64,000 bases of DNA from Candidatus Campbellbacteria bacterium GW2011_OD1_34_28 (lineage in GTDB: Bacteria > Patescibacteriota > Minisyncoccia > Phycocordibacterales > UBA12079). Numbering within the stretch: the first letter of the stretch is position 1; the number at the start of each line of letters is the position of its first letter. Below the pieces are notes generated by a model. The model searched no databases, was not told where the DNA came from, and worked only from the letters and a program-made list of their open reading frames with translations. The translations under genes were made by a program, and so were the position numbers. The DNA lies in assembly GCA_001029775.1 (NCBI GenBank), contig CP011215.1, positions 426,303-490,302 on the forward strand, read 5' to 3'. This document shows, one piece after another, positions 1-64,000 of the stretch.

Positions 1-1
1 T

Positions 2-1456
2 CACGATATGTGGAAATCAGGAGCGAGAGGTTCTCTTGGAAACTTGACTCAGATGGTTGGAATGAAAGGTCTTATTCAAAATACTTTGGGAGAGACAATT
101 GAATTTCCAATTATTTCTTCTTCAAAAGAAGGATTAACTCCGATTGAATATTTCATTACGACTCACGGATCTAGAAAAGGTTTGGCCGACACCGCTTTGA
201 ATACCGCGAAAGCAGGATATCTTACGAGAAGATTGTTTGATGTGGCACAGGATATTGTTATCAACATGGAAGACTGTGGCACAAAAGATGCTATTTTAAT
301 CAAAAAAGCCAACTCGGTTGGATTTGATGTTCCTCTTGAAAAGAGTGTTAAGGGTAGATATTTGGCAAAGGAAGCAAAAGACAAAGACGGAAATGTTTTG
401 TTTAAGAAAGATCATTTTGTTACTAGAGACGATGCAAGAGCAATGGAAAATGCAGGAGTACAAGAAGTGATAGTACGCTCTCCGATGTCTTGTCAGTCTG
501 CAAGAGGTATTTGTCAAAAATGTTACGGATTGGATTTGGGAAGCAACGAATTGGTAAATCTTGGAGAAGCAGTGGGAACAATCGCTGCCCAAGCTATTGG
601 TGAACCAGGAACTCAGTTGACGATGAGAACCTTCCACGCCGGAGGTACAGCGTCTGTTGGTGGAGATATTACTCAGGGTCTTCCCCGTATTGAGGAAATT
701 TTTGAAAGAAGAATTCCAAAGATACCTGCTGTTATCAGCAAAGTAGAAGGTACTGTTATCGAGATTATTGACACTGGTACTGAAAGAGAAATTGTTATTT
801 TGCCAGATGAAGAAGACAAGACAAAAGTAAAGAAAGATAAAAACAATTTGCACCAAGTTCCTTTCAAGAGAATGATTATCGTCAAGGTTGGCGATCATGT
901 TAAGAAAGGAGATTTGCTAACAGACGGTTCTGCTGATATTGCCGAGATGTTTAAATATGCAGGCAAGACAAAAACTCAAGATTATATTATTGATGAGGCT
1001 ACAAAAATCTACGAATTGCAAGGAGCTTCTATTTCAAGAAAACATATTGAAGTTATTATTAAACAAATGTTTTCAAGAAGAAGAGTAAAGAGTTCGGGCG
1101 ATACAAGTTTGACCGAAGGTACTGTTGTCGAAGATTATATGTTGGAAAATGAAAACAAGAGAGTGTCAGCAAAAGGAAAAGAAGAAGCAAAAGCAATACC
1201 TTTGATCTTTGGAATTACAGAAGTAGCGTTGACCAGAGAGAGTTTCCTTTCAGCAGTATCTTTCCAAAATACAACAAAAATGCTTATCAATGCATCATTG
1301 AGAGGTGCAGAAGATAATTTGTTGGGATTGAAAGAAAATATTATTGTTGGAAACTTGATTCCAGCAGGAACAGGGTATGAAGGCAGTCCAAAGAAAGCAA
1401 TGATAGATGAACTACAAGCTGGATTGGCAGATAAAACTGAGAGTTGGGAGGAATAA
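2..1456 (+). CDS. rpoC: DNA-directed RNA polymerase subunit beta' (C-terminal part, 5' end outside window)
   Basis: ORF 8..1456 continues in frame to window start; translation shows characteristic beta' C-terminal motifs (GLIQNTLGETIEF, AQAIGEPGTQLTMRTFH, IPAGTGY). Confidence 0.93.
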   Translation, partial: HDMWKSGARGSLGNLTQMVGMKGLIQNTLGETIEFPIISSSKEGLTPIEYFITTHGSRKGLADTALNTAKAGYLTRRLFDVAQDIVINMEDCGTKDAILIKKANSVGFDVPLEKSVKGRYLAKEAKDKDGNVLFKKDHFVTRDDARAMENAGVQEVIVRSPMSCQSARGICQKCYGLDLGSNELVNLGEAVGTIAAQAIGEPGTQLTMRTFHAGGTASVGGDITQGLPRIEEIFERRIPKIPAVISKVEGTVIEIIDTGTEREIVILPDEEDKTKVKKDKNNLHQVPFKRMIIVKVGDHVKKGDLLTDGSADIAEMFKYAGKTKTQDYIIDEATKIYELQGASISRKHIEVIIKQMFSRRRVKSSGDTSLTEGTVVEDYMLENENKRVSAKGKEEAKAIPLIFGITEVALTRESFLSAVSFQNTTKMLINASLRGAEDNLLGLKENIIVGNLIPAGTGYEGSPKKAMIDELQAGLADKTESWEE

Positions 1457-1570
1457 TAAAAAAGAATTTTCAATTTTCAATTTAAAATTTTTTGAATTTA
1501 AAAATTAATTTATTAAAAATTGTTTAAAAATTAAAAATTTATAAATTAAAAATTTGCAATAATTCTTATT

Positions 1571-3262
1571 ATGTCAAACAATGTTGAAAAAATTAAAGAT
1601 CGTTTGAATATTGTTGACGTTGTTGGTAGTTATTTAAAGTTGGAAAGGGCGGGAGCAAATTTGAAAGCTCCTTGTCCGTTCCACAATGAAAAAACACCGT
1701 CGTTCTTTGTTTCTCCAGATAGAGGAACATACAAATGTTTTGGTTGTGGAGAAGGCGGAGACATCTTTAGCTTTGTAGAAAAATTTGAGGGAGTAGATTT
1801 TCCTCAAGCAATGAGAATACTGGCAGATAAAGCTGGAGTTGTTCTAGAAAAAGAAGATCCAAAATTAAAAAGTGACAGAGACCGACTGTACAAGGTAATG
1901 GAAGAAGCAACACTTTTTTTTGGGGAAAATTTAAAATCACACAAAGGACCGAGAGATTATCTAGAAAAGAGAGGATTAACACAAGAAACGGTTGATAAAT
2001 TCAGAATCGGTTTTGTAAAAGACGAGTGGAGAAATTTGTATGATTTTTTGAAAACAAAAAATTACAGTGATGAAGAAATTGAGAAAGTTGGACTGATTAA
2101 AAAAACAGATAGCGGTTTTTATGACAGGTTTAGAAATAGAATAATTTTTCCAATTTTTGATAGTTCGGATAGGGTAGTAGCCTTTTCAGGAAGACTCTAC
2201 GAAGATGATGGAAAATCGGCAAAGTATTTAAATAGTCCTGAAACAGTTCTTTTTAATAAATCAAAAATATTGTATGGATACAATTTTGCCAAAAAAGATA
2301 TTCGCGTACGAGGATTTTCAATTTTGGTTGAAGGTCAAATGGACCTTGTGATGTCGCATCAAGCAGGTTTCAGTAATACTGTTGCTACATCGGGAACAGC
2401 CCTAACAGGCGAGCATTTGTCTCTTTTGAAAAGATTGTCAGACAAATTGGTTCTGGCATTTGACGGTGACGAGGCTGGTTTGTCCGCTGCCAACAAAGGA
2501 GCAAAGCTTGCTTTGGGATTAGGAATGGAAGTCAAGCTTGTGGAAATATCGGATAACTTGGATCCTGCAGATGTTATACTGAAAGACAAAAGTGTTTGGA
2601 GCAAGTCTTTGCAGAATACGGTACATATAATAGATTTCAATTTAAATTCTTTATTAAAAAAAGGTTTTGATAAAAGAAGATTGGGATTGGAAATAAAAAG
2701 CAAAGTGCTTTTGTTGGTAAATGAATTGAAAAGTAATATTGAACAAGATTATTTTATAAATTCAATTTCTGGTTCGTCAGGAATCCCGCAAGACATTCTT
2801 TGGAAAGATTTAAAAAATATTGATAGTGGTGAAACGGCAAGAGAGTCCAAAGAAATTATTTATGATGAGAAAAAAACTACCGCAACAGCTAGAAAAGAAA
2901 CACTTCGTGAAATATCAGGAATCCTACATTGGCAAAAAGGTTTGAGTGAACCTATGATAAATATTCAAAAATGGGAAGAAAAATTGTTGGATGTTGTCGG
3001 GGAAGAGCTGTTCAACAAGATTCAAAATTTATCAGAAAATGTAAAGAATGAAATTGTTTTTGAGGCAGAAAATAAACATATAGATGAAAATAATTTAAAA
3101 AATAGAATGGAAGGAGCGTTTGAAAAATTGGAGAAAGATATTTTGTTGGATAGAAGAAAGCAAATTCAAGAAGAAATTTCAAAAGAAACAGACGAAAACG
3201 AGAAAATAAAATTGTTCAATGAGATGCTTGAATTATCAAAAAAAATAGATTCAAAAAAATAA
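1571..3262 (+). CDS. dnaG: DNA primase DnaG (CHC2 zinc finger [13 protein letters not shown]...CFGCG, TOPRIM core)
   Basis: N-terminal CHC2 zinc-binding motif and TOPRIM signature ([20 protein letters not shown]); lies 5 bp upstream of rpoD as in the classic macromolecular-synthesis operon. Confidence 0.92.
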
Positions 3263-3267
3263 TAAAA

Positions 3268-4554
3268 ATGTTTATGGTAAAAAAAACCAAAACAAAAAAG
3301 AATAAGGTGAGAGCTGTCGTTAAAAAGACTTCAGTAAAAAAGACACCAGCCAAGAAAAAAGCGATAAAAAAAATCGTGAAAAAAACGCCTGTCAAAAAGA
3401 GTGTCGTTAAAAAAAGTGCCAAAAAAGTTGTTGCGAAAAAGCCAGTGAAAAAGGTTGTAAAAGCTGTTGTAAAAACAAGGCCCAAAAAAGTCCCTAAAAG
3501 TGATAAGGATAAAAAGCTAGAAAAACTTGTTGCACTGGGTAGAGAAAGAGGTTTTATTACTCACGATGGTATCTTGAAAGAATTTCCTAACATTGAGACC
3601 GATGTAGATTTTTTGGAAGACCTTTACACAAAATTTGAAGAAGCCAATATTGATGTCGTGGATAGCGGTGGTATTTTGGGGCTGGATGATCACGACGATT
3701 TGATTAAAAAATCAACAGGAAAATATGACTCAATTCAGATTTATTTGAAAGAAATCGGAAAATACAAATTGTTGTCCGCTGCCGAAGAAAGAGATCTTGC
3801 TCAGAGAATTGAAGCAGGAGAAGAAGAAGCAAAATCTTTGTTGGCGAGAGCAAATTTGAGATTGGTTGTTTCTATTGCTAAAAAATATATTGGTAGAAGT
3901 CCAAACCTCACCCTTCTAGATCTTATTCAAGAGGGAAATCTGGGATTGTTCAAAGCGGTAGACAAATTTGATTGGAATAAGGGATTCAAGTTTTCTACTT
4001 ATGCTACTTGGTGGATTAGACAAGCAATCACCAGAGCGCTAGCTGATCAATCTAGAACAATCAGAATCCCTGTCCACATGGTGGAAACAATTGCAAAATA
4101 TAAACAAATTATGAGAAAACTTTCTCAAGATTTGGGCAGAATGCCTTCTCCAGAAGAAATGGCAGAAGAGATGGATTTGGAGTTGGAAAAAATTTATAAC
4201 ATTCAACAAATAGACCAAGCGACAATTTCTTTGGAAAATCCAGTAGGAGATGATTCTGACAGTAGCAAATCTACACTGGGCGATTTTATTCCAGATGACA
4301 AAATTTTGATGCCTGATCAAAATTCTTCTCGTAGAATTTTGTCAGATCAAGTAAAAGAGATTTTGGAAGAGCTTTCTCCAAAAGAAAGAAAAATTCTTGA
4401 AATGCGACATGGGCTTCTTGACGGTATTACACATACATTAGAAGAAGTGGGAAAAGAATTTGGAGTAACCAGAGAGAGAATTAGACAGATTGAGGCGAAA
4501 GCACATGAAAAGATTAGACAGAGTGACAAGGTAGACAGACTACGAAACTATTAA
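3268..4554 (+). CDS. rpoD: RNA polymerase sigma-70 factor RpoD with lysine-rich histone-H1-like N-terminal tail replacing region 1.1
   Basis: Regions 1.2-4 recognisable ([55 protein letters not shown]); N-terminal 75 aa are AKKxVKK repeats. Confidence 0.93.
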
Positions 4555-4559
4555 AAAAA

Positions 4560-4586
4560 TAGAGCCTAACGGCTCTATTTTTTTAA
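4560..4586 (+). terminator. Rho-independent terminator after rpoD
   Basis: ATAGAGCC TAAC GGCTCTAT followed by TTTTTTT. Confidence 0.75.
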
Positions 4587-4721
4587 TAGTTTATGGTGAT
4601 AAGTAGTAAGTAATAAGGACGAAGCTATCAGCTATAAGCTTCAATTTCTTTATCAACACTTACGCACCCTTTTTTGTTTAAATTAGCCTTAATTATTGGT
4701 ATAATTTGAACAAAGATAAAT

Positions 4722-7700
4722 ATGCAAAGTGAGATATTTTTAAATGGCAAAAGGTATCTTTCAACAAAAAAAGCGACAAAAATCACAGAATTGGATGAAG
4801 AACATATTAAAGACCTATGCCGTGAAGAAAAGATAGATTTTACAAAGGTAGAAGGGGAATATTTTGTTGAATTAGAAAAACTTTTTGAATATAAAAACAA
4901 AACAAACAAGCCGATGATTTTGCCTATAAGAGCATTATCAACGGCTGTTTTGGCAATTCTCTTGATCGGAGCAGGTTACTTTTCAGGAGACATATTAAAC
5001 CAACTCAACAAAACAGGGGAGGCTGTTTTTTCTGCGGTAAAAAACACAAAAGAAATAACATACAAAGTTGGTGCAGAAAAAAGAGATTTGTTCAAAACAC
5101 AAATTCTTGATAGCAATGACAATTCTCCCATCAAAGAAATAAAAGACAGTAAAAATGTAAAAACAGTAGATACATACACACAAGACTTTTTAGATTATTT
5201 AGATGGATTAAAAAACAGAATTGTTTCCGTAACAGCTGATAGCTTACAGCTGATAGCTGATAGCACAAACGAAGATGAAGTTGAAAAAACAGTCGATAGT
5301 CGTCAGTCTATAGTCGATAGCACGGACGGCGTAAACATACTTGCAGGACAAGTAGATCACCTCACTTCGTTCGCGAAGACGGGTGTAAACAATTTAGCAT
5401 TGGTAGTCTACGAAACAGCAAGTCCTGTGGAACAGTTTGCAGTAGGTTGGTATAAGTTTGTTAATAATTTGTTTAGTAACGAAGCTGATAGCTTACAGCC
5501 AACAGCTGATAGCGTTGACGAAGCTGACAGCGGACAGCTAACAACCAACAGCGCGAACGAAGACGACTCGTCCGTCTTTGCGAGCGATAGCGAAGCGGAC
5601 AGAGATGAGATCTCGGAAAATGTTCCTTCAGTTCCCGCAACCCCAAAGACCACCACCATCGTTACAAACCCAATCAGAGAAATAATAAAAGAAACCGTTG
5701 TAGAAAGAGTAATCCAAACATCAGGCGTCACACTGGAAGATTTTCAAAAACTAAACAATGAATTAAGAAGTGAAATCTACAAATTATCTTCTGCTACTAA
5801 TTCTCAAATCACCAATACATATCAAGTAATCTCTGCCACCAACAACATCGACAATCTGGGTAGTGTCACAATCACCGACTCAAACATCAGTTCCTCAAAT
5901 GTCTCAGGAACAGAACTAAGCTTTACCAACGGAACAATTCAAAACCTAACTGTCACAGGCACAGCTACCTCTACATACGGTGGCCCTATTTCTGCAACCA
6001 GTGGAACATACTCTGGCAATCTAACTGTCACAGGCAACACCACCCTAAACACTCTTACCGTATCAGGAGACACAATCTTTGACACAGACACTCTTTACAT
6101 CGATTCAATCAACAACCGTGTAGGCATCGGATCAACAACACCTTCAGATACTCTTTCAGTAAACGGAGCAACATACCTTGCACCAATATCAGCTCCATCA
6201 ATTACCACAGACAGACTTTACAATATCTCCAATGATTTATACTGGGGTGGTAATCTTTTAGCAGGTTCAGCCGTTGGTAATTGGACATCCAACGGAACAG
6301 ATGTTTGGAGAGCAAGTGGAAATGTTGGGATTGGGACGACTTCACCTAGTTACAAATTATCCGTTGATGGTTTTGTTGATGCAAGCGGAACAACCGGAGG
6401 TTACAAAATAGATGGTAACACTATTTTGCAGGCAAGCTCAACAAATTATACTACTTTAGTTGGCCAAGGTGCTGGAAGTTCTTTAACAAGTGCTATTAGA
6501 ACTACAGCTATTGGATATGGGGCTTTGGCTAGCACAACTTCTGGTAATAATAATACCGCGGTTGGATATAACGCATTAAATCTTAATTCGACAGGAATAC
6601 TTAACACTGCCATCGGCTCTTTAGCTTTGTCCGTTAATACTACAGGTGACAGAAATACAGCCACAGGTGCCTTGGCTTTGTATTCAAACACAACAGGTTC
6701 ATATAACACAGGAACCGGCGCTTATTCTCTTAATCTAAATACCACAGGAGCAAATAATTCCGCTCACGGACGATCAGCTATGTATTCAAATACAACAGGA
6801 ACATATAACACAGCAGATGGTATGCAGGCACTTTTTAGCAATACTACGGGAAATAATAATACTGCTAGCGGTTACAGCTCTGCTTACTCAAATTCTACAG
6901 GTGGAAGCAATGTGACTATTGGATACGGTGCCTCTTATCGCAACTCAACAGGAAGTTACAACACGGCGATTGGTCAGGACGCAGGTTTTGGTGTTGCGGG
7001 AAATTCTTATTCAAACAATTCATTTTTTGGATACCGATCTGGTTATGGAATAACAGTAGGAAGTAATAATTTATTATTGGGATATCAGGCTGGTGACAAC
7101 GTTACAACAGGATCAAATAATCTTGTAATTGGTTATGATATCGACGCCCCTTCAGCCACCGCTTCAAATCAACTAAATATAGGAAACTTAATTTACGGAA
7201 CAAATATAAACGGAACAGGGACAACTTTGTCGTCAGGAAACATCGGCATCGGCACCACTTCACCTTTTGCAAAACTTTCCGTCAAAGGAGCAGGAACAAC
7301 AACAGGCATAAACTTCCAAACAACCAATTCAGCTGACACTCCGTTGGTGACTGTTTTGGATAGTGGAAATGTGGGCATTGGGACAAGTAATCCATCGACA
7401 GATTTACATGTCGGCAATAGTAACATTAACAATAGTGTAGATTCTGTAATCCTTGTTTCTAGGTTGGTAGATAATAGTGGTGTTGGTTCTGGAGTTAATG
7501 GGCACGCTTTTTCTGATAGCTCGACGATAACCAGAAGTGGCTCTATAGGATATAATTCTTTTGATGGCAGGACAATCTTTTCAGGATCAAATGATTATAA
7601 TCATTACGCTGTTTTTCAAAACGGAACAACCTATAGTTCGTCTGGAACAATGGGAATTATGTACGGATTTGTTAATGTGCCAACGGTTACAGCAGGAACA

Positions 7701-10700
7701 GTAACCAGTATGTATGGTGTTTATACCGCTGATCCAGTAGGAGCAGGCACAGTAACTAATAATTATGGTTTGTTTGTCCCTCAATTAAGCAAAGGAGCAA
7801 CAAAAAATTATGCTATATATACAGCAGGGACCACACGATCTTATTTTGGTGGAATAATAAATAATAGTGCAGGAATCTTGATAGCACCAAACGATGCTAC
7901 AACAAATCCAGCAAAATTATTTGAAATTCAAACAACATCTGGGACAGAAGCGTCTTTAAGAATAAGACAGCTTTCACAAAATTATTGGGATCTTAAATCT
8001 CCAGCAGGGTCAACTCGTTTTGACATATCAGATGTTTCTGGCACATATTTTTCTATATTGAATGGGGGAAACACCGGTTTGGGAATAACAACACCAACAG
8101 GAAAGTTAGAGATTGCTCAAGCTGGGTCAGATACTATAGCAAGTAGAAACCATTTAATATTCGGAGGATCGGAGGGTACGGATTATTTTGGCATGGGTTT
8201 AGATGCTACTGGTGATTTGATGATTGATAATTTAAATGGAACCGATACTAATGTAATGTCGTTATTGAGTTCTGGCAACGTCGGGATTGGGACGGTTAGT
8301 CCGGGGGCGAAGTTGGATGTTGCAACTGCAATAAATACTGGCAGTTTAACATTAGGAGTTGTCCCCTATACCGGTACTGACAGATATGTTGTTTTGAATA
8401 GTAATGGAATTGCTCTAAAGAACAGTATTACATATGGATGGGGGTCTGGATCAACAGATGCTGGAGGAACAAAGGATACTCAATTTTCACGTCTTTCAGC
8501 TGGAAAGATAAGTGTTGATACTGGCACAGTTGGCAATTCTTTAGGTACTCTTATCGCTGGCAACGTCGGCATCGGAACGACGAGTCCGGCTGCGGCTTTG
8601 GAAGTTCAGGGTAATGTTATCTTTAACGACCGCCTGACAATGAATGGTGATTCGGTTGGTTTATCTGCTAATAACTCAAACTACAATACTATTAAAAGTT
8701 TGTTCAGACCTACTTCAAATGGATTAAATTTAACAGGGGCTTTGGTAGATGCAAATTTTGATAACAACTCAGCAAACCTTACAAATGCCTATGGGTTAAG
8801 GATAACAAACGCCATTTCAGGAACTTATACAACAACAAACGCATATGGGCTTTATGTTGAGCAGCCGACAGGGGCAACGAATAATTATGGGGCATATATA
8901 AACGGCAATGTCGGCATTGGTACCACAACACCTTTCAGAAAGTTGAGTGTAGAAGGTAGTGTGTGGATCAGTGGTGATTTAACCGCTAACTCAATTACTG
9001 CCACAAGTTCAATTTCTGCTCCTTACTTTACAGCGACAGACACCACAGCAACTTCTACTTTTGCTGGTGGTTTAACCGTGGGAACAAATAAATTGGTGGT
9101 GGATAGGAGTACGGGAAATGTCGGCATCGGGACGACAGCATCGGACAGGGCGTTACATATTTCTACTAACTCTACAAACTATCAATTAAGACTTGAACGA
9201 ACTGGGACAACAGCTGGTGCTTCTACCTTATATGCAAACTCATCTTTTGCGCTTGGAATTACGGCAGGTAGCGGAACTGGTACAGGAGTATTTACTCTTG
9301 GACAAACGGGCGGTCTTTCTTTGGGAACATATTATGGAACAAACCCCGGAGCGGGAAGCCTAATACTTCCCGGCAACGTCGGGATTGGAACAACCACACC
9401 ATTTAGAAAGTTGAGTGTAGAAGGTGGTGCGTGGATATCTGGTGATTTAACCGTATCAAATATAACAGCCACATCATCTGTCTATTTATCAAACACCACA
9501 TATGCCGACCAGTCAGGTATTATCTACAAAGGAGCCAATTCTTTTATCCACAATTTCAATTATGGGAACAATGGAACAGTGACGACATTGGGACAAAATA
9601 CTTTTGTCGGAGAATTGGCCGGAAACTTTACAATGGGAAGCACGGCAACAGAGACTTACCATGCAAGTAGAAATACAGCAATAGGTTATCAATCCTTACT
9701 CGCCAACACAACAGGATATTATAACACTGCTAATGGTTATCAAACTTTGCGATTAAACACCACAGGAGGCTACAATACCGCTAATGGTTTGCAATCTTTA
9801 TATTCCAACACCACGGGCAATTACAATACTACTAATGGTGCAAATTCTCTCTATCTTAACACCACAGGCTCTTCTAATGTTGCCGACGGCCATTCTGCTG
9901 GTACTTACATCACCGACGGCGTAACAGCCAACACCACGGGAGACTACAATATCTTTATCGGACGAGACACTAAAGCCCTTGCCGACAACGACCAAAATGA
10001 AATCGTTATCGGCTACAACGCCACAGGGGTAGGAAGCAACTCGGTTGTTTTGGGGAATGATAGTATCACAAAAACGATTTTGAAGGGGAATGTCGGCATC
10101 GGCACCACCTCACCTTTTGCAAAACTTTCAGTAACAGGAGCTGGAACAGGCACTGGCTTGGCTTTTCAAGTTGCAAACTCTGCCAATTCTCCAAAATTTA
10201 CTGTTTTGGATAGTGGAAATGTGGGCATTGGGACGATGGGTCCGGAAGGATTATTGCATATCCATTCTACTAGCGCAGGGGATGTTGTTGCACACGCTTC
10301 TTATAATGATTTTGTGATTGAGGGAGGATCAACTGTAGGTATGAATATTCTTTCCGCGGACGTGGGCCTTTCAGGTCTTGGATTTGGCACGCCGTCAGAT
10401 AATTTAGGTAGCTATCTTCAGTGGGATTTTACGAATAATTTAATGTCCGTTGGAACCGCAAGAACAGGCGGAAATCTTAGATTAGTTACTGGAAATAATG
10501 TGGAGCAGATACGAATACAATCAAACGGCAACGTCGGCATCGGAACAACCACACCTTCCGCAAATTTGGATATTTACTCTAACGTAGACTCTAATTCTCG
10601 ACTGAACATTGATTTGGGGGCTGCTTCTTCGAACATTGGTATTAATCTTATATCGTCATCTATCTCCAGCGGTTCATATTGGATAAAAACAACAGGAAAC

Positions 10701-13700
10701 GATAATGAAGATAGTTTTGTTGTTAGAGGAGATGGGGCTGTCGGAATCGGAACAACAACTCCTTCTGCAAAACTCGATATCTATCAAGGTAATTTGAATT
10801 TGGACAACACCACTTTCGCCAACCAATTTGGAGTGATTTCCAAGGGCGGAACAAGGTTTATCCATAATTTCAACTACGGAAACAACGGAACGGTGACGAC
10901 AGTAGGATACAATACTTTCATTGGAGAAAACGCGGGAAACTTGACGATGGGAAGTACGGCGACTTCGGCTAGTCATGCAAGCTACAATACAGGAGTGGGC
11001 TATCAGTCCTTGCAGGCAAACACCACAGGCTATTTCAACACCGCTATTGGTAATCAATCTTTATTATTAAATACCACAGGTTATCACAACACCGCTATTG
11101 GTAATCAATCTTTGCGTGGTAATACCACAGGTAGTTCTAATACCGCTAATGGTTATCAGTCTTTATATTCCAATACAACAGGAGGATTTAATGCTGCCAT
11201 TGGTTATCAATCTTTACGTTCCAACACAACAGGTGGCTATAATATCGCTTTTGGTTATAACGCTGGTCGCTATATTACAGACGGCGTAACAGAAAACACC
11301 ACAGGAGACTACAATATCTTTATCGGACAAGATACCAAAGCCCTTGCCGACGACGACCAAAACGAAATCGTCATCGGCTACAATGCCACAGGGGTAGGAA
11401 GCAACTCGGTTGTTTTGGGTGCCGATACAATCACAAAAACAATTTTGAAGGGGAATGTTGGCATCGGCACCACCTCACCTTTTGCAAAATTATCAGTAAC
11501 AGGAACCGGAACAGGAACTGGCTTGGCTTTTCAAGTTGCCGATTCTGCCAACTCACCAAAATTCACTGTTTTGGATAATGGAAATGTCGGCATTGGGACG
11601 ACGGCGCCAAGCCAGATTTTACATACTTTCAGAAATGATTCAAATACTACAAATAGTATTGAAATTGAGCAAGATGGCTCGGGAGATTCTTCATTAAGAT
11701 TTTTATTAACAGGAGTTACTGGATGGACAATGGGTGTAGATAATTCTGATTCAGATAAATTTAAGATAGGAAATGCACAGTCATTTTCTACAAGTTTTTT
11801 AAACATAGATGGCGCTGGCAACGTCGGTATAGGAACGGCAAATCCAGGGGCGGAACTTGAGATACAAGCAGACGCAAATACAGGCGGAGCTCCTCAATAT
11901 TCACAATTTTGGATTTCTGGAAAGACAGTTAATACAAAACGATTTTATATTGGTATGGATACGAGCACAAATAAAGGTATTCTTTCCGCAGAAACTGGTG
12001 CTGGGGTTTATGCACCTATTGTTATAAATCCATATGGTGGCAATGTTGGCATCGGCACCACAACACCAGGGGCGAAGTTAGATATTAATGGAAATATGAG
12101 AACCTCCATTGGTTCAGGTGGATTTTTGACATTACATGAGACTGATGCTACAAGACAAAATCAGTTGAGTCTGGGAGCTGACGCAAGCGGTGCGTATTTA
12201 GCTTCAACTTATGCGACTGGAGGAGTTGCAGATATTCGTTTTAGTTTAGCAGGTACAGAAAGGGTGCGCATTCAACAGGGTGGTAACGTCGGCATCGGCA
12301 CCACCTCACCTTTTGCAAAATTATCCGTCAAAGGAGCAGGAACAACCACAGGTGTAAACTTCCAAACAACCAATTCGGCTGACACTCCGTTGGTGACTGT
12401 TTTGGATAGTGGGAAGGTGGGTATTGGGACGACGAATCCTGGTACATTATTACAATTAAATATTGATGGTATAGCTAATACACCAAAGGAAGTATTAAGA
12501 GTGTTTAATGGGCTTGCTTATGGTGTTGGTAATGGTTATGGTGAGGCCCAAATAGGCATCGGACACGCTGTATCGGGTGGATATGTCGGTGGTGGAGCTA
12601 CTTCTGAAACTTCAAGTACTAATGGATATCTATCTTTAGGAAATAGGGTATCTAATGTAATGACAGAAGTAGTTAGAATTACTGATGGCAACGTCGGCAT
12701 CGGGACGACGAGTCCGGGAGCAAAGTTAGTTGTAGTGGGAAATGGTACCGCAAGCGTGGCTATAGGGGGTGGAGCATATACAGACTATTCATCTATATCC
12801 TTGAATGGGAGCCTTGCTTCTGGTCAATACAATCTTTTAAGTGGTTATGCTGACAAGACGCTCTATATTAATCGTCCAGCCGGTGCAGATATTTTATTTA
12901 GGGAAAATAATGGTACTGCACAGATGGTCATAAAACAGACAACCGGCAATATCGGCATCGGCACCACATCACCTTTTGCAAAACTATCCATCAAAGGAGC
13001 AGGAACAACCACAGGTGTAAACTTCCAAACAACCAATTCGGCTGATACTCCGCTGGTGACTGTTTTGGATAGTGGGAATGTCGGTATTGGGACGGTGAGT
13101 CCAGGGGCAATGTTGACTATTGTAGGCACTCCTGCTGGAGGTTCCACGAATGTTGGGTTAAATATATATGACAACACGGGGAATGGTGTCGGAATATGGA
13201 CATCAAACGCAGTTGGAAAAATTGGAACACCGAATGCTGTTGATGTTGCATTTATGGCAAACAATAGTGAGAAAATGAGGATATTACAATCGAACGGCAA
13301 CGTCGGCATCGGGACGACGAGTCCAGGAAGTTTGTTGCATTTATATCAAAATACAGTAGGAGTTGGGACTGGTAATGGATTAATGATTGAACAGGATGGA
13401 GCAGGCGACGCTTTAATGCAGTTTTTATTAACGGGGACAGCTAGATGGCAAATGGGCGTTGATAATAGCGATTCTAGAACATTCAAAATTGGAGTTGGTA
13501 GCGATTGGGCAACAAATATTGGCTTGGCAATTACAACTACAGGCAACGTCGGCATCGGCTCAACCGCTCCAAACTACAAACTAACCGTAAACGGAACAGT
13601 AGCTTTCCAAAGTCTTGCTAACAACGGCACTGGCTATTATGTCTGTGCCAACGCTGGAACAGGAGAACTAGCCACATCAACAACAGCCTGCGGAGCATCA

Positions 13701-14624
13701 TCAGAAAGATTTAAAACAAATATAAACGATCTAACATACGGTCTAGACACAGTCCTTCAACTACGCCCTGTATCTTTCAATTGGAAATCAGACTTTATCA
13801 ATTCTTCTTCAACTCAAATCGGATTCATCGCAGAAGAAGTAAACTCTCTTATACCAGAAGTAATCGGACACGATGACAAAGGTACTATCATGAACCTTGA
13901 TTATCCAAAGTTGACTTCGGTTTTGGTAAATGCAGTTAAGGAACTTAATCTAAAAATAGAAAGTATTGCAAGTACAACAAGCCAGTTGATAGCCGACAGC
14001 TCACAACCAACATCTGTTATTGATTCTGTTCTTTCTCATTTAGAAAGTTTGGGTGCTAAGTTTGTTGATGGAATCGCTTATTTAAAAACAGTTTTCGTTG
14101 AAAATCTAACTATTGGTAGTGCGGACAAGCCGACTGGTATGACTTTGTACGACAAAGCAACAGGGGAGCCTTATTGTTTGGAAATTGTTAATGGAGCGAT
14201 GGTAAATACTTCTGGAATTTGTGATACAGCTAATAGCCAGCAGCCAACAGCTGACAGCACGAACTACACCGCACCAGTTATAACAATCACAGGCAACAAC
14301 CCAGCCGTAGTAGAAATAAACAGCAACTATATTGATCTAGGCGCTACAGCAGTAGATAACCAAGGAAACTCTCTAATCGTAGATATAATAGACGCAGATA
14401 CAGTAGACACAACAACAGCCGGAGAATACACAGTTACTTACACAGCATTTGATGGAACACTAACTTCAACAAGTACGAGAACAGTACTTGTTGAAGATCC
14501 GACCCCGTTAGAGACCACGACTGTCTCTGACAGTCTGCCTCTAACGGGGCAAGTAGCTGACAGTCAACAGACAGCGACAACAACAGAGCCGACAACAACG
14601 GAGACGATAGTCGATAGTTTATAG
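4722..14624 (+). CDS. Giant (3300 aa) membrane-anchored repetitive fibre protein: N-terminal cytoplasmic segment + single TM, ~24 GNVGIGTTSPxxKLSV modules, Hep_Hag-like NTAxGxxSL repeats, S74-type intramolecular chaperone domain (SERFKTNI...), C-terminal Ig-like domain
   Basis: Single uninterrupted ORF; TM helix ALSTAVLAILLIGAGYF near residue 75; periodic motif counted in translation; SERFK autoproteolysis motif at nt ~13690-13960; extended -10 TGGTATAAT at ~4699-4707 upstream. Confidence 0.85.
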   Translation: MQSEIFLNGKRYLSTKKATKITELDEEHIKDLCREEKIDFTKVEGEYFVELEKLFEYKNKTNKPMILPIRALSTAVLAILLIGAGYFSGDILNQLNKTGEAVFSAVKNTKEITYKVGAEKRDLFKTQILDSNDNSPIKEIKDSKNVKTVDTYTQDFLDYLDGLKNRIVSVTADSLQLIADSTNEDEVEKTVDSRQSIVDSTDGVNILAGQVDHLTSFAKTGVNNLALVVYETASPVEQFAVGWYKFVNNLFSNEADSLQPTADSVDEADSGQLTTNSANEDDSSVFASDSEADRDEISENVPSVPATPKTTTIVTNPIREIIKETVVERVIQTSGVTLEDFQKLNNELRSEIYKLSSATNSQITNTYQVISATNNIDNLGSVTITDSNISSSNVSGTELSFTNGTIQNLTVTGTATSTYGGPISATSGTYSGNLTVTGNTTLNTLTVSGDTIFDTDTLYIDSINNRVGIGSTTPSDTLSVNGATYLAPISAPSITTDRLYNISNDLYWGGNLLAGSAVGNWTSNGTDVWRASGNVGIGTTSPSYKLSVDGFVDASGTTGGYKIDGNTILQASSTNYTTLVGQGAGSSLTSAIRTTAIGYGALASTTSGNNNTAVGYNALNLNSTGILNTAIGSLALSVNTTGDRNTATGALALYSNTTGSYNTGTGAYSLNLNTTGANNSAHGRSAMYSNTTGTYNTADGMQALFSNTTGNNNTASGYSSAYSNSTGGSNVTIGYGASYRNSTGSYNTAIGQDAGFGVAGNSYSNNSFFGYRSGYGITVGSNNLLLGYQAGDNVTTGSNNLVIGYDIDAPSATASNQLNIGNLIYGTNINGTGTTLSSGNIGIGTTSPFAKLSVKGAGTTTGINFQTTNSADTPLVTVLDSGNVGIGTSNPSTDLHVGNSNINNSVDSVILVSRLVDNSGVGSGVNGHAFSDSSTITRSGSIGYNSFDGRTIFSGSNDYNHYAVFQNGTTYSSSGTMGIMYGFVNVPTVTAGTVTSMYGVYTADPVGAGTVTNNYGLFVPQLSKGATKNYAIYTAGTTRSYFGGIINNSAGILIAPNDATTNPAKLFEIQTTSGTEASLRIRQLSQNYWDLKSPAGSTRFDISDVSGTYFSILNGGNTGLGITTPTGKLEIAQAGSDTIASRNHLIFGGSEGTDYFGMGLDATGDLMIDNLNGTDTNVMSLLSSGNVGIGTVSPGAKLDVATAINTGSLTLGVVPYTGTDRYVVLNSNGIALKNSITYGWGSGSTDAGGTKDTQFSRLSAGKISVDTGTVGNSLGTLIAGNVGIGTTSPAAALEVQGNVIFNDRLTMNGDSVGLSANNSNYNTIKSLFRPTSNGLNLTGALVDANFDNNSANLTNAYGLRITNAISGTYTTTNAYGLYVEQPTGATNNYGAYINGNVGIGTTTPFRKLSVEGSVWISGDLTANSITATSSISAPYFTATDTTATSTFAGGLTVGTNKLVVDRSTGNVGIGTTASDRALHISTNSTNYQLRLERTGTTAGASTLYANSSFALGITAGSGTGTGVFTLGQTGGLSLGTYYGTNPGAGSLILPGNVGIGTTTPFRKLSVEGGAWISGDLTVSNITATSSVYLSNTTYADQSGIIYKGANSFIHNFNYGNNGTVTTLGQNTFVGELAGNFTMGSTATETYHASRNTAIGYQSLLANTTGYYNTANGYQTLRLNTTGGYNTANGLQSLYSNTTGNYNTTNGANSLYLNTTGSSNVADGHSAGTYITDGVTANTTGDYNIFIGRDTKALADNDQNEIVIGYNATGVGSNSVVLGNDSITKTILKGNVGIGTTSPFAKLSVTGAGTGTGLAFQVANSANSPKFTVLDSGNVGIGTMGPEGLLHIHSTSAGDVVAHASYNDFVIEGGSTVGMNILSADVGLSGLGFGTPSDNLGSYLQWDFTNNLMSVGTARTGGNLRLVTGNNVEQIRIQSNGNVGIGTTTPSANLDIYSNVDSNSRLNIDLGAASSNIGINLISSSISSGSYWIKTTGNDNEDSFVVRGDGAVGIGTTTPSAKLDIYQGNLNLDNTTFANQFGVISKGGTRFIHNFNYGNNGTVTTVGYNTFIGENAGNLTMGSTATSASHASYNTGVGYQSLQANTTGYFNTAIGNQSLLLNTTGYHNTAIGNQSLRGNTTGSSNTANGYQSLYSNTTGGFNAAIGYQSLRSNTTGGYNIAFGYNAGRYITDGVTENTTGDYNIFIGQDTKALADDDQNEIVIGYNATGVGSNSVVLGADTITKTILKGNVGIGTTSPFAKLSVTGTGTGTGLAFQVADSANSPKFTVLDNGNVGIGTTAPSQILHTFRNDSNTTNSIEIEQDGSGDSSLRFLLTGVTGWTMGVDNSDSDKFKIGNAQSFSTSFLNIDGAGNVGIGTANPGAELEIQADANTGGAPQYSQFWISGKTVNTKRFYIGMDTSTNKGILSAETGAGVYAPIVINPYGGNVGIGTTTPGAKLDINGNMRTSIGSGGFLTLHETDATRQNQLSLGADASGAYLASTYATGGVADIRFSLAGTERVRIQQGGNVGIGTTSPFAKLSVKGAGTTTGVNFQTTNSADTPLVTVLDSGKVGIGTTNPGTLLQLNIDGIANTPKEVLRVFNGLAYGVGNGYGEAQIGIGHAVSGGYVGGGATSETSSTNGYLSLGNRVSNVMTEVVRITDGNVGIGTTSPGAKLVVVGNGTASVAIGGGAYTDYSSISLNGSLASGQYNLLSGYADKTLYINRPAGADILFRENNGTAQMVIKQTTGNIGIGTTSPFAKLSIKGAGTTTGVNFQTTNSADTPLVTVLDSGNVGIGTVSPGAMLTIVGTPAGGSTNVGLNIYDNTGNGVGIWTSNAVGKIGTPNAVDVAFMANNSEKMRILQSNGNVGIGTTSPGSLLHLYQNTVGVGTGNGLMIEQDGAGDALMQFLLTGTARWQMGVDNSDSRTFKIGVGSDWATNIGLAITTTGNVGIGSTAPNYKLTVNGTVAFQSLANNGTGYYVCANAGTGELATSTTACGASSERFKTNINDLTYGLDTVLQLRPVSFNWKSDFINSSSTQIGFIAEEVNSLIPEVIGHDDKGTIMNLDYPKLTSVLVNAVKELNLKIESIASTTSQLIADSSQPTSVIDSVLSHLESLGAKFVDGIAYLKTVFVENLTIGSADKPTGMTLYDKATGEPYCLEIVNGAMVNTSGICDTANSQQPTADSTNYTAPVITITGNNPAVVEINSNYIDLGATAVDNQGNSLIVDIIDADTVDTTTAGEYTVTYTAFDGTLTSTSTRTVLVEDPTPLETTTVSDSLPLTGQVADSQQTATTTEPTTTETIVDSL
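7241..7384 (+). repeat. ~145 bp intragenic DNA repeat (copy 1 of 3; copies at 12291..12434 and 12951..13094) encoding GIGTTSPFAKLSVKGAGTTTG(I/V)NFQTTNSADTPLVTVLDSG
   Basis: Near-identical nucleotide stretches read directly in sequence. Confidence 0.8.
9500..10215 (+). repeat. ~700 bp intragenic duplication (second copy ~10820..11595) encoding FIHNFNYGNNGTVTT...Hep_Hag repeats...GNVGIGTTSPFAKLSVTG
   Basis: Long collinear nucleotide similarity between the two segments inside the giant gene. Confidence 0.75.
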
Positions 14625-14765
14625 TCAATAGTAACGAAGACAAATGAACGACGTGGATTCCTGCCTGCCGTGTCGTTGCTTTTCTTTCAGAAAAGAGGCA
14701 GGTTTGGATATAATTTGTATTACCTGTCTGTCGGCAGGCAGGTTCGGATTATCTTTATAAAGAAA

Positions 14766-14800
14766 ATAAAAAAAGCGGAGACGAGAGTCTCCACTTTTTG
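14766..14800. terminator. Bidirectional intrinsic terminator (GGAGAC GAGA GTCTCC flanked by A-run and T-run)
   Basis: Perfect 6-bp stem with A9 upstream and T5 downstream; sits 3' of the minus-strand small gene 14820..15030 and 140 nt 3' of the giant gene. Confidence 0.7.
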
Positions 14801-14819
14801 CTGCCCGATGTGGCAGATG

Positions 14820-15030
14820 TTATTTTTTGGCCTTTTCGTTCATCATGGCAATGAATCTGGTCAGATCGAAACGGCTACAGTCGAGCTTTTCGCCGTTCTC
14901 GGAATTCATGATGGTCAATCCGCCATCAGGATTTTCTGCGATGCCAAGACAACAGTCTTTGCTACCGCAGGCGAACTCAAACTTCTTTCCGCCGATTACT
15001 TCTTTTCGTGTTTTCATGTTTTCGGGCATA
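14820..15030 (-). CDS. Small (70 aa) cysteine-containing hypothetical protein in a GC-elevated cassette with strong SD (GGAGGTGTGTT-ATG) and TTGACA-N17-TATACT promoter
   Basis: ATG at 15030..15028 preceded by GGAGGTG at optimal spacing; promoter gggaTTGACAat...TTATACT at ~15063-15095 on minus strand; terminator downstream; the ORF track's TTG-extended version 14820..15071 is probably too long. Confidence 0.6.
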
Positions 15031-15127
15031 ACACACCTCCACTGGTTGAATTGGGCTGAAATGATGTACAAAACTTCCGCCAGTATAATACAACAAACAT
15101 AGAATTGTCAATCCCACTCACAAAAAA

Positions 15128-15170
15128 ACAAAAACCCCAGTAGCCTTGCTACTGGGGTTTTTGTTTTTTT
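15128..15170. terminator. Bidirectional intrinsic terminator (CCCCAGTAGC CTTG CTACTGGGG + T-run) 3' of sortase gene
   Basis: 10-bp stem, A-run before and T-run after. Confidence 0.75.
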
Positions 15171-15173
15171 GGA

Positions 15174-16571
15174 TTATCCGTTTTTAATGATAGTTATAAA
15201 TTTCTTTATAATATTATTATCTCTTGTTTTTTCGTTGATGCTTCCTGCGGGATTAACATTTACGATTATTGCCATATCTGTTCCTGCTTTTGCTCTATCA
15301 AAGCCGAGCATATATTCTATTCTTTCTCCGGGTCTGATCATTCCTTGAGTGTTTGAGTGATAAATATATATAGGATCGGTAGGGAGAACGATATTAAATG
15401 TCCATCCGTCAGCTGTCTTTGTTCCAATGTTTGAAATAATAAATCTAAACGCAACTTTGCTAGATGTATTTGGAGTAGATGAAGCCACAAATTTGTTTGT
15501 GTTCGGATCAATTATTCCTACTTCAATTATTTCTGCTGTTAAGTCTGCCTGACCATATGGGTTTGAAACACCAATTGTTGAACCACCGCTAATAGGAATT
15601 ATTTGAGTTGTTGTTTGTCCTGGATTAAGAATTGTTGTTGTGTTTCCTGTGTTTGTATTACTGTTTGTATTATTTGTGTTTGTTGTGTTGCCTGAGATAG
15701 TATCACTGTCAGAATTGTCTACTATTCCTGATATTGGATAGCTTGTTACAAAGTCAGCCTCTACTATATGTCTGTCTTCTTTTGCTCCCAATGTATTACA
15801 TGTTGAGATTGTAAGAGTTCTTTTTCCTGTATTAAATTTAACCACAGCGTCGCTATCTCTTTCTGTTCTTACAGAAGTTACCTTGTAAAGGTGTTCCTTG
15901 TTTTCAGAACGAACTTTAATAGTATCTCCGACTTCAAGTTTTTCAAGATTGTTCAATGCTTTATAGGCTTGATTTCTCACTACTTGATAGCTGGTGCTAT
16001 GTCCAAAAAGATAAATGTTGTCTTCTTGCCCCAAAAGTCCTGATTTTGGATATCTAACAACTCCGTATTTCAAAGCCTCATCTAGTGCTGACAAATCGGA
16101 TGAAGTAGGATTAAGCACAGCTGAATCAACATTTATTTTATCGATAACAATTCTAATAGGATTAGCTACTTCTTCTGTAACATCTACAATTCCTCCTTCA
16201 GGAATTCTTTTGCTATAGAAAAGTTCTGCTACAGCCGATAGGTTTTCTGAAATAAAGTTTGCACTGCTACTAATTACTGAACCAAAAAATGTTCCAACCT
16301 TTGATAGAGAAGGGAAGTAAGTAGGAAATTTTTCTGCTCCTTCTCCTGCAACTTCAGTTGTGTTTTTTACATTGTTTACAATCCTTGGTGCAGCAACAAC
16401 TAAAATAATTAACACGATCAATACTTTCAATGCAGTCTTAAAACCTTTTTTAGGCACTTTGAAAGAGACATCGTAGTTGTCATCTCGTCTTCTCAACTCA
16501 CCTTCGTAAGGCAAATTGTCAGGTGCTCCTGAATCGTTATCGTTTATTCTTTTGTTTAGTGGATTCATCAT
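15174..16571 (-). CDS. Sortase-family transpeptidase (class uncertain) with N-terminal TM anchor and C-terminal CARDB-like beta domain
   Basis: Catalytic triad context LFGHSTS (His), LTISTCNTLG (TLxTC Cys), downstream Arg; N-terminal hydrophobic helix ALKVLIVLIILVVAAP. Confidence 0.8.
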   Translation of the reverse strand: MMNPLNKRINDNDSGAPDNLPYEGELRRRDDNYDVSFKVPKKGFKTALKVLIVLIILVVAAPRIVNNVKNTTEVAGEGAEKFPTYFPSLSKVGTFFGSVISSSANFISENLSAVAELFYSKRIPEGGIVDVTEEVANPIRIVIDKINVDSAVLNPTSSDLSALDEALKYGVVRYPKSGLLGQEDNIYLFGHSTSYQVVRNQAYKALNNLEKLEVGDTIKVRSENKEHLYKVTSVRTERDSDAVVKFNTGKRTLTISTCNTLGAKEDRHIVEADFVTSYPISGIVDNSDSDTISGNTTNTNNTNSNTNTGNTTTILNPGQTTTQIIPISGGSTIGVSNPYGQADLTAEIIEVGIIDPNTNKFVASSTPNTSSKVAFRFIISNIGTKTADGWTFNIVLPTDPIYIYHSNTQGMIRPGERIEYMLGFDRAKAGTDMAIIVNVNPAGSINEKTRDNNIIKKFITIIKNG

Positions 16572-16732
16572 AATAATTTTGACAATTTAATAATTTTTGA
16601 CAACTTTGATAAATAATTGTTTATTAATGTATCCTACCATCGGTAAAAATTCTTGTCAAGACTTTTAAAACAGACATAAAATATTTTCATAAACCCCTTG
16701 ACACATCTTTTTCTTTGTACTAGTATGGGTTT

Positions 16733-19024
16733 ATGACAAAGAATATAACAAAAAGCTTAATAATATTTCTGGCAATTTTTTCCGCGTTTTCTTTTGGTTT
16801 GATTCCAGTAGATATTCAAGCTGCTACTACTCAAATAAATTTTAATGATGAGATTATGTTTGCTCCGAACTGTTTTTGCGGAGCTGATGTAACAGCATAC
16901 AATCTTTACCCCTGTGAAGATCGTAATTGGTGTAACGGTGATACCTCAATAAAGACAGCCAATGTTTCTAATGGAAAATACAAAGTAAAAGTAAATATAG
17001 CTAAATTAACTGATGGACAAAGATTTGAATCGGTGATTTTTACATTTAATGGAGTAAATTATACTATTCCCGATCTTGGAGGAAATGCAGACTCGACTGG
17101 TACGGGGGTATATGAAGTTGGAACATTTAATTTGTCAGGACCAGTTAGTTTTAAAGGAACTCACAAATATGCCAATACTTTTACAGGTCTTTGGTACTCA
17201 GATCCTTATTCAAAAGTAGGTTCTGGTCACGCAATGGAAAGTGTTTCTATTGCCTCTGTTGTTCTTGAAGAAATTGTTACCCCACCTACTTGTACAATGA
17301 GTGCGGTTCCTTCAACAATAACTGCTGGAAATACATCAAATTTGAGATGGACTTCTACAAACGCAACTAGCGCTGTTATCAATCAAGGAATTGGAAATGT
17401 AGCCGTTAATGGAAATAGAAATGTTTCTCCATTCCAAACAACGACTTACACAGGAACATTTACGGGCCCTGGTGGAACAGTAAATTGTCAAACAACCGTG
17501 ACTGTTACAATACCCCAAATGCCTACTTGTACAATGACAGTTAATCCTGCAAATATTACAACTGGACAAAGTGCAACTTTGAGTTGGACTTCTGTAAACG
17601 CAACTAGCGCTGTTATCAATCAAGGAATTGGAAATGTAGCCGTTAATGGAAGCAGATCTGTTTCACCAACTCAAACAACAACTTATACGGGAACATTTAC
17701 TGGTGCTGGTGGAGTAGTAACTTGTCAAAAAACTTTGACTGTTAACAATGTTCCACCACCTCAATTGCCGACTTGTGCAATGAGTGCTGTTCCTCAAACA
17801 ATCTCTGTTGGAGACACATCAAATTTGAGATGGACATCTACAGGCGCAACCAGTGCTGTTATAAACCAAGGAATTGGCACAGTAGCAGTTGATGGAAATA
17901 GAAATGTTTCACCTACTCAAACCACAACATATACAGGAACCTTTACAGGTTCTGGAGGAAGCGTAGTTTGCCAGACAACAATTATTGTTACATCTACACA
18001 CCCTGCGCCAACTTGTACAATGACAGTTACACCAGACAGTATTGTTAACGGAGGAAATGCTACTCTAGCTTGGAATTCTACAAATGCTACATCTGCTTCT
18101 ATAAATCAAGGTATCGGAACTGTGGCTGTTGATGGAAGTCGTGTTGTTTCTCCAAATCAGACCACAACATATACAGGAACATTTACAGGTTCTGGAGGTG
18201 TTGTTACTTGTAGTGCTATGTTGACTGTTTCTGGAACAGGAGGTCCTTCTATAAATATAACAAAAAATGACAATGACAATGGTGATGATACTCAGGCCGT
18301 TGTGTCTGGGGGGACAGCAACCTTTACAGTCGTTGTGACAAATAATGGAACAAGAGATCTTATTGACGTTGTTGTAACAGATGCTTTGGCACCAAATTGT
18401 AACAGAACAGAAAGTCAAACAGCAGGTCTTTATCCGGGGTTAGTATTTGATCCAGGAGAAAGTTTTACTTATACATGTACTGACACAGATATTACATCAG
18501 CTTATACAAATACAATTAGAGTTGATGCTGATGAAATTGGAACATTTTCTATTGTTAATGACACAGATACCAGCAATGTTACCATAACTGGTTCAGGAAA
18601 TACTCCTACATGTTCTATGAGTTTTACACCAAGTAGCATAAATGTTGGAGACAGATCAACTCTTGCTTGGAATTCAACAAATGTTACTACGGCTGTTATT
18701 GATAACGGTGTAGGTAACGTCAATCCAAATGGTTCAACAGATATATTTAGAACATCGTCTGCAACATATACAGGAACATTTACAGGCCCAGGTGGAGTAG
18801 TGACTTGTCAGGCAAACATAACTGTTGGTGGTGGGGGAGGTGGAGGAACAAATACTCCGCGTATCACGCTATCTTCTGGTTCTGGAGTAACTGAACCCGG
18901 ATTCATTTATTTGAGCCAGATTCCTTATACAGGTATTCCTCAGTTCTTGATGACAATGATGGGATTTGTATTTAGATTCGCGTTCTTTGGAGGATTACTG
19001 TTTGCCTTATACAAAATTAAATAA
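16733..19024 (+). CDS. Secreted surface protein with six tandem Ig-like repeats (PTCTM...TYTGTFTG.GG.V.CQ) and C-terminal cell-wall sorting signal (IPYTG + hydrophobic segment + KIK)
   Basis: Signal peptide MTKNITKSLIIFLAIFSAFSF; repeats evident in translation; C-terminus LSQIPYTGIPQFLMTMMGFVFRFAFFGGLLFALYKIK has LPXTG-like architecture; TTGACA-N17-TAGTAT promoter at ~16699-16727. Confidence 0.8.
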   Translation: MTKNITKSLIIFLAIFSAFSFGLIPVDIQAATTQINFNDEIMFAPNCFCGADVTAYNLYPCEDRNWCNGDTSIKTANVSNGKYKVKVNIAKLTDGQRFESVIFTFNGVNYTIPDLGGNADSTGTGVYEVGTFNLSGPVSFKGTHKYANTFTGLWYSDPYSKVGSGHAMESVSIASVVLEEIVTPPTCTMSAVPSTITAGNTSNLRWTSTNATSAVINQGIGNVAVNGNRNVSPFQTTTYTGTFTGPGGTVNCQTTVTVTIPQMPTCTMTVNPANITTGQSATLSWTSVNATSAVINQGIGNVAVNGSRSVSPTQTTTYTGTFTGAGGVVTCQKTLTVNNVPPPQLPTCAMSAVPQTISVGDTSNLRWTSTGATSAVINQGIGTVAVDGNRNVSPTQTTTYTGTFTGSGGSVVCQTTIIVTSTHPAPTCTMTVTPDSIVNGGNATLAWNSTNATSASINQGIGTVAVDGSRVVSPNQTTTYTGTFTGSGGVVTCSAMLTVSGTGGPSINITKNDNDNGDDTQAVVSGGTATFTVVVTNNGTRDLIDVVVTDALAPNCNRTESQTAGLYPGLVFDPGESFTYTCTDTDITSAYTNTIRVDADEIGTFSIVNDTDTSNVTITGSGNTPTCSMSFTPSSINVGDRSTLAWNSTNVTTAVIDNGVGNVNPNGSTDIFRTSSATYTGTFTGPGGVVTCQANITVGGGGGGGTNTPRITLSSGSGVTEPGFIYLSQIPYTGIPQFLMTMMGFVFRFAFFGGLLFALYKIK
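17285..18240 (+). repeat. Four-five tandem ~240 bp coding repeats (Ig-like domains) inside surface protein gene; a further copy at ~18598..18840
   Basis: Repeated PTCTM(S/T)xxP...RWTSTNATSAVINQGIG...TTTYTGTFTG units. Confidence 0.75.
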
Positions 19025-19026
19025 AA

Positions 19027-19185
19027 TTTAAACAACCTTAAATTTGACGAATTTCTTCGTCAGCCTCAAGAAAAAGTCCTTCGTCGTATGTGACATACGC
19101 CTCAGGGCTTTTTCTTTTGCTTCCTCGAACCTGCCTGCCGGCAGGCAGGCTTCATTCAAATTTTAGGTTGTTTTGAAATTTTCGA
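19027..19185. mobile_element. MITE-like palindromic intergenic element, copy A (contains central CCTGCCTGCCGGCAGGCAGG palindrome)
   Basis: Terminal inverted repeats AAACAACCTTAAATTTGA / TCAAATTTTAGGTTGTTT; shares internal ATTTCTTCGTC...CTCGAAC blocks with copies at 25996, 33299, 35907, 56820. Confidence 0.65.
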
Positions 19186-19225
19186 GCTTTAATTTTGAAG
19201 ATTAAAAAAAGATATTTTTGAAATA

Positions 19226-19258
19226 AGAAAAGCCCCAACCGAAGTTGGGGCTTTTTCG
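19226..19258. terminator. Bidirectional intrinsic terminator GCCCCAAC CGAA GTTGGGGC + T5
   Basis: 8-bp GC-rich stem, T-run; 3' of minus-strand gene 19281..19625. Confidence 0.75.
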
Positions 19259-19280
19259 GATTGACCGCGGAGTCGTGCGG

Positions 19281-19625
19281 TTATCCGAGGACCGTGTAGG
19301 CGTCGATGTCGACGTTATTGGTCGAGAGAAAGTCCATGTAGTTCTGCGACAGAACGCCGGCTGCGAGGACGATGCTATCGGCCGAGCTCAGGCCGGCCGC
19401 ACACTTGTCCGGGTTGGCCGAGTTGAACGGGACCTGCTTGATCTTTCCATTGACGTTGATCAGGGCGATACCGGGCGATTTGACGTCGAGCTTGTCGCTG
19501 TGGAACACGATGGCTTTGGCCTTCGGGTTGTCCATGATACTGACCGTCTCCAGGGTTGCCGTGATTCCGAGCGCCACGATTGCCGTCATCACATTCAGGG
19601 GTTTGATCGTTTTCTTGCTGTCCAT
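19281..19625 (-). CDS. Small secreted hypothetical protein (114 aa, signal peptide) in ~58% GC cassette with SD GGAGG and gggaTTGACAat promoter
   Basis: ATG at 19625 preceded by ACGGAGGAAACGCC; hydrophobic N-terminus KPLNVMTAIVALGITATL; promoter TTGACA-N16-TAATAT at ~19690-19725 (minus); strong GC shift relative to flanks. Confidence 0.65.
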   Translation of the reverse strand: MDSKKTIKPLNVMTAIVALGITATLETVSIMDNPKAKAIVFHSDKLDVKSPGIALINVNGKIKQVPFNSANPDKCAAGLSSADSIVLAAGVLSQNYMDFLSTNNVDIDAYTVLG

Positions 19626-19735
19626 TGGCGTTTCCTCCGTAAAAAAAAGGGCTGTTTGCACTGAGAATCAAGATGACTCAAAGCACGTTGACTGACAAAC
19701 ATATTAACAGACTAAAAAATATTGTCAATCCCAAC

Positions 19736-19772
19736 ACTAAAAAAATACAGGGACTCGGTCCCTGTATTTTTG
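19736..19772. terminator. Bidirectional intrinsic terminator ACAGGGAC TCG GTCCCTGT 3' of thrS
   Basis: A-run/T-run flanked 8-bp stem. Confidence 0.7.
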
Positions 19773-19775
19773 GTT

Positions 19776-21521
19776 CTATTTATTTTCTTCAGATAATTTT
19801 TTGATCAAGTCTTCCAAACTTAATGCTCCAATATTTCCAACATCTCTGCTTTCAACAGTCACTGTTTTTTCTTGTATTTCTTTTTCTCCAATAACCAACA
19901 GATAGGGGATTTTTTCCATTTTGGCTTTTCTTATTTTCTTGCCCAAACTTTCGTTGTCGTCGTCCAATTCTGCTCTAAAATTTGAGTTCTTTAATTCTTT
20001 ATAGATTTCGGTTGCATATTCTTTGTGAGCGTCAGTAATTGGTAAAACTTTTATTTGAACAGGTGACAACCAAAAGGGAAATGCTCCTGCGAAGTGTTCA
20101 ATCATAACCGCCATAAATCTCTCTAGAGAACCGGCTATTGCTCTGTGAATCATAACAGGTGTTTTCTTTAGGCCATCTTTGTCTGTGTATTCAAGTTTAA
20201 ATCTCTCGGGCATTATAAAATCTAGTTGCGCTGTTGCCAGCTGTCTTTCTCTTCCAAGGGCATCTTTGAACATAAAGTCCAATTTAGGTCCGTAAAAAGC
20301 GGCTTCGCCTTCTACTCTTTTGTAAGGAAGATTTTCTTTCTTGGCGATGTCTTCGAGTATTTTTTCCGCTTTGTCCCAAAGTTTTTCATCTCCCAAATAT
20401 TTACTCAAATCTTTTGAGTCTCTTACAGATAATGATACCCAATAGTCTCCAACATTAAACATATTTAGGGATTGATAAAATTCTTTTATTATTGAGACAA
20501 TATTTGCCACTTCTTGTTCTATTTGATCTGGCGCGCAAAAGATGTGTCCGTCGTCTTGGGTGATACTTCTAACACGAGAAAGTCCGATAAGTTCTCCTGC
20601 TTGTTCATCACGATAGACCTTTGTTGATTCTGTGTATCTGATAGGCAAGTCTTTGTAGCTTGTTTGTTTGCTAGCAAAAATCTGCGTGTGGTGAGGACAG
20701 TTCATTGGCTTCATTACAAATTCTGCGTCACCTTGTCCTTTTACTTTAAACAATTCATCACCAAATTTTTCCCAGTGACCCGATGTTTTGTACAAATCAC
20801 TTTTTGTAATATGAGGAATATCTACTTTTTGATAGCCAAAATTTTTCTGAATATTATGAATTTTTTCAATAATCAAATCTCTGACCAAAGTTCCTTTTGG
20901 TGTAAAGAGAGGTAAACCTGCACCAATTAAATCTGAAAATGCAAAAAGATCTAATTCTTTTCCCAATTTTCTGTGATCTCTTTTTTCTGCTTCCGCCAAC
21001 ATTTTTTCATATGCAGCCAATTCCTCTTTCGTCTCAAAGGCGACACCATAAATACGAGTAAGCATTTTGTTTTTTTCATCACCTCTCCAATATGCTCCAG
21101 CAATTTTTGTTAGTTTGAAAGCGTCTATATTTATCTCTTTTGTGTTTTGGATATGAGGACCTGCACACAAATCTACGAAACCGTCTGATATATAAATAGA
21201 TACTGTTTTGATACCTTCATTTTTTTCTAAATCTTCAATCAGCTCAATTTTATAAGGTTGATCTTTGAACATTTTTTTTGCGTCTATGGTCGAGATTTCT
21301 TCTCTTTCAAAATCAATATTTTTTTGAATTAATTTATTCATCTCCTTTTGGATTTTCTGCAAGTCTGCATCCTTTATTTCCACATCATCAAAATCATAAT
21401 AGAAACCATTTTCTATTGTTGGTCCGACTCCAAATTTCATATTTGGAAATTTTGCTCTCACCGCTCCCGCCATAATATGGGAAAGAGAGTGTCTAATTTT
21501 TTCTATATTTGTATGTTCCAT
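19776..21521 (-). CDS. thrS: Threonyl-tRNA synthetase (lacks N-terminal TGS domain)
   Basis: Class II aaRS motifs and ThrRS editing-domain HSLSHIMAGAV signature; full-length ORF. Confidence 0.92.
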   Translation of the reverse strand: MEHTNIEKIRHSLSHIMAGAVRAKFPNMKFGVGPTIENGFYYDFDDVEIKDADLQKIQKEMNKLIQKNIDFEREEISTIDAKKMFKDQPYKIELIEDLEKNEGIKTVSIYISDGFVDLCAGPHIQNTKEINIDAFKLTKIAGAYWRGDEKNKMLTRIYGVAFETKEELAAYEKMLAEAEKRDHRKLGKELDLFAFSDLIGAGLPLFTPKGTLVRDLIIEKIHNIQKNFGYQKVDIPHITKSDLYKTSGHWEKFGDELFKVKGQGDAEFVMKPMNCPHHTQIFASKQTSYKDLPIRYTESTKVYRDEQAGELIGLSRVRSITQDDGHIFCAPDQIEQEVANIVSIIKEFYQSLNMFNVGDYWVSLSVRDSKDLSKYLGDEKLWDKAEKILEDIAKKENLPYKRVEGEAAFYGPKLDFMFKDALGRERQLATAQLDFIMPERFKLEYTDKDGLKKTPVMIHRAIAGSLERFMAVMIEHFAGAFPFWLSPVQIKVLPITDAHKEYATEIYKELKNSNFRAELDDDNESLGKKIRKAKMEKIPYLLVIGEKEIQEKTVTVESRDVGNIGALSLEDLIKKLSEENK

Positions 21522-21660
21522 AAGTTTGTTTTTTAAATTATTAAAATAAAAAAATCCGTCCCAATATTAAAAACACAACTGCTTTTAATATTGGGACGGA
21601 TTTCTCCGCGGTTCCACCCAATTTGTCCAAAGTATTCCTCGGACCACTTGATTACATATT
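21522..21660 (-). promoter_or_regulatory. T-box riboswitch leader of thrS (short stem I with ACU in the loop, T-box sequence AAAUUGGGUGGAACCGCGG, overlapping terminator) plus its promoter
   Basis: Minus-strand reading gives AATTGGGTGGAACCGCGGAG, matching the T-box consensus AANNNGGGTGGNACCGCGG; 21-bp terminator hairpin at 21553..21601 followed by T7; candidate specifier hairpin GUCC-GAGGAAUACUUU-GGAC at 21626..21650; promoter TTGACA-N17-TACTAT at ~21661-21693. Confidence 0.65.
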
Positions 21661-21810
21661 ATAGTATCCTATTTTGTATTCAATTGTCAAAACATATGTA
21701 AGGTGTCCGATACCTTACATTTGGTTTGATTGACTTTGGATTAAATAAAAGTATTATTTTTTTAGAACAGTCTTCGTTGTTATCTTATAAAAATATGAAA
21801 AGGAGTGTGT

Positions 21811-22212
21811 ATGTCGGGAATACAGTTAGTACTTGGCATTTCAAAAGAAAATATACTTTTTGCACATTCATCATTTACTGCTCTTCAAATTACGGTTTAT
21901 GCAAGTTCCTTTATTGATTTTTCAGGCGGTGGTGGAAAAAACAAACTTCGCCTGTTGGCGAGAAGACACGCAGATGCTTTAGCAGAGCAGTCTGAAAATC
22001 CTCGTCCGGCGATTTGTGTTTTTTTGTATGAAAAAACATCCATTGTCGTTTGGAATGGTTTCAGCGTGATTGCTTCTTTGCCAGCTGAAAGTTTTGGGCA
22101 TTTGTGGGTACCACCAGCAAAGCATGTCATTACCAGTATTGGCGATAATATGCCTTTAAACGGAGACGATCTTGATTCTTTTCTACATTTTTTTCGCAAA
22201 TATCTTGTATAA
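21811..22212 (+). CDS. Hypothetical protein (133 aa) with own promoter (TTGACT-N16-TATTAT), strong SD (AAGGAGTGTGT-ATG) and hairpin terminator; weak HIT-like GHLWVPP motif
   Basis: SD at 21801..21806; terminator CTGTCACACAG...CTGTGTGGCAG T5 at ~22223..22255; moderately GC-elevated. Confidence 0.55.
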   Translation: MSGIQLVLGISKENILFAHSSFTALQITVYASSFIDFSGGGGKNKLRLLARRHADALAEQSENPRPAICVFLYEKTSIVVWNGFSVIASLPAESFGHLWVPPAKHVITSIGDNMPLNGDDLDSFLHFFRKYLV

Positions 22213-22272
22213 AGCAACTGTCACACAGGCTCAATCTGTGTGGCAGTTTTTAATTGTGGTATTATCATAAAT

Positions 22273-23184
22273 ATGAAAAAGGGAAAGATAATTGTTGTTT
22301 TGGGACCTACCTCTTCGGGTAAAAGTGATCTGGCTGTGGAATTAGCAAAAAAATTCAATGGGGAAATTATCTCGGCAGACTCAAGACAAGTATATAAAGG
22401 ATTAGATATTGGAAGTGGAAAAATAACCAAAAAAGAAATGCAGAAAATTCCGCACTATCTTTTGGATGTTGTTAGTCCAAAATCTGTTTTTACAATTGCA
22501 CAATTTAAAAAAAATACAGACAAAATAATCAGAGATATTCTGAAGAAAGGGAAGACGCCGATTATTGCTGGCGGAACTGGTTTTTATATTCAATCAATTG
22601 TAGACAATATTGTATTGCCCGAAGTAAAACCAAATTTGAAATTGAGAAAAGAATTGGCAAAAAAATCAGTTGATGAATTGGCAAATATTTTAAAAAAAAT
22701 GGACAAGAATAGGGCGGGGGAAATAGACCTGAAAAACCCTCGTCGTTTGATACGGGCGATAGAAATCGCTACTGAACTCGGCAAAGTTCCCAAGCTCTCC
22801 ACCAACAGCAACCCGGTTGCTGTTGGTGGAGAGTATGATGTATTGCAGATCGGGATTAAGACGGATGATGATATTTTGAAAGAAAGGATAGCAAAAAGAT
22901 TTGAAAAGCGTGTTAAAGCAGGAATTGTAAAAGAGGCAGAAGATTTACATAAAAATGGTTTGAGTTGGAAGAGGATGAAAGAAATCGGTTTGGCTCATAA
23001 ATATATATCTTTGCATTTGCAGGGAAAAATGACCAAAGATGAAATGATAGAAAATTCTATCAGAGAAGAATGGCAATATGCCAAAAGACAAAAAACATGG
23101 TTTAAGAGAGATAAGAGAATTGAGTGGTTTGGTTTGGAAGAAAAAAATAAAATTTTTGCAAAGACGAAAAAATTTTTAAAATAA
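22273..23184 (+). CDS. miaA: tRNA dimethylallyltransferase MiaA
   Basis: P-loop GPTSSGKS, SADSRQVYKGLDIGSGK; start chosen at MKKGKIIVVLGP (ORF-track start 22240 probably too far upstream); preceded by extended -10 TGGTATTAT, likely leaderless. Confidence 0.9.
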   Translation: MKKGKIIVVLGPTSSGKSDLAVELAKKFNGEIISADSRQVYKGLDIGSGKITKKEMQKIPHYLLDVVSPKSVFTIAQFKKNTDKIIRDILKKGKTPIIAGGTGFYIQSIVDNIVLPEVKPNLKLRKELAKKSVDELANILKKMDKNRAGEIDLKNPRRLIRAIEIATELGKVPKLSTNSNPVAVGGEYDVLQIGIKTDDDILKERIAKRFEKRVKAGIVKEAEDLHKNGLSWKRMKEIGLAHKYISLHLQGKMTKDEMIENSIREEWQYAKRQKTWFKRDKRIEWFGLEEKNKIFAKTKKFLK

Positions 23185-23189
23185 TAAAA

Positions 23190-23222
23190 CCCGAACCGTG
23201 TATAACCAGTTCGGGTTTTTGT
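23190..23222. terminator. Bidirectional intrinsic terminator AACCCGAAC...GTTCGGGTT + T5 between miaA and converging gene
   Basis: Inverted repeat with T-run. Confidence 0.7.
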
Positions 23223-23564
23223 TTAAGGATGTGAGACTTCCATTCGAAAACCGTGCCCTTCTTTAATATTTACAATTTTCATATGGTGACAAAGGCAAAG
23301 CATCTTGCGCAAGCTATTTCCCTCATCTTTGCAAATTTTAAAAGTGAATTCTTTTGATGAAATTTGAAAAGCAATTTCTTCATCTCTGATTCTTATTTCC
23401 GCATCTTTTTTGTAATAAAGGACAGGAAATGAATCACAAAAATTTTCGACATCGGGTCCTTTTCCGATTACAACCAGTCCATATATTTCGTGACTGTCTG
23501 ATCGGAGAATTTCAAACAAAATTTGCTCTTGGGACATATTTTCTACAACTGTTGTTTTGTTCAT
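23223..23564 (-). CDS. Hypothetical protein (113 aa) with SD GGAGGAG
   Basis: ATG at 23564 preceded by GTGGGAGGAGAA; ORF track gives longer 23223..23624. Confidence 0.5.
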   Translation of the reverse strand: MNKTTVVENMSQEQILFEILRSDSHEIYGLVVIGKGPDVENFCDSFPVLYYKKDAEIRIRDEEIAFQISSKEFTFKICKDEGNSLRKMLCLCHHMKIVNIKEGHGFRMEVSHP

Positions 23565-23694
23565 TTCTCCTCCCACAAAGAAAGAATGAAAGATAAAGAC
23601 AATTTCTGATGTTATTCTATACATTTTTTTGTTTATAGCAAGTCCTTTTTAAAAGTGTTAGAATTTAATAAATTAAAAGATAAGATTTTATAAA

Positions 23695-25239
23695 ATGTAT
23701 AATAAATTTCTAACTAAAAAATATATAATTTCAGCCGTTGTTATATTGATTGTTGCCGTCTCGGTAGGAGGTTTTTTCTTATTTCGTGATAATTCTGGAG
23801 AATATGAGTATTCTATAGTAGAAAAAGGCGATTTGGCTCAAGAGGTTAATGTGACTGGAAAGGTAAAACCTTCTAGCAAAGTTGATTTGGCCTTTGAGTC
23901 GTCAGGAAGAGTCGTTGGGGTCTATACTGATGTCGGTAACAGGGTTTATGTTGGTCAGACATTGGCTGTTTTGAATAGCTCTCAATATCAAGCTCAGCAT
24001 CTTCAAGCACAAGCAAGCTTGGACGCAGAAAAAGCCAAATTGGATGAATTACAAAAAGGTACTCGTATTGAAGAGGTTGAAATTCAAAAAACAAAAATTG
24101 TAAATGCCGAAGAAGCCATTGCTGATGCAAAAAGTAATTTAAAGAATTATATAAGAGATTCTTATTCTAGAGCGGATGATTCAATTAGAAGTAAAGTTGA
24201 TCAATTTTTTACGAACCCAAGAAGTTTTACTCCTCAATTAAATTTTGAGAGCAATTACAAACTTGAAATGGAGACTCAAAGATTTTTTACAGAAAGTATT
24301 TTGGTTAAATGGTTTGAAGGCATGTCTGTTTCAGATATATCAGACTCTGAAATGGATAATCAATTTAATTTGGCAAAAGATAATCTGGGCAAGGTCAGTT
24401 CTTTTTTGGATCTGACTGCTTTAACTGTAAATAGCTTAAATACAACATCTTCGCTGACGCAAGCTCAAATAGACGGTTATAGATCGGACATAAATACTGC
24501 TAGAACCAATATAAATACTGCAATAAATAATTTATTAACCGCAAGAGAAAAACTTAGGACAGCAGAATCAGCCTTGATACTTGCTAAACAAGAGCTTGAT
24601 TTAAAACTTGCTGGAGCAACAAATGAACAAATTTTAGCTCAAGAGGCAAGAGTAAAATCAGCGGAAGCTAATGTAAAAAATTATTCTGCTTTGATTGCAA
24701 AAAATGTTATTTCTTCTCCAATAAATGGAGTGGTAACAAAAAAGAATATTGAAGTTGGTGAAATAGTTCAATCAAATGTTTCCGTTTTTTCTGTTATAAG
24801 TACTTCAAAATATGAAATTGAAACCAATGTTCCAGAAGCAGATATTTCAAAAATAAAGATTGGAAACAAAGCAAAAATAACATTGGACGCGTACGAGGAC
24901 GACGAAATTTTTTATGCACATATCATTTCTATCGAGCCTGCCGAGACTATCATCGAGGGTGTGTCAGCATACAAGACGGTTCTTCAGTTTGATAAAGAAG
25001 ACGAAAAAATAAAATCAGGCATGACAGCTAATATGGATATTCTAACCGATAGTCGCGAAGGCGTTTTGTCGATTCCTTTCCGCGCTTTGATTACCGAAGA
25101 TGGAAAATTTGTTGAAGTCTTGAATGAAGATGGAACATTAGAAAAGAAAACTGTTGAAACAGGAATGAGAAGTTCTGACGGAAGAATAGAAATTGTTTCG
25201 GGGTTAAAAGAAGGCGAGAAAGTTGTTACTAGTAAGTAG
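23695..25239 (+). CDS. HlyD-family periplasmic adaptor / membrane fusion protein (biotin-lipoyl-like, coiled-coil, beta-barrel)
   Basis: N-terminal TM, long coiled-coil, YSIVEKGDLAQEVNVTGKV and C-terminal beta-barrel pattern typical of MacA/HlyD adaptors; adjacent to ABC ATPase+permease. Confidence 0.8.
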   Translation: MYNKFLTKKYIISAVVILIVAVSVGGFFLFRDNSGEYEYSIVEKGDLAQEVNVTGKVKPSSKVDLAFESSGRVVGVYTDVGNRVYVGQTLAVLNSSQYQAQHLQAQASLDAEKAKLDELQKGTRIEEVEIQKTKIVNAEEAIADAKSNLKNYIRDSYSRADDSIRSKVDQFFTNPRSFTPQLNFESNYKLEMETQRFFTESILVKWFEGMSVSDISDSEMDNQFNLAKDNLGKVSSFLDLTALTVNSLNTTSSLTQAQIDGYRSDINTARTNINTAINNLLTAREKLRTAESALILAKQELDLKLAGATNEQILAQEARVKSAEANVKNYSALIAKNVISSPINGVVTKKNIEVGEIVQSNVSVFSVISTSKYEIETNVPEADISKIKIGNKAKITLDAYEDDEIFYAHIISIEPAETIIEGVSAYKTVLQFDKEDEKIKSGMTANMDILTDSREGVLSIPFRALITEDGKFVEVLNEDGTLEKKTVETGMRSSDGRIEIVSGLKEGEKVVTSK

Positions 25240-25263
25240 TGAATAGTTTGTAGTGAGTAGAAA

Positions 25264-25995
25264 ATGATTAACAAAGAAAAAAAATCAATAATATCTGTTA
25301 AGAATCTTGAAAAGACTTATAATGATGAGGGTGGAGAGACCCACGCTCTGAGAGGAGTAACTTTTGATATTGCTTCTGGTGAATTCGTTGCAATCATGGG
25401 GCCATCGGGATCGGGGAAATCAACTCTTTTGCATATGTTGGGTCTCTTGGATAAATTCACAGGAGGGGAATATTATTTTGATCAAGACAAGGTAGAAACT
25501 TTTTCGGAAGAAGAAATCGCTCATTTGAGGAATAAAAAAATGGGTTTTATTTTTCAAGCGTTTAATCTTTTGCCTAAGGCAACTGTTTTGGACAATGTAA
25601 AATTGCCGTTAGCTTATTCTGATGTTCCTGAAAGTGAATGGAATAATATGGCAGTAAAAGCAATAGAAGCCGTTGGTATGTCACACAGAATTCATCATTT
25701 TGCGAGCCAGCTTTCTGTGGGAGAAAAGCAGAGAACATCAATTGCTAGGGCTCTTGTTAATGAACCCGATATTATTTTTGCCGATGAACCAACAGGAAAT
25801 TTGGATTCTCGTTCAGGAGGTGTTGTTATGGATATAATAAAAAGATTGAATTACAAAGGCAAAACTGTCGTTTTGATTACTCACGAAACATACACTGCCG
25901 AATATGCGGAAAGAATAATAATGATTAAAGATGGGAAAATGGAATTTGATAAACCAGTTGAGCACATGAGACAGGCAGGAGAGTTTAAAAAATAA
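25264..25995 (+). CDS. ABC transporter ATP-binding protein (MacB/LolD/FtsE-like)
   Basis: Walker A GPSGSGKST, signature LSVGEKQR, Walker B IIFADEPT. Confidence 0.92.
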   Translation: MINKEKKSIISVKNLEKTYNDEGGETHALRGVTFDIASGEFVAIMGPSGSGKSTLLHMLGLLDKFTGGEYYFDQDKVETFSEEEIAHLRNKKMGFIFQAFNLLPKATVLDNVKLPLAYSDVPESEWNNMAVKAIEAVGMSHRIHHFASQLSVGEKQRTSIARALVNEPDIIFADEPTGNLDSRSGGVVMDIIKRLNYKGKTVVLITHETYTAEYAERIIMIKDGKMEFDKPVEHMRQAGEFKK

Positions 25996-26130
25996 TTCCA
26001 AAATTAGCACATAACTTCGTCGGTTTTGGAAAAATTTTTTTCACCGTATGTTAAATACGGCCCTGCCTGCCGGCCGGCAGGTCAAAAATTTTTTCCTCAC
26101 CTCCTCGTTCTGTATCTAATTTTGAAATCA
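25996..26130. mobile_element. MITE-like palindromic intergenic element, copy B (central CCTGCCTGCCGGCCGGCAGG palindrome)
   Basis: TIR TTCCAAAATTAG / CTAATTTTGAAA; internal ATAACTTCGTCG...CTCGTTCTGTAT blocks shared with other copies; starts 1 nt after ABC ATPase stop. Confidence 0.7.
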
Positions 26131-26152
26131 TTTAGACAAAATTTAAAAATTT

Positions 26153-27400
26153 ATGCAATTAAAACACTTATACAAAACATCATTCACAGGACTTCGGACT
26201 AACAAAGTTAGGTCTCTTTTGACTATTCTAGGAATTGTTATTGGAATATCGTCTATTATTTTGATTTTTTCTTTGGGCAAAGGTGTAGAAGGTTTGATTA
26301 CGGGTGAGTTAAGCGGTATGGGAGCAGACACTATTGTCATCAGGCCAGGACAACAACCAACAGGATTGAACGATTTTAGTGAAACTCTTTTTTCTGATTC
26401 TTTGAAAAGCAGAGATGTAGAGGCTTTGAAAAAAAAATCTAATGTACCTCATTTGGCAAAGATTGCTCCCGCAATAATCGTTCCAGGGAGAGTCTCTTAT
26501 AGAGGAGAAACATTTAAGCCGATGATTTTTGGTTGGACAGCAGAATTGATGACAGAAATGTTTGGTGTTGAAATTGATTCAGGCGATCTTTTTTATGAAA
26601 GCGATATTAGATCAAAAGCGAGTGTGGCAATTATTGGTTCAAAAGTAAAAGAAGAATTGTTTGGTAATGAAGAAAATGTTGTTGGAAAAAATATAAAAAT
26701 AAAAGATAGAAATTTTAGAGTAGTGGGTGTTCTAAAACCACAAGGACAGGTATCCAGTTTCAATGTTGATGAATTGGTTGTTTTGCCATATTCAACAGCA
26801 CAAATTTATTTGATGGGGATTGACCATTATCACGAAATTATTTTAAAAGCCGATTCTCCAGAAAATGTTTCTCAGACAGTAGAAGATGTGAAAGACACAT
26901 TGAGAGAGATGCACGATATTACAGATCCATCCAAAGACGATTTTTTTGTGGTTACTCCCGAGGGGATGCTTGAACAAATAGGAAATATTTTGGATGCACT
27001 GACACTTTTCTTGTCAGCTGTTGTGGGAATTGCTTTGGTTGTAGGAGGAGTGGGTGTCATGAACATTATGCTTGTGTCAGTAACAGAGAGAACAAAAGAA
27101 ATTGGTTTGAGAAAAGCAATCGGAGCAACGAACAAAGATATTATGATTCAATTTCTTTTTGAATCCATGATGCTCACAATCACGGGTGGTGTAATCGGTA
27201 TTATAATAGGAATGTCGCTTTCTTTGATCACAACCATCGCCATTTTAAGTTTTACAACTTACGCATGGAGTTTTTCTTTCCCTGTTGGAGCATCTATTCT
27301 AGGAATTGTTGTCTCTGGCTTAATCGGAGTTATTTTTGGAATTTATCCAGCAAAAAAAGCTTCTCAAAAGAGCCCTATCGAAGCTTTGCGATACGAATAA
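26153..27400 (+). CDS. ABC transporter permease, FtsX/MacB-type (4 TM, large periplasmic loop)
   Basis: N-terminal TM, ~220 aa extracytoplasmic domain, C-terminal three-TM bundle with conserved RTKEIGLRKAIGA motif. Confidence 0.9.
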   Translation: MQLKHLYKTSFTGLRTNKVRSLLTILGIVIGISSIILIFSLGKGVEGLITGELSGMGADTIVIRPGQQPTGLNDFSETLFSDSLKSRDVEALKKKSNVPHLAKIAPAIIVPGRVSYRGETFKPMIFGWTAELMTEMFGVEIDSGDLFYESDIRSKASVAIIGSKVKEELFGNEENVVGKNIKIKDRNFRVVGVLKPQGQVSSFNVDELVVLPYSTAQIYLMGIDHYHEIILKADSPENVSQTVEDVKDTLREMHDITDPSKDDFFVVTPEGMLEQIGNILDALTLFLSAVVGIALVVGGVGVMNIMLVSVTERTKEIGLRKAIGATNKDIMIQFLFESMMLTITGGVIGIIIGMSLSLITTIAILSFTTYAWSFSFPVGASILGIVVSGLIGVIFGIYPAKKASQKSPIEALRYE

Positions 27401-27459
27401 ATTTAGAAAATTTCTCAAAGGTAGGTAGCAGGAATTTTTCCCTGTGTTATACTAAAATA

Positions 27460-27580
27460 GTTCTGTTGTCGGGGATTGGCGTCCCTCGGAATAAAAGGGT
27501 TACCTTGTTTGGAAAGCATCCTGCCAATTTTTGGTTCAAGGATGCAACGCCCAACCCGCGGTTTTCCGCGGGTTTTTTAT
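27460..27580 (+). ncRNA. Candidate structured small RNA, copy 1 (own extended -10 TGTTATACT, conserved 5' GGGGAUUGGCGUCCCUCG, variable hairpin, conserved 3' domain, intrinsic terminator CCCGCGG-UUUU-CCGCGGG-U6)
   Basis: Promoter at 27445..27453; 5' and 3' ends pair (UUGGCGU / ACGCCCAA); terminator 27555..27578; no plausible CDS. Confidence 0.6.
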
Positions 27581-27628
27581 TTATTGACATTTTCAGATTT
27601 TAATTTATATTATTGTTATACCTCCTAT

Positions 27629-27760
27629 GTGACTTGCTTGCATGGAGAAAAGGGGATTGGCGTCCCTCGAAATGTTTGGGTCCGCACATTTAGAAAGTAT
27701 CCTGCCTTAATTGGTTCAAGGATGCAACGCCCAACCCGCGGTTTTCCGCGGGTTTTTTTA
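27629..27760 (+). ncRNA. Candidate structured small RNA, copy 2 (tandem paralogue; variable hairpin AAAUGU...ACAUUU replaces AAGG-GUUA-CCUU of copy 1)
   Basis: Promoter TGTTATACC at 27614..27622; identical 5' 18 nt and 3' ~50 nt plus identical terminator at 27735..27759; compensatory base changes in the variable hairpin. Confidence 0.6.
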
Positions 27761-27813
27761 TTGTCTTTGTTCTCTACTTGATACTTACTACTTACTACTT
27801 TATACTTATTTTT

Positions 27814-29571
27814 ATGCAATCAAACGAAATACGACAAAGGTTTTTAAAATTTTTTGAAAAGAGAGGACATTCTATTATTCCTTCTGCTTCTTTAGTTCCC
27901 GAAAATGATCCTTCTGTACTTTTTAATACTGCTGGTATGCAACCGCTAGTACCGTATTTGTTAGGCGAAGAGCACCCTGCGGGAAAAATGATTGTTGATG
28001 CACAAAAATGTGTTAGAACAACAGACATTGAAGAAGTGGGTGACAATACTCACCTTACATTTTTTGAAATGCTAGGCAACTGGTCTTTAGGAGATTATTT
28101 CAAAAAAGATGCAATCAGTTGGTCTTATGAATTTTTGACTGATAAAAACGATGGGCTAGGACTTGATCCAAAAAAACTTTATGTAACTGTTTTTGAGGGG
28201 AACGATGATGCTCCGAGAGACGAAGAAGCATATTCAATTTGGAAAAATATTTTTGTTAATGCGGGACTAAATCCGGACGGACATATTTTCTTTATGTCTG
28301 CAGAATCAAATTGGTGGAGTCCAGGGGACAATGGACCATGTGGCCCTGATACCGAAATGTTTTATAGCACAGCGGGTGATTTGGGTGACTTAACAAAAGA
28401 AGAATTTATCAAAGCAGATGATGAACAAAAAATCGTTGAAATTTGGAACGATGTGTTTATGGAATATGAAAAAAAAGATGGGAAAGTAATTGGAAAATTG
28501 AAACAACACAATGTTGATACGGGAGCGGGATTGGAGAGGCTGGCAACCATGTTGCAGGGTAAGACAAATGTTTACGAGACAGATGGATTCAAAAGTATAA
28601 TGAACCAGACTAAACAGGTCTCCTCAGACAAAAAATCTCAAAGAATTATTGCCGATCATTTGAGAACTTCTGTTTTTATTATTGCTGACGGTGTATTACC
28701 AGATAATCATGATCAAGGTTATGTCTTGAGAAGAATTTTGAGAAGAGCTATCTTAAAGACTGATAATAAAGAAATAAATGCAGGAAATGTTTCAACCCTT
28801 GTAGATTCAGTCGTTGATTATTATGGAGGTTTTTATAAAAATTTATCTGATAAGAGAGCGGAAATAAAACAAATAATCGAAAAAGAAAATGAAAAATTTT
28901 CAAAAACTTTGTCTCAAGGTTTAAAACAGTTGGAAAAAATTTCAGGGGATATCTCAGGAAAAGATGCTTTTGTTTTATCTGCTACTTATGGTTTTCCTAT
29001 TGAAATAACAGAAGAAATTGCAAAAGAAAAAGGTGTGTTTATTGATATAAAAGGATACGAAGAAGAAATGAAAAAACATCAAGAACTTTCAAAGACAGCT
29101 TCGGCGGGTAAATTTAAAGGAGGTCTTGCAGGTGACGATGAAAATTCTACAAAATTACATACTGCTACTCATATGTTGCATCAAGCATTGCGACAAGTTC
29201 TGGGCGATCATGTCGTTCAAAAAGGAAGTAACATTACACCAGACAGACTAAGGTTTGATTTTTCTCATTCTGATAAAATGACTGACGAAGAAAAACAGAA
29301 AGTAGAAAATATTGTAAACGAACAAATTCAAAAACATTTGGATGTAAAAATGCAAGAAATGTCTGTGAGTGAAGCAAAAGAAAAAGGAGCGCTAGGTGTA
29401 TTTGATGAAAAATACGGAGAGAAAGTAAAAGTTTACTCTGTTGGTTCATTTAGCAAAGAAATTTGTGGAGGACCTCACATAAAAAATACAAGCGAGTTGG
29501 GAGTTTTCAAAATCAAAAAAGAAGAAGCTAGCTCGGCTGGCGTGCGTCGTATAAAAGCGATATTAGAGTAG
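27814..29571 (+). CDS. alaS: Alanyl-tRNA synthetase, compact form (catalytic + tRNA-recognition + editing domains, no C-Ala extension)
   Basis: MQSNEIRQRFLKFFEKRGH start; WNDVFMEY, editing HTATHMLHQALRQVLGDH and C-terminal CGGPH motifs; own TTGATA-N17-TATACT promoter at ~27771-27806, near-leaderless; ORF-track start 27778 is too far upstream. Confidence 0.9.
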   Translation: MQSNEIRQRFLKFFEKRGHSIIPSASLVPENDPSVLFNTAGMQPLVPYLLGEEHPAGKMIVDAQKCVRTTDIEEVGDNTHLTFFEMLGNWSLGDYFKKDAISWSYEFLTDKNDGLGLDPKKLYVTVFEGNDDAPRDEEAYSIWKNIFVNAGLNPDGHIFFMSAESNWWSPGDNGPCGPDTEMFYSTAGDLGDLTKEEFIKADDEQKIVEIWNDVFMEYEKKDGKVIGKLKQHNVDTGAGLERLATMLQGKTNVYETDGFKSIMNQTKQVSSDKKSQRIIADHLRTSVFIIADGVLPDNHDQGYVLRRILRRAILKTDNKEINAGNVSTLVDSVVDYYGGFYKNLSDKRAEIKQIIEKENEKFSKTLSQGLKQLEKISGDISGKDAFVLSATYGFPIEITEEIAKEKGVFIDIKGYEEEMKKHQELSKTASAGKFKGGLAGDDENSTKLHTATHMLHQALRQVLGDHVVQKGSNITPDRLRFDFSHSDKMTDEEKQKVENIVNEQIQKHLDVKMQEMSVSEAKEKGALGVFDEKYGEKVKVYSVGSFSKEICGGPHIKNTSELGVFKIKKEEASSAGVRRIKAILE

Positions 29572-29660
29572 AAAGGGGTAAGGTATAAGGTGTAAGTATA
29601 AAAAATTTCCACAAAATTCTACTTTCTACTTTCTACTTTCTCCTTTATACTATTATATGT

Positions 29661-30875
29661 ATGTCGCTATTTTCGTTTTCAAAAAATAAAACAGAAGAAG
29701 AAGGGGTTGTTTTGGTTTTTGATATTGGGAGTGCCAGTGTTGGTGGCGCTCTTGTTTCTCTTCGTAAAAATAAAAAACCAAAAATTCTCTACAATGTACG
29801 AAAATCAATGGCCTTTAAAGAGGATTTAGATATAAACAAATTTACCGCTTCTATGATCAGAACTCTTAGTTCTGTTGTCGCTGATGTTGAAAGAAAAGGA
29901 ATATCGCATCTCAATTTTAGGAGTTTAAAAAACAAAGAAATAAGAGACGCTTTTTGTTTCTTTTCTTCTCCTTGGTATATTTCACAAACTCAAGTTGTTA
30001 AGTTGGAAGAAAAAGAAAAATTTTTTATTACCAATGAGATGATAAAAGATATTTTAGAGAAAGAAAAATCTGATTTTATAAAAAATAATGAGAAATTCTT
30101 TGGTGACGGTAGTGATGTTGAATTTATGGACAGTAAAGTCATTCAGGTCAGATTGAATGGTTACAGAGTAGAAGATCCTTTCAAGAAAAAAACGAATCAT
30201 GCAGAGGTAGTAGTATATCTAAGTTTAATTTCGTCTGATGTAGAAGAAAAAGTAAAACAAGTTATCGCAAAACCTTTTCACCTGGATAATATTTATTCTC
30301 ACTCGTTTACCTTAGCAGGATTTTTGTCACTGAGGGATATTTTTGAATTTGAAGACGATTTTGTTTTTTTGGATATAAGTGGAGAGGTAACCGATGTTTC
30401 TTTTGTTAAAAACGATTCTTTACGAGAAACCGAAACTTTTCCAGTCGGGCGAAATGCATTTATTCGCGAAATATTGAAAGATTTTAAAACAAATTATAGC
30501 AGTGCTGTTTCCATGATCAATGTTTATAAAGCGGGAAATATTGACTCGGACAATTCAAAAAAGATAGAAGCATCTTTGAACAAGGTCAGAAAGAGTTGGG
30601 TTAAGTATCTGGAAAATTCTATGTTTGAACTTTCTCATGGAGCAATTTTACCAAGAACTATTTTTGTAATTGCAGATGAGGATCTTGGAGAGATTTTGAT
30701 AAATATAATTCAAGAAGAAAAATTTACTAAATTGGTTTTTCCTGATTACAACAAATCAACAAATCCAATTTTGATAAAACCAGATATAATGGGGAAAATT
30801 TGTGATATTGAAAATGATGTAGAAAAAGACATATTTATCATTATGGAAGCTGTTTTCATCAATAGATTGATTTAA
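29661..30875 (+). CDS. Actin-like ATPase of the FtsA/PilM family (hypothetical)
   Basis: N-terminal VLVFDIGSASVGGALV phosphate-1-like motif and later FLDISGEVTDVSF (GGxTD-like) motif; no database check possible. Confidence 0.45.
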   Translation: MSLFSFSKNKTEEEGVVLVFDIGSASVGGALVSLRKNKKPKILYNVRKSMAFKEDLDINKFTASMIRTLSSVVADVERKGISHLNFRSLKNKEIRDAFCFFSSPWYISQTQVVKLEEKEKFFITNEMIKDILEKEKSDFIKNNEKFFGDGSDVEFMDSKVIQVRLNGYRVEDPFKKKTNHAEVVVYLSLISSDVEEKVKQVIAKPFHLDNIYSHSFTLAGFLSLRDIFEFEDDFVFLDISGEVTDVSFVKNDSLRETETFPVGRNAFIREILKDFKTNYSSAVSMINVYKAGNIDSDNSKKIEASLNKVRKSWVKYLENSMFELSHGAILPRTIFVIADEDLGEILINIIQEEKFTKLVFPDYNKSTNPILIKPDIMGKICDIENDVEKDIFIIMEAVFINRLI

Positions 30876-30951
30876 TCAGAAAAAGTTAGAGTTATGTTGT
30901 TGTTTGTGATATATTATTAACATTAAAGAGTAATTAATTTCTATTTTTATT

Positions 30952-32355
30952 ATGAAAAAAAATGTCTTGCAAGATGTGATGCCCCCAAGAAAAAGATCAA
31001 TCAGGGATATTCCAATAGGCCACAAAAGAAGAGGGTCTTTGGAATATAAATCTGACGATATGATCGAAAGTAAACCTGTTGAGCAGGTTTACAAATTGAA
31101 TAATTCTCTTGACATCCGTCCTAGAAAAATAGAAATTCCAGAAGAAGAAGATCACAATAATGATGTTTTTGACAATGATAAAAAGAATAATGTTTCGAGA
31201 GGTTTAAAAGCAAAGTGGTGGCTAATTGTTCTGGCTTTTGTTGCCATTTTAGCGTTTTTATTTTCGGCAATTTTCTCTGGAGCAGAAATAGTTATTTATC
31301 CAAAACAGGAAAAAGTTAATTTCCAACTAGATTTAACTGCGATAAAAGAAGGGGTTCAAACAGAAATTCCAGGTGTTTTGTTTAAAACGGTTACTATCAC
31401 ATCGGAAGGATCAAAGACAACTAAAAATTTCACAGAAAAAGAGGTTGCGAAAAAAGCATCAGGAGAGATCGTTATTTTCAATGAATATGATTCGGCTCCA
31501 CAAAGATTGGTCATCAATACAAGATTTGAGTCTTCTGACGGACTAATTTATAGAATACCAAAATCAATTACCGTTCCAGGAAAAAAAATCGGATCTGATG
31601 GAAAAGTTACCCCTGGAAGTATCCAAGTTACCGTTTATGCCGATGCTGTTGGAGAAGAATACAATATTGGATTGTCAGATTTTACAGTTCCTGGTTTCAA
31701 AGGGACTGACAGATTTAGCAAGTTTTATGCAAGATCAAAGACCTCAATGTCAGGAGGATTTTCAGGTATGATGAAAGTTGTGGCTGATACAGAGCTAGAA
31801 GGTATGACTACAGAAATAAAAACAAATTTGGAAAAAGATTTGAAGACTCAGATTTATTCTCAAATTCCAGAAGGCTTTGTTTTGTATGATGAGGGAATAT
31901 TCTTTGATTTTGAACCTCAAAATAATGTTGAAGAAGGAGATTCTGTAAAGGTTGTTCAAAAAGGAACATTGACCGCTGTTATTTTCGATAAAAACGTTTT
32001 AAGTAATTTTATTGCTCAAAATGTTATCGATAATTTGGGTGGGGGAACAGTAGAAATTGTTAATATAGAAGATTTAAAATTTACTCTTCCTGAAAAAGAT
32101 TATATAAATATTTCTGGCGGAGATACATTTGATTTTGATTTGGAAGGAGATGCTCATTTTGCATGGGTGTTTGATGAAAATAAATTAAAAACAGATCTCG
32201 CTGGAAAACCGAAAAAGCAAATAGAATCTATTTTGTCTCAGTACGATGGTATAGATAATATTGCCGTTATTCTAAGACCTTTCTGGAAAAGAAGTTTGCC
32301 AAGCAGTGTTGAAAGAATAAAAATTACTAGAAATTTGGAAGAGAAAGTTAATTAA
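30952..32355 (+). CDS. Hypothetical bitopic membrane protein (cytoplasmic N-terminus, one TM, ~350 aa extracytoplasmic domain)
   Basis: TM WWLIVLAFVAILAFLFSAIFSG; no recognisable catalytic motifs. Confidence 0.5.
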   Translation: MKKNVLQDVMPPRKRSIRDIPIGHKRRGSLEYKSDDMIESKPVEQVYKLNNSLDIRPRKIEIPEEEDHNNDVFDNDKKNNVSRGLKAKWWLIVLAFVAILAFLFSAIFSGAEIVIYPKQEKVNFQLDLTAIKEGVQTEIPGVLFKTVTITSEGSKTTKNFTEKEVAKKASGEIVIFNEYDSAPQRLVINTRFESSDGLIYRIPKSITVPGKKIGSDGKVTPGSIQVTVYADAVGEEYNIGLSDFTVPGFKGTDRFSKFYARSKTSMSGGFSGMMKVVADTELEGMTTEIKTNLEKDLKTQIYSQIPEGFVLYDEGIFFDFEPQNNVEEGDSVKVVQKGTLTAVIFDKNVLSNFIAQNVIDNLGGGTVEIVNIEDLKFTLPEKDYINISGGDTFDFDLEGDAHFAWVFDENKLKTDLAGKPKKQIESILSQYDGIDNIAVILRPFWKRSLPSSVERIKITRNLEEKVN

Positions 32356-32445
32356 AAGCTTATAAAATTGAATAAAAACGGATTTACCGATTTTTCTTGC
32401 TAAATACAAGATATTTTGGTAGTATTGTTCCGTATTGATTTGCAG

Positions 32446-32667
32446 ATGAATAATAATAACGAAAAAGAATTAATTGTAACCGGTGTTGTCGTAGAGGCTC
32501 TGCCAAACGCGATGTTTCGCGTTGATTTAGATAACGACGGTGGAGAAATGTTGTCATTTTTGTCTGGAAAGATGAGAATGCACAGAATCAGAGTCTTGGT
32601 GGGTGATAAAGTGTCCATCAAAACAGATCCTTACGGCGGTAAAGGTAGAATCATAAAAAGAATGTAA
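32446..32667 (+). CDS. infA: Translation initiation factor IF-1
   Basis: S1-like OB fold sequence [64 protein letters not shown]; start at MNNNNEKE (ORF-track start 32416 probably too early). Confidence 0.9.
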
Positions 32668-32760
32668 TTGTGGTTTATATATGGTTTCAGTAAAAACCAA
32701 TATCATCATTGGTGTTGGGGTTTACATTTTTAATATAAATTGATATATTAGTTGAGCAAA

Positions 32761-32874
32761 ATGAAAATCAAGTCTTCAGTAAAAAAAATATGTATAAAAT
32801 GTAAAAGCGTCCGCAGAAAGGGACGTTTGCATATTATCTGTGAGAATCCAAAGCATAAGCAAAGACAAGGCTAA
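32761..32874 (+). CDS. rpmJ: 50S ribosomal protein L36
   Basis: 38-codon [40 protein letters not shown] with zinc-ribbon CxxC...CxxxxH pattern, in canonical infA-rpmJ-rpsM position; absent from ORF track because short. Confidence 0.85.
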
Positions 32875-32917
32875 TTAAAAATTTAAATATTTAAACATTT
32901 AAATATAAACAAATACT

Positions 32918-33298
32918 ATGAGAATTTTAGGAATAACAATACCAGACGAAAAGAGATTAGAGATAGGGTTAACAGCCCTTTTTGGTGTTGGTAGATCTCG
33001 TGCTCAAAAAGTTTTGGATAAAGCAAAGATTGATCACGGAAAAAAAGCAAAAGATCTTTCAGTAGATGAAGAAAACAAAATCAGAGAGATCCTAGAATCA
33101 TACAAAATAGAAGGTGATTTAAAAAGAGAAGTTTCAGGAAATGTTAAAAGACTGAAAGATATCATGTCATACAGAGGTTCAAGACACGCAAAGAAATTAC
33201 CTGTTCACGGACAATCTACAAAAACAAATTCAAGAACAGTTAGAGGAAATGTTAGAAAGACTATGGGATCGGGTAGAACAAAAGTAGACAAAAAATAA
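32918..33298 (+). CDS. rpsM: 30S ribosomal protein S13
   Basis: MRILGITIPDEKRLEIGLTALFGVGRSRA signature. Confidence 0.95.
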   Translation: MRILGITIPDEKRLEIGLTALFGVGRSRAQKVLDKAKIDHGKKAKDLSVDEENKIREILESYKIEGDLKREVSGNVKRLKDIMSYRGSRHAKKLPVHGQSTKTNSRTVRGNVRKTMGSGRTKVDKK

Positions 33299-33375
33299 TA
33301 ATTCCAAAATTGACGACCTTTGCTTTCATTTTTAAAAAAAAATGAAAGCGAATCTCATTCAATTTTGAAATTATT
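33299..33375. mobile_element. MITE-like element, short copy C (ATTCCAAAATTGACG...TTCAATTTTGAAAT)
   Basis: ~75 bp near-perfect hairpin with the same termini as the longer copies, immediately after rpsM stop. Confidence 0.6.
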
Positions 33376-33402
33376 TGAATTTTAATAAAATTAAAATCAA
33401 TT

Positions 33403-33837
33403 ATGGGAAAAAAGAGAGTAGTTAAAAAAACAGGTGGTGAGAAAGCGTCTGGAACAAAGACGGCTTCTAAAGTTTCAAAGAAGAGATTTGCTTCGGGTAC
33501 TTTGCATATCCAATCAACATACAACAACACAAGAGTTTCTTTGACTGACAAAGACGGAAACTTGCTAGCATCTTCTTCTTGTGGAGCATTGGGATTTAAA
33601 GGAGCAAAGAAAGGAACACCATTTGCTGCAGCAAAGGCTGGAGAATTGATTGGTGATAAGGCATTAAATGTTGGAATCAAAGAGGTAAATGTTATCGTAA
33701 AGGGAGTAGGTGCTGGAAGAGAATCAGCTATCAGAGGTTTTTTGTCTACAAGCGGAAATGCAGAATTATCAGCTATTAAAGATGTTACTCCGGTTCCTCA
33801 CAATGGTCCAAAGCCAAAGAAACCAAGAAGAGTCTAA
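33403..33837 (+). CDS. rpsK: 30S ribosomal protein S11
   Basis: GTLHIQSTYNNTRVSLTDKDGN...GFKGAKKGTPFAA signature. Confidence 0.95.
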   Translation: MGKKRVVKKTGGEKASGTKTASKVSKKRFASGTLHIQSTYNNTRVSLTDKDGNLLASSSCGALGFKGAKKGTPFAAAKAGELIGDKALNVGIKEVNVIVKGVGAGRESAIRGFLSTSGNAELSAIKDVTPVPHNGPKPKKPRRV

Positions 33838-33859
33838 AAACTAATAACTACTAACTAAT

Positions 33860-34468
33860 ATGAGCAGAATCAAAAAATATAAAATAGGAAGAAGATTAGG
33901 CGCTGGGGTTTATGAACAATGTCAAACCCAGAAGTTTGCTTTGTCTGAACAAAAAAGAGGCGGAGGAAAAAGAATGACAAAAAGAAAACAAGTTTCAGAT
34001 TATGGAGCTCAGTTGATTGAAAAACAAAAAGTTAGATTTTCATACGGAATAAGAGAAAAGCAGTTGCAAAAATATGTTAAAGATGCGATGTCCAGAAAAG
34101 GAAGTCACGCGGATCACTTGTTTGAAGTTGTTGAAATGAGACTTGATAATACTGTGTACAGATTGGGCTTGGCAGAAACAAGAGCAAAGGCAAGACAAAT
34201 GGTTTCTCATGGTCATATTACAGTAAACGGAAAAAGATTAAATATCCCTTCATACAAAGTTTCTGCAGGAGAAATTGTTGGTATCAGAGCACAAAGTCAA
34301 AACAAAGGTTTGTTTGAGAATTTGGAAGAAAAGATAAAAGATACAAAAACTCCAAATTGGTTATCATTTGACATTAAAAAGAAGGAAGGAAAAGTTGTTG
34401 GAGTTCCAAAAATTGGAACAGCCGAATTCTTTGATTTAGCAGCCGTTTTTGAATACTATAGCCGATAG
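33860..34468 (+). CDS. rpsD: 30S ribosomal protein S4
   Basis: S4 domain RLDNTVYRLGLAETRAKARQMVSHGHITVNGKRLNIPSY. Confidence 0.95.
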   Translation: MSRIKKYKIGRRLGAGVYEQCQTQKFALSEQKRGGGKRMTKRKQVSDYGAQLIEKQKVRFSYGIREKQLQKYVKDAMSRKGSHADHLFEVVEMRLDNTVYRLGLAETRAKARQMVSHGHITVNGKRLNIPSYKVSAGEIVGIRAQSQNKGLFENLEEKIKDTKTPNWLSFDIKKKEGKVVGVPKIGTAEFFDLAAVFEYYSR

Positions 34469-34546
34469 TAGTGGATAGACTATTGCAAACTTGCAAAAAA
34501 TGTAGTATATTTTTATCAATTTTATTAAGTTTTTATTTTTTTCTCT

Positions 34547-35512
34547 ATGTCTGACTACAATATTTTAGTGCCTTCAAAGCCAAGGGTAGTTGAAGATGGC
34601 CAATTTAAAGGCGTATACGAAATAGACGGTCTTTATCCTGGATATGGATATACGCTAGGTAATTCTTTGAGAAGAATTATTTTGTCGTCTCTGCCTGGTG
34701 CTGCAATAACATCGGTTAAAATTGCTGGTGTTGATCACGAGTTTTCTACTATTAGTGGTGTAAAAGAAGATGTTATTAACATCATTTTAAATTTAAAGAA
34801 AGTAAGAATCAAATTGCTTACAGACGAACCTCAAGAAATTAGATTGAAGGTTAAGGGTGTTAAAGATGTAACAGCAAAAGATATAGAAATTCCAGGACAA
34901 GCAGAAATTCTTAATCCTGATCAGCATATTGCTTCTGTCACAGACAAAAATACAACACTTGAAATCAGTATGATCGTTGTAAAAGGTTTGGGATATATTC
35001 CAAAAGAAGAATTGCAAAAAGATAAAGTTGAAATTGGTTCAATCGCTTTGGACGCATACTTTACTCCTATCAGAAGAGTAAGTTATGAAGTTGAAAATAT
35101 GCGTGTTGGAGACAGAACAGACTTTAACAGATTGAGAATCTTTATTGAAACAGACGGAATGATAACAGCAAAAGAAGCTTTGGAAAATTCTATTGATATA
35201 ATGATAAGACAACTAAAAGCAATCGTTGGATTCAAAGAAGAAGAGGTTGTTGAAGAAAAACAAGAAGATAGCTCAGAAGATAAAGAAGATTCAAAAGACT
35301 CAGAAGATACAGAATTTTTGAAGACAAGAGTTGAAACTTTGGATCTATCAGCAAGAACAATGAATGCACTTGATTCAGCAAACATCAGAACAGTCGGAGG
35401 GTTGGCAAGAAAGAAAGAAGAAGATTTGTTAGCAATTGACGGATTGGGAGGAAAAGGTTTGCAAGAAATCAAAAGAGCATTAAGCAATTTTGGAATCACA
35501 CTAAAGAGTTAA
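34547..35512 (+). CDS. rpoA: DNA-directed RNA polymerase subunit alpha
   Basis: N-terminal dimerisation domain and C-terminal domain LDLSARTMNALDSANIRTVGGL. Confidence 0.95.
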   Translation: MSDYNILVPSKPRVVEDGQFKGVYEIDGLYPGYGYTLGNSLRRIILSSLPGAAITSVKIAGVDHEFSTISGVKEDVINIILNLKKVRIKLLTDEPQEIRLKVKGVKDVTAKDIEIPGQAEILNPDQHIASVTDKNTTLEISMIVVKGLGYIPKEELQKDKVEIGSIALDAYFTPIRRVSYEVENMRVGDRTDFNRLRIFIETDGMITAKEALENSIDIMIRQLKAIVGFKEEEVVEEKQEDSSEDKEDSKDSEDTEFLKTRVETLDLSARTMNALDSANIRTVGGLARKKEEDLLAIDGLGGKGLQEIKRALSNFGITLKS

Positions 35513-35549
35513 AAAGTTTGTAAAGTTAAAAGTTTGTAAAGACAGAAAC

Positions 35550-35906
35550 ATGAAACATCATAATTCAACAAGAAAATTAGGAAGAGTAAGTAAGCAAAGA
35601 ACAGCTTTGTTAAGGTCTTTGGCTATCTCATTTATTATTCACGGAAAGATAAAAACAACTACCGCAAAGGCTAAAGAATTGAGACCTTTCGTTGAAAAAA
35701 TAATTACAAAAGGAAAAACAGATTCTGTTGCTTCAAAAAGATTGGTTCTATCAAAATTGGGTAGTGGGGGGGATGAAGCAATGAAAGAGGTTTTTGAAAA
35801 AATTTCACCAAAATATAAAGAAAGAGAAGGCGGTTATACAAGAATCGTAAAAGTAGCAAGCAGAGTGGGGGATGGGAGTCAGATGTCAATTATTGAGTTT
35901 GTATAA
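35550..35906 (+). CDS. rplQ: 50S ribosomal protein L17
   Basis: MKHHNSTRKLGRVSKQRTALLRSLAISFIIHGKIKTT signature. Confidence 0.93.
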   Translation: MKHHNSTRKLGRVSKQRTALLRSLAISFIIHGKIKTTTAKAKELRPFVEKIITKGKTDSVASKRLVLSKLGSGGDEAMKEVFEKISPKYKEREGGYTRIVKVASRVGDGSQMSIIEFV

Positions 35907-36035
35907 AAAATTCCAAAATTGACGCATAACATCGTCGTCTTCACAAAAATTTTCTTCGCCTTATGTTGAATAAGGCTCAAAAAATTTTTGTTTGACTCCT
36001 TGTTCTGCATTCAATTTTGAAATTTTTTGTTGTTG
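35907..36035. mobile_element. MITE-like element, copy D
   Basis: TIR TTCCAAAATTGACGCA / TGCATTCAATTTTGAAA; internal ATAACATCGTCG...CTCCTTGTTCTG; starts at first base after rplQ stop. Confidence 0.7.
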
Positions 36036-36122
36036 CAATTAGTTAAAAAAGAGTTATAATTCAGGAGTCAAAAAAAGTTTAAAAATACTAAAAACTAATG
36101 ACTAAAAACTAAAAACTTATTT

Positions 36123-36467
36123 ATGGAGTACACAATCGATGCAAAAGGAAAAAAATTGGGAAGAATCGCAACTGAAGCGGCAACTTTGCTTATGGGAAAA
36201 AATTCACCCGATTTCAGTAGAAACACAGTAGCCGATGTAAAAGTAAATATCACCAACGCATCAAAATTGGATGCTGATGCAAAAAAAATGGATACAAAAC
36301 TTTACAATAGATACACAGGTTTTCCAGGAGGTTTGAGAACAGACAAAATGTCAAAAATCGTTGAGAAAAAAGGAATGGGAGAAATAATTAAAAAGGCTGT
36401 TCATGGAATGTTGCCTTCAAACAAGTTAAGAGCAATTATGATGAAAAATCTGATAATCAACGAATAA
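36123..36467 (+). CDS. rplM: 50S ribosomal protein L13
   Basis: Position before rpsI and characteristic KLGRIATEAATLLMGK N-terminus. Confidence 0.88.
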   Translation: MEYTIDAKGKKLGRIATEAATLLMGKNSPDFSRNTVADVKVNITNASKLDADAKKMDTKLYNRYTGFPGGLRTDKMSKIVEKKGMGEIIKKAVHGMLPSNKLRAIMMKNLIINE

Positions 36468-36473
36468 TAAATT

Positions 36474-36887
36474 ATGGTAAAAGACACAAACAAAAATAAA
36501 TATTACGAAGCTGTAGGAAGAAGAAAAACTGCTACTGCAAGAGTAAGACTAACAGAAGCCAAAGCAAATTCTTTTGTTATTAACAAAGACAAAGATTGCG
36601 ATTCTTATTTTGATACAAAAGAGTTGAGAGATATCGCACATGACGCTTTGATAAAATCAGAAGTTGCTACAAAATTTTCAGTTTCAGCCTTGATAAATGG
36701 AGGCGGAATCAATGGACAGGCAGAAGCCCTAAGACACGGAATTTCAAGAGCGCTTGTAAAATTTGATGAAAGTTCAAGAGGTAAATTGAAAAAAGAAGGT
36801 TTTCTAAAAAGAGATTCAAGAATGAAAGAAAGAAAGAAGCCGGGATTGAAGAAGGCTAGAAAAGCTCCTCAATGGTCAAAAAGATAA
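36474..36887 (+). CDS. rpsI: 30S ribosomal protein S9
   Basis: YYEAVGRRKTATARVRL...GGGINGQAEALRHGISRAL...KKARKAPQWSKR. Confidence 0.95.
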   Translation: MVKDTNKNKYYEAVGRRKTATARVRLTEAKANSFVINKDKDCDSYFDTKELRDIAHDALIKSEVATKFSVSALINGGGINGQAEALRHGISRALVKFDESSRGKLKKEGFLKRDSRMKERKKPGLKKARKAPQWSKR

Positions 36888-36894
36888 AAACAAA

Positions 36895-36925
36895 AAAACA
36901 CCCATCGGGTGTTTTTTTGTTTTTA
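36895..36925 (+). terminator. Intrinsic terminator after rpsI (AACACCC ATCG GGTGTT + T7)
   Basis: Stem-loop followed by T-run. Confidence 0.75.
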
Positions 36926-37026
36926 TCTTTTTGACCACAAGTAGTAAGGTATAAGGTATAAGGTGTAAGTAGACGAGAAATTTGAAACAAAAAAACCGCG
37001 CCTTGGGGGGCGCGGTTTGAAATGAG

Positions 37027-37237
37027 TTAATCAGGGATTTTGATAAACTCAGGGGTATTTTTTACCCCAAGCTCTGCCAGTTTGGCGAGAGCCTGCGGTA
37101 TTGAGATATTTTCCTTTTGAGCCAGCCTCAGCATTACTTGACTGGTGTGTTTGGGGAAGTGAATTATTTCTCCACAAATGGGAATGCTCACCTTTCGCAC
37201 ATCGTCTAATGGCAAATCTATCTTGTCTTCCGCCATC
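37027..37237 (-). CDS. Small hypothetical protein (70 aa) with SD GGAGG, TTGACA-N17-TAAAGT promoter and bidirectional terminator CCGCGCC...GGCGCGG
   Basis: ATG at 37237 preceded by TTGGAGGAAAATACG; terminator at ~36993..37018; GC-elevated relative to flanks. Confidence 0.55.
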
Positions 37238-37391
37238 GTATTTTCCTCCAAAATTTTTATAAGAGATAGAACATTTTGTCTTTGTAAACTTTATAAGTTT
37301 TTATACTATCTGTCAAGTTTTTTTAAACCCGAAATTTTGGTATGATTGGTGTGTTCGTTTACAAATTTTGTAAAAAAATCTATTTAAAAAT

Positions 37392-37982
37392 ATGACAGAA
37401 AACAATAAAGAAAATCAAAACAATAATGAAGAGAAAGATGAAATTATTGAAGACGATATCTCTATTGAAATGGACGAAGAAAATAATAAAATAAATTCTT
37501 TGTCTGACGAAGGCTTGAAAAAAATCAGGGAAAAACTGAAAAAATGCACGGAAGAAAAACAGGAATATTTGGAGGGGTGGCAAAGAGCAAAAGCTGATTT
37601 GATAAATGCAAAAAGAGATTTTGAGGACCAAAGAAAAGATTTTGTTAAATTTGCCAAAGGCGATTTGATTCTTCAAATAATTCCGGTTCTTGATTCCTTT
37701 GATATGGCTTTTTCAAACACAAACGGAGTTCCCGAATCGTGGCTTAAGGGTATTGAATATATTTACAATCAATTTGTCGCGGTTTTGAGAGACAATGGGG
37801 TAGAACAGATTGTTCCAAAAAAGGGAGATGATTTTGATATAAATTTACATACATCAGTTGAGGGGATTTTGGTTGAAAATGAAAACGAGAGTGGTAAAAT
37901 AATTTCGGTTATGCAAAAAGGTTATCTCTTAAATGGCAAAGTTATAAGAGAAGCGAAAGTCCGTGTTGGTGAATATAAATAA
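37392..37982 (+). CDS. grpE: Nucleotide exchange factor GrpE
   Basis: Acidic N-terminus, coiled-coil and C-terminal GrpE core (ADLINAKRDFEDQRKDF...FDMAFSN). Confidence 0.88.
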   Translation: MTENNKENQNNNEEKDEIIEDDISIEMDEENNKINSLSDEGLKKIREKLKKCTEEKQEYLEGWQRAKADLINAKRDFEDQRKDFVKFAKGDLILQIIPVLDSFDMAFSNTNGVPESWLKGIEYIYNQFVAVLRDNGVEQIVPKKGDDFDINLHTSVEGILVENENESGKIISVMQKGYLLNGKVIREAKVRVGEYK

Positions 37983-38106
37983 ATTTATATTCACCAAATT
38001 ATAAAATATAAAATTTATAATTTAATTTTTGACAATTAGTTTATAGATTTTAGATTTTGAGGTAACTCGAAAATTAAAACTTATAAGTTAATTTAGATAA
38101 AAAATT

Positions 38107-40014
38107 ATGTCAAAGATATTAGGTATAGATTTAGGTACAACCAATTCAGCAATGGCTGTTATTGAAGGAGGCGAATCAAAGATAATTGAAAATGCCGAAG
38201 GAAACAGAACTACGCCTTCTATCGTTGCCATTTCAAAGACAGGAGAGAGGTTGGCAGGGTTGTTGGCAAAGAGACAGGCGGTAACCAATCCTACAAATAC
38301 TATTTTTGGTATAAAAAGATTTATTGGGCACAATTTTGATGATCCTGCTGTTCAAAAAGACAGAGAGACAGTGCCTTATGAAATAAGAAAGGCAGACAAC
38401 GGCGGAGTAGAAGTAAAGATGGGAGACAAATGGTATAAACCAGAAGAGATCTCTGCAATGTTTTTGCAAAAAATGAAAGCAGATGCCGAGGCAAAATTGG
38501 GAGAAAAAATTACAGAAGCGATTATTACCGTACCTGCTTATTTCAACGACGCACAAAGAAAGGCAACCAAAGACGCTGGAAAGATTGCAGGATTGGATGT
38601 AAAAAGAATTATCAACGAACCAACAGCTGCTGCTTTGGCTTATGGGTTTAATAAAAAGAAAGACCAGCAAATTGTTGTTTTTGACTTTGGTGGTGGTACT
38701 TTTGATGTTTCTGTTTTGGAAGTAGGAGATGATGTCGTAGAAGTAAAATCAACAGACGGAGATTCTCATATGGGAGGAAAGGATATTGACCAAAAGATTA
38801 TCAAATGGATTTTGGAGGAATTTAAAAAAGAAACAGGCATCAATATTTCTACTGATCCTTTGGCTTTACAAAGATTGGATGAATCTGCAGAAAAAGCAAA
38901 GATAGAACTTTCTTCTGCTCAAGAAACAGAAATAAATATTCCTTTTATTACATCTGACGCTAATGGTCCAAAACATTTGTTGTTAAAATTTACTCGTGCA
39001 AAATTGAACGAATTGTCGGATGAATACATCAAGAGATCTATTGAAATAACAAAAAGAGCGATGGAAGCTTCACCTTTTAAAATAGAAGATATTGACGAAA
39101 TTGTTATGGTGGGAGGACAAACAAGAATGCCCGCTATCAAAGATGCAGTAAAAGCATATTTTGGAAAAGAACCAAATCAATCCATTAACCCAGACGAAGT
39201 AGTTGCCGATGGTGCAGCTATTCAGGCTGGTATCTTGCAGGGAGATGTAAAGGATGTACTTTTGTTGGATGTTATTCCTCTTTCTCTGGGGATTGAAACA
39301 ATGGGAGGTGTTGCAACAAAGTTGATCCAAAGAAATACAACTATCCCGACATCAAAATCTCAAGTATTTTCTACCGCAGTAGACAATCAGACATCAACAG
39401 AAATTCACATCGTTCAAGGAGAAAGACCGATGGCAGGTGATAACAAAAGTTTGGGTAGATTTATTTTAGACGGTATTCCACCCGCACCAAGAGGTATTCC
39501 TCAGGTAGAGGTGACTTTTGATATCGATGCCAACGGTATTTTAAATGTAAAAGCAAAAGATAAATCATCTGGAAAAGAGCAGTCTATCAGAATAGAAGCA
39601 ACATCTAGTTTATCAGATGCAGATATTGAAAAAATGCAAAAAGATGCCGAGATGAACGCTGATGAAGATAAAAAGAAAAAAGATTTGGTTGATGCAAAAA
39701 ATTTGGCAGAGCAAATGATTTACACAGCGGAAAAAGCATTGAAAGATGCGGAAGGAAAAATAGGAGAGGACATCAAGACAGGTGTAAATGCAAAAATTGA
39801 AGAATTGAAAAAACAAAAAGACACTAGCGATTTTGATTTAATCAAAAAAGCGACTGACGAACTTTCAACAGAAATGCAAAAAATAGGGACAGCAATGGCT
39901 TCGTCTGCCGGATCAGCAAACACTGGAAATCAGACCGATAATCAAGGAGAAGGAAATGTCCGTGATGCAGAATTTGAAGAAGGAAAGAAAGATGACGAAA
40001 ATAAGACTCAGTAA
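38107..40014 (+). CDS. dnaK: Molecular chaperone DnaK (Hsp70)
   Basis: [40 protein letters not shown] motifs. Confidence 0.97.
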
Positions 40015-40082
40015 TATGTTTTTAAAATACACAAATTTTAACCTTTGTTTTTTGATGTTTTAATAGTAATATTATATCCAAT

Positions 40083-41153
40083 ATGCAAGAAGATTATTAC
40101 AAAATACTGGGAGTAGAAAAAAATTCATCAAAAACTGAAATCAAAAAAGCTTTTCACAAATTGGCTCACAAATATCACCCTGATAAAAAAGGGGGTGACG
40201 AGGCAATGTTTAAGAGAATAAGCGAAGCCTACAGTGTTTTGTCGGATGATAATAAACGATCAGAATACGATGCTTATGGTAGGGTTTTTAGTGGTGGCGG
40301 AAATGGTTCAGGAGCGCAAGGATTTAATGGATTTGAAGGTTTTGATTTTTCTCAATTTCAGCAAGGCGGTATGGAATTTGATCTGGGCGATATTTTTGGT
40401 GATTTTTTTGGTGGGGCAAGAAAGAGATCCAGAAGAGGAAATGATATTTCTATTGATTTAGAATTGGATTTTAAAGATGCTATTTTTGGAACGCAAAGAA
40501 AAGTTTATGTAACAAAAAATTCTATTTGTGATGTCTGTGATGGGTCGGGTGCAAGAGAAAAAAGTGAAAACATGACATGCCCTGTATGTAATGGAAATGG
40601 ACAAATTCATGAAACAAAGAGATCAATGCTCGGAACATTCTCTAGTGTAAAAAGTTGTGAGAATTGTAGTGGAACAGGAAAAGTTCCAAAAGAAAAATGT
40701 CACAGCTGTCATGGAGCAAAAGTAAAAAGAGGACAATCCGAGATAAAGATAAATATTCCGTCTGGAATTGATAATGGTGAAATGATCAGACTGAGTGGCG
40801 CAGGAGAGGCAATTGCAGGAGGACAGCCAGGGGATCTATACATAAAAATTCATGTCGCAAAACACAAGTTTTTGAGAAAAGAGGGAAGTAATTTGGCAAT
40901 GAATTTGAATATAAAACTTTCTGACGCTTTGATGGGAGGAGAATATAATATCGAGGTATTGGATGATAAAATAAAATTGAAAATTCCAGCGGGAATCAAT
41001 TTTGGTGAGGTGCTTCGAATTAAAGAAAAAGGTGTGCCAATGGGCGGAACACGAAGAGGGGATTTGCTTGTGAAAATAAATATTCAAATTCCTACAAAAT
41101 TGAATAAAAGGATGAAAAAATTAATAGAAGAATTAAAGGCGGAAGGCATTTAA
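40083..41153 (+). CDS. dnaJ: Molecular chaperone DnaJ (J domain HPD, G/F region, four CxxCxGxG zinc motifs)
   Basis: YYKILGVEKNSSKTEIKKAFHKLAHKYHPDKK; CDVCDGSG, CPVCNGNG, CENCSGTG, CHSCHGAK. Confidence 0.95.
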   Translation: MQEDYYKILGVEKNSSKTEIKKAFHKLAHKYHPDKKGGDEAMFKRISEAYSVLSDDNKRSEYDAYGRVFSGGGNGSGAQGFNGFEGFDFSQFQQGGMEFDLGDIFGDFFGGARKRSRRGNDISIDLELDFKDAIFGTQRKVYVTKNSICDVCDGSGAREKSENMTCPVCNGNGQIHETKRSMLGTFSSVKSCENCSGTGKVPKEKCHSCHGAKVKRGQSEIKINIPSGIDNGEMIRLSGAGEAIAGGQPGDLYIKIHVAKHKFLRKEGSNLAMNLNIKLSDALMGGEYNIEVLDDKIKLKIPAGINFGEVLRIKEKGVPMGGTRRGDLLVKINIQIPTKLNKRMKKLIEELKAEGI

Positions 41154-41160
41154 TACTGAT

Positions 41161-41865
41161 ATGAATTATTCCAGCAAAATGAAAATATTTCATTATGTTT
41201 CTCCTTGGGTGTTACAAACTCTTATTTGGGTTCCAACACGAATTTTGCTGAGAGTATTTTTTGTTTACAAAGTGAAAGGTTTAAAAAACTTGGCTGTTTT
41301 AAAAAACGACGGAACTGGTGTCATTTTTGCTGTTAATCATTCAAGCGAACTTGATCCTATTTTGATTCCCGCGTCTCTTCCTTTTTTGTCTCGTTTTATG
41401 CCAATGTTTTATGTAGCAAGAGAAAAATCTTTTTATAAAAATAGTGGTTGGAGACAAAATTTTTATGGCGGATTATTTTTTCGTATGTGGGGTGCGCACA
41501 CTGCTTATGCAGGTATGAATGATTATGATATTGCCTTGAGGTACCATATCAAAATTTTGAACGCTGGCAGAAGTTTGTGCATTTTCCCAGAAGGGAAGAA
41601 GACCACAGACGGAAATGTAGGAGACGGAAAACCAGGGATAGGGTTTTTGATTCACAGAACAAATGCATCTATTGTTCCTGTTAGGGTTGTTGGGTTATAC
41701 AAAGATCATAAACGAAAAGATTTTCTCGGTCGCACAAGATTAAAAGTTGTCTTCGGAAAACCAATGTTGGCAAAAGATTTTTATAATGGTAAAAAGGATA
41801 TAGGAATAGAAGATTATAGGGAAGCTACGAAGATTATAATGGATGAAATAAGAAGCCTTGATTAA
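41161..41865 (+). CDS. Lysophospholipid (1-acyl-sn-glycerol-3-phosphate) acyltransferase family protein
   Basis: HxxxxD motif NHSSELD and PEGKKT block. Confidence 0.65.
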   Translation: MNYSSKMKIFHYVSPWVLQTLIWVPTRILLRVFFVYKVKGLKNLAVLKNDGTGVIFAVNHSSELDPILIPASLPFLSRFMPMFYVAREKSFYKNSGWRQNFYGGLFFRMWGAHTAYAGMNDYDIALRYHIKILNAGRSLCIFPEGKKTTDGNVGDGKPGIGFLIHRTNASIVPVRVVGLYKDHKRKDFLGRTRLKVVFGKPMLAKDFYNGKKDIGIEDYREATKIIMDEIRSLD

Positions 41866-41949
41866 ATCAAATAGAGGGCTTTAAAAGTCAATTTTGGGCT
41901 TAATTTAATGGTTTTAAAAGGTATATTAATAGGTTTATTGTAAGAAAAT

Positions 41950-42927
41950 ATGAGTAAAATAATGTTATCAGGCGTAAAGCCGACCGGTCGCCCACATATC
42001 GGAAATTATTTTGGAGCGATGAAACAATTCGTTGATTTGCAGAGTGATTTTGACGAGGTGTTTGTTTTTATTGCCGATTATCATGCAATGACATCGGATA
42101 CCAAAAAACTTTTGATTGGACAAAACAGTATTGAATTGGCTTTGGATTATCTCGCTATTGGTTTAGATCCTGAAAAAGTAATTTTGTTTAGACAATCAAG
42201 CGTCCCACAAGTGACAGAATTGAGCTGGATTTTTTCTTGCCTCGTAACCATGCCTTATTTGATGAGAGCACATGCTTTTAAAGATGCCGAGGCAAAAAAG
42301 AAAGAAGTGAATGTTGGAACATTTAATTATCCTGTTTTGATGTCGGCGGATATTTTAATTCAAGACGCAGATATTGTGCCTGTTGGAAATGATCAAAAGC
42401 AACATTTGGAAATTGCGAGAGAGATTGCCAGAAAATTTAATACTCAGTACGGAATGATTTTTAAAGAACCACAAGAAAAAATTTTAGAGGAAACAGAAAC
42501 GGTGATCGGAATAGATGGACAGAAAATGTCAAAATCTTATGGAAACACGATCCCTCTTTTTGCGACCGATGAAGAAACAGAAAAAATAATTATGTCTGTA
42601 CCAATGGATTCAAAAGGAATTGATGAAAAGAAAAATCCAGATGATTATAATTTGTATAAAATAGCAAAACTTTTCACAAATGAAAATCAAGACAAAGAAA
42701 TCAGAAGTATGTTTGAGAATGGGGGAGTCGGATATGCAGAAATCAAAAAATATGTTGCGAATGTAATAAATAATTATTTGAAAGAGATGAGGGAAAGACG
42801 AAAAGAATTGGAAAATAACAGAGACTATGTTTTGGAGATTTTGGAAAAGGGGGGAAAGATTGCTCGCGAAAGAGCAGAAAAAAAGATGGAGGAGGTGAGA
42901 GTTAAATGCGGACTAAACGCAGAATAA
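41950..42927 (+). CDS. trpS: Tryptophanyl-tRNA synthetase
   Basis: Class I HIGH-like PTGRPHIGNYFG and KMSKS (QKMSKSYGN) motifs, TrpRS length. Confidence 0.92.
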   Translation: MSKIMLSGVKPTGRPHIGNYFGAMKQFVDLQSDFDEVFVFIADYHAMTSDTKKLLIGQNSIELALDYLAIGLDPEKVILFRQSSVPQVTELSWIFSCLVTMPYLMRAHAFKDAEAKKKEVNVGTFNYPVLMSADILIQDADIVPVGNDQKQHLEIAREIARKFNTQYGMIFKEPQEKILEETETVIGIDGQKMSKSYGNTIPLFATDEETEKIIMSVPMDSKGIDEKKNPDDYNLYKIAKLFTNENQDKEIRSMFENGGVGYAEIKKYVANVINNYLKEMRERRKELENNRDYVLEILEKGGKIARERAEKKMEEVRVKCGLNAE

Positions 42928-42948
42928 ACGCGGAAATTAACAAAATCA

Positions 42949-43614
42949 ATGATTTTTGAATTAAAACAAAAGAAGGATAAATTTCTTGATAAAGCATACA
43001 AAGATTCAATGAAAGAATTGAATGATTTTTATGGTATTAATTGGACTCGTAATACTCCCAAGATTTTTGTCGTTAATAGTAGAGAAGATAAAGCTTTTCT
43101 TAAAGGAGATATGGGAAATGGAAGTGCTGGCTGGATTGTTGGTTGGACACCAACTACTGATACTGTTTTTGTGATGAATCGTTTGAAAATCAAAACTGAA
43201 ACTTCTCACAAGAAAGGATACACAAAAGAACAATATAAGTATTTAATAAAACACGAGTTAAGCCATTTGTTTTTTAAAATTCTAATAAAGGGAGGTTTTC
43301 GTCCTGTATGGTTGTGGGAAGGGGTTGCTATTTATACTTCTGAACAAGATAAGTTTAAAAAAAGACTAGAAGAATTTAAACAATTTTTGAGTTTTTATGA
43401 TTCACATATGAGTGAAGATGGAAAAACTAGTGTTTACTATGAATCAGGATTTTTTGTAGAAATGTTGGTAGAAAAGTTCGGGAAAGAAAAATTTTTGAAT
43501 TTTTTAAAATCTCTGCAAAAAGTAAAAAACAGAAAAGAATTTGATAAATTATTTTTCAAAACCTATAAATTTAAATTAAATTATAAAGAAATAAACAAAT
43601 TCTATAAAAATTAA
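42949..43614 (+). CDS. Hypothetical protein with HExxH (IKHELSHLFF...E) zincin-like motif, possible metallopeptidase
   Basis: Motif read from translation only. Confidence 0.4.
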   Translation: MIFELKQKKDKFLDKAYKDSMKELNDFYGINWTRNTPKIFVVNSREDKAFLKGDMGNGSAGWIVGWTPTTDTVFVMNRLKIKTETSHKKGYTKEQYKYLIKHELSHLFFKILIKGGFRPVWLWEGVAIYTSEQDKFKKRLEEFKQFLSFYDSHMSEDGKTSVYYESGFFVEMLVEKFGKEKFLNFLKSLQKVKNRKEFDKLFFKTYKFKLNYKEINKFYKN

Positions 43615-43657
43615 TTAAAAGGTTTGAATAAGGCTCTTGCTCGTGTTGATTTTTAAA

Positions 43658-43715
43658 TAAAAACTATTCTAGTATTCTCAAGAATACCAGAATAGTTTTT
43701 ATTTTGTTTACATTT
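43658..43715 (+). terminator. Long hairpin terminator (CTATTCTAGTATTC..GAATACCAGAATAG + T5ATTTT)
   Basis: 14-bp stem after gene 42949..43614. Confidence 0.65.
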
Positions 43716-43790
43716 GCTTGCACCCTCGTTGTTTTTTTTGCTAAATTCTATTTGGAAATAACAATTAAAATTCATTTCGGAGGAGTTTTA

Positions 43791-44096
43791 ATGAAGAAAG
43801 ATCTTAAAAGGATTGCGGGAGCGTTTTTTCAAGGTGTTTTCTGGTGGTTTTTGTTTTTGAAAAAATTTCGATCAATAGATTATAGAGATGAACATTACAG
43901 AGATTATGTTCGCGCGTCTTTATTAAAAGGAATCTTGTTTCCTTTAATTATGGCGATTGTAATGAATTTTGCATACCAATTAAATATTTGGAATTGCGTT
44001 TTAACTCTTCTGTATTTTCATTTGGTTATTGGTCTTGCTGAAATAATTCATCTTCGACTCGAATGGAACGGTTTCCGTGAATTGCCTATTGGATAA
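43791..44096 (+). CDS. Small membrane protein (101 aa, 3 TM) with SD GGAGGAG
   Basis: ATG at 43791 preceded by TTCGGAGGAGTTTTA; hydrophobic helices; terminator AAAAAACGACC TTTG GGTCGTTTTTTT at ~44100..44128. Confidence 0.55.
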   Translation: MKKDLKRIAGAFFQGVFWWFLFLKKFRSIDYRDEHYRDYVRASLLKGILFPLIMAIVMNFAYQLNIWNCVLTLLYFHLVIGLAEIIHLRLEWNGFRELPIG

Positions 44097-44251
44097 TACA
44101 AAAAACGACCTTTGGGTCGTTTTTTTAAAAAGTTGTTTGTTTGGGTAACCAACTTTTATTAGATTAGACTTTTTGATTGTTTTTTGCTTTAATGGTTTTT
44201 AGAAATAGCTTTAATTTAGTTTTTTTAGACTATTGAAAACAAGGAGGTTCG

Positions 44252-44412
44252 GTGAAAACAATCAAAGGTGGTATCGCTGATTTGAAAGGAATTAAATATA
44301 TTTTAAATCCAGAAACATCTTTTGTTTCATTTTCGGCAGACAACAAAGACCTTGTATCAATTTCTAATAAAAAAATTTTACGAAGGAGAAAATTGGGAAG
44401 GAGAGTACGATG
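44252..44412 (+). CDS. Small basic peptide (52 aa, GTG start, C-terminal RRRKLGRRVR) with SD AAGGAGG, stop overlapping next gene start (ATGA)
   Basis: SD at 44241..44247; translational coupling geometry with 44410..44727. Confidence 0.4.
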
Positions 44413-44727
44413 AAAGAAAAAATTACTTTAAAAAGAATTGTGGCATCTTTTGTTGCAGGATTGTTGTGGGGAGTCTTTCTTTTTCAGGATATCTCCAAAG
44501 GAGATTCTGGTTATGAGTATGAAGGGACAGGAATTCTTTTTGTTTCAATTGGTTTTTGCTGTTTGTTTTTTGTACCGATAATTATTTCATCTTCTTTTCA
44601 GATTGAAATTTACAAATTGATTTTGGCAGGCGTTGCTGCGTATCTCATTATTGGACTTGTCGCTATTTCAGAAATGCGACACCGATGGGGAGGTAGTGAC
44701 AGAATAACTTTTATGCCTAATGTGTAA
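44410..44727 (+). CDS. Small membrane protein (105 aa, 3 TM) with SD GGAAGGAG
   Basis: ATG at 44410; hydrophobic helices; terminator follows. Confidence 0.6.
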   Translation: MKEKITLKRIVASFVAGLLWGVFLFQDISKGDSGYEYEGTGILFVSIGFCCLFFVPIIISSSFQIEIYKLILAGVAAYLIIGLVAISEMRHRWGGSDRITFMPNV

Positions 44728-44737
44728 ATCAAAAGCC

Positions 44738-44775
44738 CAGTTTGGATGTCCGACATCCAAACTGGGCTTTTTGCT
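44738..44775. terminator. Bidirectional terminator GCCCAGTTTGGATGTC CGA CATCCAAACTGGGC flanked by A4/T5
   Basis: 16-bp perfect stem between converging genes. Confidence 0.8.
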
Positions 44776-44777
44776 TT

Positions 44778-45941
44778 TTATTTTGTGTCTTCCAGTGTCA
44801 TTTCACGGGCGATTCCTCCTATTGTTACAAATACTCCCAAAATCACGAATAAATAATTGATTTCAATAAACATCAAAAGAATACTAGCAGTTAATGGTCC
44901 AAGAATATATGCAGAAGGTCCGGTCATTCTAAATACATTTAAAATATTTGTGTCATTCCCATCTATTTTTTTAAAGAAATAACTCTCTGATGCAATCTCA
45001 ATCATACTTGCTCCTACTCGGGTCATAAACAATAAAAGTCCCCAAAGAATTATACTGTTTGATGTTATGAAAGTAAGCATTGCGGTAGTTATTCCAGTAA
45101 TTAAAAAACCAAAATTTAATATTTCTTTTTCTCCAATTTTTTCATCCGCCAATTTTCCGAGTGGAATTTCTAGTATAACAAATGGTAGTAGCATCATAGT
45201 AAATACTATTCCTATGGTGCTCCAATCAAAACCAATATATTCGTGAAGATATATCGGCATATAAATGATCATCCAAGAATAGAAAAATCTCAACAAAAAA
45301 TGTGCCCAAAATATTTTGGAAACATTTGGCTTGTTAAAAATTATTTTTAAAGTATCCCAGATATTTGTTTTTACATATTTAGGGTCTTCAAAATTTTTTA
45401 AATTTCTGATAATGAGATAAAGAATGGGGATAGTCAGTATTCCTGAAAATAAATATATTTTCCAATATTCATTGTTGATCAAGATAAACCCAGAAATCAT
45501 CGGCGAGATAAGCCAAGCCAAATTGTTGAATGACAGGTATGTCCCACGGGTTTTTCCAGTACTTGAGTCCTCTGAGAAAGCTTCAAGAAAGACATCAATA
45601 TTGAAGGCAATCAAAGCAACAATAACAAGATGCACTGTTAATGCAGTGATTACAACAAAAAAATTATCCCAAACTACAAGAGATATAAGAGAAATTATAT
45701 TAATGAGAAGAGCGTAGATCATGGTTTTATAATTTCCAATCTTTTGTAGAATTTTTCCTGCCGACATCATCAGCAATAAAGTAAATATTGATGAAAGTAT
45801 ATAGAAAACACCAACAAAACCCTCTGAAACATAATTGTTTAAGAAGGTTGAGTTTACATAAGTGGGAATTGCCAAGCTAAAAGAAAAAATAAATCCAAGT
45901 AAAAATATAGAAGTTATTTTTTGTTTTTTAGGTATCATCAT
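44778..45941 (-). CDS. MFS-family transporter (12 TM)
   Basis: Hydrophobicity pattern and MFS-like loop motifs (GKLADEKIGEKE). Confidence 0.75.
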   Translation of the reverse strand: MMIPKKQKITSIFLLGFIFSFSLAIPTYVNSTFLNNYVSEGFVGVFYILSSIFTLLLMMSAGKILQKIGNYKTMIYALLINIISLISLVVWDNFFVVITALTVHLVIVALIAFNIDVFLEAFSEDSSTGKTRGTYLSFNNLAWLISPMISGFILINNEYWKIYLFSGILTIPILYLIIRNLKNFEDPKYVKTNIWDTLKIIFNKPNVSKIFWAHFLLRFFYSWMIIYMPIYLHEYIGFDWSTIGIVFTMMLLPFVILEIPLGKLADEKIGEKEILNFGFLITGITTAMLTFITSNSIILWGLLLFMTRVGASMIEIASESYFFKKIDGNDTNILNVFRMTGPSAYILGPLTASILLMFIEINYLFVILGVFVTIGGIAREMTLEDTK

Positions 45942-45964
45942 AAAAAATATTATATATTATTTAT

Positions 45965-47821
45965 TTACACTCCCAAAACTACAGGAATAATAATTGGTCT
46001 TTTGTTTGTTTTCTTTAACAAGAATCTTCCGATTCCATCGCTTAATTCTTTTTTAATCAATTCAAAATTGATTGGTTTCATTCCGACAGCATTGTCTTCT
46101 GCTGTTTTCTTTACGATTTTTCTGGCTTGTGAAAGAAGATCTTGTGATTCTCTTAAATACACAAATCCTCTAGAAATTATATCTGGTGACTTTCGAAGTT
46201 TCCCTGTGCCTAAATCAATCGTAGCAATTACCACAAAGATTCCGTCTTGCGCCAAAGTTTGTCTGTCTCTGATAACCACTTCCTGAATATCTCCAACGGA
46301 AAAACCATCTACCATAACAATGTTTGAAGGGGCTTTTTGTTTTAGAACTTCTATTTTTGTTCCTTTGTCTCGTATCTCAATAACAGAACCATTATCAGGC
46401 ACAACAATATTTTCGTCCTTCATTCCGATTGATCTTGCCAATTCAGCATGAACTTTTAACATCGAGTGATGTCCATATCCAGGTACAAAAAATCTTGCGT
46501 TAACCATTGTATTTATCCAAGCCAATTCTCCTGCATTTCCGTGACCTGTCGCGTGAACGTCGGATACTTGATAACTGATGATTTTTACATCGTGTCTATA
46601 AAGATTATCTTTCAATTTTCGTACACTTAATTCATTTCCCGGAACAACAGATGAAGAAAGAATAATTGTATCTCTTTTATTTAGTTGGATAAATTTATTT
46701 TTCTTTTGTGCCATTCTCATAAGAGCGGCAAATTCTTCGCCTTGTGCTCCTGTCGCCAAAACCAATATTCTGTCAGGAGGGTAATTGCCAATATCTTTTG
46801 GTTGAACAAGAGTATCTTGTTTTGGATTAAGTAGACCTGCTAATTTTGCAATCTCAATGTTTGTTTTGATGCTTCTTCCCTCCGTAATAACTTTTTTATT
46901 GTATTTTTCTGCAATTTGAATAATTTGAATCATTCTTTCAAACTGAGAGGCAAAAGTACCAATAATAATTCTTCCGTTAACATTTTTTATAATGTTTTCC
47001 AAATTGTCCATTATTTGTTTTTCTGGAATAGAGAATCCTGGTTTTTCAACATTGGTTGAATCAGCGATAAGAAGAATATTGTTGTCCTTTCCAATCTCTC
47101 CCCAATTTCTTTCTTCTTTTTCAGAAGGAATTCCGTTCTCGTGCTCAAGTTTTAAGTCTCCTGTGATCACCACATTTCCAAAAGGTGTCTCAACAGACAC
47201 TCCCATCGAGTCGGGAATAGAGTGAGTCACTTCAATAAATTTAACATGAAGATTGCCGAATTTTAATTTTTCTTTTGGATTAACAATTCTTAAATCTGGT
47301 TTTGGTAAATTGGGAAATTCTTCCGCTCTTTTTTGTACCATTATTGCTGTAAGATTTCTGGCGTAGATTGGAGGGTTTCCAATTTTGTCTATGATATAAG
47401 GGATGGCAGCAATGTGATCCAAGTGTCCGTGTGTCAAAATCAAAGCTCGGATCTTGTGTTTGTTTGCCTCCAAATATTTTGTGTTTGGAATGATATAATC
47501 AATTCCGGGATTTTCTTCGGACACAAATTGAAAACCACAATCAAAAATCAAAATATCATCCTCGTATTCAACGATGATCATATTTTGTCCTACTTCTTCG
47601 GCTCCTCCCAAAGGTATTACTCTAATAGTCTCTTTTCCAATAGGAGGAACTTTTACCTCTGATGTTTTAGGAGAATGGTTTTCAGAATTTCTTTGAGAAT
47701 TTCTTCCAAAGTTTTTTCTGTTGCCTGTACCGGTATTGGCGGTTTTTTTTCTTTCAGTATTTCCATCTGTTGGATTTTTTTTGACAGGACTTGTTCTTAC
47801 TGTTTTGTTTTCTTTAATCAT
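45965..47821 (-). CDS. rnj: Ribonuclease J (metallo-beta-lactamase/beta-CASP) with ~60 aa basic low-complexity N-terminal extension
   Basis: LTHGHLDHIAAIPY motif, beta-CASP and C-terminal domain. Confidence 0.88.
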   Translation of the reverse strand: MIKENKTVRTSPVKKNPTDGNTERKKTANTGTGNRKNFGRNSQRNSENHSPKTSEVKVPPIGKETIRVIPLGGAEEVGQNMIIVEYEDDILIFDCGFQFVSEENPGIDYIIPNTKYLEANKHKIRALILTHGHLDHIAAIPYIIDKIGNPPIYARNLTAIMVQKRAEEFPNLPKPDLRIVNPKEKLKFGNLHVKFIEVTHSIPDSMGVSVETPFGNVVITGDLKLEHENGIPSEKEERNWGEIGKDNNILLIADSTNVEKPGFSIPEKQIMDNLENIIKNVNGRIIIGTFASQFERMIQIIQIAEKYNKKVITEGRSIKTNIEIAKLAGLLNPKQDTLVQPKDIGNYPPDRILVLATGAQGEEFAALMRMAQKKNKFIQLNKRDTIILSSSVVPGNELSVRKLKDNLYRHDVKIISYQVSDVHATGHGNAGELAWINTMVNARFFVPGYGHHSMLKVHAELARSIGMKDENIVVPDNGSVIEIRDKGTKIEVLKQKAPSNIVMVDGFSVGDIQEVVIRDRQTLAQDGIFVVIATIDLGTGKLRKSPDIISRGFVYLRESQDLLSQARKIVKKTAEDNAVGMKPINFELIKKELSDGIGRFLLKKTNKRPIIIPVVLGV

Positions 47822-47900
47822 AAATTAATAACAATCAATTGACCCTTGATTACGGGTTTTAAAATTTTTAATAATAATTTTTTATAAAATGTTTAGATTT

Positions 47901-49643
47901 TTATCTAGAAAAGATTTTCCAAATATTTTCTGTCTCTATAAACCAACTGTGAACTCCAAAAAATCTTTCTGACGGCAAGGTGATTTGTCCCAAGTTTATA
48001 CCTTTTATTTTATTACTTGTTATGTAAATAAAATCTGGGGAATAAATAAAGATGGCAGGCATATCAGATTCAATATTTTCTTGGAATTTGAAGAATTTTT
48101 CAATTCTATCTTCTTCGTCTCTTGATGATCTTACTTGTTCAAGCAGTTTGTCACTATTGGCATTTGCGTATGATGCAATGTTTAATCCTGGGTCGTTTCT
48201 TTGTGAAGAATGCCAGAAAGCAAACAGATCCATATCTCTACCAATTATTTCTCCAAACAACAAAGCGTCGTATTCTCTGGGTCTTATAATATTTTGATTA
48301 AGATCTCCTATTTCAAATATTTTTACTGTTACCTTTGCACCCACACTTTCCCAATTTTCTTTTACTATATTGGCAGCCGCTTTTAATTCGGGAGCATCAG
48401 ATGTTGCAAGTTCAAATTCTAAGACTGTGTTTACTTTTTTGATTGTCTTTTCCCGTATTTTTGTTTCCTCATTTATTTCCCAGCCGTTACTTTCCAAAAG
48501 CTCAATTGCTTTTTGAGGGTTGAATTCTCCCTCTATGTCTTTATTAAAATATTGAGATGTTGTTGGCACTGGCCCATATATTGGCGTTCCAAAACCACTC
48601 AAAACTTCTCTCACAATTCTTTCTCTGTCTACCGCTTTGTTCAAAGCTTTTCTTACTTCGGAATTGGTAAAGACGGCATTTTGATTTTGATTAAAGAAGA
48701 TACCGAAAATTCTAGGCAATGGAACATTTTCAATTCTGCTACCGTTTTTTTCAAGTTCGAGGGCTTGTTCGGGTGATATTGTATTTATGTCCTCCACATA
48801 ACCTTTTTTGTATGCATTAATCAATGTTTCTTCGTTTGGATAAAATCTAATTATTATTTTTGATATGTACGGTTCTCCCAAGGCATATTTTGTAAAAGGT
48901 TTTAATTCGTATTTCTCCATTATTCCGGAAGAATTCATTTTTGTTGAAATTATTCTATATGGTCCTGAACCAATCGGCTCTATATTTAATTGACTGAAAG
49001 CAAATTGCTCCGGCTCAACTTTTTCCCAAATGTGTTTCGGAAGGATACCGAGAGTTAGGTTTTCTGTAAAAGGTGAGTAAGGTGTTTTTAAAATAAATTG
49101 AATTTGTTTTTGGTCAATTATTTTTACTCCTACACCTTCCCAGTTTGGTCTTTTGGGACTTTTGACTATGTTGTCCAAAGACATTCTAACTGTGTACGCG
49201 ATGTCTTCTGTTGTAACAGCAACTCCATCGTGAAAAGAAGCATCTTCTTTTAAGGTAACTGTATATATTAATCCATCTTCTGATATCTCATAATTTTCAG
49301 CCAAGTCAGGAACAACCTTTCCGTCTGGGGTTGCTTTTAAAAGTCCTGAATAGACGAGTGCTGTTAGGTCTCTGTCGGTATTTGATATCGCGAGTAGGGG
49401 ATTGATAAATCTTGGAGAACCGATAAGTCCTTCTATTATTTCACCACCACTTTTTGGAACTTCAGCAAAAAAGTTTTTGTTAATTTCTTTTAACATTAAA
49501 AATGTACTGCCGAATAAAACAAAAGCAAAAAACCAGAAGATAACTTTTTCTGTTAAACTGAATGTTCCAAGTAGATTACCTATTTTTTCCAATTTCGGTA
49601 AATAGAACTTACGAAATATAAACTTAGCGTTTTTTGAGTCCAC
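47901..49643 (-). CDS. ABC transporter substrate-binding protein, family 5 (peptide/nickel, OppA/DppA-like), membrane anchored
   Basis: N-terminal TM/signal anchor, size and SBP family-5 sequence pattern. Confidence 0.7.
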   Translation of the reverse strand: MDSKNAKFIFRKFYLPKLEKIGNLLGTFSLTEKVIFWFFAFVLFGSTFLMLKEINKNFFAEVPKSGGEIIEGLIGSPRFINPLLAISNTDRDLTALVYSGLLKATPDGKVVPDLAENYEISEDGLIYTVTLKEDASFHDGVAVTTEDIAYTVRMSLDNIVKSPKRPNWEGVGVKIIDQKQIQFILKTPYSPFTENLTLGILPKHIWEKVEPEQFAFSQLNIEPIGSGPYRIISTKMNSSGIMEKYELKPFTKYALGEPYISKIIIRFYPNEETLINAYKKGYVEDINTISPEQALELEKNGSRIENVPLPRIFGIFFNQNQNAVFTNSEVRKALNKAVDRERIVREVLSGFGTPIYGPVPTTSQYFNKDIEGEFNPQKAIELLESNGWEINEETKIREKTIKKVNTVLEFELATSDAPELKAAANIVKENWESVGAKVTVKIFEIGDLNQNIIRPREYDALLFGEIIGRDMDLFAFWHSSQRNDPGLNIASYANANSDKLLEQVRSSRDEEDRIEKFFKFQENIESDMPAIFIYSPDFIYITSNKIKGINLGQITLPSERFFGVHSWFIETENIWKIFSR

Positions 49644-49706
49644 AATATAAATATTTTAACCTGTCTTAATGGTTAAGACAATGTGAGAAAAAAACTAAAA
49701 TGTTTC

Positions 49707-49937
49707 TTATATGATCAAAGCTATAAAAGCTGAAGCTACAAAAAGAATAGCAAGAGTAACTGTGATATAAAAGAAAATCTTTTCTGCGCCTCTTCTTGTG
49801 TGTCTTGCAGAAAAATTGTCTCCACCACCAAAAGCACCTCCCAAGTCATTACCAGTTTGTTGAATCAAAATGGCTGCTACAAGGAGAACAGCTAGTGTTA
49901 TCTGTATAAAAGGAAGTATATTAGTTAAATTTTCCAT
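49707..49937 (-). CDS. secG: Preprotein translocase subunit SecG
   Basis: Two TM helices separated by glycine-rich GNDLGGAFGGGDNF loop; leaderless-type TATAAT 8 nt before ATG. Confidence 0.8.
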   Translation of the reverse strand: MENLTNILPFIQITLAVLLVAAILIQQTGNDLGGAFGGGDNFSARHTRRGAEKIFFYITVTLAILFVASAFIALII

Positions 49938-50183
49938 CCCCAGAATTATAGCAAGAAGACTTAAAAAAGCAATAGAAGTCCTAAAAGTTTATAAAGTTTG
50001 TAAAGTTCATAAAGTCCGTAAAGTTATGTATGTAATCAGAGTCGAGCCTCGAGAAATAGGGAATTAAACTTTTAAAATAAAGGATTTTTTAGCATTGACA
50101 AAGATGTTGTATTATACTATAATAATAAAAGAATAAGGGTTGGCTATGGGAGGCTGGCTCAAAAAAGAAAGAGGGTAAAAAAA

Positions 50184-50300
50184 ATGATGTACACAACGAA
50201 GATGTTGGAGATTATCTCCACCTTGACTGAAGTAGATGAGGCTGCTGCCGTAGCGATGTTGCTCGGAGACCTCGAAGAGTCTGAGATCAGTTTCGACTGA
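50184..50300 (+). CDS. Micro-ORF (38 codons, acidic peptide MMYTTKMLEIISTLTEVDEAAAVAMLLGDLEESEISFD) with promoter TTGACA-N17-TATAAT and GAGGG SD, followed by terminator
   Basis: Promoter at ~50096..50125; GC-elevated codons; terminator ATCCCCCGAG CTTCGG CTCTGGGGGAT T4ATTT at 50313..50346; speculative. Confidence 0.3.
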   Translation: MMYTTKMLEIISTLTEVDEAAAVAMLLGDLEESEISFD

Positions 50301-50378
50301 TCTCGCAATTTAATCCCCCGAGCTTCGGCTCTGGGGGATTTTTATTTACCCGAGGTCGGACCTCGGGTAAATAAAAAG

Positions 50379-50420
50379 AGGGATTTTGCTAAAGCAAAAT
50401 CCCTCTTTATTTATTTCGTA
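50379..50420 (-). terminator. Intrinsic terminator of topA (GAGGGATTTTGC...GCAAAATCCCTC + T-run on minus strand); part of a cluster of four hairpins 50283..50420
   Basis: 12-bp stem with A-run upstream on plus strand (T-run on minus). Confidence 0.7.
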
Positions 50421-50469
50421 TTACTTATTCCTCACCCCTTACTCCTTAACCCTTAACCCTTAACCCTTA

Positions 50470-52689
50470 CTACTTGCTACTCAACTTATCCGGCCTATGG
50501 TTCGGGCAATTTTTATCACTACATCTGTCAGGGATTGTTTTGGTACCTTTCATCATCAGCTTGCCACACATTGGGCAAAGATTTCCTGTTGGCTCTGCTT
50601 TGATAGCCAACTTACAATCGGGATAATTTGAACAAGAATAAAATTCTCCAAATCTCCCTCTTCTTTTTACCATATATCCGTTCTTACATTCGGTACACTT
50701 AACACCAGTAGAATTTTTTCTTTCCAATTCTTCATCTTTTTTTACAAACTTACATTTTGGATAATTTGAACAAGCAATAAATCTTCCAAATTTTCCGTCT
50801 CTCTCTACCAAAGGATTTCCACAATCAGGACATGGCTCGCCAGTTTCTTTCGGACCTTCCAATTCTTTTCCTTCTATTGTTCGAGCACCATTACAATCTG
50901 GAAATTTTGCACAGCTCATAAATTTGCCATTTTTTGCAAGTTTAATAACCATTGCGCCCCCACACTCTGGACATTTAAATTCTTTTGGTGCATCACCCAG
51001 ATTGGTTATTTTTTCTATTCCTTCTTTTGCTTTAATATCTTTTGTAAAAGGTGTGTAAAATTCTGTTAGAGTTTTTACATAATCTCTTTCTCCATTTGCT
51101 ATTTCGTCCAATTTATCTTCCATCTCGGCAGTAAACAAATCGCTGATGTAGTTTTCAAAATGATTTTCCAAAAAAGTACTCACTACTTCGCCTGTGTCTG
51201 TTGGTCGCAAAGCAGTTCCTTCTTTGTCGGCATAAGCGCGGTCTTTTAATGTTTTTATAATTGTCGCATAGGTGCTGGGACGACCAATTCCTCTTTTCTC
51301 CAATTCTTTAATCAGACCAGCTTCGGAGTATCTTTGAGGTGGTTGAGTCTGCTTGTCTTCTACATTCATTTTTAATAAATCTAAATCCTCGCCAATTTTT
51401 ATTGCAGGCAATTCTGTGTCTTCTCCTCGAGCAGAAGGATCGGCCAAAAGCCATCCATCAAAAAGAACTCGAGATCCGTTTATATTAAATTCTGGTATTC
51501 TTGCCTCGCCGGCAGGCAGGTTTTCTTTTCCCTCAACATCAACGACGATTTTTGATCTTAATATTTTTGCATCGGACATTTGAGAGGCAATTGTTCTTTG
51601 CCAAATCAATCTATACAATTTTTTCTGTTCATCGGTTGATCCAACATTTTCTTTTGTTATGCTTGTTGGACGAATTGCTTCGTGAGCTTCTTGTGCATTT
51701 TTTGACTTTGTTTTGTATACTCTCGCCTCAACATATTTCTTGCCGTATTTTTTTTCTATCTCGCTTAAAATTTGTTTTTGAGCAGTTTGGCTAATTGTCG
51801 TGCTGTCAGTTCTCATATAAGTAATGTATCCTGCTTCGTACAATTTTTGGGCGACACCCATTGTCTTGCTTGGAGCAAATCCCATTCTAGAGCTGGCTGT
51901 TTGTTGTAGTGTAGATGTAGTAAAAGGAGCACGAGGAGATCTCTTTGCCTCGGTTTCTTTTAGATCGGCTACTTTCCAAGTGCCGTTATTTCCGACTTCA
52001 AGAATTTTTTCTACTTGATTTTTGTCGCGGGGTTCTTCTGAACAATTCAAGGTAAAAGTAGTTGCAGATTTTGTTTTTACATCTGCGGTGATTACGAAGT
52101 AGTCTTCTGGAATGAAAGCTTTTATTTCTCTTTCTTTTTCAACCAAAATACGCAAAGCAGGGGACTGAACCCTTCCTGCAGAAAGACCATAACGAACTTT
52201 TTTCCAAATCAAACCGCTAAGATCGTATCCAAAAAGTCTATCTAAAACACGACGAGCTTCTTGAGCTCGTCTTAAATTATCATCTATATCACGCGGGTGT
52301 TTCAGCGCTTCTTTGATTGCACTTTCGGTAATTTCGTTAAAGGTCACTCTCTTGATACTTGATACTTGTAACTTATTACTCTTCAAATCCTCTTTTAGGA
52401 TTTGAAGCAGGTGCCACGCAATAGCTTCTCCTTCACGGTCAGGATCGGGGGCGAGAATAATCTCGTCTGCATCCTTTGCAAGAGTCTTTAATTCTTTTAT
52501 CACCTTTTCTTTTCCCTTGATTGTTTCATAGTTGGGAATGAACCCTCCTTCTATATCTATGGCTGTTTTATTGCTTTTAGGCAAATCACGAATATGTCCC
52601 ACAGATGATGTGACAACGTAATCTTTGCCAAGATATTTATTAATAGTCTTTGCTTTCGCAGGAGACTCTACTATCAAAAGTTTTGACAT
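50470..52689 (-). CDS. topA: DNA topoisomerase I with C-terminal zinc-ribbon repeats
   Basis: TOPRIM MSKLLIVESPAKAKTI, catalytic region, multiple CPxCG zinc fingers. Confidence 0.95.
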   Translation of the reverse strand: MSKLLIVESPAKAKTINKYLGKDYVVTSSVGHIRDLPKSNKTAIDIEGGFIPNYETIKGKEKVIKELKTLAKDADEIILAPDPDREGEAIAWHLLQILKEDLKSNKLQVSSIKRVTFNEITESAIKEALKHPRDIDDNLRRAQEARRVLDRLFGYDLSGLIWKKVRYGLSAGRVQSPALRILVEKEREIKAFIPEDYFVITADVKTKSATTFTLNCSEEPRDKNQVEKILEVGNNGTWKVADLKETEAKRSPRAPFTTSTLQQTASSRMGFAPSKTMGVAQKLYEAGYITYMRTDSTTISQTAQKQILSEIEKKYGKKYVEARVYKTKSKNAQEAHEAIRPTSITKENVGSTDEQKKLYRLIWQRTIASQMSDAKILRSKIVVDVEGKENLPAGEARIPEFNINGSRVLFDGWLLADPSARGEDTELPAIKIGEDLDLLKMNVEDKQTQPPQRYSEAGLIKELEKRGIGRPSTYATIIKTLKDRAYADKEGTALRPTDTGEVVSTFLENHFENYISDLFTAEMEDKLDEIANGERDYVKTLTEFYTPFTKDIKAKEGIEKITNLGDAPKEFKCPECGGAMVIKLAKNGKFMSCAKFPDCNGARTIEGKELEGPKETGEPCPDCGNPLVERDGKFGRFIACSNYPKCKFVKKDEELERKNSTGVKCTECKNGYMVKRRGRFGEFYSCSNYPDCKLAIKAEPTGNLCPMCGKLMMKGTKTIPDRCSDKNCPNHRPDKLSSK

Positions 52690-52831
52690 AGTTAGACAAA
52701 GTATAACAGATGTAGAAAAAAAGCAAGCGCAGGTATTGACAAATATTTATTTTATTATAGTATATTGGCAGGATTCAACGGCGTTTGTGCTGTTGAGAAA
52801 TTAAAATTTTTAGGTTTTAGGAGGTGTTCGT

Positions 52832-53992
52832 ATGGCAAAGTCACTGGTAGGAATTCAGACATTGGAGTCTCTCGCTGGCTGGAAAATGATCGCCGAGAGG
52901 ACTAACGAGACCGAGGAGACTGTCCAGACCGGTCAGACCAAACCCGCAGAGTTCCGGATTTATCGGAACGATGACTTGGGGGTCGAGATTCATGTCCGGC
53001 GTTCGCTGGTCAAGGAAGGACTCGATTTCCTGCCTGGGATGGTAAAGGATGTCGAGACAGGAAAAGACCTGTGGAGTTTTTTTCAGGAGCAGTCCAAAGG
53101 ACTCGGACACCTGCTCGCCATTAACGGCGAGGTGGTCATCGGCCTGGAGGAGTGGGGCGATCTGAAGAAGGTCATCCCCGTCGCCGATCTGCGCAAGCAG
53201 AAGACCGTCGTCGTTGATGGCGTGTCCAAAATTGTCGGTGGTCGTGGCGTTCTCGCTACGGTCGATCTCAAACACTCGGTTGCCGAGGCGCTTTCTACCG
53301 ATCAGGGCAGGAGCATCAAGGCCAACATCACCGACGCCGAGCGCGCGGTGATGAGAAAACTTTCTGATGCCCGCAAGGCCAGTGAGGAGCGTGAGCGATT
53401 GGCACGGGAAACCGCGCGTCGCGAGCGGATCGCCAAGATCAAGAGCCGGCAACAGATTTCCGGCATGGTCGTGGAGAACGGCAGGGGTTCGCGTTGGGCG
53501 ATTCCTGTCACAGAAGACGAATGGATGTCTTTTGGGACCGACGACGGCATGGTTGCCATCGTTGCCGGTTTCGGTGAAGACGGCAAGCCCATCGTTCCCG
53601 AAGACGGAGTGGTGGAGGCATTTTTCATTCAGTATCGCAAGGGCGGTGGTGGACGGCCGGAGAAGAAGGCACAGGTGAAAATCCGTCTTCGTGGCTACGA
53701 ACAGGCCGAGCCCGTGAAGGAAGCATCCGTCTCCGCACCGACGCTCGTCAAACTGGAAACCGTCTTTATCGAGGTTTCCAAGGATCAGGCGAAATCCCTC
53801 GGCATCGATTCCGGATTTCAGGAAGTCAGTCTTACGGATGCAGAGGGGATTTCCACTCTGCGGAAGGCAGGTCTCAACAGCGGTGCGCTCGTCGCGATCT
53901 CCGCCACCGACGGATCCGATCGGATTCAGGTGGAGAAGTTCGTTGACGGCCAGACGCAGACCTTGGGCCTCTTTAATCCGATCACGATGTGA
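52832..53992 (+). CDS. Hypothetical protein (386 aa) in ~58% GC cassette with TTGACA promoter, AGGAGGTG SD and hairpin terminator; two globular halves joined by basic coiled-coil (ERERLARETARRERIAKIKSRQQ)
   Basis: SD 52817..52824; promoter gtaTTGACAaat...TAGTAT at ~52762..52795; terminator CCCGTCGTTGC...GCAACGACGGG T6 at 54013..54062. Confidence 0.7.
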   Translation: MAKSLVGIQTLESLAGWKMIAERTNETEETVQTGQTKPAEFRIYRNDDLGVEIHVRRSLVKEGLDFLPGMVKDVETGKDLWSFFQEQSKGLGHLLAINGEVVIGLEEWGDLKKVIPVADLRKQKTVVVDGVSKIVGGRGVLATVDLKHSVAEALSTDQGRSIKANITDAERAVMRKLSDARKASEERERLARETARRERIAKIKSRQQISGMVVENGRGSRWAIPVTEDEWMSFGTDDGMVAIVAGFGEDGKPIVPEDGVVEAFFIQYRKGGGGRPEKKAQVKIRLRGYEQAEPVKEASVSAPTLVKLETVFIEVSKDQAKSLGIDSGFQEVSLTDAEGISTLRKAGLNSGALVAISATDGSDRIQVEKFVDGQTQTLGLFNPITM

Positions 53993-54146
53993 TCTGGACT
54001 AACGGCCCAAACCCGTCGTTGCATGTTGGATCCCTCCAATATTCGCAACGACGGGTTTTTTAATTGTATTGACATCTTTGTTATTTTAAATAGTATTTAG
54101 GTAGGATTTTATAGATTCTTTACTTTAATTTAAGAGGAGGTGTTAT

Positions 54147-54362
54147 ATGCCAGCAACAGAAAAAGATTGGAGAAATTGGCAAGATATCAATGGTAATTCG
54201 GAAGGACTAAGTCCAACCGAATTAATGAACATTCGTTATCGTCACGGCAGAGCCGAGGCTGTAAGGGCAATCACCTGTCCACCGGGGAGAGACCCTCAGA
54301 CATGGGAAGATCAGATTCAAAATTTTTTGGTGTCCAAGGAATTCGGACATCGCGTTCATTAA
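54147..54362 (+). CDS. Small hypothetical protein (71 aa) with GAGGAGGTG SD, own TTGACA-N16-TAGTAT promoter and terminator GGCGGAGTGTC ACAA GACACTCCGCC T7
   Basis: SD at 54133..54141; promoter at ~54071..54099; terminator 54376..54408. Confidence 0.6.
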   Translation: MPATEKDWRNWQDINGNSEGLSPTELMNIRYRHGRAEAVRAITCPPGRDPQTWEDQIQNFLVSKEFGHRVH

Positions 54363-54494
54363 GGGGGGATAGGCGGAGTGTCACAAGACACTCCGCCTAT
54401 TTTTTTGTGTATATTTCAATAATTCAGTATGTTATTATTTAAACTATATTTTAGTTTGTAGTGGGTAGTTTTTAGTGAGTAGTAATTATTTTTT

Positions 54495-56738
54495 ATGTAT
54501 CTAAAATCGTTAGAAATTTCTGGATTTAAATCGTTTGCAAAAAAAGATTCTTTGGATTTTACATCGCCAATTTCTGCGATTGTTGGTCCAAATGGGTCAG
54601 GCAAATCAAATGTCGCCGAAGCTTTTCGGTTTGTTTTGGGTGAACAATCTTTAAAATCTTTGCGAGGGAAAAGAGGAGAAGATTTAATATTTTCTGGATC
54701 AAAAAATGAAAGATCTCTGAACAGAGCCGGTGTAAAAGTGATCTTTGATAATATCACAAGATTTTTGAATATTGATTTTGATGAAGTCTCAATTGAGAGA
54801 GTGGTATTCAAAGACGGTGTAAACCAATATTTTATAAATGGAACACAAGTTCGTTTGAAAGATATTATTGAACTGTTGGCAGGGGCAAATATTGGTTCTT
54901 CCGGACATCATATTATTTCACAAGGAGAAGCAGACAGAATTTTGAGTGTAAATATAAAAGAAAGAAGAGAGATGATAGAAGATGCTCTGGGACTTAAAAT
55001 CTACCAATACAAAATAAGTGAGAGTGAAAAGAAATTGGATAAGGTAGAAGAAAATCTTCAGTCGGTAGAGTCTTTGCGAAGAGAAATAAAACCACATTTG
55101 AGATTTTTAGAAAAACAGGTAAAGAAAATAGAACAATCGGTAGAATTGCGAGACAAGTTAAGAGATTTATATAAAGAATATTTTAAAAGAGAGGATGTAT
55201 ATTTGAAATATCAAAAAAACTATATCAGAGAACACAAAAATCCCCTTGAAGAAAAGATGCGCGTTTTAAACGAGGATCTGGCAGATGCAAAAGAAATTTT
55301 GAGAAAAGAATCAAACAGTTCTCCAAAAGATAATCAGGAATTGATAGAGATTGAAGAGAGATTGAGTGAAAAAAGAAAAGAAAGAAGTAACTTAACGAGA
55401 GAAATCGGACAGTTAGAGGGTATGATTGTTTTTGAAGAAAGAAGAATTGTAAGGGAAGAATCTAGACAAAAAGAAGAAGACGACAGAGTGATAAAGTTTA
55501 AAGATGTAAAAAATTTCCTGTTTGATTTGCAAGACAGTTTTGAAGAATACAAAAATATTTCTATAACAGATGCACTGGATAAAATAAAACACTCAATCTC
55601 TTTTTTCTTGAGTCAAAATTCAAAAACAGCAGAAAATGTTCAGATTGATAAAAGCGAAATAGATAAATTAAAAAGAGAAAAGAACGAAATGGAGAGAAAA
55701 TTGGAAGTAGTTGTTCGCGAAGAGAAAGAATTGGCAGAGACCTTCGAGAATATAAAAAAACAATTTGAAAAAGATAAAGATTCTAGTCGTATTGCGGAAT
55801 TAAAAATATTTGAGATCAATGCTAAAAAGGCGGAAGCAGAAGCAAGACTTAATTCTATAAAAGAGCTTGAATATAAGGTGGGTATGGAGGATGAAAATTT
55901 CAAGAGGGAATTGAACGAGGCATTTGTTTTAGCAGGTAGAGAATCTACTCAATTTTTTGGTTTTCAGATCACCGAAGAAGAAGTGATGAGAGAAGAAAGA
56001 AAATTACAAATGGAGAGAGGCAGGGAAATTGAAAAGATTAAAATTAAATTGGAAGATATGGGAGCAGGATCCAGTGAAGAAGTTTTGAAAGAATATGAGG
56101 ATGTAAAAAATAGGGAAGAATTTTTGACAAGAGAAATAGAGGATTTGGAAAAATCTGCGATTTCTTTGAAAGATTTGATTATGGAATTGAAAGAAAAATT
56201 GAATGTGGAATTTAGAGATGGAACGGAAAAAATAAACAAACAATTTAGTGAATTTTTCAGTTTGATGTTTGGTGGAGGAAGGGCCGAGCTGCTTATTGTT
56301 AAAAATAAAAAGAGAAGGAGAAATGATTTTGGTTTAGACTTGGAAGGAGAAACTGCTGATATGGAAGACGAAGAAGAAACAGAAGAGGGAATTGATATCA
56401 ATGTTTCTTTGCCGAATAAAAAGACCAAAGGTTTGCAGATGCTCTCAGGTGGAGAAAGATCTCTTACATCTATTGCACTTTTATTTGCGATGTCACAAAT
56501 TAAACCACCTCCTTTTATCATTTTGGACGAAACAGATGCAGCATTGGATGAAGCAAATTCTCGTCGTTACGGAGATATGATAGAAAGTCTCTCAAAATAT
56601 TCTCAGTTGATTCTGATTACTCACAATAGAGAAACAATGTCTCGCGCAGGAATATTGTATGGGATTACAATGGGTATGGATGGGGTGTCACGATTACTGT
56701 CAGTTAAATTAGAAGAGGCGGTGAAAGTAGCAAAATAA
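54495..56738 (+). CDS. smc: SMC-family chromosome-associated ATPase (short, 747 aa; Walker A GPNGSGKSN, signature LSGGERSLTSIALLFAM, D-loop ILDETDAALDE)
   Basis: N- and C-terminal ABC-ATPase halves separated by long coiled-coil; shorter than canonical SMC so could be an SbcC/RecN-like paralogue. Confidence 0.75.
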   Translation: MYLKSLEISGFKSFAKKDSLDFTSPISAIVGPNGSGKSNVAEAFRFVLGEQSLKSLRGKRGEDLIFSGSKNERSLNRAGVKVIFDNITRFLNIDFDEVSIERVVFKDGVNQYFINGTQVRLKDIIELLAGANIGSSGHHIISQGEADRILSVNIKERREMIEDALGLKIYQYKISESEKKLDKVEENLQSVESLRREIKPHLRFLEKQVKKIEQSVELRDKLRDLYKEYFKREDVYLKYQKNYIREHKNPLEEKMRVLNEDLADAKEILRKESNSSPKDNQELIEIEERLSEKRKERSNLTREIGQLEGMIVFEERRIVREESRQKEEDDRVIKFKDVKNFLFDLQDSFEEYKNISITDALDKIKHSISFFLSQNSKTAENVQIDKSEIDKLKREKNEMERKLEVVVREEKELAETFENIKKQFEKDKDSSRIAELKIFEINAKKAEAEARLNSIKELEYKVGMEDENFKRELNEAFVLAGRESTQFFGFQITEEEVMREERKLQMERGREIEKIKIKLEDMGAGSSEEVLKEYEDVKNREEFLTREIEDLEKSAISLKDLIMELKEKLNVEFRDGTEKINKQFSEFFSLMFGGGRAELLIVKNKKRRRNDFGLDLEGETADMEDEEETEEGIDINVSLPNKKTKGLQMLSGGERSLTSIALLFAMSQIKPPPFIILDETDAALDEANSRRYGDMIESLSKYSQLILITHNRETMSRAGILYGITMGMDGVSRLLSVKLEEAVKVAK

Positions 56739-56819
56739 GAGCACTTTGTCTCGTATAAACTCCTCAGCTCAGCAGACCTAAAAGATTTATCTTTTAGGTC
56801 TGCTTTCACTTTACGTCGT

Positions 56820-56948
56820 TTATAATTCCAAAATTAAAGAATTTCTTCGTCGACTAAGAAAAAAACTTCCTCATCGTAATCGTATTTAAAATACGACTCG
56901 GAAGTTTTTTTCTTGTCTTCTCGAACTTCATTTAATTTTGGAATTATT
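56820..56948. mobile_element. MITE-like element, copy E (near-perfect 130 bp hairpin, centre CGTATTTAAAATACG)
   Basis: TIR ATTCCAAAATTAAAGAATTTCTTCGTCG / CTCGAACTTCATTTAATTTTGGAAT; arms complementary over ~45 bp. Confidence 0.7.
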
Positions 56949-56962
56949 TTTTTGTTCGTGAG

Positions 56963-58975
56963 TTAGTTTACGATTTCAAAATCAATCGTCCTTTTTTCCA
57001 AATCAACACCTATCAATTTTATTTTTACTTTGTCGCCCAATGTGTATTTTTTTCCACTGCGTTCTCCAACAATACGATAATTTTTTGGATCAATATTATA
57101 GTGATCATCTTTCAATGTTCTAACACTTACCAATCCTTCGGCTTTTGTTTTTTGATCTTGAACATATACACCCCAATCAACAACGCTGGTTATCATACCT
57201 TCAAACTCTTCTCCAACCAGCTTTGACATATATTCAGCATATTTGTATTTTACAGAATCTCTTTCTGCTTCCATTGCAGAAATTTCTTGTGTGGTAGAAA
57301 TGGCCGACAATTCTTCAAATCGTCCAATTTCTTTTTCGGAAACTTCTTCACCCGCCAAATATCTTTTTAACAAACGATGTACCATTACATCTGGGTATCT
57401 TCGGATAGGGGAAGTAAAGTGTGTATAAAATTTGAAAGCCAAACCATAGTGTCCAATATTTTTTGTGCTGTAAATTGCTTTTGCCATTGATCGAACAACT
57501 ACTTTGGCGATCAGATCTTCTTCATCGGTTCCTCTTATTTCATCCAACAAATCGTTTAAATCTTGTGAATCAACATTTCCGTTTCCGTCTGTCTTCAAAG
57601 AGTATCCAATTTTTTTTAAATACTCTGTAAGCTCTTTTATTGCATCCGGTTTTGGTTTGTCGTGAATTCTATAAACAAAAGGCTTGTTTTTTCCTAGTCT
57701 GTTCACATATTCGGTAACCTCTCTGTTTGCAAGAAGCATAAAATCTTCAATCAATTCGTTTGTTTCCAATGTCTCTTTTTCGTAAATCTCTATAGGAAAA
57801 CCTTTTTCGTCCAATTTAAATTTTACTTCGCTTCCTCCAAAAGATATTGCTCCGTTTTTTGTTCTTCTCTTTCTTTTTATCAAAGCCATTTTGTTCAGGG
57901 TATTCAATTCATTATAAAAAAGACCTTCTCCTTTGTTTAAAATTTCTTGTGCTTCAATATAATTAAATCTTTTATCCGAATTTATGATTGTTTCTCCAAA
58001 CCACCTGTTTAGTACTTCACATTTATCATTCAATATAAAGATAGCCGAAAAAGCCAGCTTGTCTTCGTTTGGATTAAGAGAACACAAATCATTTGAGAGA
58101 ACCTCGGGAAGCATTGGAATTGTTCTGTCCACCAAATAAATAGAAGTGGCTCTTTTTACAGCTTCTTGATCAATTGGACTACCTTCTCTCACATAGTGAG
58201 AAACATCGGCGATGTGTATTCCGACTTCGTATGTTCCGTCTCCCAGATCTTTGAAAGACAATGCATCATCAAAATCTTTGGCGTCAAAAGGGTCAATTGT
58301 AAAAGTTGTTGTGTTCCTAAAATCCCAACTAGAAATTGGTCCATCAGGGCGAGAGATTCTTCTTTTCATTTCTTCTTCAAAATCTGCTTTTGCATTTTTT
58401 TTGATTATTTCTGCTTCTTTCTCAACTTCAGGAGGGAAAGAAGGGACAAATCCTTTTTCATAAATAATAGATTCCATTTCTGTGTTGTGATCTCCTTTTT
58501 CTCCAAGAACTTTTGTTACTTCTCCTTGCAGGTTGATCCAATCTTTTATTTTGACAAGAACTTTTTGATTTGATTTTATATTTTTTGTTTCTTCGTTTGG
58601 AAGAATAAAAATAGCTTTGTATATTTTTCTATCGTCTGGTTGGAAAGAGATTATTCCATTGTCATTTAAAATAGTACCAACAAATTGCTCGCGGTTTCTT
58701 CTGATGATTGATTTTACTGATCCCTTTATACGGCCTTCGCTTTTTTTGTTACTAATAGAAAATTGGACGATATCTCTGTTTAATGCAGTGTTTAAATCGC
58801 TTGTTGGTATTTTGATATCCTCGGCGAACTTTTCTGTTCTAATATATCCGTCCCCCTTGGCACTAATCAAAATTTGACCCTCAAATATTTCTGACGAGAA
58901 TTTTTCTTTTATGTTAGATTTTTTTCTAGGGCGAAAATTTGAATCTTTGTTTCTTTTGTGTTTTTTATTTTTCAT
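56963..58975 (-). CDS. rnr: Ribonuclease R (RNB family 3'-5' exoribonuclease) with basic N-terminus and C-terminal S1 domain
   Basis: RNB domain motifs (DPFDAKDFDDALS, HFTSPIRRYPD) and S1 domain; start placed at MKNKKHK (ORF-track start 58993). Confidence 0.88.
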   Translation of the reverse strand: MKNKKHKRNKDSNFRPRKKSNIKEKFSSEIFEGQILISAKGDGYIRTEKFAEDIKIPTSDLNTALNRDIVQFSISNKKSEGRIKGSVKSIIRRNREQFVGTILNDNGIISFQPDDRKIYKAIFILPNEETKNIKSNQKVLVKIKDWINLQGEVTKVLGEKGDHNTEMESIIYEKGFVPSFPPEVEKEAEIIKKNAKADFEEEMKRRISRPDGPISSWDFRNTTTFTIDPFDAKDFDDALSFKDLGDGTYEVGIHIADVSHYVREGSPIDQEAVKRATSIYLVDRTIPMLPEVLSNDLCSLNPNEDKLAFSAIFILNDKCEVLNRWFGETIINSDKRFNYIEAQEILNKGEGLFYNELNTLNKMALIKRKRRTKNGAISFGGSEVKFKLDEKGFPIEIYEKETLETNELIEDFMLLANREVTEYVNRLGKNKPFVYRIHDKPKPDAIKELTEYLKKIGYSLKTDGNGNVDSQDLNDLLDEIRGTDEEDLIAKVVVRSMAKAIYSTKNIGHYGLAFKFYTHFTSPIRRYPDVMVHRLLKRYLAGEEVSEKEIGRFEELSAISTTQEISAMEAERDSVKYKYAEYMSKLVGEEFEGMITSVVDWGVYVQDQKTKAEGLVSVRTLKDDHYNIDPKNYRIVGERSGKKYTLGDKVKIKLIGVDLEKRTIDFEIVN

Positions 58976-59132
58976 TTTTATAAATAGTAACATTTTTTAT
59001 TATTTTAGGATATTTTAGAAACTTGATAATTTCAATAGGGCAGTATTCTAAGGGCTTGACAAGTAGGTCTATTTTTTGATATGGTTTTTATAGGAAATTC
59101 TTTTCATTTTCAATAACAAAGGAGGTAACGAG

Positions 59133-60197
59133 ATGAAAAAGAGAATTATTCTCTTAGTTTTGTTGGGTCTTTTTTCGGTTTCTACAGCAATGGCGAGTAC
59201 ATTGGTGGTGGAGCAGATTACTCAGCCGTTGAGTGGTCTCGCACCGGAAGGAGCGACGAGGATCCCTTTCTCAAAAGTGCGTTTTCGTGCACAGGACGGC
59301 AAGGTCGCCCTTTATGGCGTCTATGTTGAGAAAACGGGAATGGCCGGACAGGTCTTCTCTGGAGTTGCATTACTTCGTAATGGGGTTCAAATGGGAACGA
59401 CCGTCACCAGTTTTGGTGCGGACAATCGGGCAATGTTAATGGCAGATTCACCGTTTGAAATCGCCGACGGTTCCTCTTACGACTTAACTGTCGTGGGGAA
59501 TATGCGCGACGATTTGTCGGGAGATGATGGTAAAACCATCGGTATTGCCATCGTCGGTGTCTGGACGACAGCGACTGTGCAGGGTTTTGTTCTAATCGAA
59601 GGAACTCACCGGACGGCGAGTTCCGACTATGTCATTGGCGCTGTCAACGCAACAGCTGGTGAGGACAATCCGTCAGCTGGATCAACTGCTTACCCCGGAG
59701 AGACAAAAATTTTCTCTTCGGTAAGTTTGATCGCTTCGTCCGTTGAGGACGAGGTTCTCAAATCAGTGATGGTGAAGGCGTCGGGGAACGCAACCAAAAG
59801 TGATTACAACAGTGTGGTGCTTTTGGTCGGTGGGACAAACTATCCGATGACTGTTTTGCCGGACGGCAGGTACTACGCAGGCGGGATCAATAAAACCATC
59901 ACGAACACCGCTAAAACGAAAGTATCGATTTCTGCAAATGTGGTCGGAGGCGTTGGTAAAACAATCGCCTTTGATATCGTAGAATCAACTGATGTTGAAT
60001 TGGCCGGTGCAATTACCGGATTCGGTACAACGCCGATCGGATCAGGACCTTCGTTCGGTTCGTTCCCTTGGTTCAAGGGAACGACGACGAGCATCGTTCA
60101 GGCACCAACACCGCCTCCTCCTTTACCACCACCGACTGCGAAACAACGCAAGGCGGCAGCAATGACGGCCATTCGGTCGCTGTTGCAGGACAAGTAG
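59133..60197 (+). CDS. Secreted hypothetical protein (354 aa; signal peptide, two related beta-rich domains, PTPPPPLPPPT C-terminal linker) in ~55% GC cassette with AAGGAGGT SD and 20-bp hairpin terminator
   Basis: SD 59119..59126; signal peptide MKKRIILLVLLGLFSVSTAMAS; terminator AAGAGCAGATTTTGTGCG..CGCACAAAATCTGCTCTT at 60201..60246. Confidence 0.65.
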   Translation: MKKRIILLVLLGLFSVSTAMASTLVVEQITQPLSGLAPEGATRIPFSKVRFRAQDGKVALYGVYVEKTGMAGQVFSGVALLRNGVQMGTTVTSFGADNRAMLMADSPFEIADGSSYDLTVVGNMRDDLSGDDGKTIGIAIVGVWTTATVQGFVLIEGTHRTASSDYVIGAVNATAGEDNPSAGSTAYPGETKIFSSVSLIASSVEDEVLKSVMVKASGNATKSDYNSVVLLVGGTNYPMTVLPDGRYYAGGINKTITNTAKTKVSISANVVGGVGKTIAFDIVESTDVELAGAITGFGTTPIGSGPSFGSFPWFKGTTTSIVQAPTPPPPLPPPTAKQRKAAAMTAIRSLLQDK

Positions 60198-60310
60198 CAA
60201 AGAGCAGATTTTGTGCGTACGCGCACAAAATCTGCTCTTTTTTGTTTGTTAAAAATACTTTAAACAAAAAAAAGTAATGTGGATAACTTGTTTTGTAATG
60301 TGTCTTCTAG

Positions 60311-60346
60311 TGGTATATAATGTATGACAAGTGGGAAGTAGTGGGA
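60311..60346 (+). promoter_or_regulatory. mraZ promoter (extended -10 TGGTATATAAT) with downstream MraZ-box direct repeats GTGGGAAGTAGTGGGAC
   Basis: Two GTGGG repeats at 10-bp periodicity at 60331..60346 plus GTGG half-sites upstream, consistent with known MraZ operator architecture. Confidence 0.5.
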
Positions 60347-60373
60347 CAATTATAAAAATAACTTTATAAAACA

Positions 60374-60808
60374 ATGTTGATTGGCGAATACACACACTCA
60401 ATAGATCCAAAAAAAAGGGTGTCTTTGCCTGCAAAATTTCGTAAAGAAGTTGGAAAGAAAGTAATAATGACTCACGGCTTGGATAATTGTTTGTCCATTT
60501 ACACACTTAAAGAGTGGGAAAAAATTTCTGAAAAATTGTCTGGTTTATCTATGGGGCAAGCTGATCAAAGAAGTTTTAACCGTTTTATGTTGGCGGGTGC
60601 GGTAGAAACGGAGGTTGATTCTGTTGGTAGAATTTTGATCCCTGATTTTTTGAAAGATTACGCAAAGTTAAAAACAAAAGTTGTTTTGACTGGGGTTTAC
60701 AATCATATAGAAATTTGGGATGAGAAGATGTGGAGAATTTACAAACAGAAAATTGAAAATCAGGCTGACGCATTGGCTGAAAAATTGGGAGAGATAGGGG
60801 TCATTTAA
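60374..60808 (+). CDS. mraZ: Transcriptional regulator MraZ
   Basis: Duplicated DxxxR-type halves (SIDPKKRVSLPAKFR; VDSVGRILIPDFL). Confidence 0.92.
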   Translation: MLIGEYTHSIDPKKRVSLPAKFRKEVGKKVIMTHGLDNCLSIYTLKEWEKISEKLSGLSMGQADQRSFNRFMLAGAVETEVDSVGRILIPDFLKDYAKLKTKVVLTGVYNHIEIWDEKMWRIYKQKIENQADALAEKLGEIGVI

Positions 60809-60954
60809 AAACTAAAAGTTTTTAAATGACAATGTCAAATTCCCAATTTCTAATTTCCAATAAAAGTGAAAATAATCAAATTAAACAAAATGATATTTTA
60901 GAAATTAGAAATTAGAAATTAGGAATTAAAACTTTGTTAAACAAATAAACAGGA

Positions 60955-61896
60955 ATGACGAACAAAAATTCAGAAATAAAGAAAAAAGTTGAAACAAAGC
61001 ACATACCTGTTCTTTTAAATGAAGTTATAGAGGGTTTAAATCTTCACAAAGGAGATGCTGTTTTTGACGGGACTTTGGGCGGAGGAGGATATTTTGGAAA
61101 ACTTTGCGAAGTTGTTGGTCCAGAGGGAACAGCAATCGCTGTTGATCAAGATTTAGGGGCAATCAAAAGAGTGGAAGAAAAAAGCGATTTTAGATGTCAA
61201 ACACACTTGATAAATGAAAATTTTAGAAATTTGGACAAAGTTTTGATATCTCTAAACCAAAAGCAGGTACAAGGCGTCGTCTTTGATTTGGGATTAAGTT
61301 CGGATCAATTTGAAATATCGGGTAGAGGATTTTCTTTCAAAAAAAATGAACCATTACTGATGACTTTCAGTGAAAAACCAAACGAAGCGAGATTTACAGC
61401 AAGAGATATTGTAAATACTTGGGATGAAGAAAATATCGCCGATATCTTATACGGATATGGAGAAGAAATGTTTTCAAGAAGGGTAGCAAAAAAAATTGTT
61501 GAAGCGAGAGAAATTAAACCCATAAATACTACGGACGATTTGGTTTCGGTTATAGAATCTGCATTTCCGGTTTGGTATAGAAAGACCAGAAAGACACATT
61601 TCGCGACAAAAACTTTTCAAGCCTTGAGAATAACGGTAAATGATGAAATAGAATCTTTGAAAGATGGTTTACAAAAAGGTTTTCATTCTCTTTCAGAAGG
61701 CGGAAGAATGGCGGTCATTTCTTTTCATAGTTTGGAAGACAGAATCGTAAAAAATTTTATGAAAGAAAAACAACTTGCGAATGAAGGAGAGATCAAAACC
61801 AAAAAACCAATTACACCGACTGATGAAGAAATAAAAAATAACCCAAGATCAAGAAGTGCAAAATTGAGAATAATAGAAAAAATTAATAATCAATAA
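60955..61896 (+). CDS. rsmH: 16S rRNA (cytosine1402-N4)-methyltransferase RsmH
   Basis: HIPVLLNEVIEGL, DGTLGGGGY, QALRITVNDE motifs. Confidence 0.93.
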   Translation: MTNKNSEIKKKVETKHIPVLLNEVIEGLNLHKGDAVFDGTLGGGGYFGKLCEVVGPEGTAIAVDQDLGAIKRVEEKSDFRCQTHLINENFRNLDKVLISLNQKQVQGVVFDLGLSSDQFEISGRGFSFKKNEPLLMTFSEKPNEARFTARDIVNTWDEENIADILYGYGEEMFSRRVAKKIVEAREIKPINTTDDLVSVIESAFPVWYRKTRKTHFATKTFQALRITVNDEIESLKDGLQKGFHSLSEGGRMAVISFHSLEDRIVKNFMKEKQLANEGEIKTKKPITPTDEEIKNNPRSRSAKLRIIEKINNQ

Positions 61897-61932
61897 ATGT
61901 AAGACATCGGATGTCTTACATAAGAAATAAAA

Positions 61933-62256
61933 ATGAATAAAATAATAGGAAAAATTAATAGAGGATATTTTGAAAAGACCATTTTTTGGAGTTTGGTTGT
62001 TCCTACTGTTATTCTTTCTATTTTTTATGCTTACTTTGTAAAACAAACAATCATTAATATTGTTGAAAGAGAAAATTTTGAAGATGAAATTGTTGTTTTG
62101 AATTCGGAAATTGGTAAACTGGAATTTGATTATATTGCATTAAAGAATGAAGTAAATATTGACTATGCTCACTCAATTGGTTTTGTTAATGTTCGTGAAA
62201 TGAAATTTGCTTCAAGAGCCATCCCGACAAAAAACTTGTCTTTGGTAAGGGAATAA
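61933..62256 (+). CDS. ftsL: Cell division protein FtsL-like (single TM, coiled-coil)
   Basis: Position between rsmH and ftsI, TM FWSLVVPTVILSIFYAYFV. Confidence 0.6.
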   Translation: MNKIIGKINRGYFEKTIFWSLVVPTVILSIFYAYFVKQTIINIVERENFEDEIVVLNSEIGKLEFDYIALKNEVNIDYAHSIGFVNVREMKFASRAIPTKNLSLVRE

Positions 62257-62345
62257 GTCATCGAAGTCTGTAAGGTTTACAAAGCGTGCCCACACACCCA
62301 AGTTTTTATAAAAACTTGGGTGTGTGGGTCTATAAAATTTGATTT

Positions 62346-64000
62346 ATGAAATTTCCTAAAATATCAATATCAAGAATAAATTTATTGTCTGGGTTGGTTT
62401 CGTTGACAGCTTTTATTTTAGTTTGTCAGCTTTTTAATTTACAAATAGTAAAGGGAGAGTCTTATAGCGAGCAGGCAGATAGACAATACACCGCTCCTAA
62501 TCACTCTGTTTTTAGTAGGGGTACTATTTATTTCAAAGATAAAACAGGACAGCTTGTCTCAGCGGCTACTTTGCAAACAGGTTTCATCTTGGCTATAAAT
62601 CCTAAAAATATTGAAGATTCAAAAATGGTTTATGAAAAAATATCCGAGATTGTCGATATTGATGCTGTTACATTTTTTAACAAAGCCAACAAAAAAGATG
62701 ATCCGTATGAAGAAATAATTTTAAAATTGGATAAAGAGACCGCTGATAAAATATCAGCACTTGATTTAGAAGGTGTTGGTTTGTACAAACAGAGATGGAG
62801 ATTTTATCCAGGAAAAAATTTGTCAGCACATTCACTCGGGTTTATTGGGTTTAGCGGTGACGAAAATAGTGTAGAAGGGCTTTACGGTTTGGAAAAATAT
62901 TACAACGATTCTTTAAAAAGAAAAAACGAAGATTTGTATGTAAATTTTTTTGCCGAAGTTTTTTCTAGTGTAGGGGATTCTTTTTCAAAGATAAGAAAAG
63001 AAGGAGATATTATTTTAGGAATTGATCCATCCGCTCAGTTATTTCTTGAGTCTGAATTACAAAAAATATCCGATGAGTGGGGAATTGAATCAGGAGCTGG
63101 AATAATAATGGATCCAAAGACTGGAAAAATTTATTCTTTGGCTGTTTATCCGAATTTTGATTTAAATAATTTTAAAAATGAAGATATTACTACATTTAGT
63201 AATCCTTTTGTGGAAAATGTTTTTGAAATGGGTTCAATTATAAAACCATTAACTATGGCAATTGGTTTGGACACAGGGGCGGTTACTGCCGATACTACTT
63301 ATGATGACAAAGGTTTTTTGATTATGGATAAAGCAAGAATTTCAAATTATGACGGAAAAGCGAGGGGAGTTGTTCCTATGCAAGAAGTTTTGAATCAATC
63401 TTTAAATACTGGAGTGGCTTTTGTTGTAGACAAGGTAGGTCATAAAAAGTTTGCAGATTATATGTTCAAGTTGGGGTTGGGAGAAGAGACTGGAATTGAT
63501 TTGCCAAATGAAACATATGGTTTGGTAGACAATTTGAATAGTACTCGTGATATAGAATATGCCACGGCTTCTTTTGGTCAGGGGATTGCTTTAACTCCGA
63601 TCGAAACTGTTCGTGCGTTGGCCACTTTGGCAAACGGTGGGGTGTTGGTTACTCCTCATTTTGCGACAGACATAAAATATAGAACTGGTATCACCAGAGA
63701 ATTGATTTATGAACCGGGAGAGAGGATTTTTAAAGAAAATACATCGGATGAAATAACAAGAATGTTGGTAAAAGTAGTTGATGACGCGCTAGTTGGCGGA
63801 ACTTTAAAATTGGAAAATTATAGTATCGCTGCCAAGACAGGAACCGCTCAAATCGCAAAAGAAGATGGTAGAGGATACTATGATGATAGATATTTACACA
63901 GTTTTTTTGGGTACTTTCCAGCTTATGATCCAGAATTTATAGTTTTCTTCTATATTGTAAATCCTCGAGAAGTAAAGTATGCTTCTCAGACACTGACGGA
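62346..64000 (+). CDS. ftsI: Penicillin-binding protein (FtsI/PBP2-type transpeptidase), 3' end outside window
   Basis: N-terminal TM, dimerisation domain, SxxK-region context; ORF open to window end; not in ORF track because no stop. Confidence 0.85.
   Translation, partial: MKFPKISISRINLLSGLVSLTAFILVCQLFNLQIVKGESYSEQADRQYTAPNHSVFSRGTIYFKDKTGQLVSAATLQTGFILAINPKNIEDSKMVYEKISEIVDIDAVTFFNKANKKDDPYEEIILKLDKETADKISALDLEGVGLYKQRWRFYPGKNLSAHSLGFIGFSGDENSVEGLYGLEKYYNDSLKRKNEDLYVNFFAEVFSSVGDSFSKIRKEGDIILGIDPSAQLFLESELQKISDEWGIESGAGIIMDPKTGKIYSLAVYPNFDLNNFKNEDITTFSNPFVENVFEMGSIIKPLTMAIGLDTGAVTADTTYDDKGFLIMDKARISNYDGKARGVVPMQEVLNQSLNTGVAFVVDKVGHKKFADYMFKLGLGEETGIDLPNETYGLVDNLNSTRDIEYATASFGQGIALTPIETVRALATLANGGVLVTPHFATDIKYRTGITRELIYEPGERIFKENTSDEITRMLVKVVDDALVGGTLKLENYSIAAKTGTAQIAKEDGRGYYDDRYLHSFFGYFPAYDPEFIVFFYIVNPREVKYASQTLT

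Follow-up and report, generated by a model that had tools for sequence, protein, structure and literature searches.

What are the five long imperfect palindromes that stand behind genes, most of them at a stop codon, in a 64-kb stretch of Candidatus Campbellbacteria DNA (hereafter the window)? An original prediction, made from the letters of the sequence, described them as a MITE-like family placed directly after stop codons and probably doubling as transcription terminators or mRNA-stabilising elements. According to Pfam-based annotation, the window holds rpoC' (the 3′ part of rpoC), dnaG, rpoD, a surface protein of 3300 aa, a sortase, an Ig-like surface protein, ThrRS, MiaA, an MFP/ABC/MacB transporter, AlaRS, infA-rpsM-rpsK-rpsD-rpoA-rplQ, rplM-rpsI, grpE-dnaK-dnaJ, RNase J, topA, an SMC-like protein, RNase R and mraZ/mraW, and no transposase, recombinase or integrase was found by Pfam among the genes of these 64 kb. 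The RpoA encoded there matches, at 100% identity, proteins labelled Candidatus Campbellbacteria. We consider it rather probable that the palindromes belong to a family of non-autonomous mobile (selfish) DNA elements of about 120 nt in Candidatus Campbellbacteria, with a behaviour nearest to that of the REP/ERIC/Correia class of repeats.

Five elements in the window and their relatives

A search of the 64 kb with a covariance model built from nine copies (R1) gave exactly five matches (A-E), every one of them on the plus strand, and no sixth. Copies A, B, D and E score 77-131 bits (E = 1e-16 to 1e-29 over the full length, beyond what chance similarity of AT-rich DNA would give) and the shortened copy C 42.8 bits (E = 2e-7), so that all five predicted copies were recovered at essentially the same positions. 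They can be aligned from end to end, measure 80-143 nt, and are non-coding, all of them lying between gene calls. The hairpin folding proposed for each copy was borne out as well: every one forms a long imperfect hairpin whose stability far exceeds that of its shuffled versions (z = -5.3 to -9.7).

Copy A (19032-19174, plus strand, in the R1 search and 19030..19176 as an element; 77.3 bits; fold -59.7 kcal/mol, z -6.9) lies 5-7 nt past the stop codon with which the gene for the Ig-like surface protein ends, and its core resembles a terminator. Copy B (25992-26134, plus strand; 108.3 bits) is found between the ABC ATPase and MacB permease genes, and its own TAA is the stop codon of the ATPase (overlap -4). 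Copy C (33298-33377, plus strand), between rpsM and rpsK, is a shortened type II element (see below) that has neither the apical part nor the pyrimidine-rich internal loop and is similar to the S11 copy of a related contig (L088). Copy D (35907-36029, plus strand; 131.3 bits) is flush with the stop codon of rplQ, and the rplM promoter TTGCAA-16-TATAAT (36033-36060) lies downstream of it. Copy E (56822-56950, plus strand; 117.2 bits; fold -43 kcal/mol, z -9.0) is placed between the convergent smc-like and rnr genes, 83 nt past the smc stop codon and 12 nt from that of rnr, and a canonical terminator (56772-56803) stands just before it. The upstream genes are those that had been named (Ig-like surface protein, ABC ATPase, S13, L17 and SMC-like protein), and the proposed adjacency to stop codons is seen in the distances from the upstream stop (A +7, B -4, C -1, D 0 and E +83).

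Other details of the original prediction had to be modified. Inverted ends are indeed shared, with the 3' terminus AATTTTGAAAT in B, C and D and GGAAT only in E, but copy A does not carry the proposed termini and its ends instead covary with the family consensus (AACCTTAAATTTG...CAAATTTTAGGTT). The internal blocks said to be common to all copies are absent from copy C. Neither of the two supposed degenerate remnants, at 29600-29650 and 37252-37345, gave an R1 match at E < 10, and neither is supported; the former is a different, heptamer-repeat sequence.

When the 11-mer terminus is considered alone, it is not enriched in the window (15 matches vs 10.6 expected), as would be the case if the family were a chance similarity of AT-rich intergenic sequences. 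That explanation is nevertheless refuted by full-length R1 scores of 77-141 bits in several genomes (E as low as 1e-32), by zero R1 matches in 719 kb of unrelated viral contigs, and by covariation far above the shuffle and slide controls, and we give it practically no weight. The signal resides in the full-length element, not in the terminal 11-mer.

Searches with R1 revealed about 20 copies outside the window, in related Candidatus Campbellbacteria contigs. Pattern scans of genome and metagenome collections (AATTCCAAAATT-N11-TCGTCG) returned mostly chance matches, and among these scans true copies were seen only in Candidatus Campbellbacteria RIFOXYC2_FULL_35_25 (L003/L034), Patescibacteria UBA3466 (L015/L027), strains 96% identical to the window (L046 and L073) and three further metagenome contigs (L054, L059/L069 and L063). 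The 36 pattern matches in viral contigs are at about the chance level. The true pattern matches in the public collections are short copies, and an autonomous element with the same ends was not found there.

We also applied R1 to the syntenic ribosomal-operon loci of species whose RpoA is 85%, 82%, 77%, 74% and 73% identical. Species 2 has copies after rplQ and rpsI, species 4 after rpsK and rpsI, and one contig (L091) four copies in a row, after rpmJ, rpsM, rpsK and rpsD; R1 found no copy in L087, L090 or L167-L172. A related organism has the same operon with spacers of only 1-15 nt, which looks like the compact state before invasion. The nucleotide identity of the elements (72-82%) is above that of the coding DNA in hosts whose RpoA is only 73% identical.

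Covariation and the folding strand

The elements have a common anatomy, in which an A/T-rich terminal stem of 13-17 bp, starting with (A)TAA, is followed by a second stem, and the inner part of the hairpin comprises an A-run/T-run stem and then a small apical hairpin (YGTAT-N5-ATACR). Type I copies possess an asymmetric, conserved pyrimidine-rich internal loop (5' CTTCGTCG / 3' CTCCTYG), and type II copies (window copy C, the S11 copy of L088 and all four L091 copies) are fully paired at this position. The type I loop, read on its minus strand, suggested a K-turn or tandem G-A motif, but such a motif cannot be required by the whole family, because type II copies are without the loop.

Double (compensatory) changes occur in 35 of the 39 pairs in a MAFFT alignment of 20 distinct copies, and 90.9% of the cells are paired, compared with 68.7% after shuffling of columns and at most 49% with the partners slid. 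Cells with double changes number 175 in this alignment, as against 8 with a single-side (G-U type) change, a proportion that is expected if the Watson-Crick complementarity of a DNA palindrome is kept and that is atypical for a wobbling RNA stem. Moreover, G-U pairs make up only about 1% of the sense-strand cells. The terminal stems covary too (TTCCAAAATT/AATTTTGAAA, TCGCAAATTT/AAATTTACGA and GTCTGAATTT/AAATTCAAAC), and judging from their sequences such covarying inverted ends seem to fit a stem better than a fixed transposase-binding site.

The two strands are not equivalent in the predicted folds. The minus strand folds better as RNA in 20 of 20 copies, with a mean advantage of 12.6 kcal/mol, and with DNA parameters in 18 of 20. 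On the plus strand, A-C mismatches (which are G-U on the minus strand) exceed G-U pairs by about 29 to 9, and the plus strand of the element is rich in C and T, the opposite of the surrounding genes. As modelled, this asymmetry speaks against selection acting on the sense transcript; it favours an intermediate of bottom-strand DNA or, with lower likelihood, an antisense RNA. An antisense terminator was rejected, as the U-tract after the minus-strand hairpin is inconsistent among copies. Copies located inside operons must be transcribed as plus-strand RNA, which conflicts with the better-folding minus strand.

Strong covariation could also mark a host-selected, cis-acting RNA element of 3' UTRs and intercistronic regions, giving protection from 3'-5' exonucleases or uncoupling cistrons through RNase III processing. 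Such a function would agree with the fixed orientation to the upstream gene and the position flush with its stop codon, with the four consecutive L091 copies that separate rpmJ, rpsM, rpsK, rpsD and rpoA, with the conserved internal loop of type I copies, and with the finding that the elements are more conserved between species than the surrounding coding DNA; in addition, the RNase R gene adjoins copy E and an RNase J gene is also present in the window. It is, however, difficult to reconcile with the weaker fold of the sense strand in every copy and its scarcity of G-U pairs, with the gain and loss of copies between strains 96-100% identical and the decay of resident copies, or with related genomes in which the corresponding sites have spacers of only 1-20 nt. 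The upstream genes, furthermore, have no common functional class, and Rfam 15 gave zero matches at the gathering score across the whole window (at E up to 10, only generic hairpin noise of the miRNA type over copies D and E). We therefore regard a host RNA element as a rather unlikely explanation.

If the family is instead composed of mobile palindromes, as we prefer, it may spread through a folded single strand that is recognised by some enzyme, and recognition of the folded strand would keep Watson-Crick pairing while the sequence changes. The strand concerned would probably be the bottom one, given its better folding as RNA in every copy. An inserted element would be transcribed passively within the upstream mRNA, where its hairpin may serve as a 3'-end barrier or processing site, and the putative mRNA stabilisation suggested at the outset is plausible. 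Several points count against mobility: the window encodes no transposase or recombinase by Pfam, and an autonomous element with the same ends was not found; the conservation of the element and of the type I loop also fits selection at the host level; and template switching at quasi-palindromes could maintain complementary arms even if the structure were not recognised by anything.

Stop codons, terminators and turnover

The placement at stop codons extends to other genomes, as 17 of 21 copies start between -5 and +7 nt from the stop codon that ends an upstream gene of the same orientation. The TAA or TAG of the element is itself the upstream stop codon in window copy B, L015 S7, L063, L046 and L083 S9, and L091 S4; this TAA belongs to the terminal stem and covaries in copy D and in L088. 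In each of the 11 co-directional spacers, the element stands nearer to the upstream than to the downstream gene (gaps of about 0 nt and of 10 to 206 nt, respectively), and the copies leave the 5' region of the downstream gene intact. Upstream genes are diverse (S13, L17, S9, S7, S12, S11, S4, L36, PGK, RecJ, RNase H, PilC and the ABC ATPase); many of them encode ribosomal proteins, and overall they share no functional class. No conserved target motif was detected 5' of the element, where the flanks are merely A/T-rich. The opposite orientation is represented by a single weak copy without ends (L088, 10245-10330), and because every well-scored copy is co-oriented with its neighbours, transcription and replication polarity are inseparable in these data.

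REP families are likewise placed near the stop codon of the upstream ORF, which in some cases they provide themselves, while their distance to the downstream ORF varies (PMC3733652), hence the pattern is typical of the repeat class and not unique to the Campbellbacteria family. The insertion mechanism may account for part of this position and orientation, and selection, in a genome that has hardly any neutral intergenic DNA, for another part.

The terminator role, put forward for the elements in general, does not stand as a general statement. A terminator consensus scan of 19 kb identified 30 sites vs 11.5 expected, none of them at A-D, and copies B and C, like the four consecutive copies of L091, reside inside read-through operons (ABC ATPase-permease for B and rpmJ-rpsM-rpsK-rpsD-rpoA for C). 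A core consisting of A-tract, GC-stem and T-tract (for instance AAAAAACGCTC...GAGCGTTTTTT and AAAAAGTCC...GGGCTTTTT) was found in A, E, the copies after rpsI and L063, all at operon ends, and in 0 of 9 operon-internal copies (Fisher estimate, p of about 0.03). This distribution fits a selective filter on the variants tolerated at a given place. To judge from the core sequences, a terminator role would hold at most for some operon-end copies, and only the variants with such a core are likely to terminate.

It could be argued that intrinsic (Rho-independent) terminators were copied around the genome, seeing that copies with a terminator-like core occupy operon ends and that one allele of the rpsI site has an element in place of a perfect terminator hairpin. 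Canonical terminators are abundant in the scan, however, and yet none of A-D was scored; window copies B and C, L015 S12, L088 S11 and the four L091 copies are operon-internal and have no GC-stem/U-tract core; and a canonical terminator already stands directly beside A, E, L003a, L015 S7 and L088 S9. Copied terminators are accordingly a very improbable origin of the family. A promoter scan (62 sites vs 62.9 expected) was uninformative on promoters at element ends.

Copies have been gained and lost even among strains that are nearly identical, and the sites occupied differ from species to species. The rpsI site carries a copy in L046/L073, species 2 and species 4, and a perfect 31-bp terminator in the window (hairpin at 36873-36937) and in L085. 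Species 2 includes both alleles, element and terminator; compared between the two species, the element allele shows about 98% identity. The species 2 copy after rplQ is closer to window copy B than to window copy D, and species 3 (L087) has just 20 nt between rplQ and rplM. The spacer of species 2 (L086) that is orthologous to that of copy B holds no copy, and strains whose RNase R is 100% identical lack copy E and differ throughout the spacer. Decay is seen as well: copy C is 33 nt shorter, by an internal deletion, in strains 96% identical to the window, the loop of the S11 copy of L088 has been "corrected" to perfect pairing, and truncated copies are present in L083 and L085.

Insertion of the element by itself can be followed at the rpsI site of L088, where it separates the stop codon from the A-tract of the same terminator that the window and L085 have in intact form. 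With slashes marking the borders of the element, the filled site reads GATAAAA/ATTATTTCAAAATT...GGAATAATTTAC/ACAAAAAAACACCC (end TTTAC/ACAAAAAAACACCC) and the empty site GATAAAAACAAAAAAACACCC, so at most one nucleotide was duplicated in this one clean filled/empty pair, which is a comparison across species. The 3' end ...ATTATTTAC is also supported by tandem copies in L059. For copies B, C, D and E, no clean empty sites were found in related strains or species, the whole spacer being replaced instead, and this replacement in place of simple insertion counts against mobility.

Downstream of the rpsI copy, three haplotypes diverge, starting exactly at the 3' end of the element; a 3.9-kb restriction-modification island is present in one. 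This might be taken as a sign of folded-strand recombination sites resembling attC, at which a tyrosine recombinase or HUH enzyme would use bottom-strand hairpins as points of DNA exchange. The better fold of the bottom strand in every copy (as RNA), a structure more conserved than the sequence, the start at the stop codon in a fixed orientation, an L091 operon that resembles an array of genes plus sites, and an internal ...YTAAC / GTT... pair beside an unpaired spacer in type I copies of the B/D kind would be compatible with such sites. On the other hand, the flanking genes are essential ribosomal or housekeeping genes in universal order and not cassettes, the window contains no integrase, the AAC/GTT pair has an internal instead of a terminal position and is absent from A/E-type and type II copies, and L088 shows a clean insertion of the element alone. 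Recombination sites are for these reasons even more doubtful than copied terminators.

Genomes of the CPR are usually called minimal and streamlined, and this family shows that their few intergenic nucleotides can turn over quickly. The repeats insert even between the rpmJ-rpsM-rpsK-rpsD-rpoA cistrons, and strains with 96-100% identical genes have different spacers. The elements are therefore useful as strain markers and are a likely cause of assembly breaks, and calling post-stop hairpins terminators in such genomes may mislead.

Relation to known repeats and the nested GC palindrome

Among known systems, the REP/BIME/REPIN repeats of Proteobacteria, mobilised by RAYT tyrosine transposases, are like the present family dispersed extragenic palindromes between co-directional or convergent genes. 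Neither shows a target duplication, recognition of a folded single strand has been proposed for both, and the REPIN hairpin, about 100 nt long, is similar in size. However, the Campbellbacteria unit of about 120 nt is AT-rich, whereas a REP is a GC-rich stem-loop of 20-40 nt with a GTAG or CGTC tag, and since the Campbellbacteria arms are not self-palindromic, the element is not a doublet of two REPs. CGTC is present in the unpaired 5' loop CTTCGTCG, in an arrangement other than that of REP (PMC3733652). A further difference is the host, which belongs to the Patescibacteria (CPR) lineage, and no RAYT (Y1 HUH) transposase gene was found within the window.

ERIC/IRU, the 127-bp enterobacterial repeat, occupies intergenic regions that are transcribed; it forms an imperfect palindrome of about 125 nt whose conservation across genera exceeds that of neutral DNA, and it has size variants due to internal insertions and deletions. 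The size, the conservation and the indel variants are also seen in the Campbellbacteria family, which is a likeness at the level of description. ERIC differs in its reported TA target duplication and in occurring in both orientations, whereas the Campbellbacteria copies are nearly uniform in orientation and show no duplication (one pair). The Correia (CREE/NEMIS) elements of Neisseria are hairpins of 100-155 bp with inverted-repeat ends that are co-transcribed with neighbouring genes, can be bound or cleaved by RNase III and are able to affect expression (PMC2649163). Presence and absence vary between strains in both families, but Correia elements end in a conserved repeat of 26 bp and duplicate TA, in contrast to terminal stems that covary and, again for one pair, no duplication.

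Integron attC sites, such as the 120-nt VCR of Vibrio, are imperfect palindromes of 60-140 nt that lie at or next to the preceding stop codon in a fixed orientation; their structure is conserved above their sequence, and it is the bottom strand whose fold is functional. The Campbellbacteria copies share the start at the stop codon, the conservation of structure and the better bottom-strand fold. They differ in having housekeeping neighbours in universal order, no integrase in the window and no cassette array, and in being inserted alone. The R'' (RYYYAAC) and R' (GTTRRRY) boxes of attC were not found at the element ends, and AAC/GTT is internal, in some type I copies.

The term MITE-like is apt in so far as the copies are short, non-coding and dispersed, have inverted-repeat ends and are present or absent between close strains. 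A classical MITE, derived from a DDE transposon, would also show a target-site duplication, which is lacking here (single clean pair), and the window is without a transposase. The GC stem and U-tract at the unit end that define an intrinsic terminator are not a feature of the family either. The family behaves like REP, ERIC and Correia, yet formally it fits none of these definitions; the most suitable description is that of a new Campbellbacteria family of dispersed palindromic repeats, belonging to a well-known class. Our literature search found no paper on dispersed palindromic repeats or MITEs in Patescibacteria (CPR). With its duplication-free insertion and bottom-strand folding advantage, the family is a possible entry point to a new mobilisation mechanism.

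Copies A and B additionally carry a 20-nt GC palindrome (no strand assigned), which had been described as central in both. This is roughly so in B, where the variant CCTGCCTGCCGGCCGGCAGG (26062..26081) lies beside the apical hairpin, but not in A, where CCTGCCTGCCGGCAGGCAGG (19130..19149) is located in the 3' arm. The GC palindrome CCTGCCTGYCGGCAGGCAGG is a unit separate from the main element. For instance, copy E has the same flanks (GAA/CTT) as the palindrome of copy A and no insert, and the L046/L073 version of copy D contains an exact extra 20-nt palindrome, without duplication, that is absent from window copy D. The palindrome of copy B occupies the same relative position as this insert, while the subtype represented by copy A, with the palindrome at the same place, recurs in the truncated copy of L083. 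Outside the elements, the GC palindrome was observed at 14734 in the window, at 11614 and 11715 in L073, and in L063.

The exact 20-mer was also found in 39 stretches of viral contigs with 38-70% GC, where fewer than one is expected, and none of these 39 stretches has the main element. Whether ORFs are interrupted by the palindromes in the viral contigs was uninformative, contigs of 60-70% GC being open in all six frames, and no paper with the sequence was found in the literature. Agreement between independent assemblies and the existence of sequence variants argue for a natural origin of the GC palindrome, although a technical origin is possible. Taken furthest, these observations could describe a structure-specific hairpin transposon of the CPR whose bottom strand is recognised and which inserts without duplication at the boundary between a stop codon and a terminator or 5' UTR, even in essential ribosomal operons of genomes below 1 Mb, with CCTGCCTGCCGGCAGGCAGG as a second, independent mobile "nano-element" common to CPR and unrelated viral genomes; we hold this combined proposal to be tentative and on the whole unlikely. 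One match to the 20-mer forms the variable arm of a predicted tRNA-Met.

Turnover of the smc-rnr and rpsI spacers

The spacer between the smc-like gene and rnr is wholly different in the window (56739-56962) and in the compared contig L167 (8014-8116), while RNase R is 100% identical and smc is near-identical. The L167 spacer lacks copy E of the hairpin element and carries a different terminator with heptamer arms. In this comparison, the genes change far slower than the intergenic DNA.

At the 3' end of rpsI, the window has a perfect 31-bp inverted repeat (36873-36937), whose 5' arm reaches back over the gene's stop codon and the four codons before it. Species 2 (L085) and species 4 (L088) share this allele, which alternates at the site with an element-bearing one. 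Because the perfect pairing extends into the coding sequence, the inverted repeat suggests a palindrome "correction" by template switching. Strain L073, 96% identical to the window, has instead of window 36887-36984 a 3.9-kb island after rpsI (390-4298), starting at the 3' end of an element copy. Judged from sequence alone, the island encodes a 515-aa protein with a C-terminal part resembling a cytosine-C5 methyltransferase and a small putative restriction enzyme of 164 aa, together with two further proteins, both of no assigned kind.

Heptamer-repeat spacers and a 20-nt palindrome

In many of the intergenic spacers of these genomes, two to four heptamer repeats are followed by a hairpin or bidirectional terminator at the centre and then by the inverted heptamers, so that very long hairpins are formed. 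Such spacers are present in the window (29575-29650, 36938-36972 and 50442-50476) and its relatives (L083 8703-8790; L088 640-730 and 1120-1220; L167 8014-8116; L091 7575-7700, 10990-11085 and 11870-11960). The heptamers seen include TAAGGTA, AGCTGAT, ACAGTTT, AGATTTA and AAAGTTN, and their identity varies between spacers and between strains.

Short repeats of the heptamer type often flank the 20-nt GC palindrome CCTGCCTGYCGGCAGGCAGG, which is nested in element copy A (19130-19149) and, as a variant, in copy B (26062-26081). The palindrome is also found alone in CPR intergenic DNA; its further sites are window 14734-14753, L073 11614 and 11715, and L063 3580 and 3621. It is identical in 39 unrelated viral-contig stretches (L092-L130; 38-70% GC), against fewer than one expected, and in one predicted tRNA-Met (L118 2239-2330) it makes up the variable arm. 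Two explanations are offered for CCTGCCTGYCGGCAGGCAGG: a mini-palindrome that moves on its own, or an artefact of technical origin.

Other features of the window

Within the MacB-AlaRS spacer, a terminator-like hairpin (AACCCGCGGTTTTCCGCGGGTT and then a T-run) occurs twice in identical form, at 27553-27574 and, 180 nt further on, at 27733-27754; in species 2 this position is occupied by a sigma-70 gene (L083 1953-2906). At 19245-19700, a local GC-rich stretch within an AT-rich region, both strands carry overlapping ORFs. A 98-aa minus-strand gene is called there in the public annotation, and it has no match in Pfam or Rfam.

Two genes adjoining a minus-strand sortase gene (15174-16571) probably encode surface proteins. 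One is a 3300-aa ORF (4722-14624) with a 54-nt unit (GGNAAYGTYGGNATYGG...) in 21 dispersed copies, and the other encodes a 763-aa Ig-like protein (16733-19024) and contains a repeat of about 223 nt five times, for the most part at 237-246-nt spacing.

Follow-up and report, generated by a model that had tools for sequence, protein, structure and literature searches.

A probably inherited orphan gene with GC-rich silent sites in an AT-rich Campbellbacteria genome

Main finding

A gene for a 114-amino-acid (aa) protein, located between thrS and the gene of an Ig-repeat protein, has third codon positions that are far richer in G and C than those of its host genome. It was studied within a window of 64,000 nucleotides of Candidatus Campbellbacteria bacterium GW2011_OD1_34_28 (contig CP011215.1), to which all coordinates refer. 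On balance, the gene is probably an inherited orphan and not a recent insertion, has no connection with a MITE located nearby, and keeps its GC-rich silent sites by a gene-specific fixation bias toward G/C, for which a cause acting at the level of the transcript is preferred.

Transcription unit and reading frame

As judged from its sequence signals, the gene is a genuine monocistronic protein-coding transcription unit on the minus strand, with a predicted sigma-70-type promoter and a leader of about 69 nt (Table 1). A gene with a Shine-Dalgarno (SD) sequence GGAGG, a promoter with an N16 spacer and TAATAT, and a following terminator had been proposed in the first-pass annotation, and each of these elements was recovered. 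The ORF has orthologues and is under purifying selection, and the two hexamers of TTGACA-N16-TAATAT jointly gave 10 of 12 consensus matches. The -35 hexamer is conserved in the relative L001, where the TG-extended -10 region (GTTAATATG) is identical. Transcription presumably starts about 7 nt past the -10 hexamer, and the first ~20 nt of the leader are partly conserved (TG.CAGTCA..GTG.TTTG). Both the SD motif and its spacing to the start codon are the same in L001; in the relative L003 neither a clear SD sequence nor a clear promoter is evident. The stem of the terminator shows a compensatory change from A-U to G-C in L001, and the sequence of the 3' UTR is poorly conserved but GC-rich in L001 too.

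A -35 context common to this gene and the small gene at 14820-15029(-) had also been pointed out. A repeat of 25 nt with 80% identity does span the -35 contexts of both genes, and exact occurrences of GGATTGACAAT are confined to these two sites. However, TTGACAA-type promoters were also found upstream of other monocistronic genes in the window, indicating that the shared context is a local promoter consensus and not the signature of a cassette.

Table 1. Features of the 114-aa gene and its surroundings (window coordinates)
Feature	Position	Strand	Remarks
CDS of the 114-aa protein, stop included	19281..19625	-	345 bp; ATG 19625-19623, TAA 19283-19281; GC1/2/3 0.50/0.37/0.83
Coding part of residues 1-25	19551..19625	-	Lys-rich N-terminus and 17-residue uncharged segment; putative export signal or signal anchor
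-35 hexamer TTGACA	19723..19728	-	Consensus scan
-10 hexamer TAATAT	19701..19706	-	Consensus scan; TG-extended; 16-nt spacer to -35
5' leader	19639..19694	-	Predicted from the putative transcription start
Shine-Dalgarno GGAGG	19634..19638	-	8 nt upstream of ATG; read from the sequence
3' UTR	19256..19280	-
Intrinsic terminator	19228..19255	-	12-bp stem, 4-nt loop, T-run
thrS terminator	19741..19771	-	Bounds the gene unit on its 5' side
Antisense ORF, 139 aa	19245..19664	+	Artefact of composition; gene call in ENA assemblies
Wrong-frame ORF, 98 aa, TTG start	19375..19671	-	Artefact; annotated gene in NCBI and JGI records of the strain
MITE/REP-like palindromic core CCTGCCTGCCGGCAGGCAGG	19130..19149		Outside the gene unit

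Conservation with the orthologues was found only in the frame of the 114-aa protein, and protein-level homology to L003 exists there alone. Compared with the L001 orthologue, this frame showed a dN/dS of ~0.21 and 19, 16 and 42 differences at the first, second and third codon positions (chi-square p = 4e-4). The first-pass annotation had described the antisense frame as open. This is the case, and the open frame is a compositional by-product, because A is the last base of only 11 of 115 sense codons and most substitutions fall on antisense codon position 1. The antisense ORF (GC1/2/3 0.78/0.38/0.52), whose codon position 1 is position 3 of the 114-aa frame, is truncated in L001, and the frame of the 98-aa ORF (0.76/0.49/0.40) is not open there. 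Both ORFs were rejected as real genes, since they are not conserved in L001 and the substitutions hit their codon position 1. Public gene calls for the window strain are wrong at this gene, being either in the wrong frame or antisense. An assembly chimera was likewise rejected: at least 24 assemblies of the window strain share the same locus sequence, with no within-population variants in an exact-match check, and orthologues exist.

Base composition

The source organism is an AT-rich groundwater bacterium. The gene lies within a sharp GC island (58% GC, compared with 36% for the genome), and the abrupt jump in GC content reported previously was reproduced in two ways. In windows of 200 nt, the GC content rose from 0.34-0.37 to 0.53-0.585 across the island and returned to 0.36. 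A maximal-scoring-segment scan delimited the island to 19232-19639 (408 nt, GC 0.576, score 43); background segments of the window did not exceed a score of 13, and a score above 40 was reached by just two further islands of the 64 kb. The anomaly starts at the ribosome-binding site and stops at the terminator, with no spread or gradient into thrS or the Ig gene: the last 50 codons of thrS have a GC3 of 0.24 and the leader has 41% GC, followed at the other end of the gene by a 3' UTR with 68% GC.

Within the coding region the excess falls almost wholly on the third codon position. The GC3 of 0.83 compares with 0.19-0.35 in host genes, a CAI-like index gave 0.33 as against 0.70 +/- 0.03 for the host, and the host under-uses 91 of the 110 codons. 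The preferred codons (GCC, GTC, CTG/CTC, ATC, GAC) resemble those of an ordinary high-GC bacterium. Translational optimisation was rejected as the cause, as ribosomal protein genes, rpoA and dnaK of the host have a GC3 of only 0.20-0.31. The amino-acid composition is host-like, with 10 Lys and no Arg, a FYMINK fraction of 0.33 and a GARP fraction of 0.21. Among 429 ORFs from 80 genomes, genes with a GC3 of at least 0.7 had a GC1 of at least 0.556, a FYMINK fraction of at most 0.31 and a K/(K+R) ratio of at most 0.78, compared with 0.51, 0.33 and 1.0, respectively, for the 114-aa gene. This pattern is the reverse of that of an ameliorating foreign gene.

Substitution pattern

Substitutions were analysed at synonymous third positions against L001, the one informative genome pair (83 sites, 15 of them A/T). 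In the 114-aa gene, 10 of 68 G/C sites had changed to A/T (S->W) and 10 of 15 A/T sites to G/C (W->S), giving a piS of 0.82 (bootstrap 0.71-0.91) and a lambda*t of 1.68. The corresponding counts in the flanking genes (thrS, sortase and Ig gene) were 163/270 and 197/995, with a piS of 0.25 and a lambda*t of 1.62. Both differences were significant by Fisher's test (S->W p = 5e-12; W->S p = 1.2e-4). Under the flank process, 30 of the 83 sites would be expected to be G/C in L001, versus 68 observed, and the GC3 of the L001 orthologue is 0.82. The gene had a pS of 0.48, compared with 0.60-0.64 in the flanks, and a dN of 0.165. Equal synonymous turnover at an equilibrium GC3 of ~0.82, as against ~0.25, points to a gene-specific fixation bias toward G/C.

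Similar behaviour was seen in two further GC-rich orphans of the window. These genes, at 52832-53992 (386 aa) and 59133-60197 (354 aa), are syntenic in the relative L090, each has its own TTGACA promoter and SD sequence, and their piS values were 0.59 and 0.51, respectively, compared with 0.23 in their flanks.

Relatives and genomic setting

The order thrS, 114-aa gene, Ig-repeat sortase substrate and sortase is the same in L001/L002 and in L003, with ThrS proteins sharing 88% and 72% aa identity, respectively, with that of the window strain. The 114-aa protein is 78% identical to its orthologue in L001 and 41% identical to that in L003. Homology searches aimed beyond these relatives returned nothing further: exhaustive phmmer and profile searches recovered no real relatives apart from the syntenic orthologues P0001 and P0006, and no other homologue was found among ~15 billion proteins, in 1.84 billion cluster representatives, or in plasmids, phages and viral contigs. 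Metagenome contigs contained no homologue beyond the L001 type and none in a non-syntenic context. Neither the gene nor its synteny was present at 80 thrS loci among the matches listed (best thrS 64% identical, so that the nearest genomes may lie outside this set), and an exact-protein look-up of the neighbouring 133-aa protein returned the same strain only and no intermediate lineages. The 114-aa protein is restricted to a narrow Campbellbacteria-like (Paceibacterota/CPR) clade.

The first-pass annotation had placed the gene about 100 bp from the palindrome of a MITE and had implied a MITE-associated, recently acquired or mobile cassette. The distance was about right, as CCTGCCTGCCGGCAGGCAGG is separated from the terminator by 79 nt and from the stop codon by 131 nt, and the palindrome occurs three times in the window (none expected), with little shared past the 20-nt core. 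The implied insertion, however, did not hold. In both L001 and L003, the stretch from the terminator to the Ig gene contains neither the palindrome nor the sequence around it, indicating that the MITE is a later, independent insertion. At the gene no donor, tRNA, attC or, among the annotated genes, integrase was present; the tRNA scan found no tRNA gene in the whole window, and the only hairpins in the unit are terminators, with no attC-like site evident. GC1, GC2 and the amino acids are host-like, and the silent sites are at a GC-rich equilibrium. Homologues do occupy the same position in relatives, as the annotation had considered, but not at host-like composition (GC3 0.82 in L001 and 0.51 in L003). 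Recent insertion is thereby refuted, and the anomaly is still not explained by ordinary horizontal transfer.

The unit resembles integron and MITE-flanked cassettes in being a small single-ORF unit in an intergenic slot with a palindromic repeat nearby. It differs from them in its own promoter and terminator, in the lack of an evident attC, in its fixed position, in the absence of the MITE from relatives and in the lack of an integrase among the genes annotated around it. A cassette of the integron-like or MITE-linked kind was rejected, as the slot is fixed in relatives that have no MITE.

Predicted protein

The N-terminus of the 114-aa protein (MDSKKTIKP, followed by an uncharged run of 17 residues) may be an export signal, as had been suggested. 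The Lys-rich start and the hydrophobic segment make export plausible, but no canonical AXA is present, and a cleavable peptide and a signal anchor are indistinguishable here. The (-3,-1) heuristics gave several weak candidate sites (e.g. ITA|T), and the maximal mean Kyte-Doolittle hydropathy was 2.26 over 11 residues, with a 19-residue value of 1.76 that is also compatible with a signal anchor. The segment is conserved in L001 and absent in L003, whose ORF starts at the conserved domain. Like Sec-exported small proteins of monoderm bacteria, the protein begins with a Lys-rich stretch, continues with a 17-residue uncharged h-region and has small candidate residues at -3/-1, and its gene lies in a cell-surface locus; it differs from them in the missing AXA, in its modest hydrophobicity and in the absence of the segment from the most distant orthologue. 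A type IV pilin or lipoprotein was rejected, as neither the pilin motif nor a lipobox was found, and a sorting signal was likewise missing.

The conserved domain comprises about 80 residues with the motifs AIVFHS, SPG and FNSANP and a C-terminal Gly; FNSANP is invariant across the three orthologues. The protein matched no family in Pfam, NCBIfam, PHROG or PADLOC, and a PDB sequence search returned only noise (E = 0.8). Structure prediction assigned no fold: AlphaFold2 with a three-sequence alignment gave a pLDDT of 42.5 (full-length protein) or 53.7 (mature domain), and the best Foldseek match to the PDB was meaningless (E 0.92). Residues 52-90 (GIALINVNGKIKQVPFNSANPDKCAAGLSSADSIVLAAG) correspond to roughly one and a half of the 26-aa repeats G-I-[ST]-S-S-D-V-T-T-A-L-G-Y-T-P-Y-N-S-T-N-P-D-G-Y of which the phage-tail-fibre-like proteins P0002-P0004 are built. 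By sequence comparison this resemblance is at the motif level only, since the significance derives from summing 6-11 repeat matches and single matches reach only ~E 5e-5 (pairwise). Unlike these proteins, the 114-aa protein contains a single copy, shows no fibre architecture and matches no Pfam family. P0002-P0005 were rejected as relatives, being repeat proteins with scores made up of summed motif matches.

Origin of the GC-rich silent sites

The preferred explanation supposes that the 114-aa gene was passed down in place within its slot between thrS and the sortase substrate gene. The excess of G and C is found at third codon positions and in the 3' UTR, the amino acids of the protein are those typical of an AT-rich genome, and a gene-specific fixation bias toward G/C would maintain an equilibrium of ~82% GC instead of ~25%. 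Selection on the body of the transcript is the preferred cause, because the anomaly runs from the ribosome-binding site to the terminator and spares the flanking genes. The GC-rich mRNA with its rare codons might be decoded slowly, or it might be protected from RNases that prefer AU. Several observations count against this explanation. The substitution pattern derives from only 83 sites and one genome pair. The GC3 of L003 is only 0.51 and its ORF has no hydrophobic N-terminus, so neither export nor an extreme GC3 is universal, and the transcript is no more structured than dinucleotide shuffles (z = -1.07). The GC-rich 3' UTR fits nucleotide-level forces such as gene conversion or foreign origin equally well as codon-level selection, and codon choices like those of a high-GC bacterium would also be expected from foreign origin.

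An unlikely alternative is that the common ancestor of the three lineages received the gene by an ancient horizontal transfer from a donor of high GC content, after which amelioration was unusually slow and the GC content survived as a relic. This would agree with a single-gene island with sharp edges, with codon choices typical of a bacterium of ~65% GC and with the GC-rich 3' UTR. The lower GC3 of the most distant orthologue would then appear as further amelioration, and the island of the 386-aa gene (GC1/2/3 0.63/0.41/0.68) would fit a real donor of ~58% GC. However, GC1, GC2 and the amino acids of the 114-aa gene are host-like at an extreme GC3, the opposite of the order of amelioration, in which GC3 should reportedly be eroded first. 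The sites are not frozen either: turnover equals that of the flanks, and A/T third positions changed to G/C at 67%, versus 20% in the flanks. Also, no homologue exists in any GC-rich organism among the ~15 billion proteins searched, and promoter, leader and SD sequence are host-like. Like the ORFan islets of atypical GC content in the framework of Lawrence and Ochman, it is a single, sharply bounded gene with atypical GC and codons that has no detectable function and carries a promoter and a terminator of its own. It differs from such islets in being syntenic in at least three lineages (thrS down to 72%), in the restriction of the aberration to GC3, in silent sites that are at a GC-rich equilibrium and not decaying, and in the lack of a donor and of a mobility gene.

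GC-biased gene conversion is improbable to a similar degree. It would require a hotspot of exchange between strains, at which biased mismatch repair drives W->S changes at weakly constrained sites. Both the synonymous W->S fixation bias and the GC-rich untranslated 3' end are predicted by such a process, the proteins of all three GC islands evolve faster than those of their housekeeping neighbours, and a recombination-associated elevation of GC3 has reportedly been documented in bacteria. The island, however, begins at the ribosome-binding site, ends at the terminator and shows no gradient into the adjoining genes; the sortase and Ig-repeat genes next to it evolve at an even higher rate (69% aa identity) and yet have the lowest GC3 (0.19-0.23); and the assemblies of the strain, at least 24, contain no within-population variants by exact match. 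To our knowledge, the effects of gene conversion reported in bacteria are far smaller than 0.83 versus 0.25. Heterogeneity of GC3 within bacterial genomes is said to arise from gene conversion or from selection for GC. The 114-aa gene resembles these cases in its G/C fixation bias at synonymous sites against an AT-biased mutational background. It differs from them in that single genes are affected, between a ribosome-binding site and a terminator, with an amplitude of this size and with faster neighbours left unaffected.

Recurrent re-import from an unsampled GC-rich pool (plasmid, phage or host organism), with the conserved promoter and terminator serving in each lineage as arms for homologous recombination, would keep the gene from ever ameliorating, and must be considered quite improbable. 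AT-rich arms are indeed conserved around a GC-rich body, the pS of the gene (0.48) is lower than that of the flanks (0.60-0.64), and CPR bacteria are episymbionts attached to other cells. No copy was found, however, in viral contigs, phages, plasmids or a non-syntenic metagenome context, the composition of the protein is that of an AT-rich genome, and the protein has diverged no less (dN 0.165) than its neighbours. A fixation bias seems the better candidate than re-import.

Finally, it is highly improbable that the GC-rich segment is a structured non-coding RNA, or that its real product is the antisense or the wrong-frame ORF: RNA genes often form GC-rich islands in AT-rich genomes and public pipelines call both ORFs, but Rfam gave no match at the gathering score or E-value threshold beyond weak matches covering only the terminator hairpin, no RNA signal came from the tRNA scan, from folding or from two-sequence alifold (3 compensatory pairs of 84 predicted, an alignment with too little power for covariation), and substitutions gather at the third position of the 114-aa frame, i.e. 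position 1 of both alternatives.

Significance

Literature searches turned up no relevant precedent among CPR or orphan genes. Together with the genes of 386 aa and 354 aa, the 114-aa gene might conceivably represent a class of monocistronic, strongly promoted, clade-restricted orphans of Campbellbacteria-like CPR, whose silent and untranslated sites are selected to be GC-rich, but we put this forward with low confidence. If real, such a class would show in nature, one gene at a time, that base composition can be set by selection. The target of selection would be mRNA stability, decoding speed or, most speculatively, the decoding of the message in a GC-rich host cell or its delivery there.

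Gene finders trained on the host periodicity of GC1>GC2>GC3 choose the wrong frame or strand at the 114-aa gene, and the protein family is consequently missing or wrong in public records for the strain. Horizontal transfer is the routine reading of atypical GC content, yet this gene, which scores as foreign by every compositional test, appears to have been inherited in place. If this is true, one gene of 345 bp and two more within the same 64 kb would provide a compact natural system for the old question of whether selection, gene conversion or mutation sets the GC content of bacteria.

Reading frame and expression signals of the GC-rich unit

The 114-aa gene was found to be a real, monocistronic gene that is mis-annotated in public records. 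In a window of 36% GC, the values of 200-nt windows rose from 0.34-0.37 to 0.53-0.585 and returned to 0.36. Background segments scored at most 13 in a maximal-scoring-segment scan, and scores above 40 were reached, besides this island, only at 52864-54055 and 59192-60226. The GC jump, ORF, GGAGG, promoter and terminator reported in the first-pass annotation were all present, and its observation of a gene in a GC island (GC 0.576) was confirmed as a whole. As the thrS terminator sits immediately upstream, the gene constitutes a separate transcription unit. At the start of the predicted 5′ leader, about 20 nt (window 19675-19700, minus strand; 8512-8535 in L001, a locus of a relative) were kept in both lineages (TGTCAGTCAACGTGCTTTGAG vs TGACAGTCATTGTGTTTTGTG), possibly as an operator or as an element of the transcript's 5′ end; the remainder of the leader showed no conservation between the window and L001.

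A six-frame listing revealed three long overlapping ORFs in this slot. The window corresponds to contig LBQN01000002.1 of the groundwater CPR genome GCA_000990865.1, and at least 24 other assemblies carry the same genome. In the strain's records (L084-L086), NCBI and JGI call a 98-aa ORF and ENA a 139-aa antisense ORF. Both were rejected; protein homologues exist for the 114-aa frame only, and neither ORF is conserved in L001. Nucleotide differences between the 114-aa gene and its closest orthologue were distributed 19/16/42 over the codon positions (chi-square p = 4e-4), with a dN/dS of about 0.21. The GC-rich position 3 of the true frame falls at codon position 1 of both wrong ORFs, so that they imitate the GC1>GC2>GC3 periodicity of the host, which is probably why gene finders picked them. 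The antisense frame does stay open across the gene, as had been noted, only because no more than 11 of the gene's 115 sense codons end in A. No RNA gene was detected in the slot by Rfam at gathering score or by a tRNA scan, weak Rfam matches being confined to the terminator hairpin. The folding z-score of the transcript (-1.07) indicated no excess of predicted structure, and an alignment of two sequences gave no usable covariation.

Features of the GC-rich genes and of the palindromic element (window coordinates; GC123, GC by codon position 1/2/3)
Feature	Position	Strand	Remarks
GC island	19232-19639		408 nt, GC 0.576, score 43 in maximal-scoring-segment scan
114-aa ORF	19281-19625	-	
GGAGG (SD)	19638-19634	-	8 nt 5′ of ATG
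-35 TTGACA	19728-19723	-	16-nt spacer to -10
-10 TAATAT with TG extension	19706-19701	-	promoter matches 10/12 consensus positions
Intrinsic terminator	19255-19228	-	12-bp stem
thrS terminator	19771-19741	-	directly upstream of 114-aa gene
98-aa wrong-frame ORF	19375-19671	-	TTG start; GC123 0.76/0.49/0.40
139-aa antisense ORF	19245-19664	+	GC123 0.78/0.38/0.52
386-aa orphan	52832-53992	+	largest GC island of window (GC 0.57); GC123 0.63/0.41/0.68
354-aa orphan	59133-60197	+	classical signal peptide (MKKRIILLVLLGLFSVSTAMA), Pro-rich C-terminal segment; GC123 0.52/0.49/0.51
Palindrome CCTGCCTGCCGGCAGGCAGG, three copies	14723-14742, 19130-19149, 26062-26081		all intergenic; 0-2 mismatches; none expected by chance

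Orthologues and synteny

A word-indexed search of a protein database of 5.8 billion clusters yielded a single homologue, P0001 (77% identity), and P0006 (41% identity) came in addition from an exhaustive HMMER search that covered 1.84 billion cluster representatives. Four repeat proteins from the latter search were discarded, their scores being sums of motif matches. P0001 is encoded on JGI groundwater contigs (the identical loci L001 and L002, and L087-L089) and P0006 on GCA_018821685.1 (L003). The window, L001/L002 and L003 share the order thrS, 114-aa gene orthologue and a convergent gene for an Ig-repeat surface protein. The sortase gene follows the Ig-repeat gene in L001/L002; the L003 contig stops just beyond the latter. 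ThrS was 88% (L001) and 72% (L003) identical to that of the window. Neither the gene nor the synteny was found at 80 other thrS loci of species-representative genomes, with a best thrS identity of 64% among the matches listed, and the viral contigs, plasmids and phages searched contained no homologue. Given its identical slot in L001/L002 and L003 and its absence from these other sets, the gene is old within a narrow clade, with no counterpart found outside it, and synteny indicates vertical inheritance in place. Homologues of a neighbouring gene carry names pointing to Campbellbacteria/Pacebacteria.

The first-pass annotation had described a cassette beside a MITE. This reading was supported in part: the GC-rich unit with its own signals stood, but the implied mobility and the MITE link did not, the gene being syntenic in relatives that lack the MITE. 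The palindrome belongs to a REP/MITE-like element whose ends are poorly defined; outside the 20-nt core, only the 19130 and 26062 copies have further sequence in common, some 60 nt with a CGTATGT.A.ATACG hairpin. Since the orthologous intergenic regions of L001 and L003 are without the element, the copy at 19130-19149 is a later, independent insertion with no link to the gene. The promoter context GGGATTGACAAT is indeed shared with a small gene at 14820-15029, but it is not a cassette signature; TTGACAA-type promoters also precede other monocistronic genes, and the context is thus read as a local promoter consensus. The small gene (minus strand; 69 aa, Cys-containing, MPENMKTRKEVIGGKKFEFACGSKDCC...) has moderately raised GC (0.47), no family match and a 25-nt promoter context, TTTTTTT..GGGATTGACAAT, in common with the 114-aa gene; a 72-aa gene holds the matching position after the sortase in L001.

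Composition and substitution at silent sites

The GC123 of the 114-aa gene was 0.50/0.37/0.83, while ordinary window genes (n=39) had a GC3 of 0.19-0.35. Host 'optimal' codon usage was ruled out as the source, as the genes for ribosomal proteins S13, S11, S4, L17, L13 and S9, rpoA and dnaK had a GC3 of 0.20-0.31. Codon usage proved strongly atypical (CAI-like index 0.33 vs 0.70 +/- 0.03 for the host): 91 of 110 degenerate codons are under-used by the host, all ten Ile codons are ATC, and all ten Leu codons are CTC or CTG. The protein, with 10 Lys, no Arg (absent from all three orthologues), FYMINK 0.33 and GARP 0.21, looks native in composition. Among 429 reference ORFs from 80 thrS loci (GC3 0.06 to 0.84), those with GC3 >=0.7 had GC1 >=0.556, FYMINK <=0.31 and K/(K+R) <=0.78. 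Regression predicts GC1 0.64, FYMINK 0.22 and K/(K+R) 0.41 at GC3 0.83, and 0.46, 0.34 and 0.70 at GC3 0.27. Positions 1 and 2 of the gene fit the low-GC prediction and position 3 fits a genome of about 65-68% GC. Amelioration, as reportedly described by Lawrence and Ochman in 1997, wears down GC3 first and GC1/GC2 last; the pattern of this gene is the reverse. The excess is limited to silent and 3′ untranslated positions, with a GC3 of 0.24 in the last 50 codons of thrS, 41% GC in the 5′ leader and 68% GC in the 25-nt 3′ UTR.

Homologues of host-like composition in the same place had been named beforehand as evidence against a cassette. The position was the same, but the composition was not host-like: the L001 orthologue has the profile of the window gene (GC123 0.53/0.40/0.82) and that of L003 is intermediate (0.52/0.43/0.51; L003 thrS GC3 0.235).

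Third positions were compared between the window and L001 in codons with conserved amino acid and first two bases, and classed as S (G/C) or W (A/T). The 114-aa gene offered 83 sites from this one genome pair, 15 of them A/T, with changes unpolarised because L003 is too diverged: 58 S/S (seven being G<->C changes), 10 S->W, 10 W->S and 5 W/W. S->W was thus 10/68 and W->S 10/15, giving an equilibrium G/C share (piS) of 0.82 (bootstrap 0.71-0.91) and a turnover (lambda*t) of 1.68. The flanking thrS, sortase and Ig-repeat genes (1265 sites) gave 163/270, 197/995, 0.25 and 1.62 (Fisher, S->W p = 5e-12; W->S p = 1.2e-4). Observed G/C sites in L001 numbered 68/83, against 30/83 expected under the flank process. 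Silent sites have therefore turned over to the same extent as those of the neighbours, around an opposite equilibrium. This speaks against a relic whose amelioration is just slow, and equally against common ancestry that is simply more recent, since either would have kept A/T sites instead of converting them. The bias stops short of thrS and the 5′ leader, and the pattern implies that fixation would be biased towards G/C specifically in this gene.

Two further GC-rich orphan genes

The other two islands are likewise single orphan genes (386 and 354 aa), each preceded by a separate TTGACA promoter and a strong SD, and their products matched nothing in Pfam, NCBIfam, PHROG or PADLOC. Homologues of the 386-aa protein (78-97% identity) occur only in Campbellbacteria/Pacebacteria. 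Both genes are syntenic in L090, a locus of a closer relative (housekeeping proteins 94-100% identical), in the order topA, 390-aa gene, 70-aa gene, SMC-like gene, RNase R, 358-aa gene, mraZ; the 386-aa gene lies between topA and the SMC-like gene in L090 and L091 (another relative), and the 354-aa gene between RNase R and mraZ in L090. W->S rates, measured against L090, were 0.32-0.33 for the two orphans (0.33 for the 354-aa gene), while most flanking genes lay at 0.08-0.13 and the smallest at 0.02, with a pooled value of 11% (p = 7e-9 and 1e-11), and piS was 0.59 (386-aa gene), 0.51 (354-aa gene) and 0.23 (flanks). With W->S and piS raised in both, the effect is not unique to the 114-aa gene. 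Directly after the 386-aa gene lies a 71-aa gene (54147-54362, plus strand), which likewise has a TTGACA promoter, an AGGAGG and a terminator to itself; its place is taken by a conserved 70-aa gene in L090, L091 and L092.

Predicted protein and cell-surface neighbourhood

Residues 1-25 of the 114-aa protein consist of MDSKKTIKP and a 17-residue uncharged stretch (hydropathy 2.26 over 11 residues, 1.76 over 19). The earlier claim of a signal peptide holds in that an N-terminal export segment is plausible, but a canonical AXA site is absent and -3/-1 candidates are weak (e.g. ITA|T). We infer that the protein may be Sec-exported and either cleaved or N-terminally anchored. The L003 orthologue starts at the conserved domain, lacking the hydrophobic N-terminus and an obvious SD, so export would not be universal in the family. 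No lipobox, sortase sorting signal or pilin motif was found. The conserved core (residues 36-114) comprises AIVFHS, SPG, FNSANP, D83, VL.AG and a C-terminal Gly. Structure prediction was of low confidence (pLDDT 42.5 and 53.7), with Foldseek matches at noise level. Large phage-fibre-like proteins contain a 26-aa repeat that residues 52-90 resemble over one and a half copies. As the individual matches are weak, this likeness is no more than a lead.

The surrounding genes make up a cell-surface locus. A 3300-aa protein (4722-14624, plus strand) has Peptidase_S74 (endosialidase intramolecular chaperone) at around residue 3000 and, at its C-terminus, a bacterial surface Ig-like domain, an architecture similar to that of a phage tail spike. 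The sortase (15174-16571, minus strand; 465 aa, DUF11/CLIPPER-type domain) adjoins the gene for the 763-aa Ig-repeat protein (16733-19024, plus strand), which has Ig-like repeats of about 79 residues; at the DNA level, 17285-18827 contains five repeats of about 223-240 nt. At the C-terminus of this protein, LSQIPYTGIP is followed by a hydrophobic stretch and the basic tail YKIK; together they look like an LPXTG-type sortase sorting signal whose motif is IPYTG, and the ending is conserved in L003.

Origin of the GC bias

We favour selection on the transcript body as the putative cause, because the anomaly runs from RBS to terminator and leaves untouched those neighbours that evolve faster. Neither fast evolution nor surface exposure explains it by itself, as the sortase and Ig-repeat genes combine the fastest protein evolution (69% identity) with the lowest GC3 (0.19-0.23). 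A message of rare codons, decoded slowly, might suit an exported protein; alternatively, high GC might shield the message from AU-preferring RNases. Other forces may also be at work, given that predicted RNA structure shows no excess and that the 3′ UTR is GC-rich. Of three rivals, the most plausible is an ancient transfer that ameliorated slowly; the W->S flux and the native protein composition contradict it, and no donor was found. The sharp boundaries, and neighbours left unaffected, contradict GC-biased gene conversion, the second. Last comes repeated re-import from a GC-rich, unsampled pool; no trace of such a pool was seen.

The 114-aa gene is a conserved orphan in which silent sites stay GC-rich. 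It is of the same kind as intragenomic GC3 heterogeneity or an ORFan islet, differing from these in an unusually large amplitude that is confined to single genes. Recognising it amends the public records of the strain, in which the gene is mis-annotated.

Follow-up and report, generated by a model that had tools for sequence, protein, structure and literature searches.

The 64,000 nt stretch of DNA from Candidatus Campbellbacteria bacterium GW2011_OD1_34_28 that was analysed here (the window, G+C ~34%) contains a cassette with two direct repeats, located between an ABC-transporter operon (encoding HlyD, an ABC ATPase and a MacB/FtsX permease) on the 5' side and a short alaS gene (585 aa, Pfam tRNA-synt_2c, 3.8e-134) on the 3' side. 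The question raised by this locus is whether the repeats are genes for small RNAs in their own right or belong to the transcript of one of their neighbours, and what such RNAs might do.

The two units, their promoters and terminators

The repeats lie within 27440–27770, have a period of 181 nt and are ~108 nt long each (27471–27578 and 27652–27759). The 18-mer GGGGATTGGCGTCCCTCG has two occurrences in the window, at 27471 and 27652, and allowing up to 3 mismatches adds no further site (0.02 expected by chance); the 24-mer GGTTCAAGGATGCAACGCCCAACC, part of a 3' domain that the initial annotation had called conserved, occurs at exactly two sites, 27533 and 27713, with a chance expectation of 0. 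The repeat pair is far above chance and its sequence agrees with the earlier description. Divergence between the units is mostly restricted to a central segment of ~25 nt and one loop. The central hairpins are unlike each other but, as had been proposed, both keep their pairing (GAAUA..AGG/CCU..UGUUU in copy 1 and AAAUGU/ACAUUU in copy 2). The conserved core of each unit consists of the 5' block GGGGAUUGGCGUCCCUCG, the hairpin P2, which varies in sequence but is paired in every case, the hairpin P3, which is conserved and carries a bulge, and the segment ACGCC.

The promoters, transcripts and terminators described below are all on the plus strand. An extended -10 box had been suggested for each unit and both can be read in the sequence, TGTTATACT (TG-T-TATACT, 27445–27453) for RNA-1, with a predicted start at ~27459–27461, and TGTTATACC (27614–27622) for RNA-2. 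For the second copy the promoter scan also found a better σ70 promoter, TTGACA (27584–27589) and TATATT (27606–27611) separated by 16 nt with 11 of 12 matches, in a promoter region (27584–27622) that includes the extended -10. The RNA-1 box TTATACT is also located 7–11 nt before the ATG of alaS, of the next gene and of topA, and within the window this heptamer shows a twofold enrichment. In related loci (denoted by L numbers) the RNA-1 box reads TATAAT in L006 and a shifted TATAAT in L005. The 18-mer had been described as an identical 5' end; its identity stands, but it is not the 5' end of the transcripts because the -10 boxes are situated 17 and 29 nt upstream of it.

The terminator scan revealed five terminator-like sites in the region against 0.8 expected. 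Among them are the identical intrinsic terminators expected from the initial annotation, each with 9 pairs, a UUUU loop and a T-run (AACCCGCGG-UUUU-CCGCGGGUU followed by a U-tract), at 27553–27574 for RNA-1, with the U-tract to 27578, and at 27733–27754 for RNA-2, with the U-tract to 27759; the pair probability of the RNA-1 terminator is ~1.0 in all variants. We infer that each unit is transcribed from its own σ70-type promoter and that the products are terminated RNAs of ~120–140 nt. The predicted transcript of RNA-1 is ~120 nt (27459–27578; 128 bits with the covariance model, fold computed for 27473–27578) and that of RNA-2 ~130–140 nt (27619–27759, start at ~27618–27630; 132 bits), the latter with a possible leader hairpin, CUCC-U-AUG...CAU-GGAG (27622–27647), according to fold prediction. 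From the stop codon of FtsX (27400) up to the terminator of RNA-1 the scan found no other, so that the RNA-1 terminator probably also ends the ABC-transporter operon.

Fold, conservation and distribution

Folding of the units with RNAfold and RNAalifold, a check that had been proposed at the outset, gave a three-way junction followed by the terminator. For the 106-nt unit of RNA-1 (27473–27578) both the MFE and the centroid structure are the three-way junction (z = -4.2, RNAfold), and when the predicted leader is included the MFE structure keeps the junction and the centroid becomes an alternative 5' hairpin. RNAalifold run on 18 units gave the same three-way junction (P1, variable P2 and conserved P3), then the terminator; its input was the sequence alignment alone, but this alignment had been fitted to the covariance model, R1. 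In RNA-1 the MFE and RNAalifold structures place P1 at 27478–27482/27547–27551, J1/2 (CCC) at 27483–27485, P2 at 27486–27513, J2/3 (AA) at 27514–27515, P3 at 27516–27545 with a UCA bulge at 27536–27538, and J3/1 (A) at 27546. The corresponding positions in RNA-2 are 27659–27663/27727–27731 for P1, 27664–27666 for J1/2, 27667–27694 for P2, 27697–27725 for P3 and 27726 for the A of J3/1. The consensus consists of P1 GGCGU/ACGCC, J1/2 CCC, a P2 in which UC/GA and a single mismatch precede the variable helix, J2/3 AA, P3 GYAUCCU-GCC-loop-GGU-UCA-AGGAURC and J3/1 A, then the terminator. The end pairing of 7–8 bp that had been described for UUGGCGU was over-read: the 5 bp GGCGU/ACGCC are conserved but the UU/AA extension is not, being deleted or changed in relatives.

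Standard pairs were found in 348 of 348 pair cells (12 distinct rows), so the fold is preserved through the changes seen in relatives, and in a control where the 3' partners were slid 1–3 columns pairing fell to 33–48%. In P2 two pairs are changed on both sides and two on one side, with three versions of the helix (GAAUA/UGUUU, AAAUGU/ACAUUU and AGACG/CGUUU), and one pair in P3 is C-G, U-G or U-A across the units. P3 carries an invariant bulge with a G-U pair, and the junction nucleotides CCC, AA and A are also invariant. P1, P3b and the terminator show no variation and are therefore neither supported nor contradicted by covariation. Covariation thus lends modest support to the predicted fold, through three independent variants only, as all detected members of the family come from close relatives.

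P1 is mutually exclusive with a 5' hairpin, GGGAU-UGGC-GUCCC. When either is forced the two conformers differ by 0.7–1.5 kcal/mol in units of the window, L002 and L006, and in the L005 unit the 5' hairpin is favoured over P1 by 4.3 kcal/mol; the pair probabilities of P1 range from 0 to 0.78 across the variants. In the folding models P2, P3 and the terminator are solid, and the closing helix P1 may be one state of a two-state RNA. In one state the core would close into a compact three-way junction through P1 (GGCGU/ACGCC), and in the alternative state the 5' hairpin GGGAU/GUCCC would form and free the C-rich 3' linker.

Loci of relatives were obtained via AlaRS homologues, FtsX homologues and DNA patterns. 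The search for homologues with the covariance model, also suggested earlier, identified 18 units at 100–133 bits, and the units are present in nine related loci, L001–L009. L006, L007 and L009 belong to the species of the window (~97% identity) and L005 and L001–L004/L008 are more distant, with flanking DNA 82–92% identical. In all nine the cassette begins ~70–100 nt past FtsX. The number of units varies: there is one in L001 and in L005, two in L002, L004 and L008, and two in L003 together with a third, partial unit past a scaffold gap (possibly three). The central segments are in opposite order in L002/L008 and L003/L004 despite an identical AlaRS protein, indicating that the siblings exchange their centres by recombination within identical flanking blocks, and the recombinant arrangements in L001–L004 also show the paralogy of the units.

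Between the window and L004, identity is 94.2% over the cassette (measured from the stop codon of FtsX through the second terminator), 81.4% over the FtsX coding sequence and 85.1% over the first 770 nt of alaS (third codon positions 66.9%). A cassette at 94% beside flanking genes at 81–85% argues for purifying selection. The 75-nt spacer between the units, holding the RNA-2 promoter and leader, differs by a single indel from lineages with 33% synonymous divergence. The differences between the window and L004 are situated in loops, in the CAA linker and in the region upstream of unit 1, which makes it less likely that the block was transferred as a whole very recently. The simplest reading of these comparisons would be that promoters, leaders and RNA bodies are under purifying selection; together with the helix substitutions that keep pairing, this is in line with the early proposal of a structure under selection.

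Outside these loci R1 gave at most 16 bits, both in the rest of the window, L010, L012, L014, L054, L055, L016–L017 and L040–L044 (filters off) and in L018–L039 (default filters), a set made up of alaS loci of 64–77% identity, 29 FtsX-anchored loci and the rest of the window. The FtsX anchor revealed lineages with 75–98% identical FtsX that lack the cassette, for instance L017 (FtsX protein 98% identical). A DNA-pattern scan gave 0 matches in genome contigs and three loci in metagenomes, all near-identical to types already found; in viral contigs the pattern scans gave chance matches only (≤12.5 bits with the covariance model). The cassette has neither terminal repeats nor a transposase. In these searches the family is detected only in a narrow Campbellbacteria subclade.

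Known RNA families and coding capacity

The units had been said to resemble no recognisable RNA, and a search of the whole window with Rfam 15 (4227 models) at gathering thresholds gave 0 matches; ARAGORN found 0 tRNA or tmRNA genes in the window. A permissive Rfam search (E up to 10) of 27350–27900, following the advice of the initial annotation, returned sub-threshold matches only, the best being Trp_leader with 27.8 bits against a threshold of 41 and MicX with 25.2 bits against one of 75. Among the sub-threshold alignments shown, it is mainly the terminator that matches well. The units match no Rfam 15 family.

Several classes of structured RNA were considered and rejected. For a T-box leader there is no RF00230 match at E up to 10 and no antiterminator, and the core is only ~74 nt. 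In a transcriptional riboswitch P1 would be expected to compete with the terminator, but here it competes with the 5' hairpin, alaS has a leaderless-type promoter of its own and the gene downstream in L001–L004 is a sigma-70 gene. The core of a hammerhead ribozyme consists of CUGANGA ... GAAA ... UH at the junction; here the junction strands are CCC, AA and A, and no ribozyme family in Rfam matched at E up to 10, so that hammerhead and other small self-cleaving ribozymes were set aside. A T-arm has a 7-nt UUCRANN loop closed by G53-C61, and in the units GGUUCAAGG instead spans parts of two helices and the 3-nt bulge between them, contrary to a tRNA-like element or T-loop. An HDV-like ribozyme, a kink-turn, CsrB-like GGA repeats, a type III toxin-antitoxin system and TIGR arrays were rejected by inspection of sequence and fold.

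A gene for a small protein or type I toxin was also rejected. An ORF of 101 aa starting with TTG (27476–27781) spans both units, but the period of 181 nt is not divisible by 3, so that the ORF reads the 5' halves of the units in different frames, and relatives have indels of +2, -3 and 1 nt. No homologue was found among 5.8 billion predicted proteins, and the ORF used as a protein proxy for further loci gave no matches. On the minus strand, as read from the sequence, unit 2 has lost the ATG that is present in unit 1. These results bear out the view that neither copy has a coding frame.

Proposed action in trans and the possible link to alaS

The units have the arrangement by which sibling sRNAs are recognised, being adjacent paralogues with a predicted promoter and a terminator each, conserved ends and a divergent centre. 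We hold with about even confidence that they are two paralogous stand-alone genes for sibling sRNAs acting in trans, of the OmrA/OmrB or PrrF1/PrrF2 type. RNA-1 and RNA-2 would then act redundantly, with no control of alaS in cis. The most likely contact surface would be the invariant, partly single-stranded C-rich GUCCCUCG together with the ACGCC(C)n beside the terminator, and the partner would be target mRNAs (e.g. their G-rich ribosome-binding regions) or a protein, with P2, P3 and the terminator providing scaffold and stability. Transcription of the HlyD/ABC/MacB operon may also yield RNA-1 as its 3' end, since no terminator lies between FtsX and RNA-1.

OmrA and OmrB are sibling sRNAs of Enterobacteria (PMC2588501). 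Like them, the units are adjacent genes on the same strand with near-identical ends, a distinct centre and an intrinsic terminator each, and here one strain carries one or both. Unlike OmrA/OmrB, they show no sequence or family relationship (the Rfam model OmrA-B gives 18–21 bits against a gathering threshold of 40, over the 3'/terminator part) and their centre is a hairpin of conserved shape inside a three-way junction; moreover, the seed of OmrA/B is the free 5' end, whereas the conserved block here lies 10–30 nt inside the predicted transcript and is largely paired. In Pseudomonas aeruginosa the sRNA genes PrrF1 and PrrF2 lie in tandem (PMC7948967), and read-through of this locus gives a further RNA, PrrH (PMC7948967, PMC2851614). 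The likeness lies in two highly similar tandem genes, here each with a predicted promoter and terminator, and the unusually conserved short spacer would fit a PrrH-like read-through product. Sequence and phylum are unrelated, however, the terminators here are predicted to be strong, and no site for a regulator (e.g. a Fur box) was recognised at the cassette. The RsaE/RoxS-type sRNAs of Firmicutes are small multi-hairpin RNAs with C-rich motifs in apical loops. The invariant UCCC and C-rich single-stranded stretches of the units could similarly pair with G-rich ribosome-binding sites, but they are located in the junction or by the terminator and there is no Rfam match. The many genes here that have no Shine-Dalgarno sequence or are leaderless limit such a mechanism.

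When the 18-nt block was scanned for duplexes against the translation-initiation regions of the window the best value was -18.9 kcal/mol, equal to the 1% background quantile, and the putative seed is largely base-paired in both predicted conformers. Tight, conserved three-way junctions are typical of protein- or ligand-binding RNAs more than of simple base-pairing sRNAs. The junction and the largely paired seed count against the sibling-sRNA reading. In an alternative the RNA would act in trans by binding a protein or ligand, the junction being an aptamer or docking scaffold (comparable to 6S, Y RNA or CsrB, or an orphan aptamer) and its two near-isoenergetic states forming a switch set by the partner. 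This alternative, which we consider rather unlikely, would account for the tight junction with its invariant CCC, AA and A, for the invariant bulge and G-U pair of P3, for conformers within ~1.5 kcal/mol in units of the window, L002 and L006, for conservation above that of the flanking coding DNA and for a duplex scan that gave no target above background in the window. It is opposed by the lack of a partner gene linked to the cassette in the loci examined, of a match to a known aptamer family and of repeated protein-binding motifs (GGA motifs are not conserved between the copies), and by a range that is very narrow for a housekeeping ribonucleoprotein.

The continuity with the operon upstream allows the units to be seen instead as 3' modules of HlyD/ABC/MacB, stabilising the 3' end of the transcript and insulating the leaderless alaS promoter, with no function in trans. 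There is no terminator from the FtsX stop codon (27400) to unit 1, the cassette keeps its place just past FtsX in L001–L009, and leaderless promoters are sensitive to occlusion. A terminator alone would suffice for this role, however, and the junction, the compensatory changes in P2 and the conserved promoter of each unit would be unneeded. In addition, close relatives with 98% identical FtsX lack the cassette, and the possible relative of the units in L054 (see below) is not beside FtsX. We therefore regard this explanation as unlikely.

The position before alaS suggests yet another role, a tandem attenuator or riboswitch-like leader acting in cis, in which read-through of the terminators would respond to tRNA-Ala, AlaRS or a metabolite. 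In the window, L005 and L006–L009 the units are directly followed by alaS, the possibly related junction and terminator of L054 and the two hairpin-terminator units of L055 also precede alaS, and in Firmicutes alaS is controlled by T-boxes. A multi-helix domain followed by a terminator, repeated in tandem upstream of an aminoacyl-tRNA synthetase gene, does resemble riboswitch and T-box leaders.

Against this, the initial annotation had noted that alaS has its own promoter downstream of the units, and the promoter scan agrees, with TTGATA (27778–27783) and TATACT (27801–27806) separated by 17 nt ahead of the ATG at 27814 (promoter feature 27778–27816). There is no Shine-Dalgarno sequence and only 7 nt separate the end of the -10 box from the ATG, a leaderless layout that is also found, often with a TTATACT box, before several other genes of the window. 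L005 and L054 keep this promoter, as does L014, which has holB as the gene upstream of alaS and lacks the RNA. In L001–L004 a sigma-70 gene, >230 nt off, is situated between the cassette and alaS, which lies ~1.3 kb downstream, and the alaS genes of L010, L012 and L014 have no such element. The pair probability of the terminator is 0.93–1.0 in every variant and in both conformers, arguing that no stable antiterminator exists. Unlike riboswitch and T-box leaders, the units have predicted promoters of their own, a downstream gene that varies between relatives and no T-box or riboswitch match in Rfam.

With a separate alaS promoter, an intervening sigma-70 gene and a terminator that always forms, the units are not an ordinary alaS leader, as had been anticipated, nor a T-box or riboswitch, and control of alaS in cis is decidedly improbable. 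The relation to alaS is one of position rather than of demonstrable function. A functional tie to the sigma-70 gene was rejected as well, the sigma proteins of L002 and L054 being only 32% identical and the sigma gene of the window being located elsewhere.

In L054, whose AlaRS is 74% identical, a different three-way junction with a terminator is located directly before the leaderless alaS promoter. It consists of P1 UGGUAAU/AUUACCA, a long P2 and then GGAAUUCU-CC-GUUAA-GG-UUA-AGAAUUUC-A, which mirrors P3 and J3/1 of the window in architecture and in the string GGUU(C)AAG(R)AU. A structure-only descriptor of P3 matched ~45 other sites in ~1 Mb of strand, none of them with the string. R1 gives L054 13.8 bits, which is the noise level in a 100-kb search, and MAFFT mis-registers its P1. 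The element is probably, though not certainly, homologous to the units and, being again just upstream of alaS, may point to a functional link to this gene.

In L055 two promoter-hairpin-terminator units are located upstream of alaS but are not detectably related to those of the window, and neither they nor the L054 element have an Rfam match. L055 was reached via N-terminal extensions of AlaRS homologues, used as a proxy for upstream RNA; a GSR...RPT resemblance between L055 and the window sequence was dismissed as coincidence.

If the link to alaS is real, the units and the L054 element could together represent an undescribed class of structured RNAs neighbouring alaS in Patescibacteria, with a bistable junction that would bind tRNA-Ala, AlaRS or a metabolite and act in trans or by transcriptional interference on the alaS promoter; on the present sequences we consider this a long shot. 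Finally, a functionless, decaying or neutral duplication or a mobile-element remnant would fit the narrow and patchy distribution, the varying copy number and the variable intergenic location, but is hardly credible for a cassette far better conserved than synonymous sites, with helix substitutions that all keep pairing, no terminal repeats or transposase, and no other copies in the window (filters off) or in viral contigs.

The RNA family is new to Rfam, and the arrangement is in kind a familiar one, that of tandem sibling sRNAs. A full-text literature search found no study of regulatory small RNAs in CPR bacteria (Patescibacteria), organisms with tiny genomes that are mostly uncultured. The locus is a clean candidate for such RNAs, conserved above its neighbouring genes and with predicted promoters, a defined fold and strong terminators, and it makes the dynamics of sRNA genes visible at the level of strains, as changes in copy number and exchange of central segments between siblings. 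The narrow range limits the wider impact unless the alaS link, a ligand or a protein partner is confirmed. To our knowledge CPR bacteria rarely carry T-box leaders, and if the units did belong to a signal-binding class linked to alaS they would be a new means of controlling an aminoacyl-tRNA synthetase through RNA in these bacteria.

Apparently leaderless promoters and neighbouring repeats

Inspection of the sequence suggests that a leaderless start is common to many genes of the window genome. At many genes of the window there are 6-11 nt from the end of the -10 box, frequently TTATACT or TATTAT, to the ATG, and no Shine-Dalgarno sequence is present; sites with a -10 box near the ATG and no Shine-Dalgarno sequence lie at 27778-27816, 29621-29663, 52689-52706 (minus strand), about 22255-22275 and 16700-16735. 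An upstream GGAG or GAGG was found in only 18 of the 45 gene calls of the window, the calls being crude, and TTATACT occurs 16 times in the window against 8.5 expected.

Short direct heptad repeats, TTGATAC-TTACTAC-TTACTAC-TT, are situated just upstream of the -10 box of alaS (27778-27800), and the gene following alaS carries three direct heptads ACTTTCT in the same position (29621-29645). TTGATAC repeats related to those at alaS were also seen in L005, a relative's locus carrying the small RNA units, and in L014, a locus lacking them. The heptads may serve as a regulator binding site or as an UP-like element.

A GC island with 55–62% G+C, against 34% for the genome, was identified at 52832-53992 and coincides with a 386-aa ORF preceded by a good Shine-Dalgarno sequence and flanked by topA (divergent) and an SMC-like gene. 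Searches of this region gave no Pfam or Rfam match, and the ORF may be a horizontally acquired gene.

Structured elements upstream of alaS in other lineages

In L054, the alaS locus of a related lineage, a structured element of ~140 nt (4085-4225), distinct from the window RNAs, is located directly upstream of a leaderless alaS promoter. Its predicted fold is a three-way junction followed by a terminator, and its P3 hairpin is similar to that of the window RNAs; an Rfam search with the element was without match. The public gene call for this alaS begins within the terminator of the element; translation probably starts at an ATG at 4270. In L055, whose Patescibacteria lineage is more distant, two tandem units (4800-5090) precede a leaderless alaS, each combining hairpins and a terminator with a promoter-like sequence, and one of them holds an 11-bp hairpin (GGUGGUGGCGU/ACGCCACCACC). 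No relationship between these units and the window RNAs could be detected.

Variability downstream of FtsX and within alaS

In L003 (1491-1590) the cassette contains an N-gap followed by a third, partial unit, an example of how the tandem units break assemblies. In L017, which lacks the cassette, the FtsX protein is 98% identical, yet the downstream sequence (5249-5473) is unrelated, and the contig ends 228 nt beyond FtsX. Taken together, the gap and partial third unit of L003 and the unrelated sequence of L017 show that the region downstream of FtsX is a variable spot.

In L002 the interval from the RNA cassette to the inserted sigma-70 gene holds a long near-perfect inverted repeat (1690-1731), TAATACTCAAAATT...AATTTTGAGTATTA, flanking a TGACG/CGTCA core, and the same repeat is found in L001, L003 and L004.

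When L006 and L009, two loci of the same species, were compared with the window, an internal segment of alaS (28590-29065) was 75% identical or unalignable in these strains, which elsewhere are ~97% identical to the window. Such a strongly diverged internal segment in otherwise nearly identical strains marks alaS as a recombinant, mosaic gene.

Follow-up and report, generated by a model that had tools for sequence, protein, structure and literature searches.

The spacer between topA and secG in a genome of Candidatus Campbellbacteria contains an acidic open reading frame (ORF) of 38 codons among tandem repeats and hairpins, which raises the question of whether this ORF is a real gene and whether the features around it belong together. 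The spacer was analysed within a window of 64,000 nucleotides, in which the neighbouring genes are secG, a solute-binding protein gene, an RNase J gene and topA. Judged by comparison with relatives, the micro-ORF is a real protein gene, the expression of which is predicted from its signals. It occurs in two forms, type A in the window and an unrelated type B. From the same comparison, the region is made up of four independent parts, namely variable-number repeats upstream of secG, an inserted gene cassette, an ancestral palindrome, and the terminator of topA together with repeats in the topA 3′ untranslated region (UTR). An earlier note on this DNA had treated the region as a single composite element, a view that this division replaces. 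All the features that it listed were found in the sequence, with coordinates offset by no more than 1–2 nt.

Organization of the topA–secG spacer

The anatomy of the region, as demonstrated from the sequence, is given below in coordinates of the window.

49945–49972, minus strand: secG promoter (−35 TTGCTT, 16-nt spacer, extended −10 TGCTATAAT), not the micro-gene's
49976–50025, unstranded: variable-number array of 9-bp tandem repeats (AACTTTAYR as read on the secG strand), immediately upstream of the secG −35
50039–50065, unstranded: left direct repeat, a decayed ancestral spacer motif (palindrome, TAA.., AGGGAATT) flanking the cassette
About 50095–50347, plus strand: gene unit (promoter, 5′ stem-loop, Shine-Dalgarno (SD) sequence, ORF, UUCG hairpin, terminator)
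50095–50123, plus strand: sigma-70 consensus promoter TTGACA-N17-TATAAT of the micro-gene
50137–50160, plus strand: 5′ stem-loop of the mRNA, GGGUUGGCU-AUGGGA-GGCUGGCUC (predicted fold)
50171–50175, plus strand: SD sequence GAGGG, 8 nt upstream of the ATG
50184–50300, plus strand: type A micro-gene, 38 codons, MMYTTKMLEIISTLTEVDEAAAVAMLLGDLEESEISFD; coding, net charge −8
50283–50291/50296–50304 (arms), plus strand: hairpin 1, 9-bp stem and UUCG loop, covering the UGA stop and the five codons before it
50312–50347, plus strand: hairpin 2, intrinsic terminator of the micro-gene (arms 50312–50319/50333–50340), C(UUCG)G, one bulged U, then UUUUUAUUU
50348–50368, unstranded: hairpin 3, palindrome ACCCGAGGTC-G-GACCTCGGGT (arms 50339–50357/50359–50377), the right-hand ancestral copy
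50375–50408, minus strand: hairpin 4, intrinsic terminator of topA (arms 50375–50390/50393–50408), then UUUUUAUUU
50436–50469, minus strand: 7-bp repeats (GGGTTAA as read on the topA strand) in the 3′ UTR of topA, between stop codon and terminator
50470–52689, strand opposite to the micro-gene: topA, converging on the ORF

The four tandem repeats of about 9 bp described earlier were recovered by TRF with a period of 9 and 4.7 copies (49984–50025). The motif TAAAGTNNNTAAAGT occurs five times in the window against 1.07 expected, four of the five occurrences lying in this array. The repeats are present in the relatives L094 and L095, neither of which has the micro-gene, and L095 has three units more than L094; five perfect units are found in L101, none in L093, and the array of L004 is interrupted by a 42-nt insertion. 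This distribution indicates that the 9-bp repeats are independent of the micro-gene. On the secG side, TGCTATAAT lies 7–9 nt upstream of the secG ATG (49937) and is conserved in L103 and L104; since the predicted promoter ends 7 nt before the ATG, the secG mRNA would be leaderless or nearly so. A 65-codon ORF that appears in one annotation (49870–50067) was rejected, because it is antisense to secG and built of the 9-bp repeats.

At the topA side, the TTAACCC repeats of the earlier description correspond to 4.9 copies of CCCTTAA found by TRF at 50436–50469. They vary by strain, being absent in L093, expanded and varied in L101, and different in L102 and L094. The proposal that the last hairpin ends topA on the other strand is supported, in that hairpin 4 has its U-run on the minus strand and is kept in L094 and L095, which are without the micro-gene. 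Among six sequences, two compensatory double changes were observed in hairpin 4, with 97.8% of cells paired. As hairpin 4 is symmetric, it could also stop read-through on the plus strand.

The four consecutive hairpins were located with their arms between 50283 and 50408, and the structure prediction that had been proposed for the RNA gave, for a 296-nt stretch, a fold of −118.1 kcal/mol (z = −7.98), none of 200 shuffles being as stable. The region contains four terminator-like sites against 0.9 expected. No Rfam family reached its gathering threshold in the whole window, and a search of the region at E values up to 10 gave nothing real; the best local score, on the hairpin 4 palindrome, was 28.7 bits against a threshold of 55.8. 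The local Rfam matches were all sub-threshold and terminator-like. No tRNA or tmRNA was called by ARAGORN.

Insertion into an ancestral spacer

The cassette is absent in relatives with a TopA identity of 78–82%, among them L094, L095, L098 and L103, for which the range is 79–82%. Three such relatives have a topA–secG spacer of just 57–161 nt, without cassette or small gene, and a fourth has two unrelated small genes there. The earlier note had held that absence of the region from relatives would count against its reading; this absence was indeed found at TopA identities of 82% or less, but not within the cassette-bearing clade, where the peptide frame is conserved.

On either side of the cassette stands a copy of a motif of which L094 has a single copy. 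The left copy (50039–50065) aligns both with the L094 motif and with the downstream copy, and the upstream copy of L093 shows a 92% match to hairpin 3 across 26 nt. Hairpin 3 is without a U-run of its own on either strand, and its homologue is single-copy in L094 and L095; it behaves as a duplicated palindrome marking the insertion borders. In L004, an AT-rich hairpin insert roughly 130 nt long takes the place of hairpin 3, and L101 carries both. Hence, from these alignments, the micro-gene is an insertion in the ancestral spacer of one small, species-level clade. Second copies of hairpins 2 and 3, of the promoter–leader block and of the cassette were not found in the window, and the element therefore does not belong to a REP- or MITE-like family there. 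An integron-type gene cassette is not supported, the gene having its own consensus promoter; no integrase was called within roughly 3 kb on each side of the locus.

The topA–secG spacer is an insertion hot spot: L104 carries other cargo in the same spacer, and there are hairpin insertions and expansions of repeats that differ among strains. The ORF might then be a remnant or an accidental frame, non-functional debris left by foreign or duplicated DNA in a recombination-prone place, and its foreign-looking GC content and the lack of homologues in the searched collections are consistent with such an origin. However, this is very improbable in view of the purifying selection found on both ORF types (see below), of the ORFs being intact in every type A and type B copy, and of the preservation of promoter, SD and terminator across lineages in which topA differs by 8–10%.

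Expression signals of the micro-gene

The consensus promoter described earlier matches TTGACA-17-TATAAT at 12 of 12 positions and is the sole such match in the window; neither hexamer varies among the five loci that bear the cassette, and transcription would start near 50130. The SD sequence GAGGG of the window is AAGGAG in other lineages, and one or the other stands 7–9 nt ahead of the ATG in five of five loci, SD and start codon thus being conserved. In the 5′ stem-loop, all four substitutions among three distinct versions preserve pairing (100% of cells paired), but these pair-preserving changes are not statistically distinguishable from shuffles because so few sequences are available. Hairpin 1 is retained in L093 and L105 by way of G-U wobbles. 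A different hairpin occupies its position in type B mRNAs, so both ORF types have the stop codon inside a hairpin. The terminator, hairpin 2, starts 11 nt past the micro-gene stop codon and is conserved whether the ORF is of type A or of type B.

A short ORF with several hairpins directly behind it, including a terminator so close to the stop codon, would be expected of a leader peptide with a transcription attenuator, which the earlier note had offered as one reading; translation of the micro-ORF would then control the hairpins and read-through into a downstream gene. This reading is not supported, because there is no plus-strand gene downstream and topA converges on the ORF with its own conserved terminator. 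In addition, the minimum free energy (MFE) and centroid folds give four independent hairpins with no competing pairing, the ORF body is exchangeable for an unrelated one, type B mRNAs have another ORF-end hairpin, and the whole unit is missing from relatives with the same flanking genes. An attenuator is barely conceivable on these grounds.

Coding constraint and the type A protein

The elevated GC content that had been ascribed to the ORF was found to be 0.48, with a GC3 of 0.64 against 0.19–0.32 in the other ORFs of the window. In existing annotation, the type A product is a hypothetical protein (AKM84169.1 and KKP75030.1). The three type A variants differ mostly at synonymous third positions. 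Comparison of A1 with A2 (L093) gave 12 synonymous and 8 non-synonymous differences, with a dN/dS of 0.106 and a dS of 0.88, and between A1 and A3 (L105) the differences at the three codon positions numbered 4/3/16 (binomial p = 4e-4). It was concluded from these substitution patterns, which demonstrate coding constraint, that the type A reading frame is under purifying selection; the selection tests rest on few substitutions, because the searched collections contain, worldwide, no more than three sequences of type A and two of type B. The suggestion of a small regulatory peptide agrees with this result insofar as the micro-ORF is, by the same comparison, a real coding gene with its frame under purifying selection. 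An antisense 49-codon ORF and an upstream in-frame ATG extension of the micro-ORF were both rejected as not conserved.

That the substitutions track the codon frame also disfavors a pure structured sRNA, another option of the earlier note. In a broader form, the transcript of about 215 nt would act by base-pairing or protein binding as a dual-function or purely regulatory sRNA, the ORF being secondary or incidental. The very stable fold points in this direction, as do the better conservation of the 5′ stem-loop and terminator than of the ORF body, a GC3 held at 0.64–0.74 despite a dS of about 0.7–0.9, and the location of the stop codon inside a hairpin in both ORF types. The native mRNA of L101 is also more stable than its synonymous-permuted versions (z = −3.0), but over five mRNAs the permutation test was inconsistent, with z from +0.38 to −3.0. 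Moreover, it is the codon frame that governs the substitution pattern, no Rfam family was matched at the gathering threshold, and the RNA body is wholly different between types A and B, so that there is no common base-pairing seed outside the leader. An sRNA is therefore regarded as distinctly unlikely, and a protein-coding gene is preferred; the high GC3 and hairpin-rich mRNA leave room for an added role at the RNA level.

The type A protein has a predicted helix over residues 2–32, followed by an acidic tail, and its AlphaFold model is a single helix (pLDDT 75.8), otherwise featureless. Over 19 residues its Kyte-Doolittle mean reaches 1.31 at most, in a stretch that contains Asp and Glu, and for this reason the protein is considered to have no membrane helix. 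The secreted peptide that had been envisaged does not fit a product with a net charge of −8 and without signal sequence, double-glycine leader or transmembrane segment. For peptide detection, MLEIISTLTEVDEAAAVAMLLGDLEESEISFD would be the target in type A; digestion with trypsin gives a C-terminal fragment of 32 residues. Searches of Pfam, NCBIfam, PHROGs and PDB sequences with the type A and type B peptides gave nothing or generic helical noise. Likewise, neither peptide had a tblastn match among 50,697 phage records, and scans of viral contigs with terminator, leader and type B peptide patterns gave no match. No homologues were found in the searched collections outside one species-level clade, and a literature search found no paper on the locus or on CPR (Candidate Phyla Radiation) micro-proteins. 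The protein would presumably act by binding a larger partner through its amphipathic helix.

A small, self-contained and lineage-specific unit of sporadic distribution, apparently mobile and with a strong promoter and structured leader, might also be a type I toxin-antitoxin (TA) locus, in which the micro-ORF would encode a toxic peptide checked by an antisense RNA while the leader limits translation. Weak promoter-like matches do occur on the minus strand, at 50146 and 50101 (9 of 12 positions). Yet the charge of the type A peptide and its lack of a membrane helix do not suit a toxin of this type, and the type B peptide is amphipathic and hydrophilic (19-residue Kyte-Doolittle maximum 0.65). 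A conserved antisense promoter or terminator was not found, and neither peptide matched a toxin or antitoxin in the Pfam, NCBIfam and PHROG libraries. Such a system is judged highly improbable.

Two forms of the gene at one locus

Type B is an unrelated 30-codon ORF that cannot be aligned to type A and lies between the same promoter, leader and terminator; its product, of 30 residues, is slightly basic, whereas the 38-residue type A product is acidic. Identity between the window and L004 falls from 97.8% in topA to 79–86% in promoter and leader and to 49% within the ORF, so that divergence between the forms peaks at the ORF. The leader subtype is independent of the ORF type. The dN/dS of type B is 0.27, and its differences include an AGT-to-TCT switch at Ser and CTC/TTG switches at Leu. 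The test by codon position does not reach significance for type B on its own (9 of 20 differences, p = 0.19). Type B is also under purifying selection, as indicated by these two sequences. Of the matches in a metagenome scan with the leader motif, one was a true locus (L091, which is identical to L004) and seven were due to chance. The alignments demonstrate that the locus is dimorphic, with one expression platform and two unrelated ORFs; the forms would be exchanged by recombination in the conserved flanks.

A more speculative explanation takes the locus to be an idiomorph in a bacterium. Promoter, 5′ stem-loop, SD and terminator would form a fixed platform that carries either of two non-homologous micro-proteins, both kept by balancing selection in co-occurring strains, with GC-rich coding itself selected. 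Strain discrimination, host interaction and conflict with phages or competitors would be possible drivers. This reading is thought unlikely as a whole.

Comparison with known systems

Fungal mating-type idiomorphs and the comC and agrD pherotype genes are allelic loci with conserved flanks. The present locus resembles them in having two dissimilar short ORFs at one site, within conserved flanks, in near-identical strains. Unlike in comC and agrD, signal and double-glycine leaders are missing from both peptides as read from their sequences, no processing, transporter or receptor genes are adjacent, and the products differ in charge and length, beyond variation of a specificity segment. Examples of type I TA loci are hok/sok, ldr, tisB and ibs/sib. 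The likeness to these lies in a compact, sporadic unit with strong promoter, structured leader, tiny ORF and strong terminator; the type A peptide, however, is acidic and soluble rather than hydrophobic, and beyond the weak promoter-like matches on the minus strand no antisense RNA gene is recognisable at the locus. As in terminator clusters between convergent genes, hairpins 2–4 lie between the micro-gene and topA, hairpin 4 being symmetric and showing compensatory changes, but hairpin 3, a duplicated palindrome at the insertion borders without a U-run, is unlike a member of such a cluster.

Many characterised small proteins have a transmembrane helix, which the products of this locus lack. 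They are similar to the products of small-protein genes in their length (30–38 residues), in their own promoter, SD and terminator, in a single predicted helix, in a frame conserved among close relatives, and in having been missed or annotated as 'hypothetical'. The locus differs from such genes in having no homologues beyond one species-level clade, two unrelated forms, and a codon composition far from that of the host genome. Independently transcribed small-protein genes of 50 codons or fewer are catalogued as a class in PMC11364881 and 10.1101/511675, and small proteins are described as regulators of larger proteins in the latter (10.1101/511675).

Proposed mode of expression and biological significance

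The best explanation, and quite probably the correct one, is that of a monocistronic small-protein gene inserted in the ancestral topA–secG spacer of one species-level clade. The gene is predicted from its signals to be expressed. The sigma-70 promoter at 50095–50123 would give an mRNA of about 215 nt, probably stabilised by the 5′ stem-loop at 50137–50160. From the SD and ATG, a strongly acidic protein of 38 residues, predicted to form a single amphipathic helix, would be translated up to a stop codon within the UUCG hairpin, and transcription would terminate at the C(UUCG)G hairpin and U-run at 50312–50347. The older palindrome (hairpin 3) and the topA terminator (hairpin 4) would also insulate the converging transcripts from each other.

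Small accessory genes in insertion hot spots, the class to which the locus belongs, are familiar. The host organisms are ultra-small members of the CPR, for which genetics is not yet feasible, and a well-supported micro-protein gene without a family is here added to a genome of this group, in which small ORFs are mostly unverifiable. The surrounding hairpins and repeats have been sorted into ordinary terminators and variable-number repeats. The feature worth following is the dimorphism, with unrelated ORFs on one platform next to topA genes of 97.8% identity. Provided that selection maintains both forms, the locus would serve as a compact marker, open to experiment, of conflict or recognition at the level of strains.

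Organization of the secG-topA region

The earlier note had described the spacer between secG and topA as tandem repeats, a consensus promoter, a GC-elevated 38-codon micro-ORF with a GAGGG Shine-Dalgarno (SD) site, four hairpins and TTAACCC repeats, and each part was recovered.

49707-49937, - strand: secG (Pfam SecG match)
49945-49972, - strand: predicted secG promoter (-35 TTGCTT, extended -10 TGCTATAAT)
49976-50025: 9-bp repeats (TRF, period 9)
50095-50123: TTGACA-17-TATAAT promoter (12/12 match)
50137-50160: 5' stem-loop
50184-50300, + strand: micro-ORF, 38 codons, GAGGG 8 nt 5' of the start
50283-50304: hairpin 1, across the stop codon
50312-50347: hairpin 2
50348-50368: hairpin 3, a palindrome
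50375-50408: hairpin 4
50436-50469: 7-bp repeats (TRF), the TTAACCC units
50470-52689, - strand: topA, whose stop codon bounds the region

The 9-bp pattern is enriched relative to shuffled sequence, the micro-gene promoter is the only 12/12 match in the 64 kb window, and the 296-nt stretch with the four hairpins folds with z = -7.98. GC3 of the micro-ORF is 0.64 vs 0.19-0.32 in ordinary window ORFs of at least 150 aa; among ORFs of that length, only GC-rich genes and antisense shadow frames exceed this range. The window matches LBQN01000002.1 (GCA_000990865.1) across 6.1 kb surrounding the micro-ORF, which public records already list as a hypothetical protein (AKM84169.1 and KKP75030.1); the proteins carry the name Candidatus Campbellbacteria bacterium (Parcubacteria, Candidate Phyla Radiation, CPR). 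The micro-ORF is convergent with topA and has no downstream gene on its own strand, so that a leader peptide or attenuator, as the earlier note had proposed, is hardly credible.

Parts belonging to the neighbouring genes

In four related loci with TopA identity of 79-82%, secG directly follows topA across an ORF-free spacer of 57-161 nt; a fifth locus, L104, carries two small genes there.

L103, 4669-4726: topA-secG spacer
L094, 5274-5388: topA-secG spacer
L095, 3635-3776: topA-secG spacer
L098, 5166-5327: topA-secG spacer
L104, 4666-5769: topA-secG spacer with two small genes

Still present in L094 and L095 are the sequence of hairpin 4, a single palindrome with homology to hairpin 3, and ACTTTA-type 9-bp repeats (three more units in L095 than in L094). 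Since relatives lacking the micro-gene keep these elements, the region consists of independent parts rather than the single composite element first supposed. Hairpin 4 has its U-run on the - strand and shows two compensatory double changes among six sequences; it is the predicted topA terminator, as the earlier note had held. The 9-bp array is a variable-number repeat directly upstream of the secG promoter, and the 7-bp repeats lie within the topA 3' UTR, being variable among strains or missing.

The extended -10 of secG ends 7 nt 5' of the ATG, and a usable SD site is absent (49937-49972, - strand). L103 and L104 keep this arrangement, 7-9 nt ahead of the ATG, and the secG mRNA appears to have little or no leader. 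One public annotation places a 65-codon ORF at 49870-50067 on the + strand (L001, 2687-2884). This frame runs antisense to the beginning of secG, its KVYKVCKVHKVRKV stretch is merely the translated repeat array, and it is most likely spurious.

Evidence for a coding micro-gene

When 1.84 billion representative proteins were searched exhaustively with phmmer, only the micro-gene product itself and one relative were returned; a third copy of this acidic type A ORF was recovered by further search. All three (window, L093 and L105, the last joined with L102) share the secG-X-topA context and the KMLEIISxLTE[VM]DEAAAVAMLLGDLEE[ST]E[IV]SFD core. Between the window and L093 there are 12 synonymous and 8 non-synonymous changes (dN/dS 0.106), and differences from L105 fall 4/3/16 by codon position (binomial p = 4e-4). 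The frame is thus kept, in favour of the small peptide suggested earlier, and the micro-ORF is predicted to code for protein. Conservation in relatives was found neither for the antisense ORF nor for the upstream in-frame ATG. That the unit is non-functional debris is very unlikely given this purifying selection and its preserved expression signals.

At the RNA level, hairpin 1 encloses the stop codon under a UUCG loop and is preserved in L093 and L105 by G-U wobbles, while hairpin 2, a C(UUCG)G hairpin followed by a U-run, is the predicted micro-gene terminator. The 5' stem-loop retains 100% pairing despite four substitutions, which is not significant with three distinct sequences. Synonymous-codon permutation did not consistently lower mRNA stability (z +0.38 to -3.0); therefore, for the coding part, selection on RNA structure is unproven.

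Two forms of the ORF

In L004 and L091, an unrelated 30-codon ORF, MSTQEKKALLVQLRQMGLTEKEIMAIMKTA (type B), stands where the window has type A, and L101 carries a variant of it (80% identical) with synonymous Ser AGT-to-TCT and Leu CTC/TTG switches and a dN/dS of 0.27. Both types share conserved promoter hexamers, 5' stem-loop, SD site and hairpin 2 around the ORF, and type B mRNAs form a different hairpin across the stop codon. The ORF bodies are unalignable (49% identity with gaps). Towards the ORF, the window and L004 become less alike both from the secG side (99, 92.6, 86, 79% identity, then 49% in the ORF) and from the topA side (97.7, 95, 92, 81%). A dual-function or pure sRNA, the structured-RNA option of the earlier note, would have to accommodate substitutions that follow the codon frame and two types without a common RNA body, and is unlikely.

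The topA 3' end of L004 is 97.8% identical to that of the window, and same-type pairs have lower topA identities (92.4% and 90.7%) than this A/B pair. Leader subtype is independent of ORF type: GGGTTGG with a GAGGGT SD and GGGCTGG with an AAGGAG SD are each seen with both. Because topA diverges more within a type than in this A/B pair and the leader is decoupled from the ORF, the two forms would either predate these lineages or pass between them when the conserved flanks recombine. With its two forms the locus is reminiscent of pherotype or idiomorph loci, whose export and receptor genes are, however, missing here. A doubtful reading is that this CPR bacterium has a balanced, idiomorphic micro-protein platform.

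Insertion into the spacer

The unit made up of promoter, ORF and hairpin 2 lies between two copies of an ancestral motif (TTTAC, palindrome, TAA.., AGRGGAATT), and the upstream one in L093 still shows a 92% match to hairpin 3 across 26 nt. As the ORF is missing in the relatives with 79-82% TopA identity, and the motif is doubled around the unit and single in L094, the unit is an insertion. The topA-secG spacer is an insertion hot spot in this clade.

Spacer size across the clade runs from 57 nt without a gene to 1.1 kb in L104, whose two unrelated small genes at the same site (96 and 93 aa) are mildly GC-enriched, have their own TTGACA promoter and terminators, and gave no Pfam match. In L004, an AT-rich long-hairpin segment of ~130 nt (about 2430-2570, reverse strand) replaces hairpin 3, and a 42-nt GC-rich hairpin is inserted into the 9-bp array. 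L101 has an AT-rich ~130-nt hairpin segment beside hairpin 3, between hairpins 2 and 4, and an additional perfect palindrome, TTTTCATTCATACATTCAATTGAATGTATGAATGAAAA.

GC-rich genes of the window

Strongly GC-rich genes occur within this genome of ~34% GC, and the micro-ORF resembles its GC-rich neighbours in composition.

52832-53992, + strand: 386-aa protein gene (GC 0.57, GC3 0.68)
54147-54362, + strand: 71-aa protein gene (ITCPPGR motif)
59133-60197, + strand: 354-aa protein gene (GC 0.51, GC3 0.51)

The 386-aa and 354-aa proteins are unrelated to each other and had no Pfam or NCBIfam matches. In relatives, the 386-aa family is divergent, lies upstream of topA and is still GC-rich (GC3 0.50-0.66), hence its anomaly is read as persistent and not as recent transfer. 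At 4722-14624 (+), a single 3,300-codon ORF, a giant protein gene, has an elevated GC content (0.41), and its GC2 (0.49) is unusual.

Predicted protein and proposed function

Neither peptide type had a match in Pfam, NCBIfam, PHROG, PDB or phage searches, and by these searches the micro-gene is placed outside every described family. AlphaFold predicts for type A a single helix spanning residues 2-32 and then an acidic, disordered tail (pLDDT 75.8). Its charge is -8 (+2 for type B) and it has no transmembrane segment, which argues against the small secreted peptide once considered; a type I toxin is highly improbable for a peptide so acidic and soluble.

The locus is likely to be a monocistronic, strongly promoted micro-protein gene, inserted into a recombination-prone spacer, with an ORF in two exchangeable forms. 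The consensus promoter would drive a monocistronic transcript, the gene would have been gained through insertion between topA and secG, and the ORF would be interchangeable between its forms. The unit would work like the independently transcribed small-protein genes known from bacteria, and its product would probably use its amphipathic helix to bind a larger partner.
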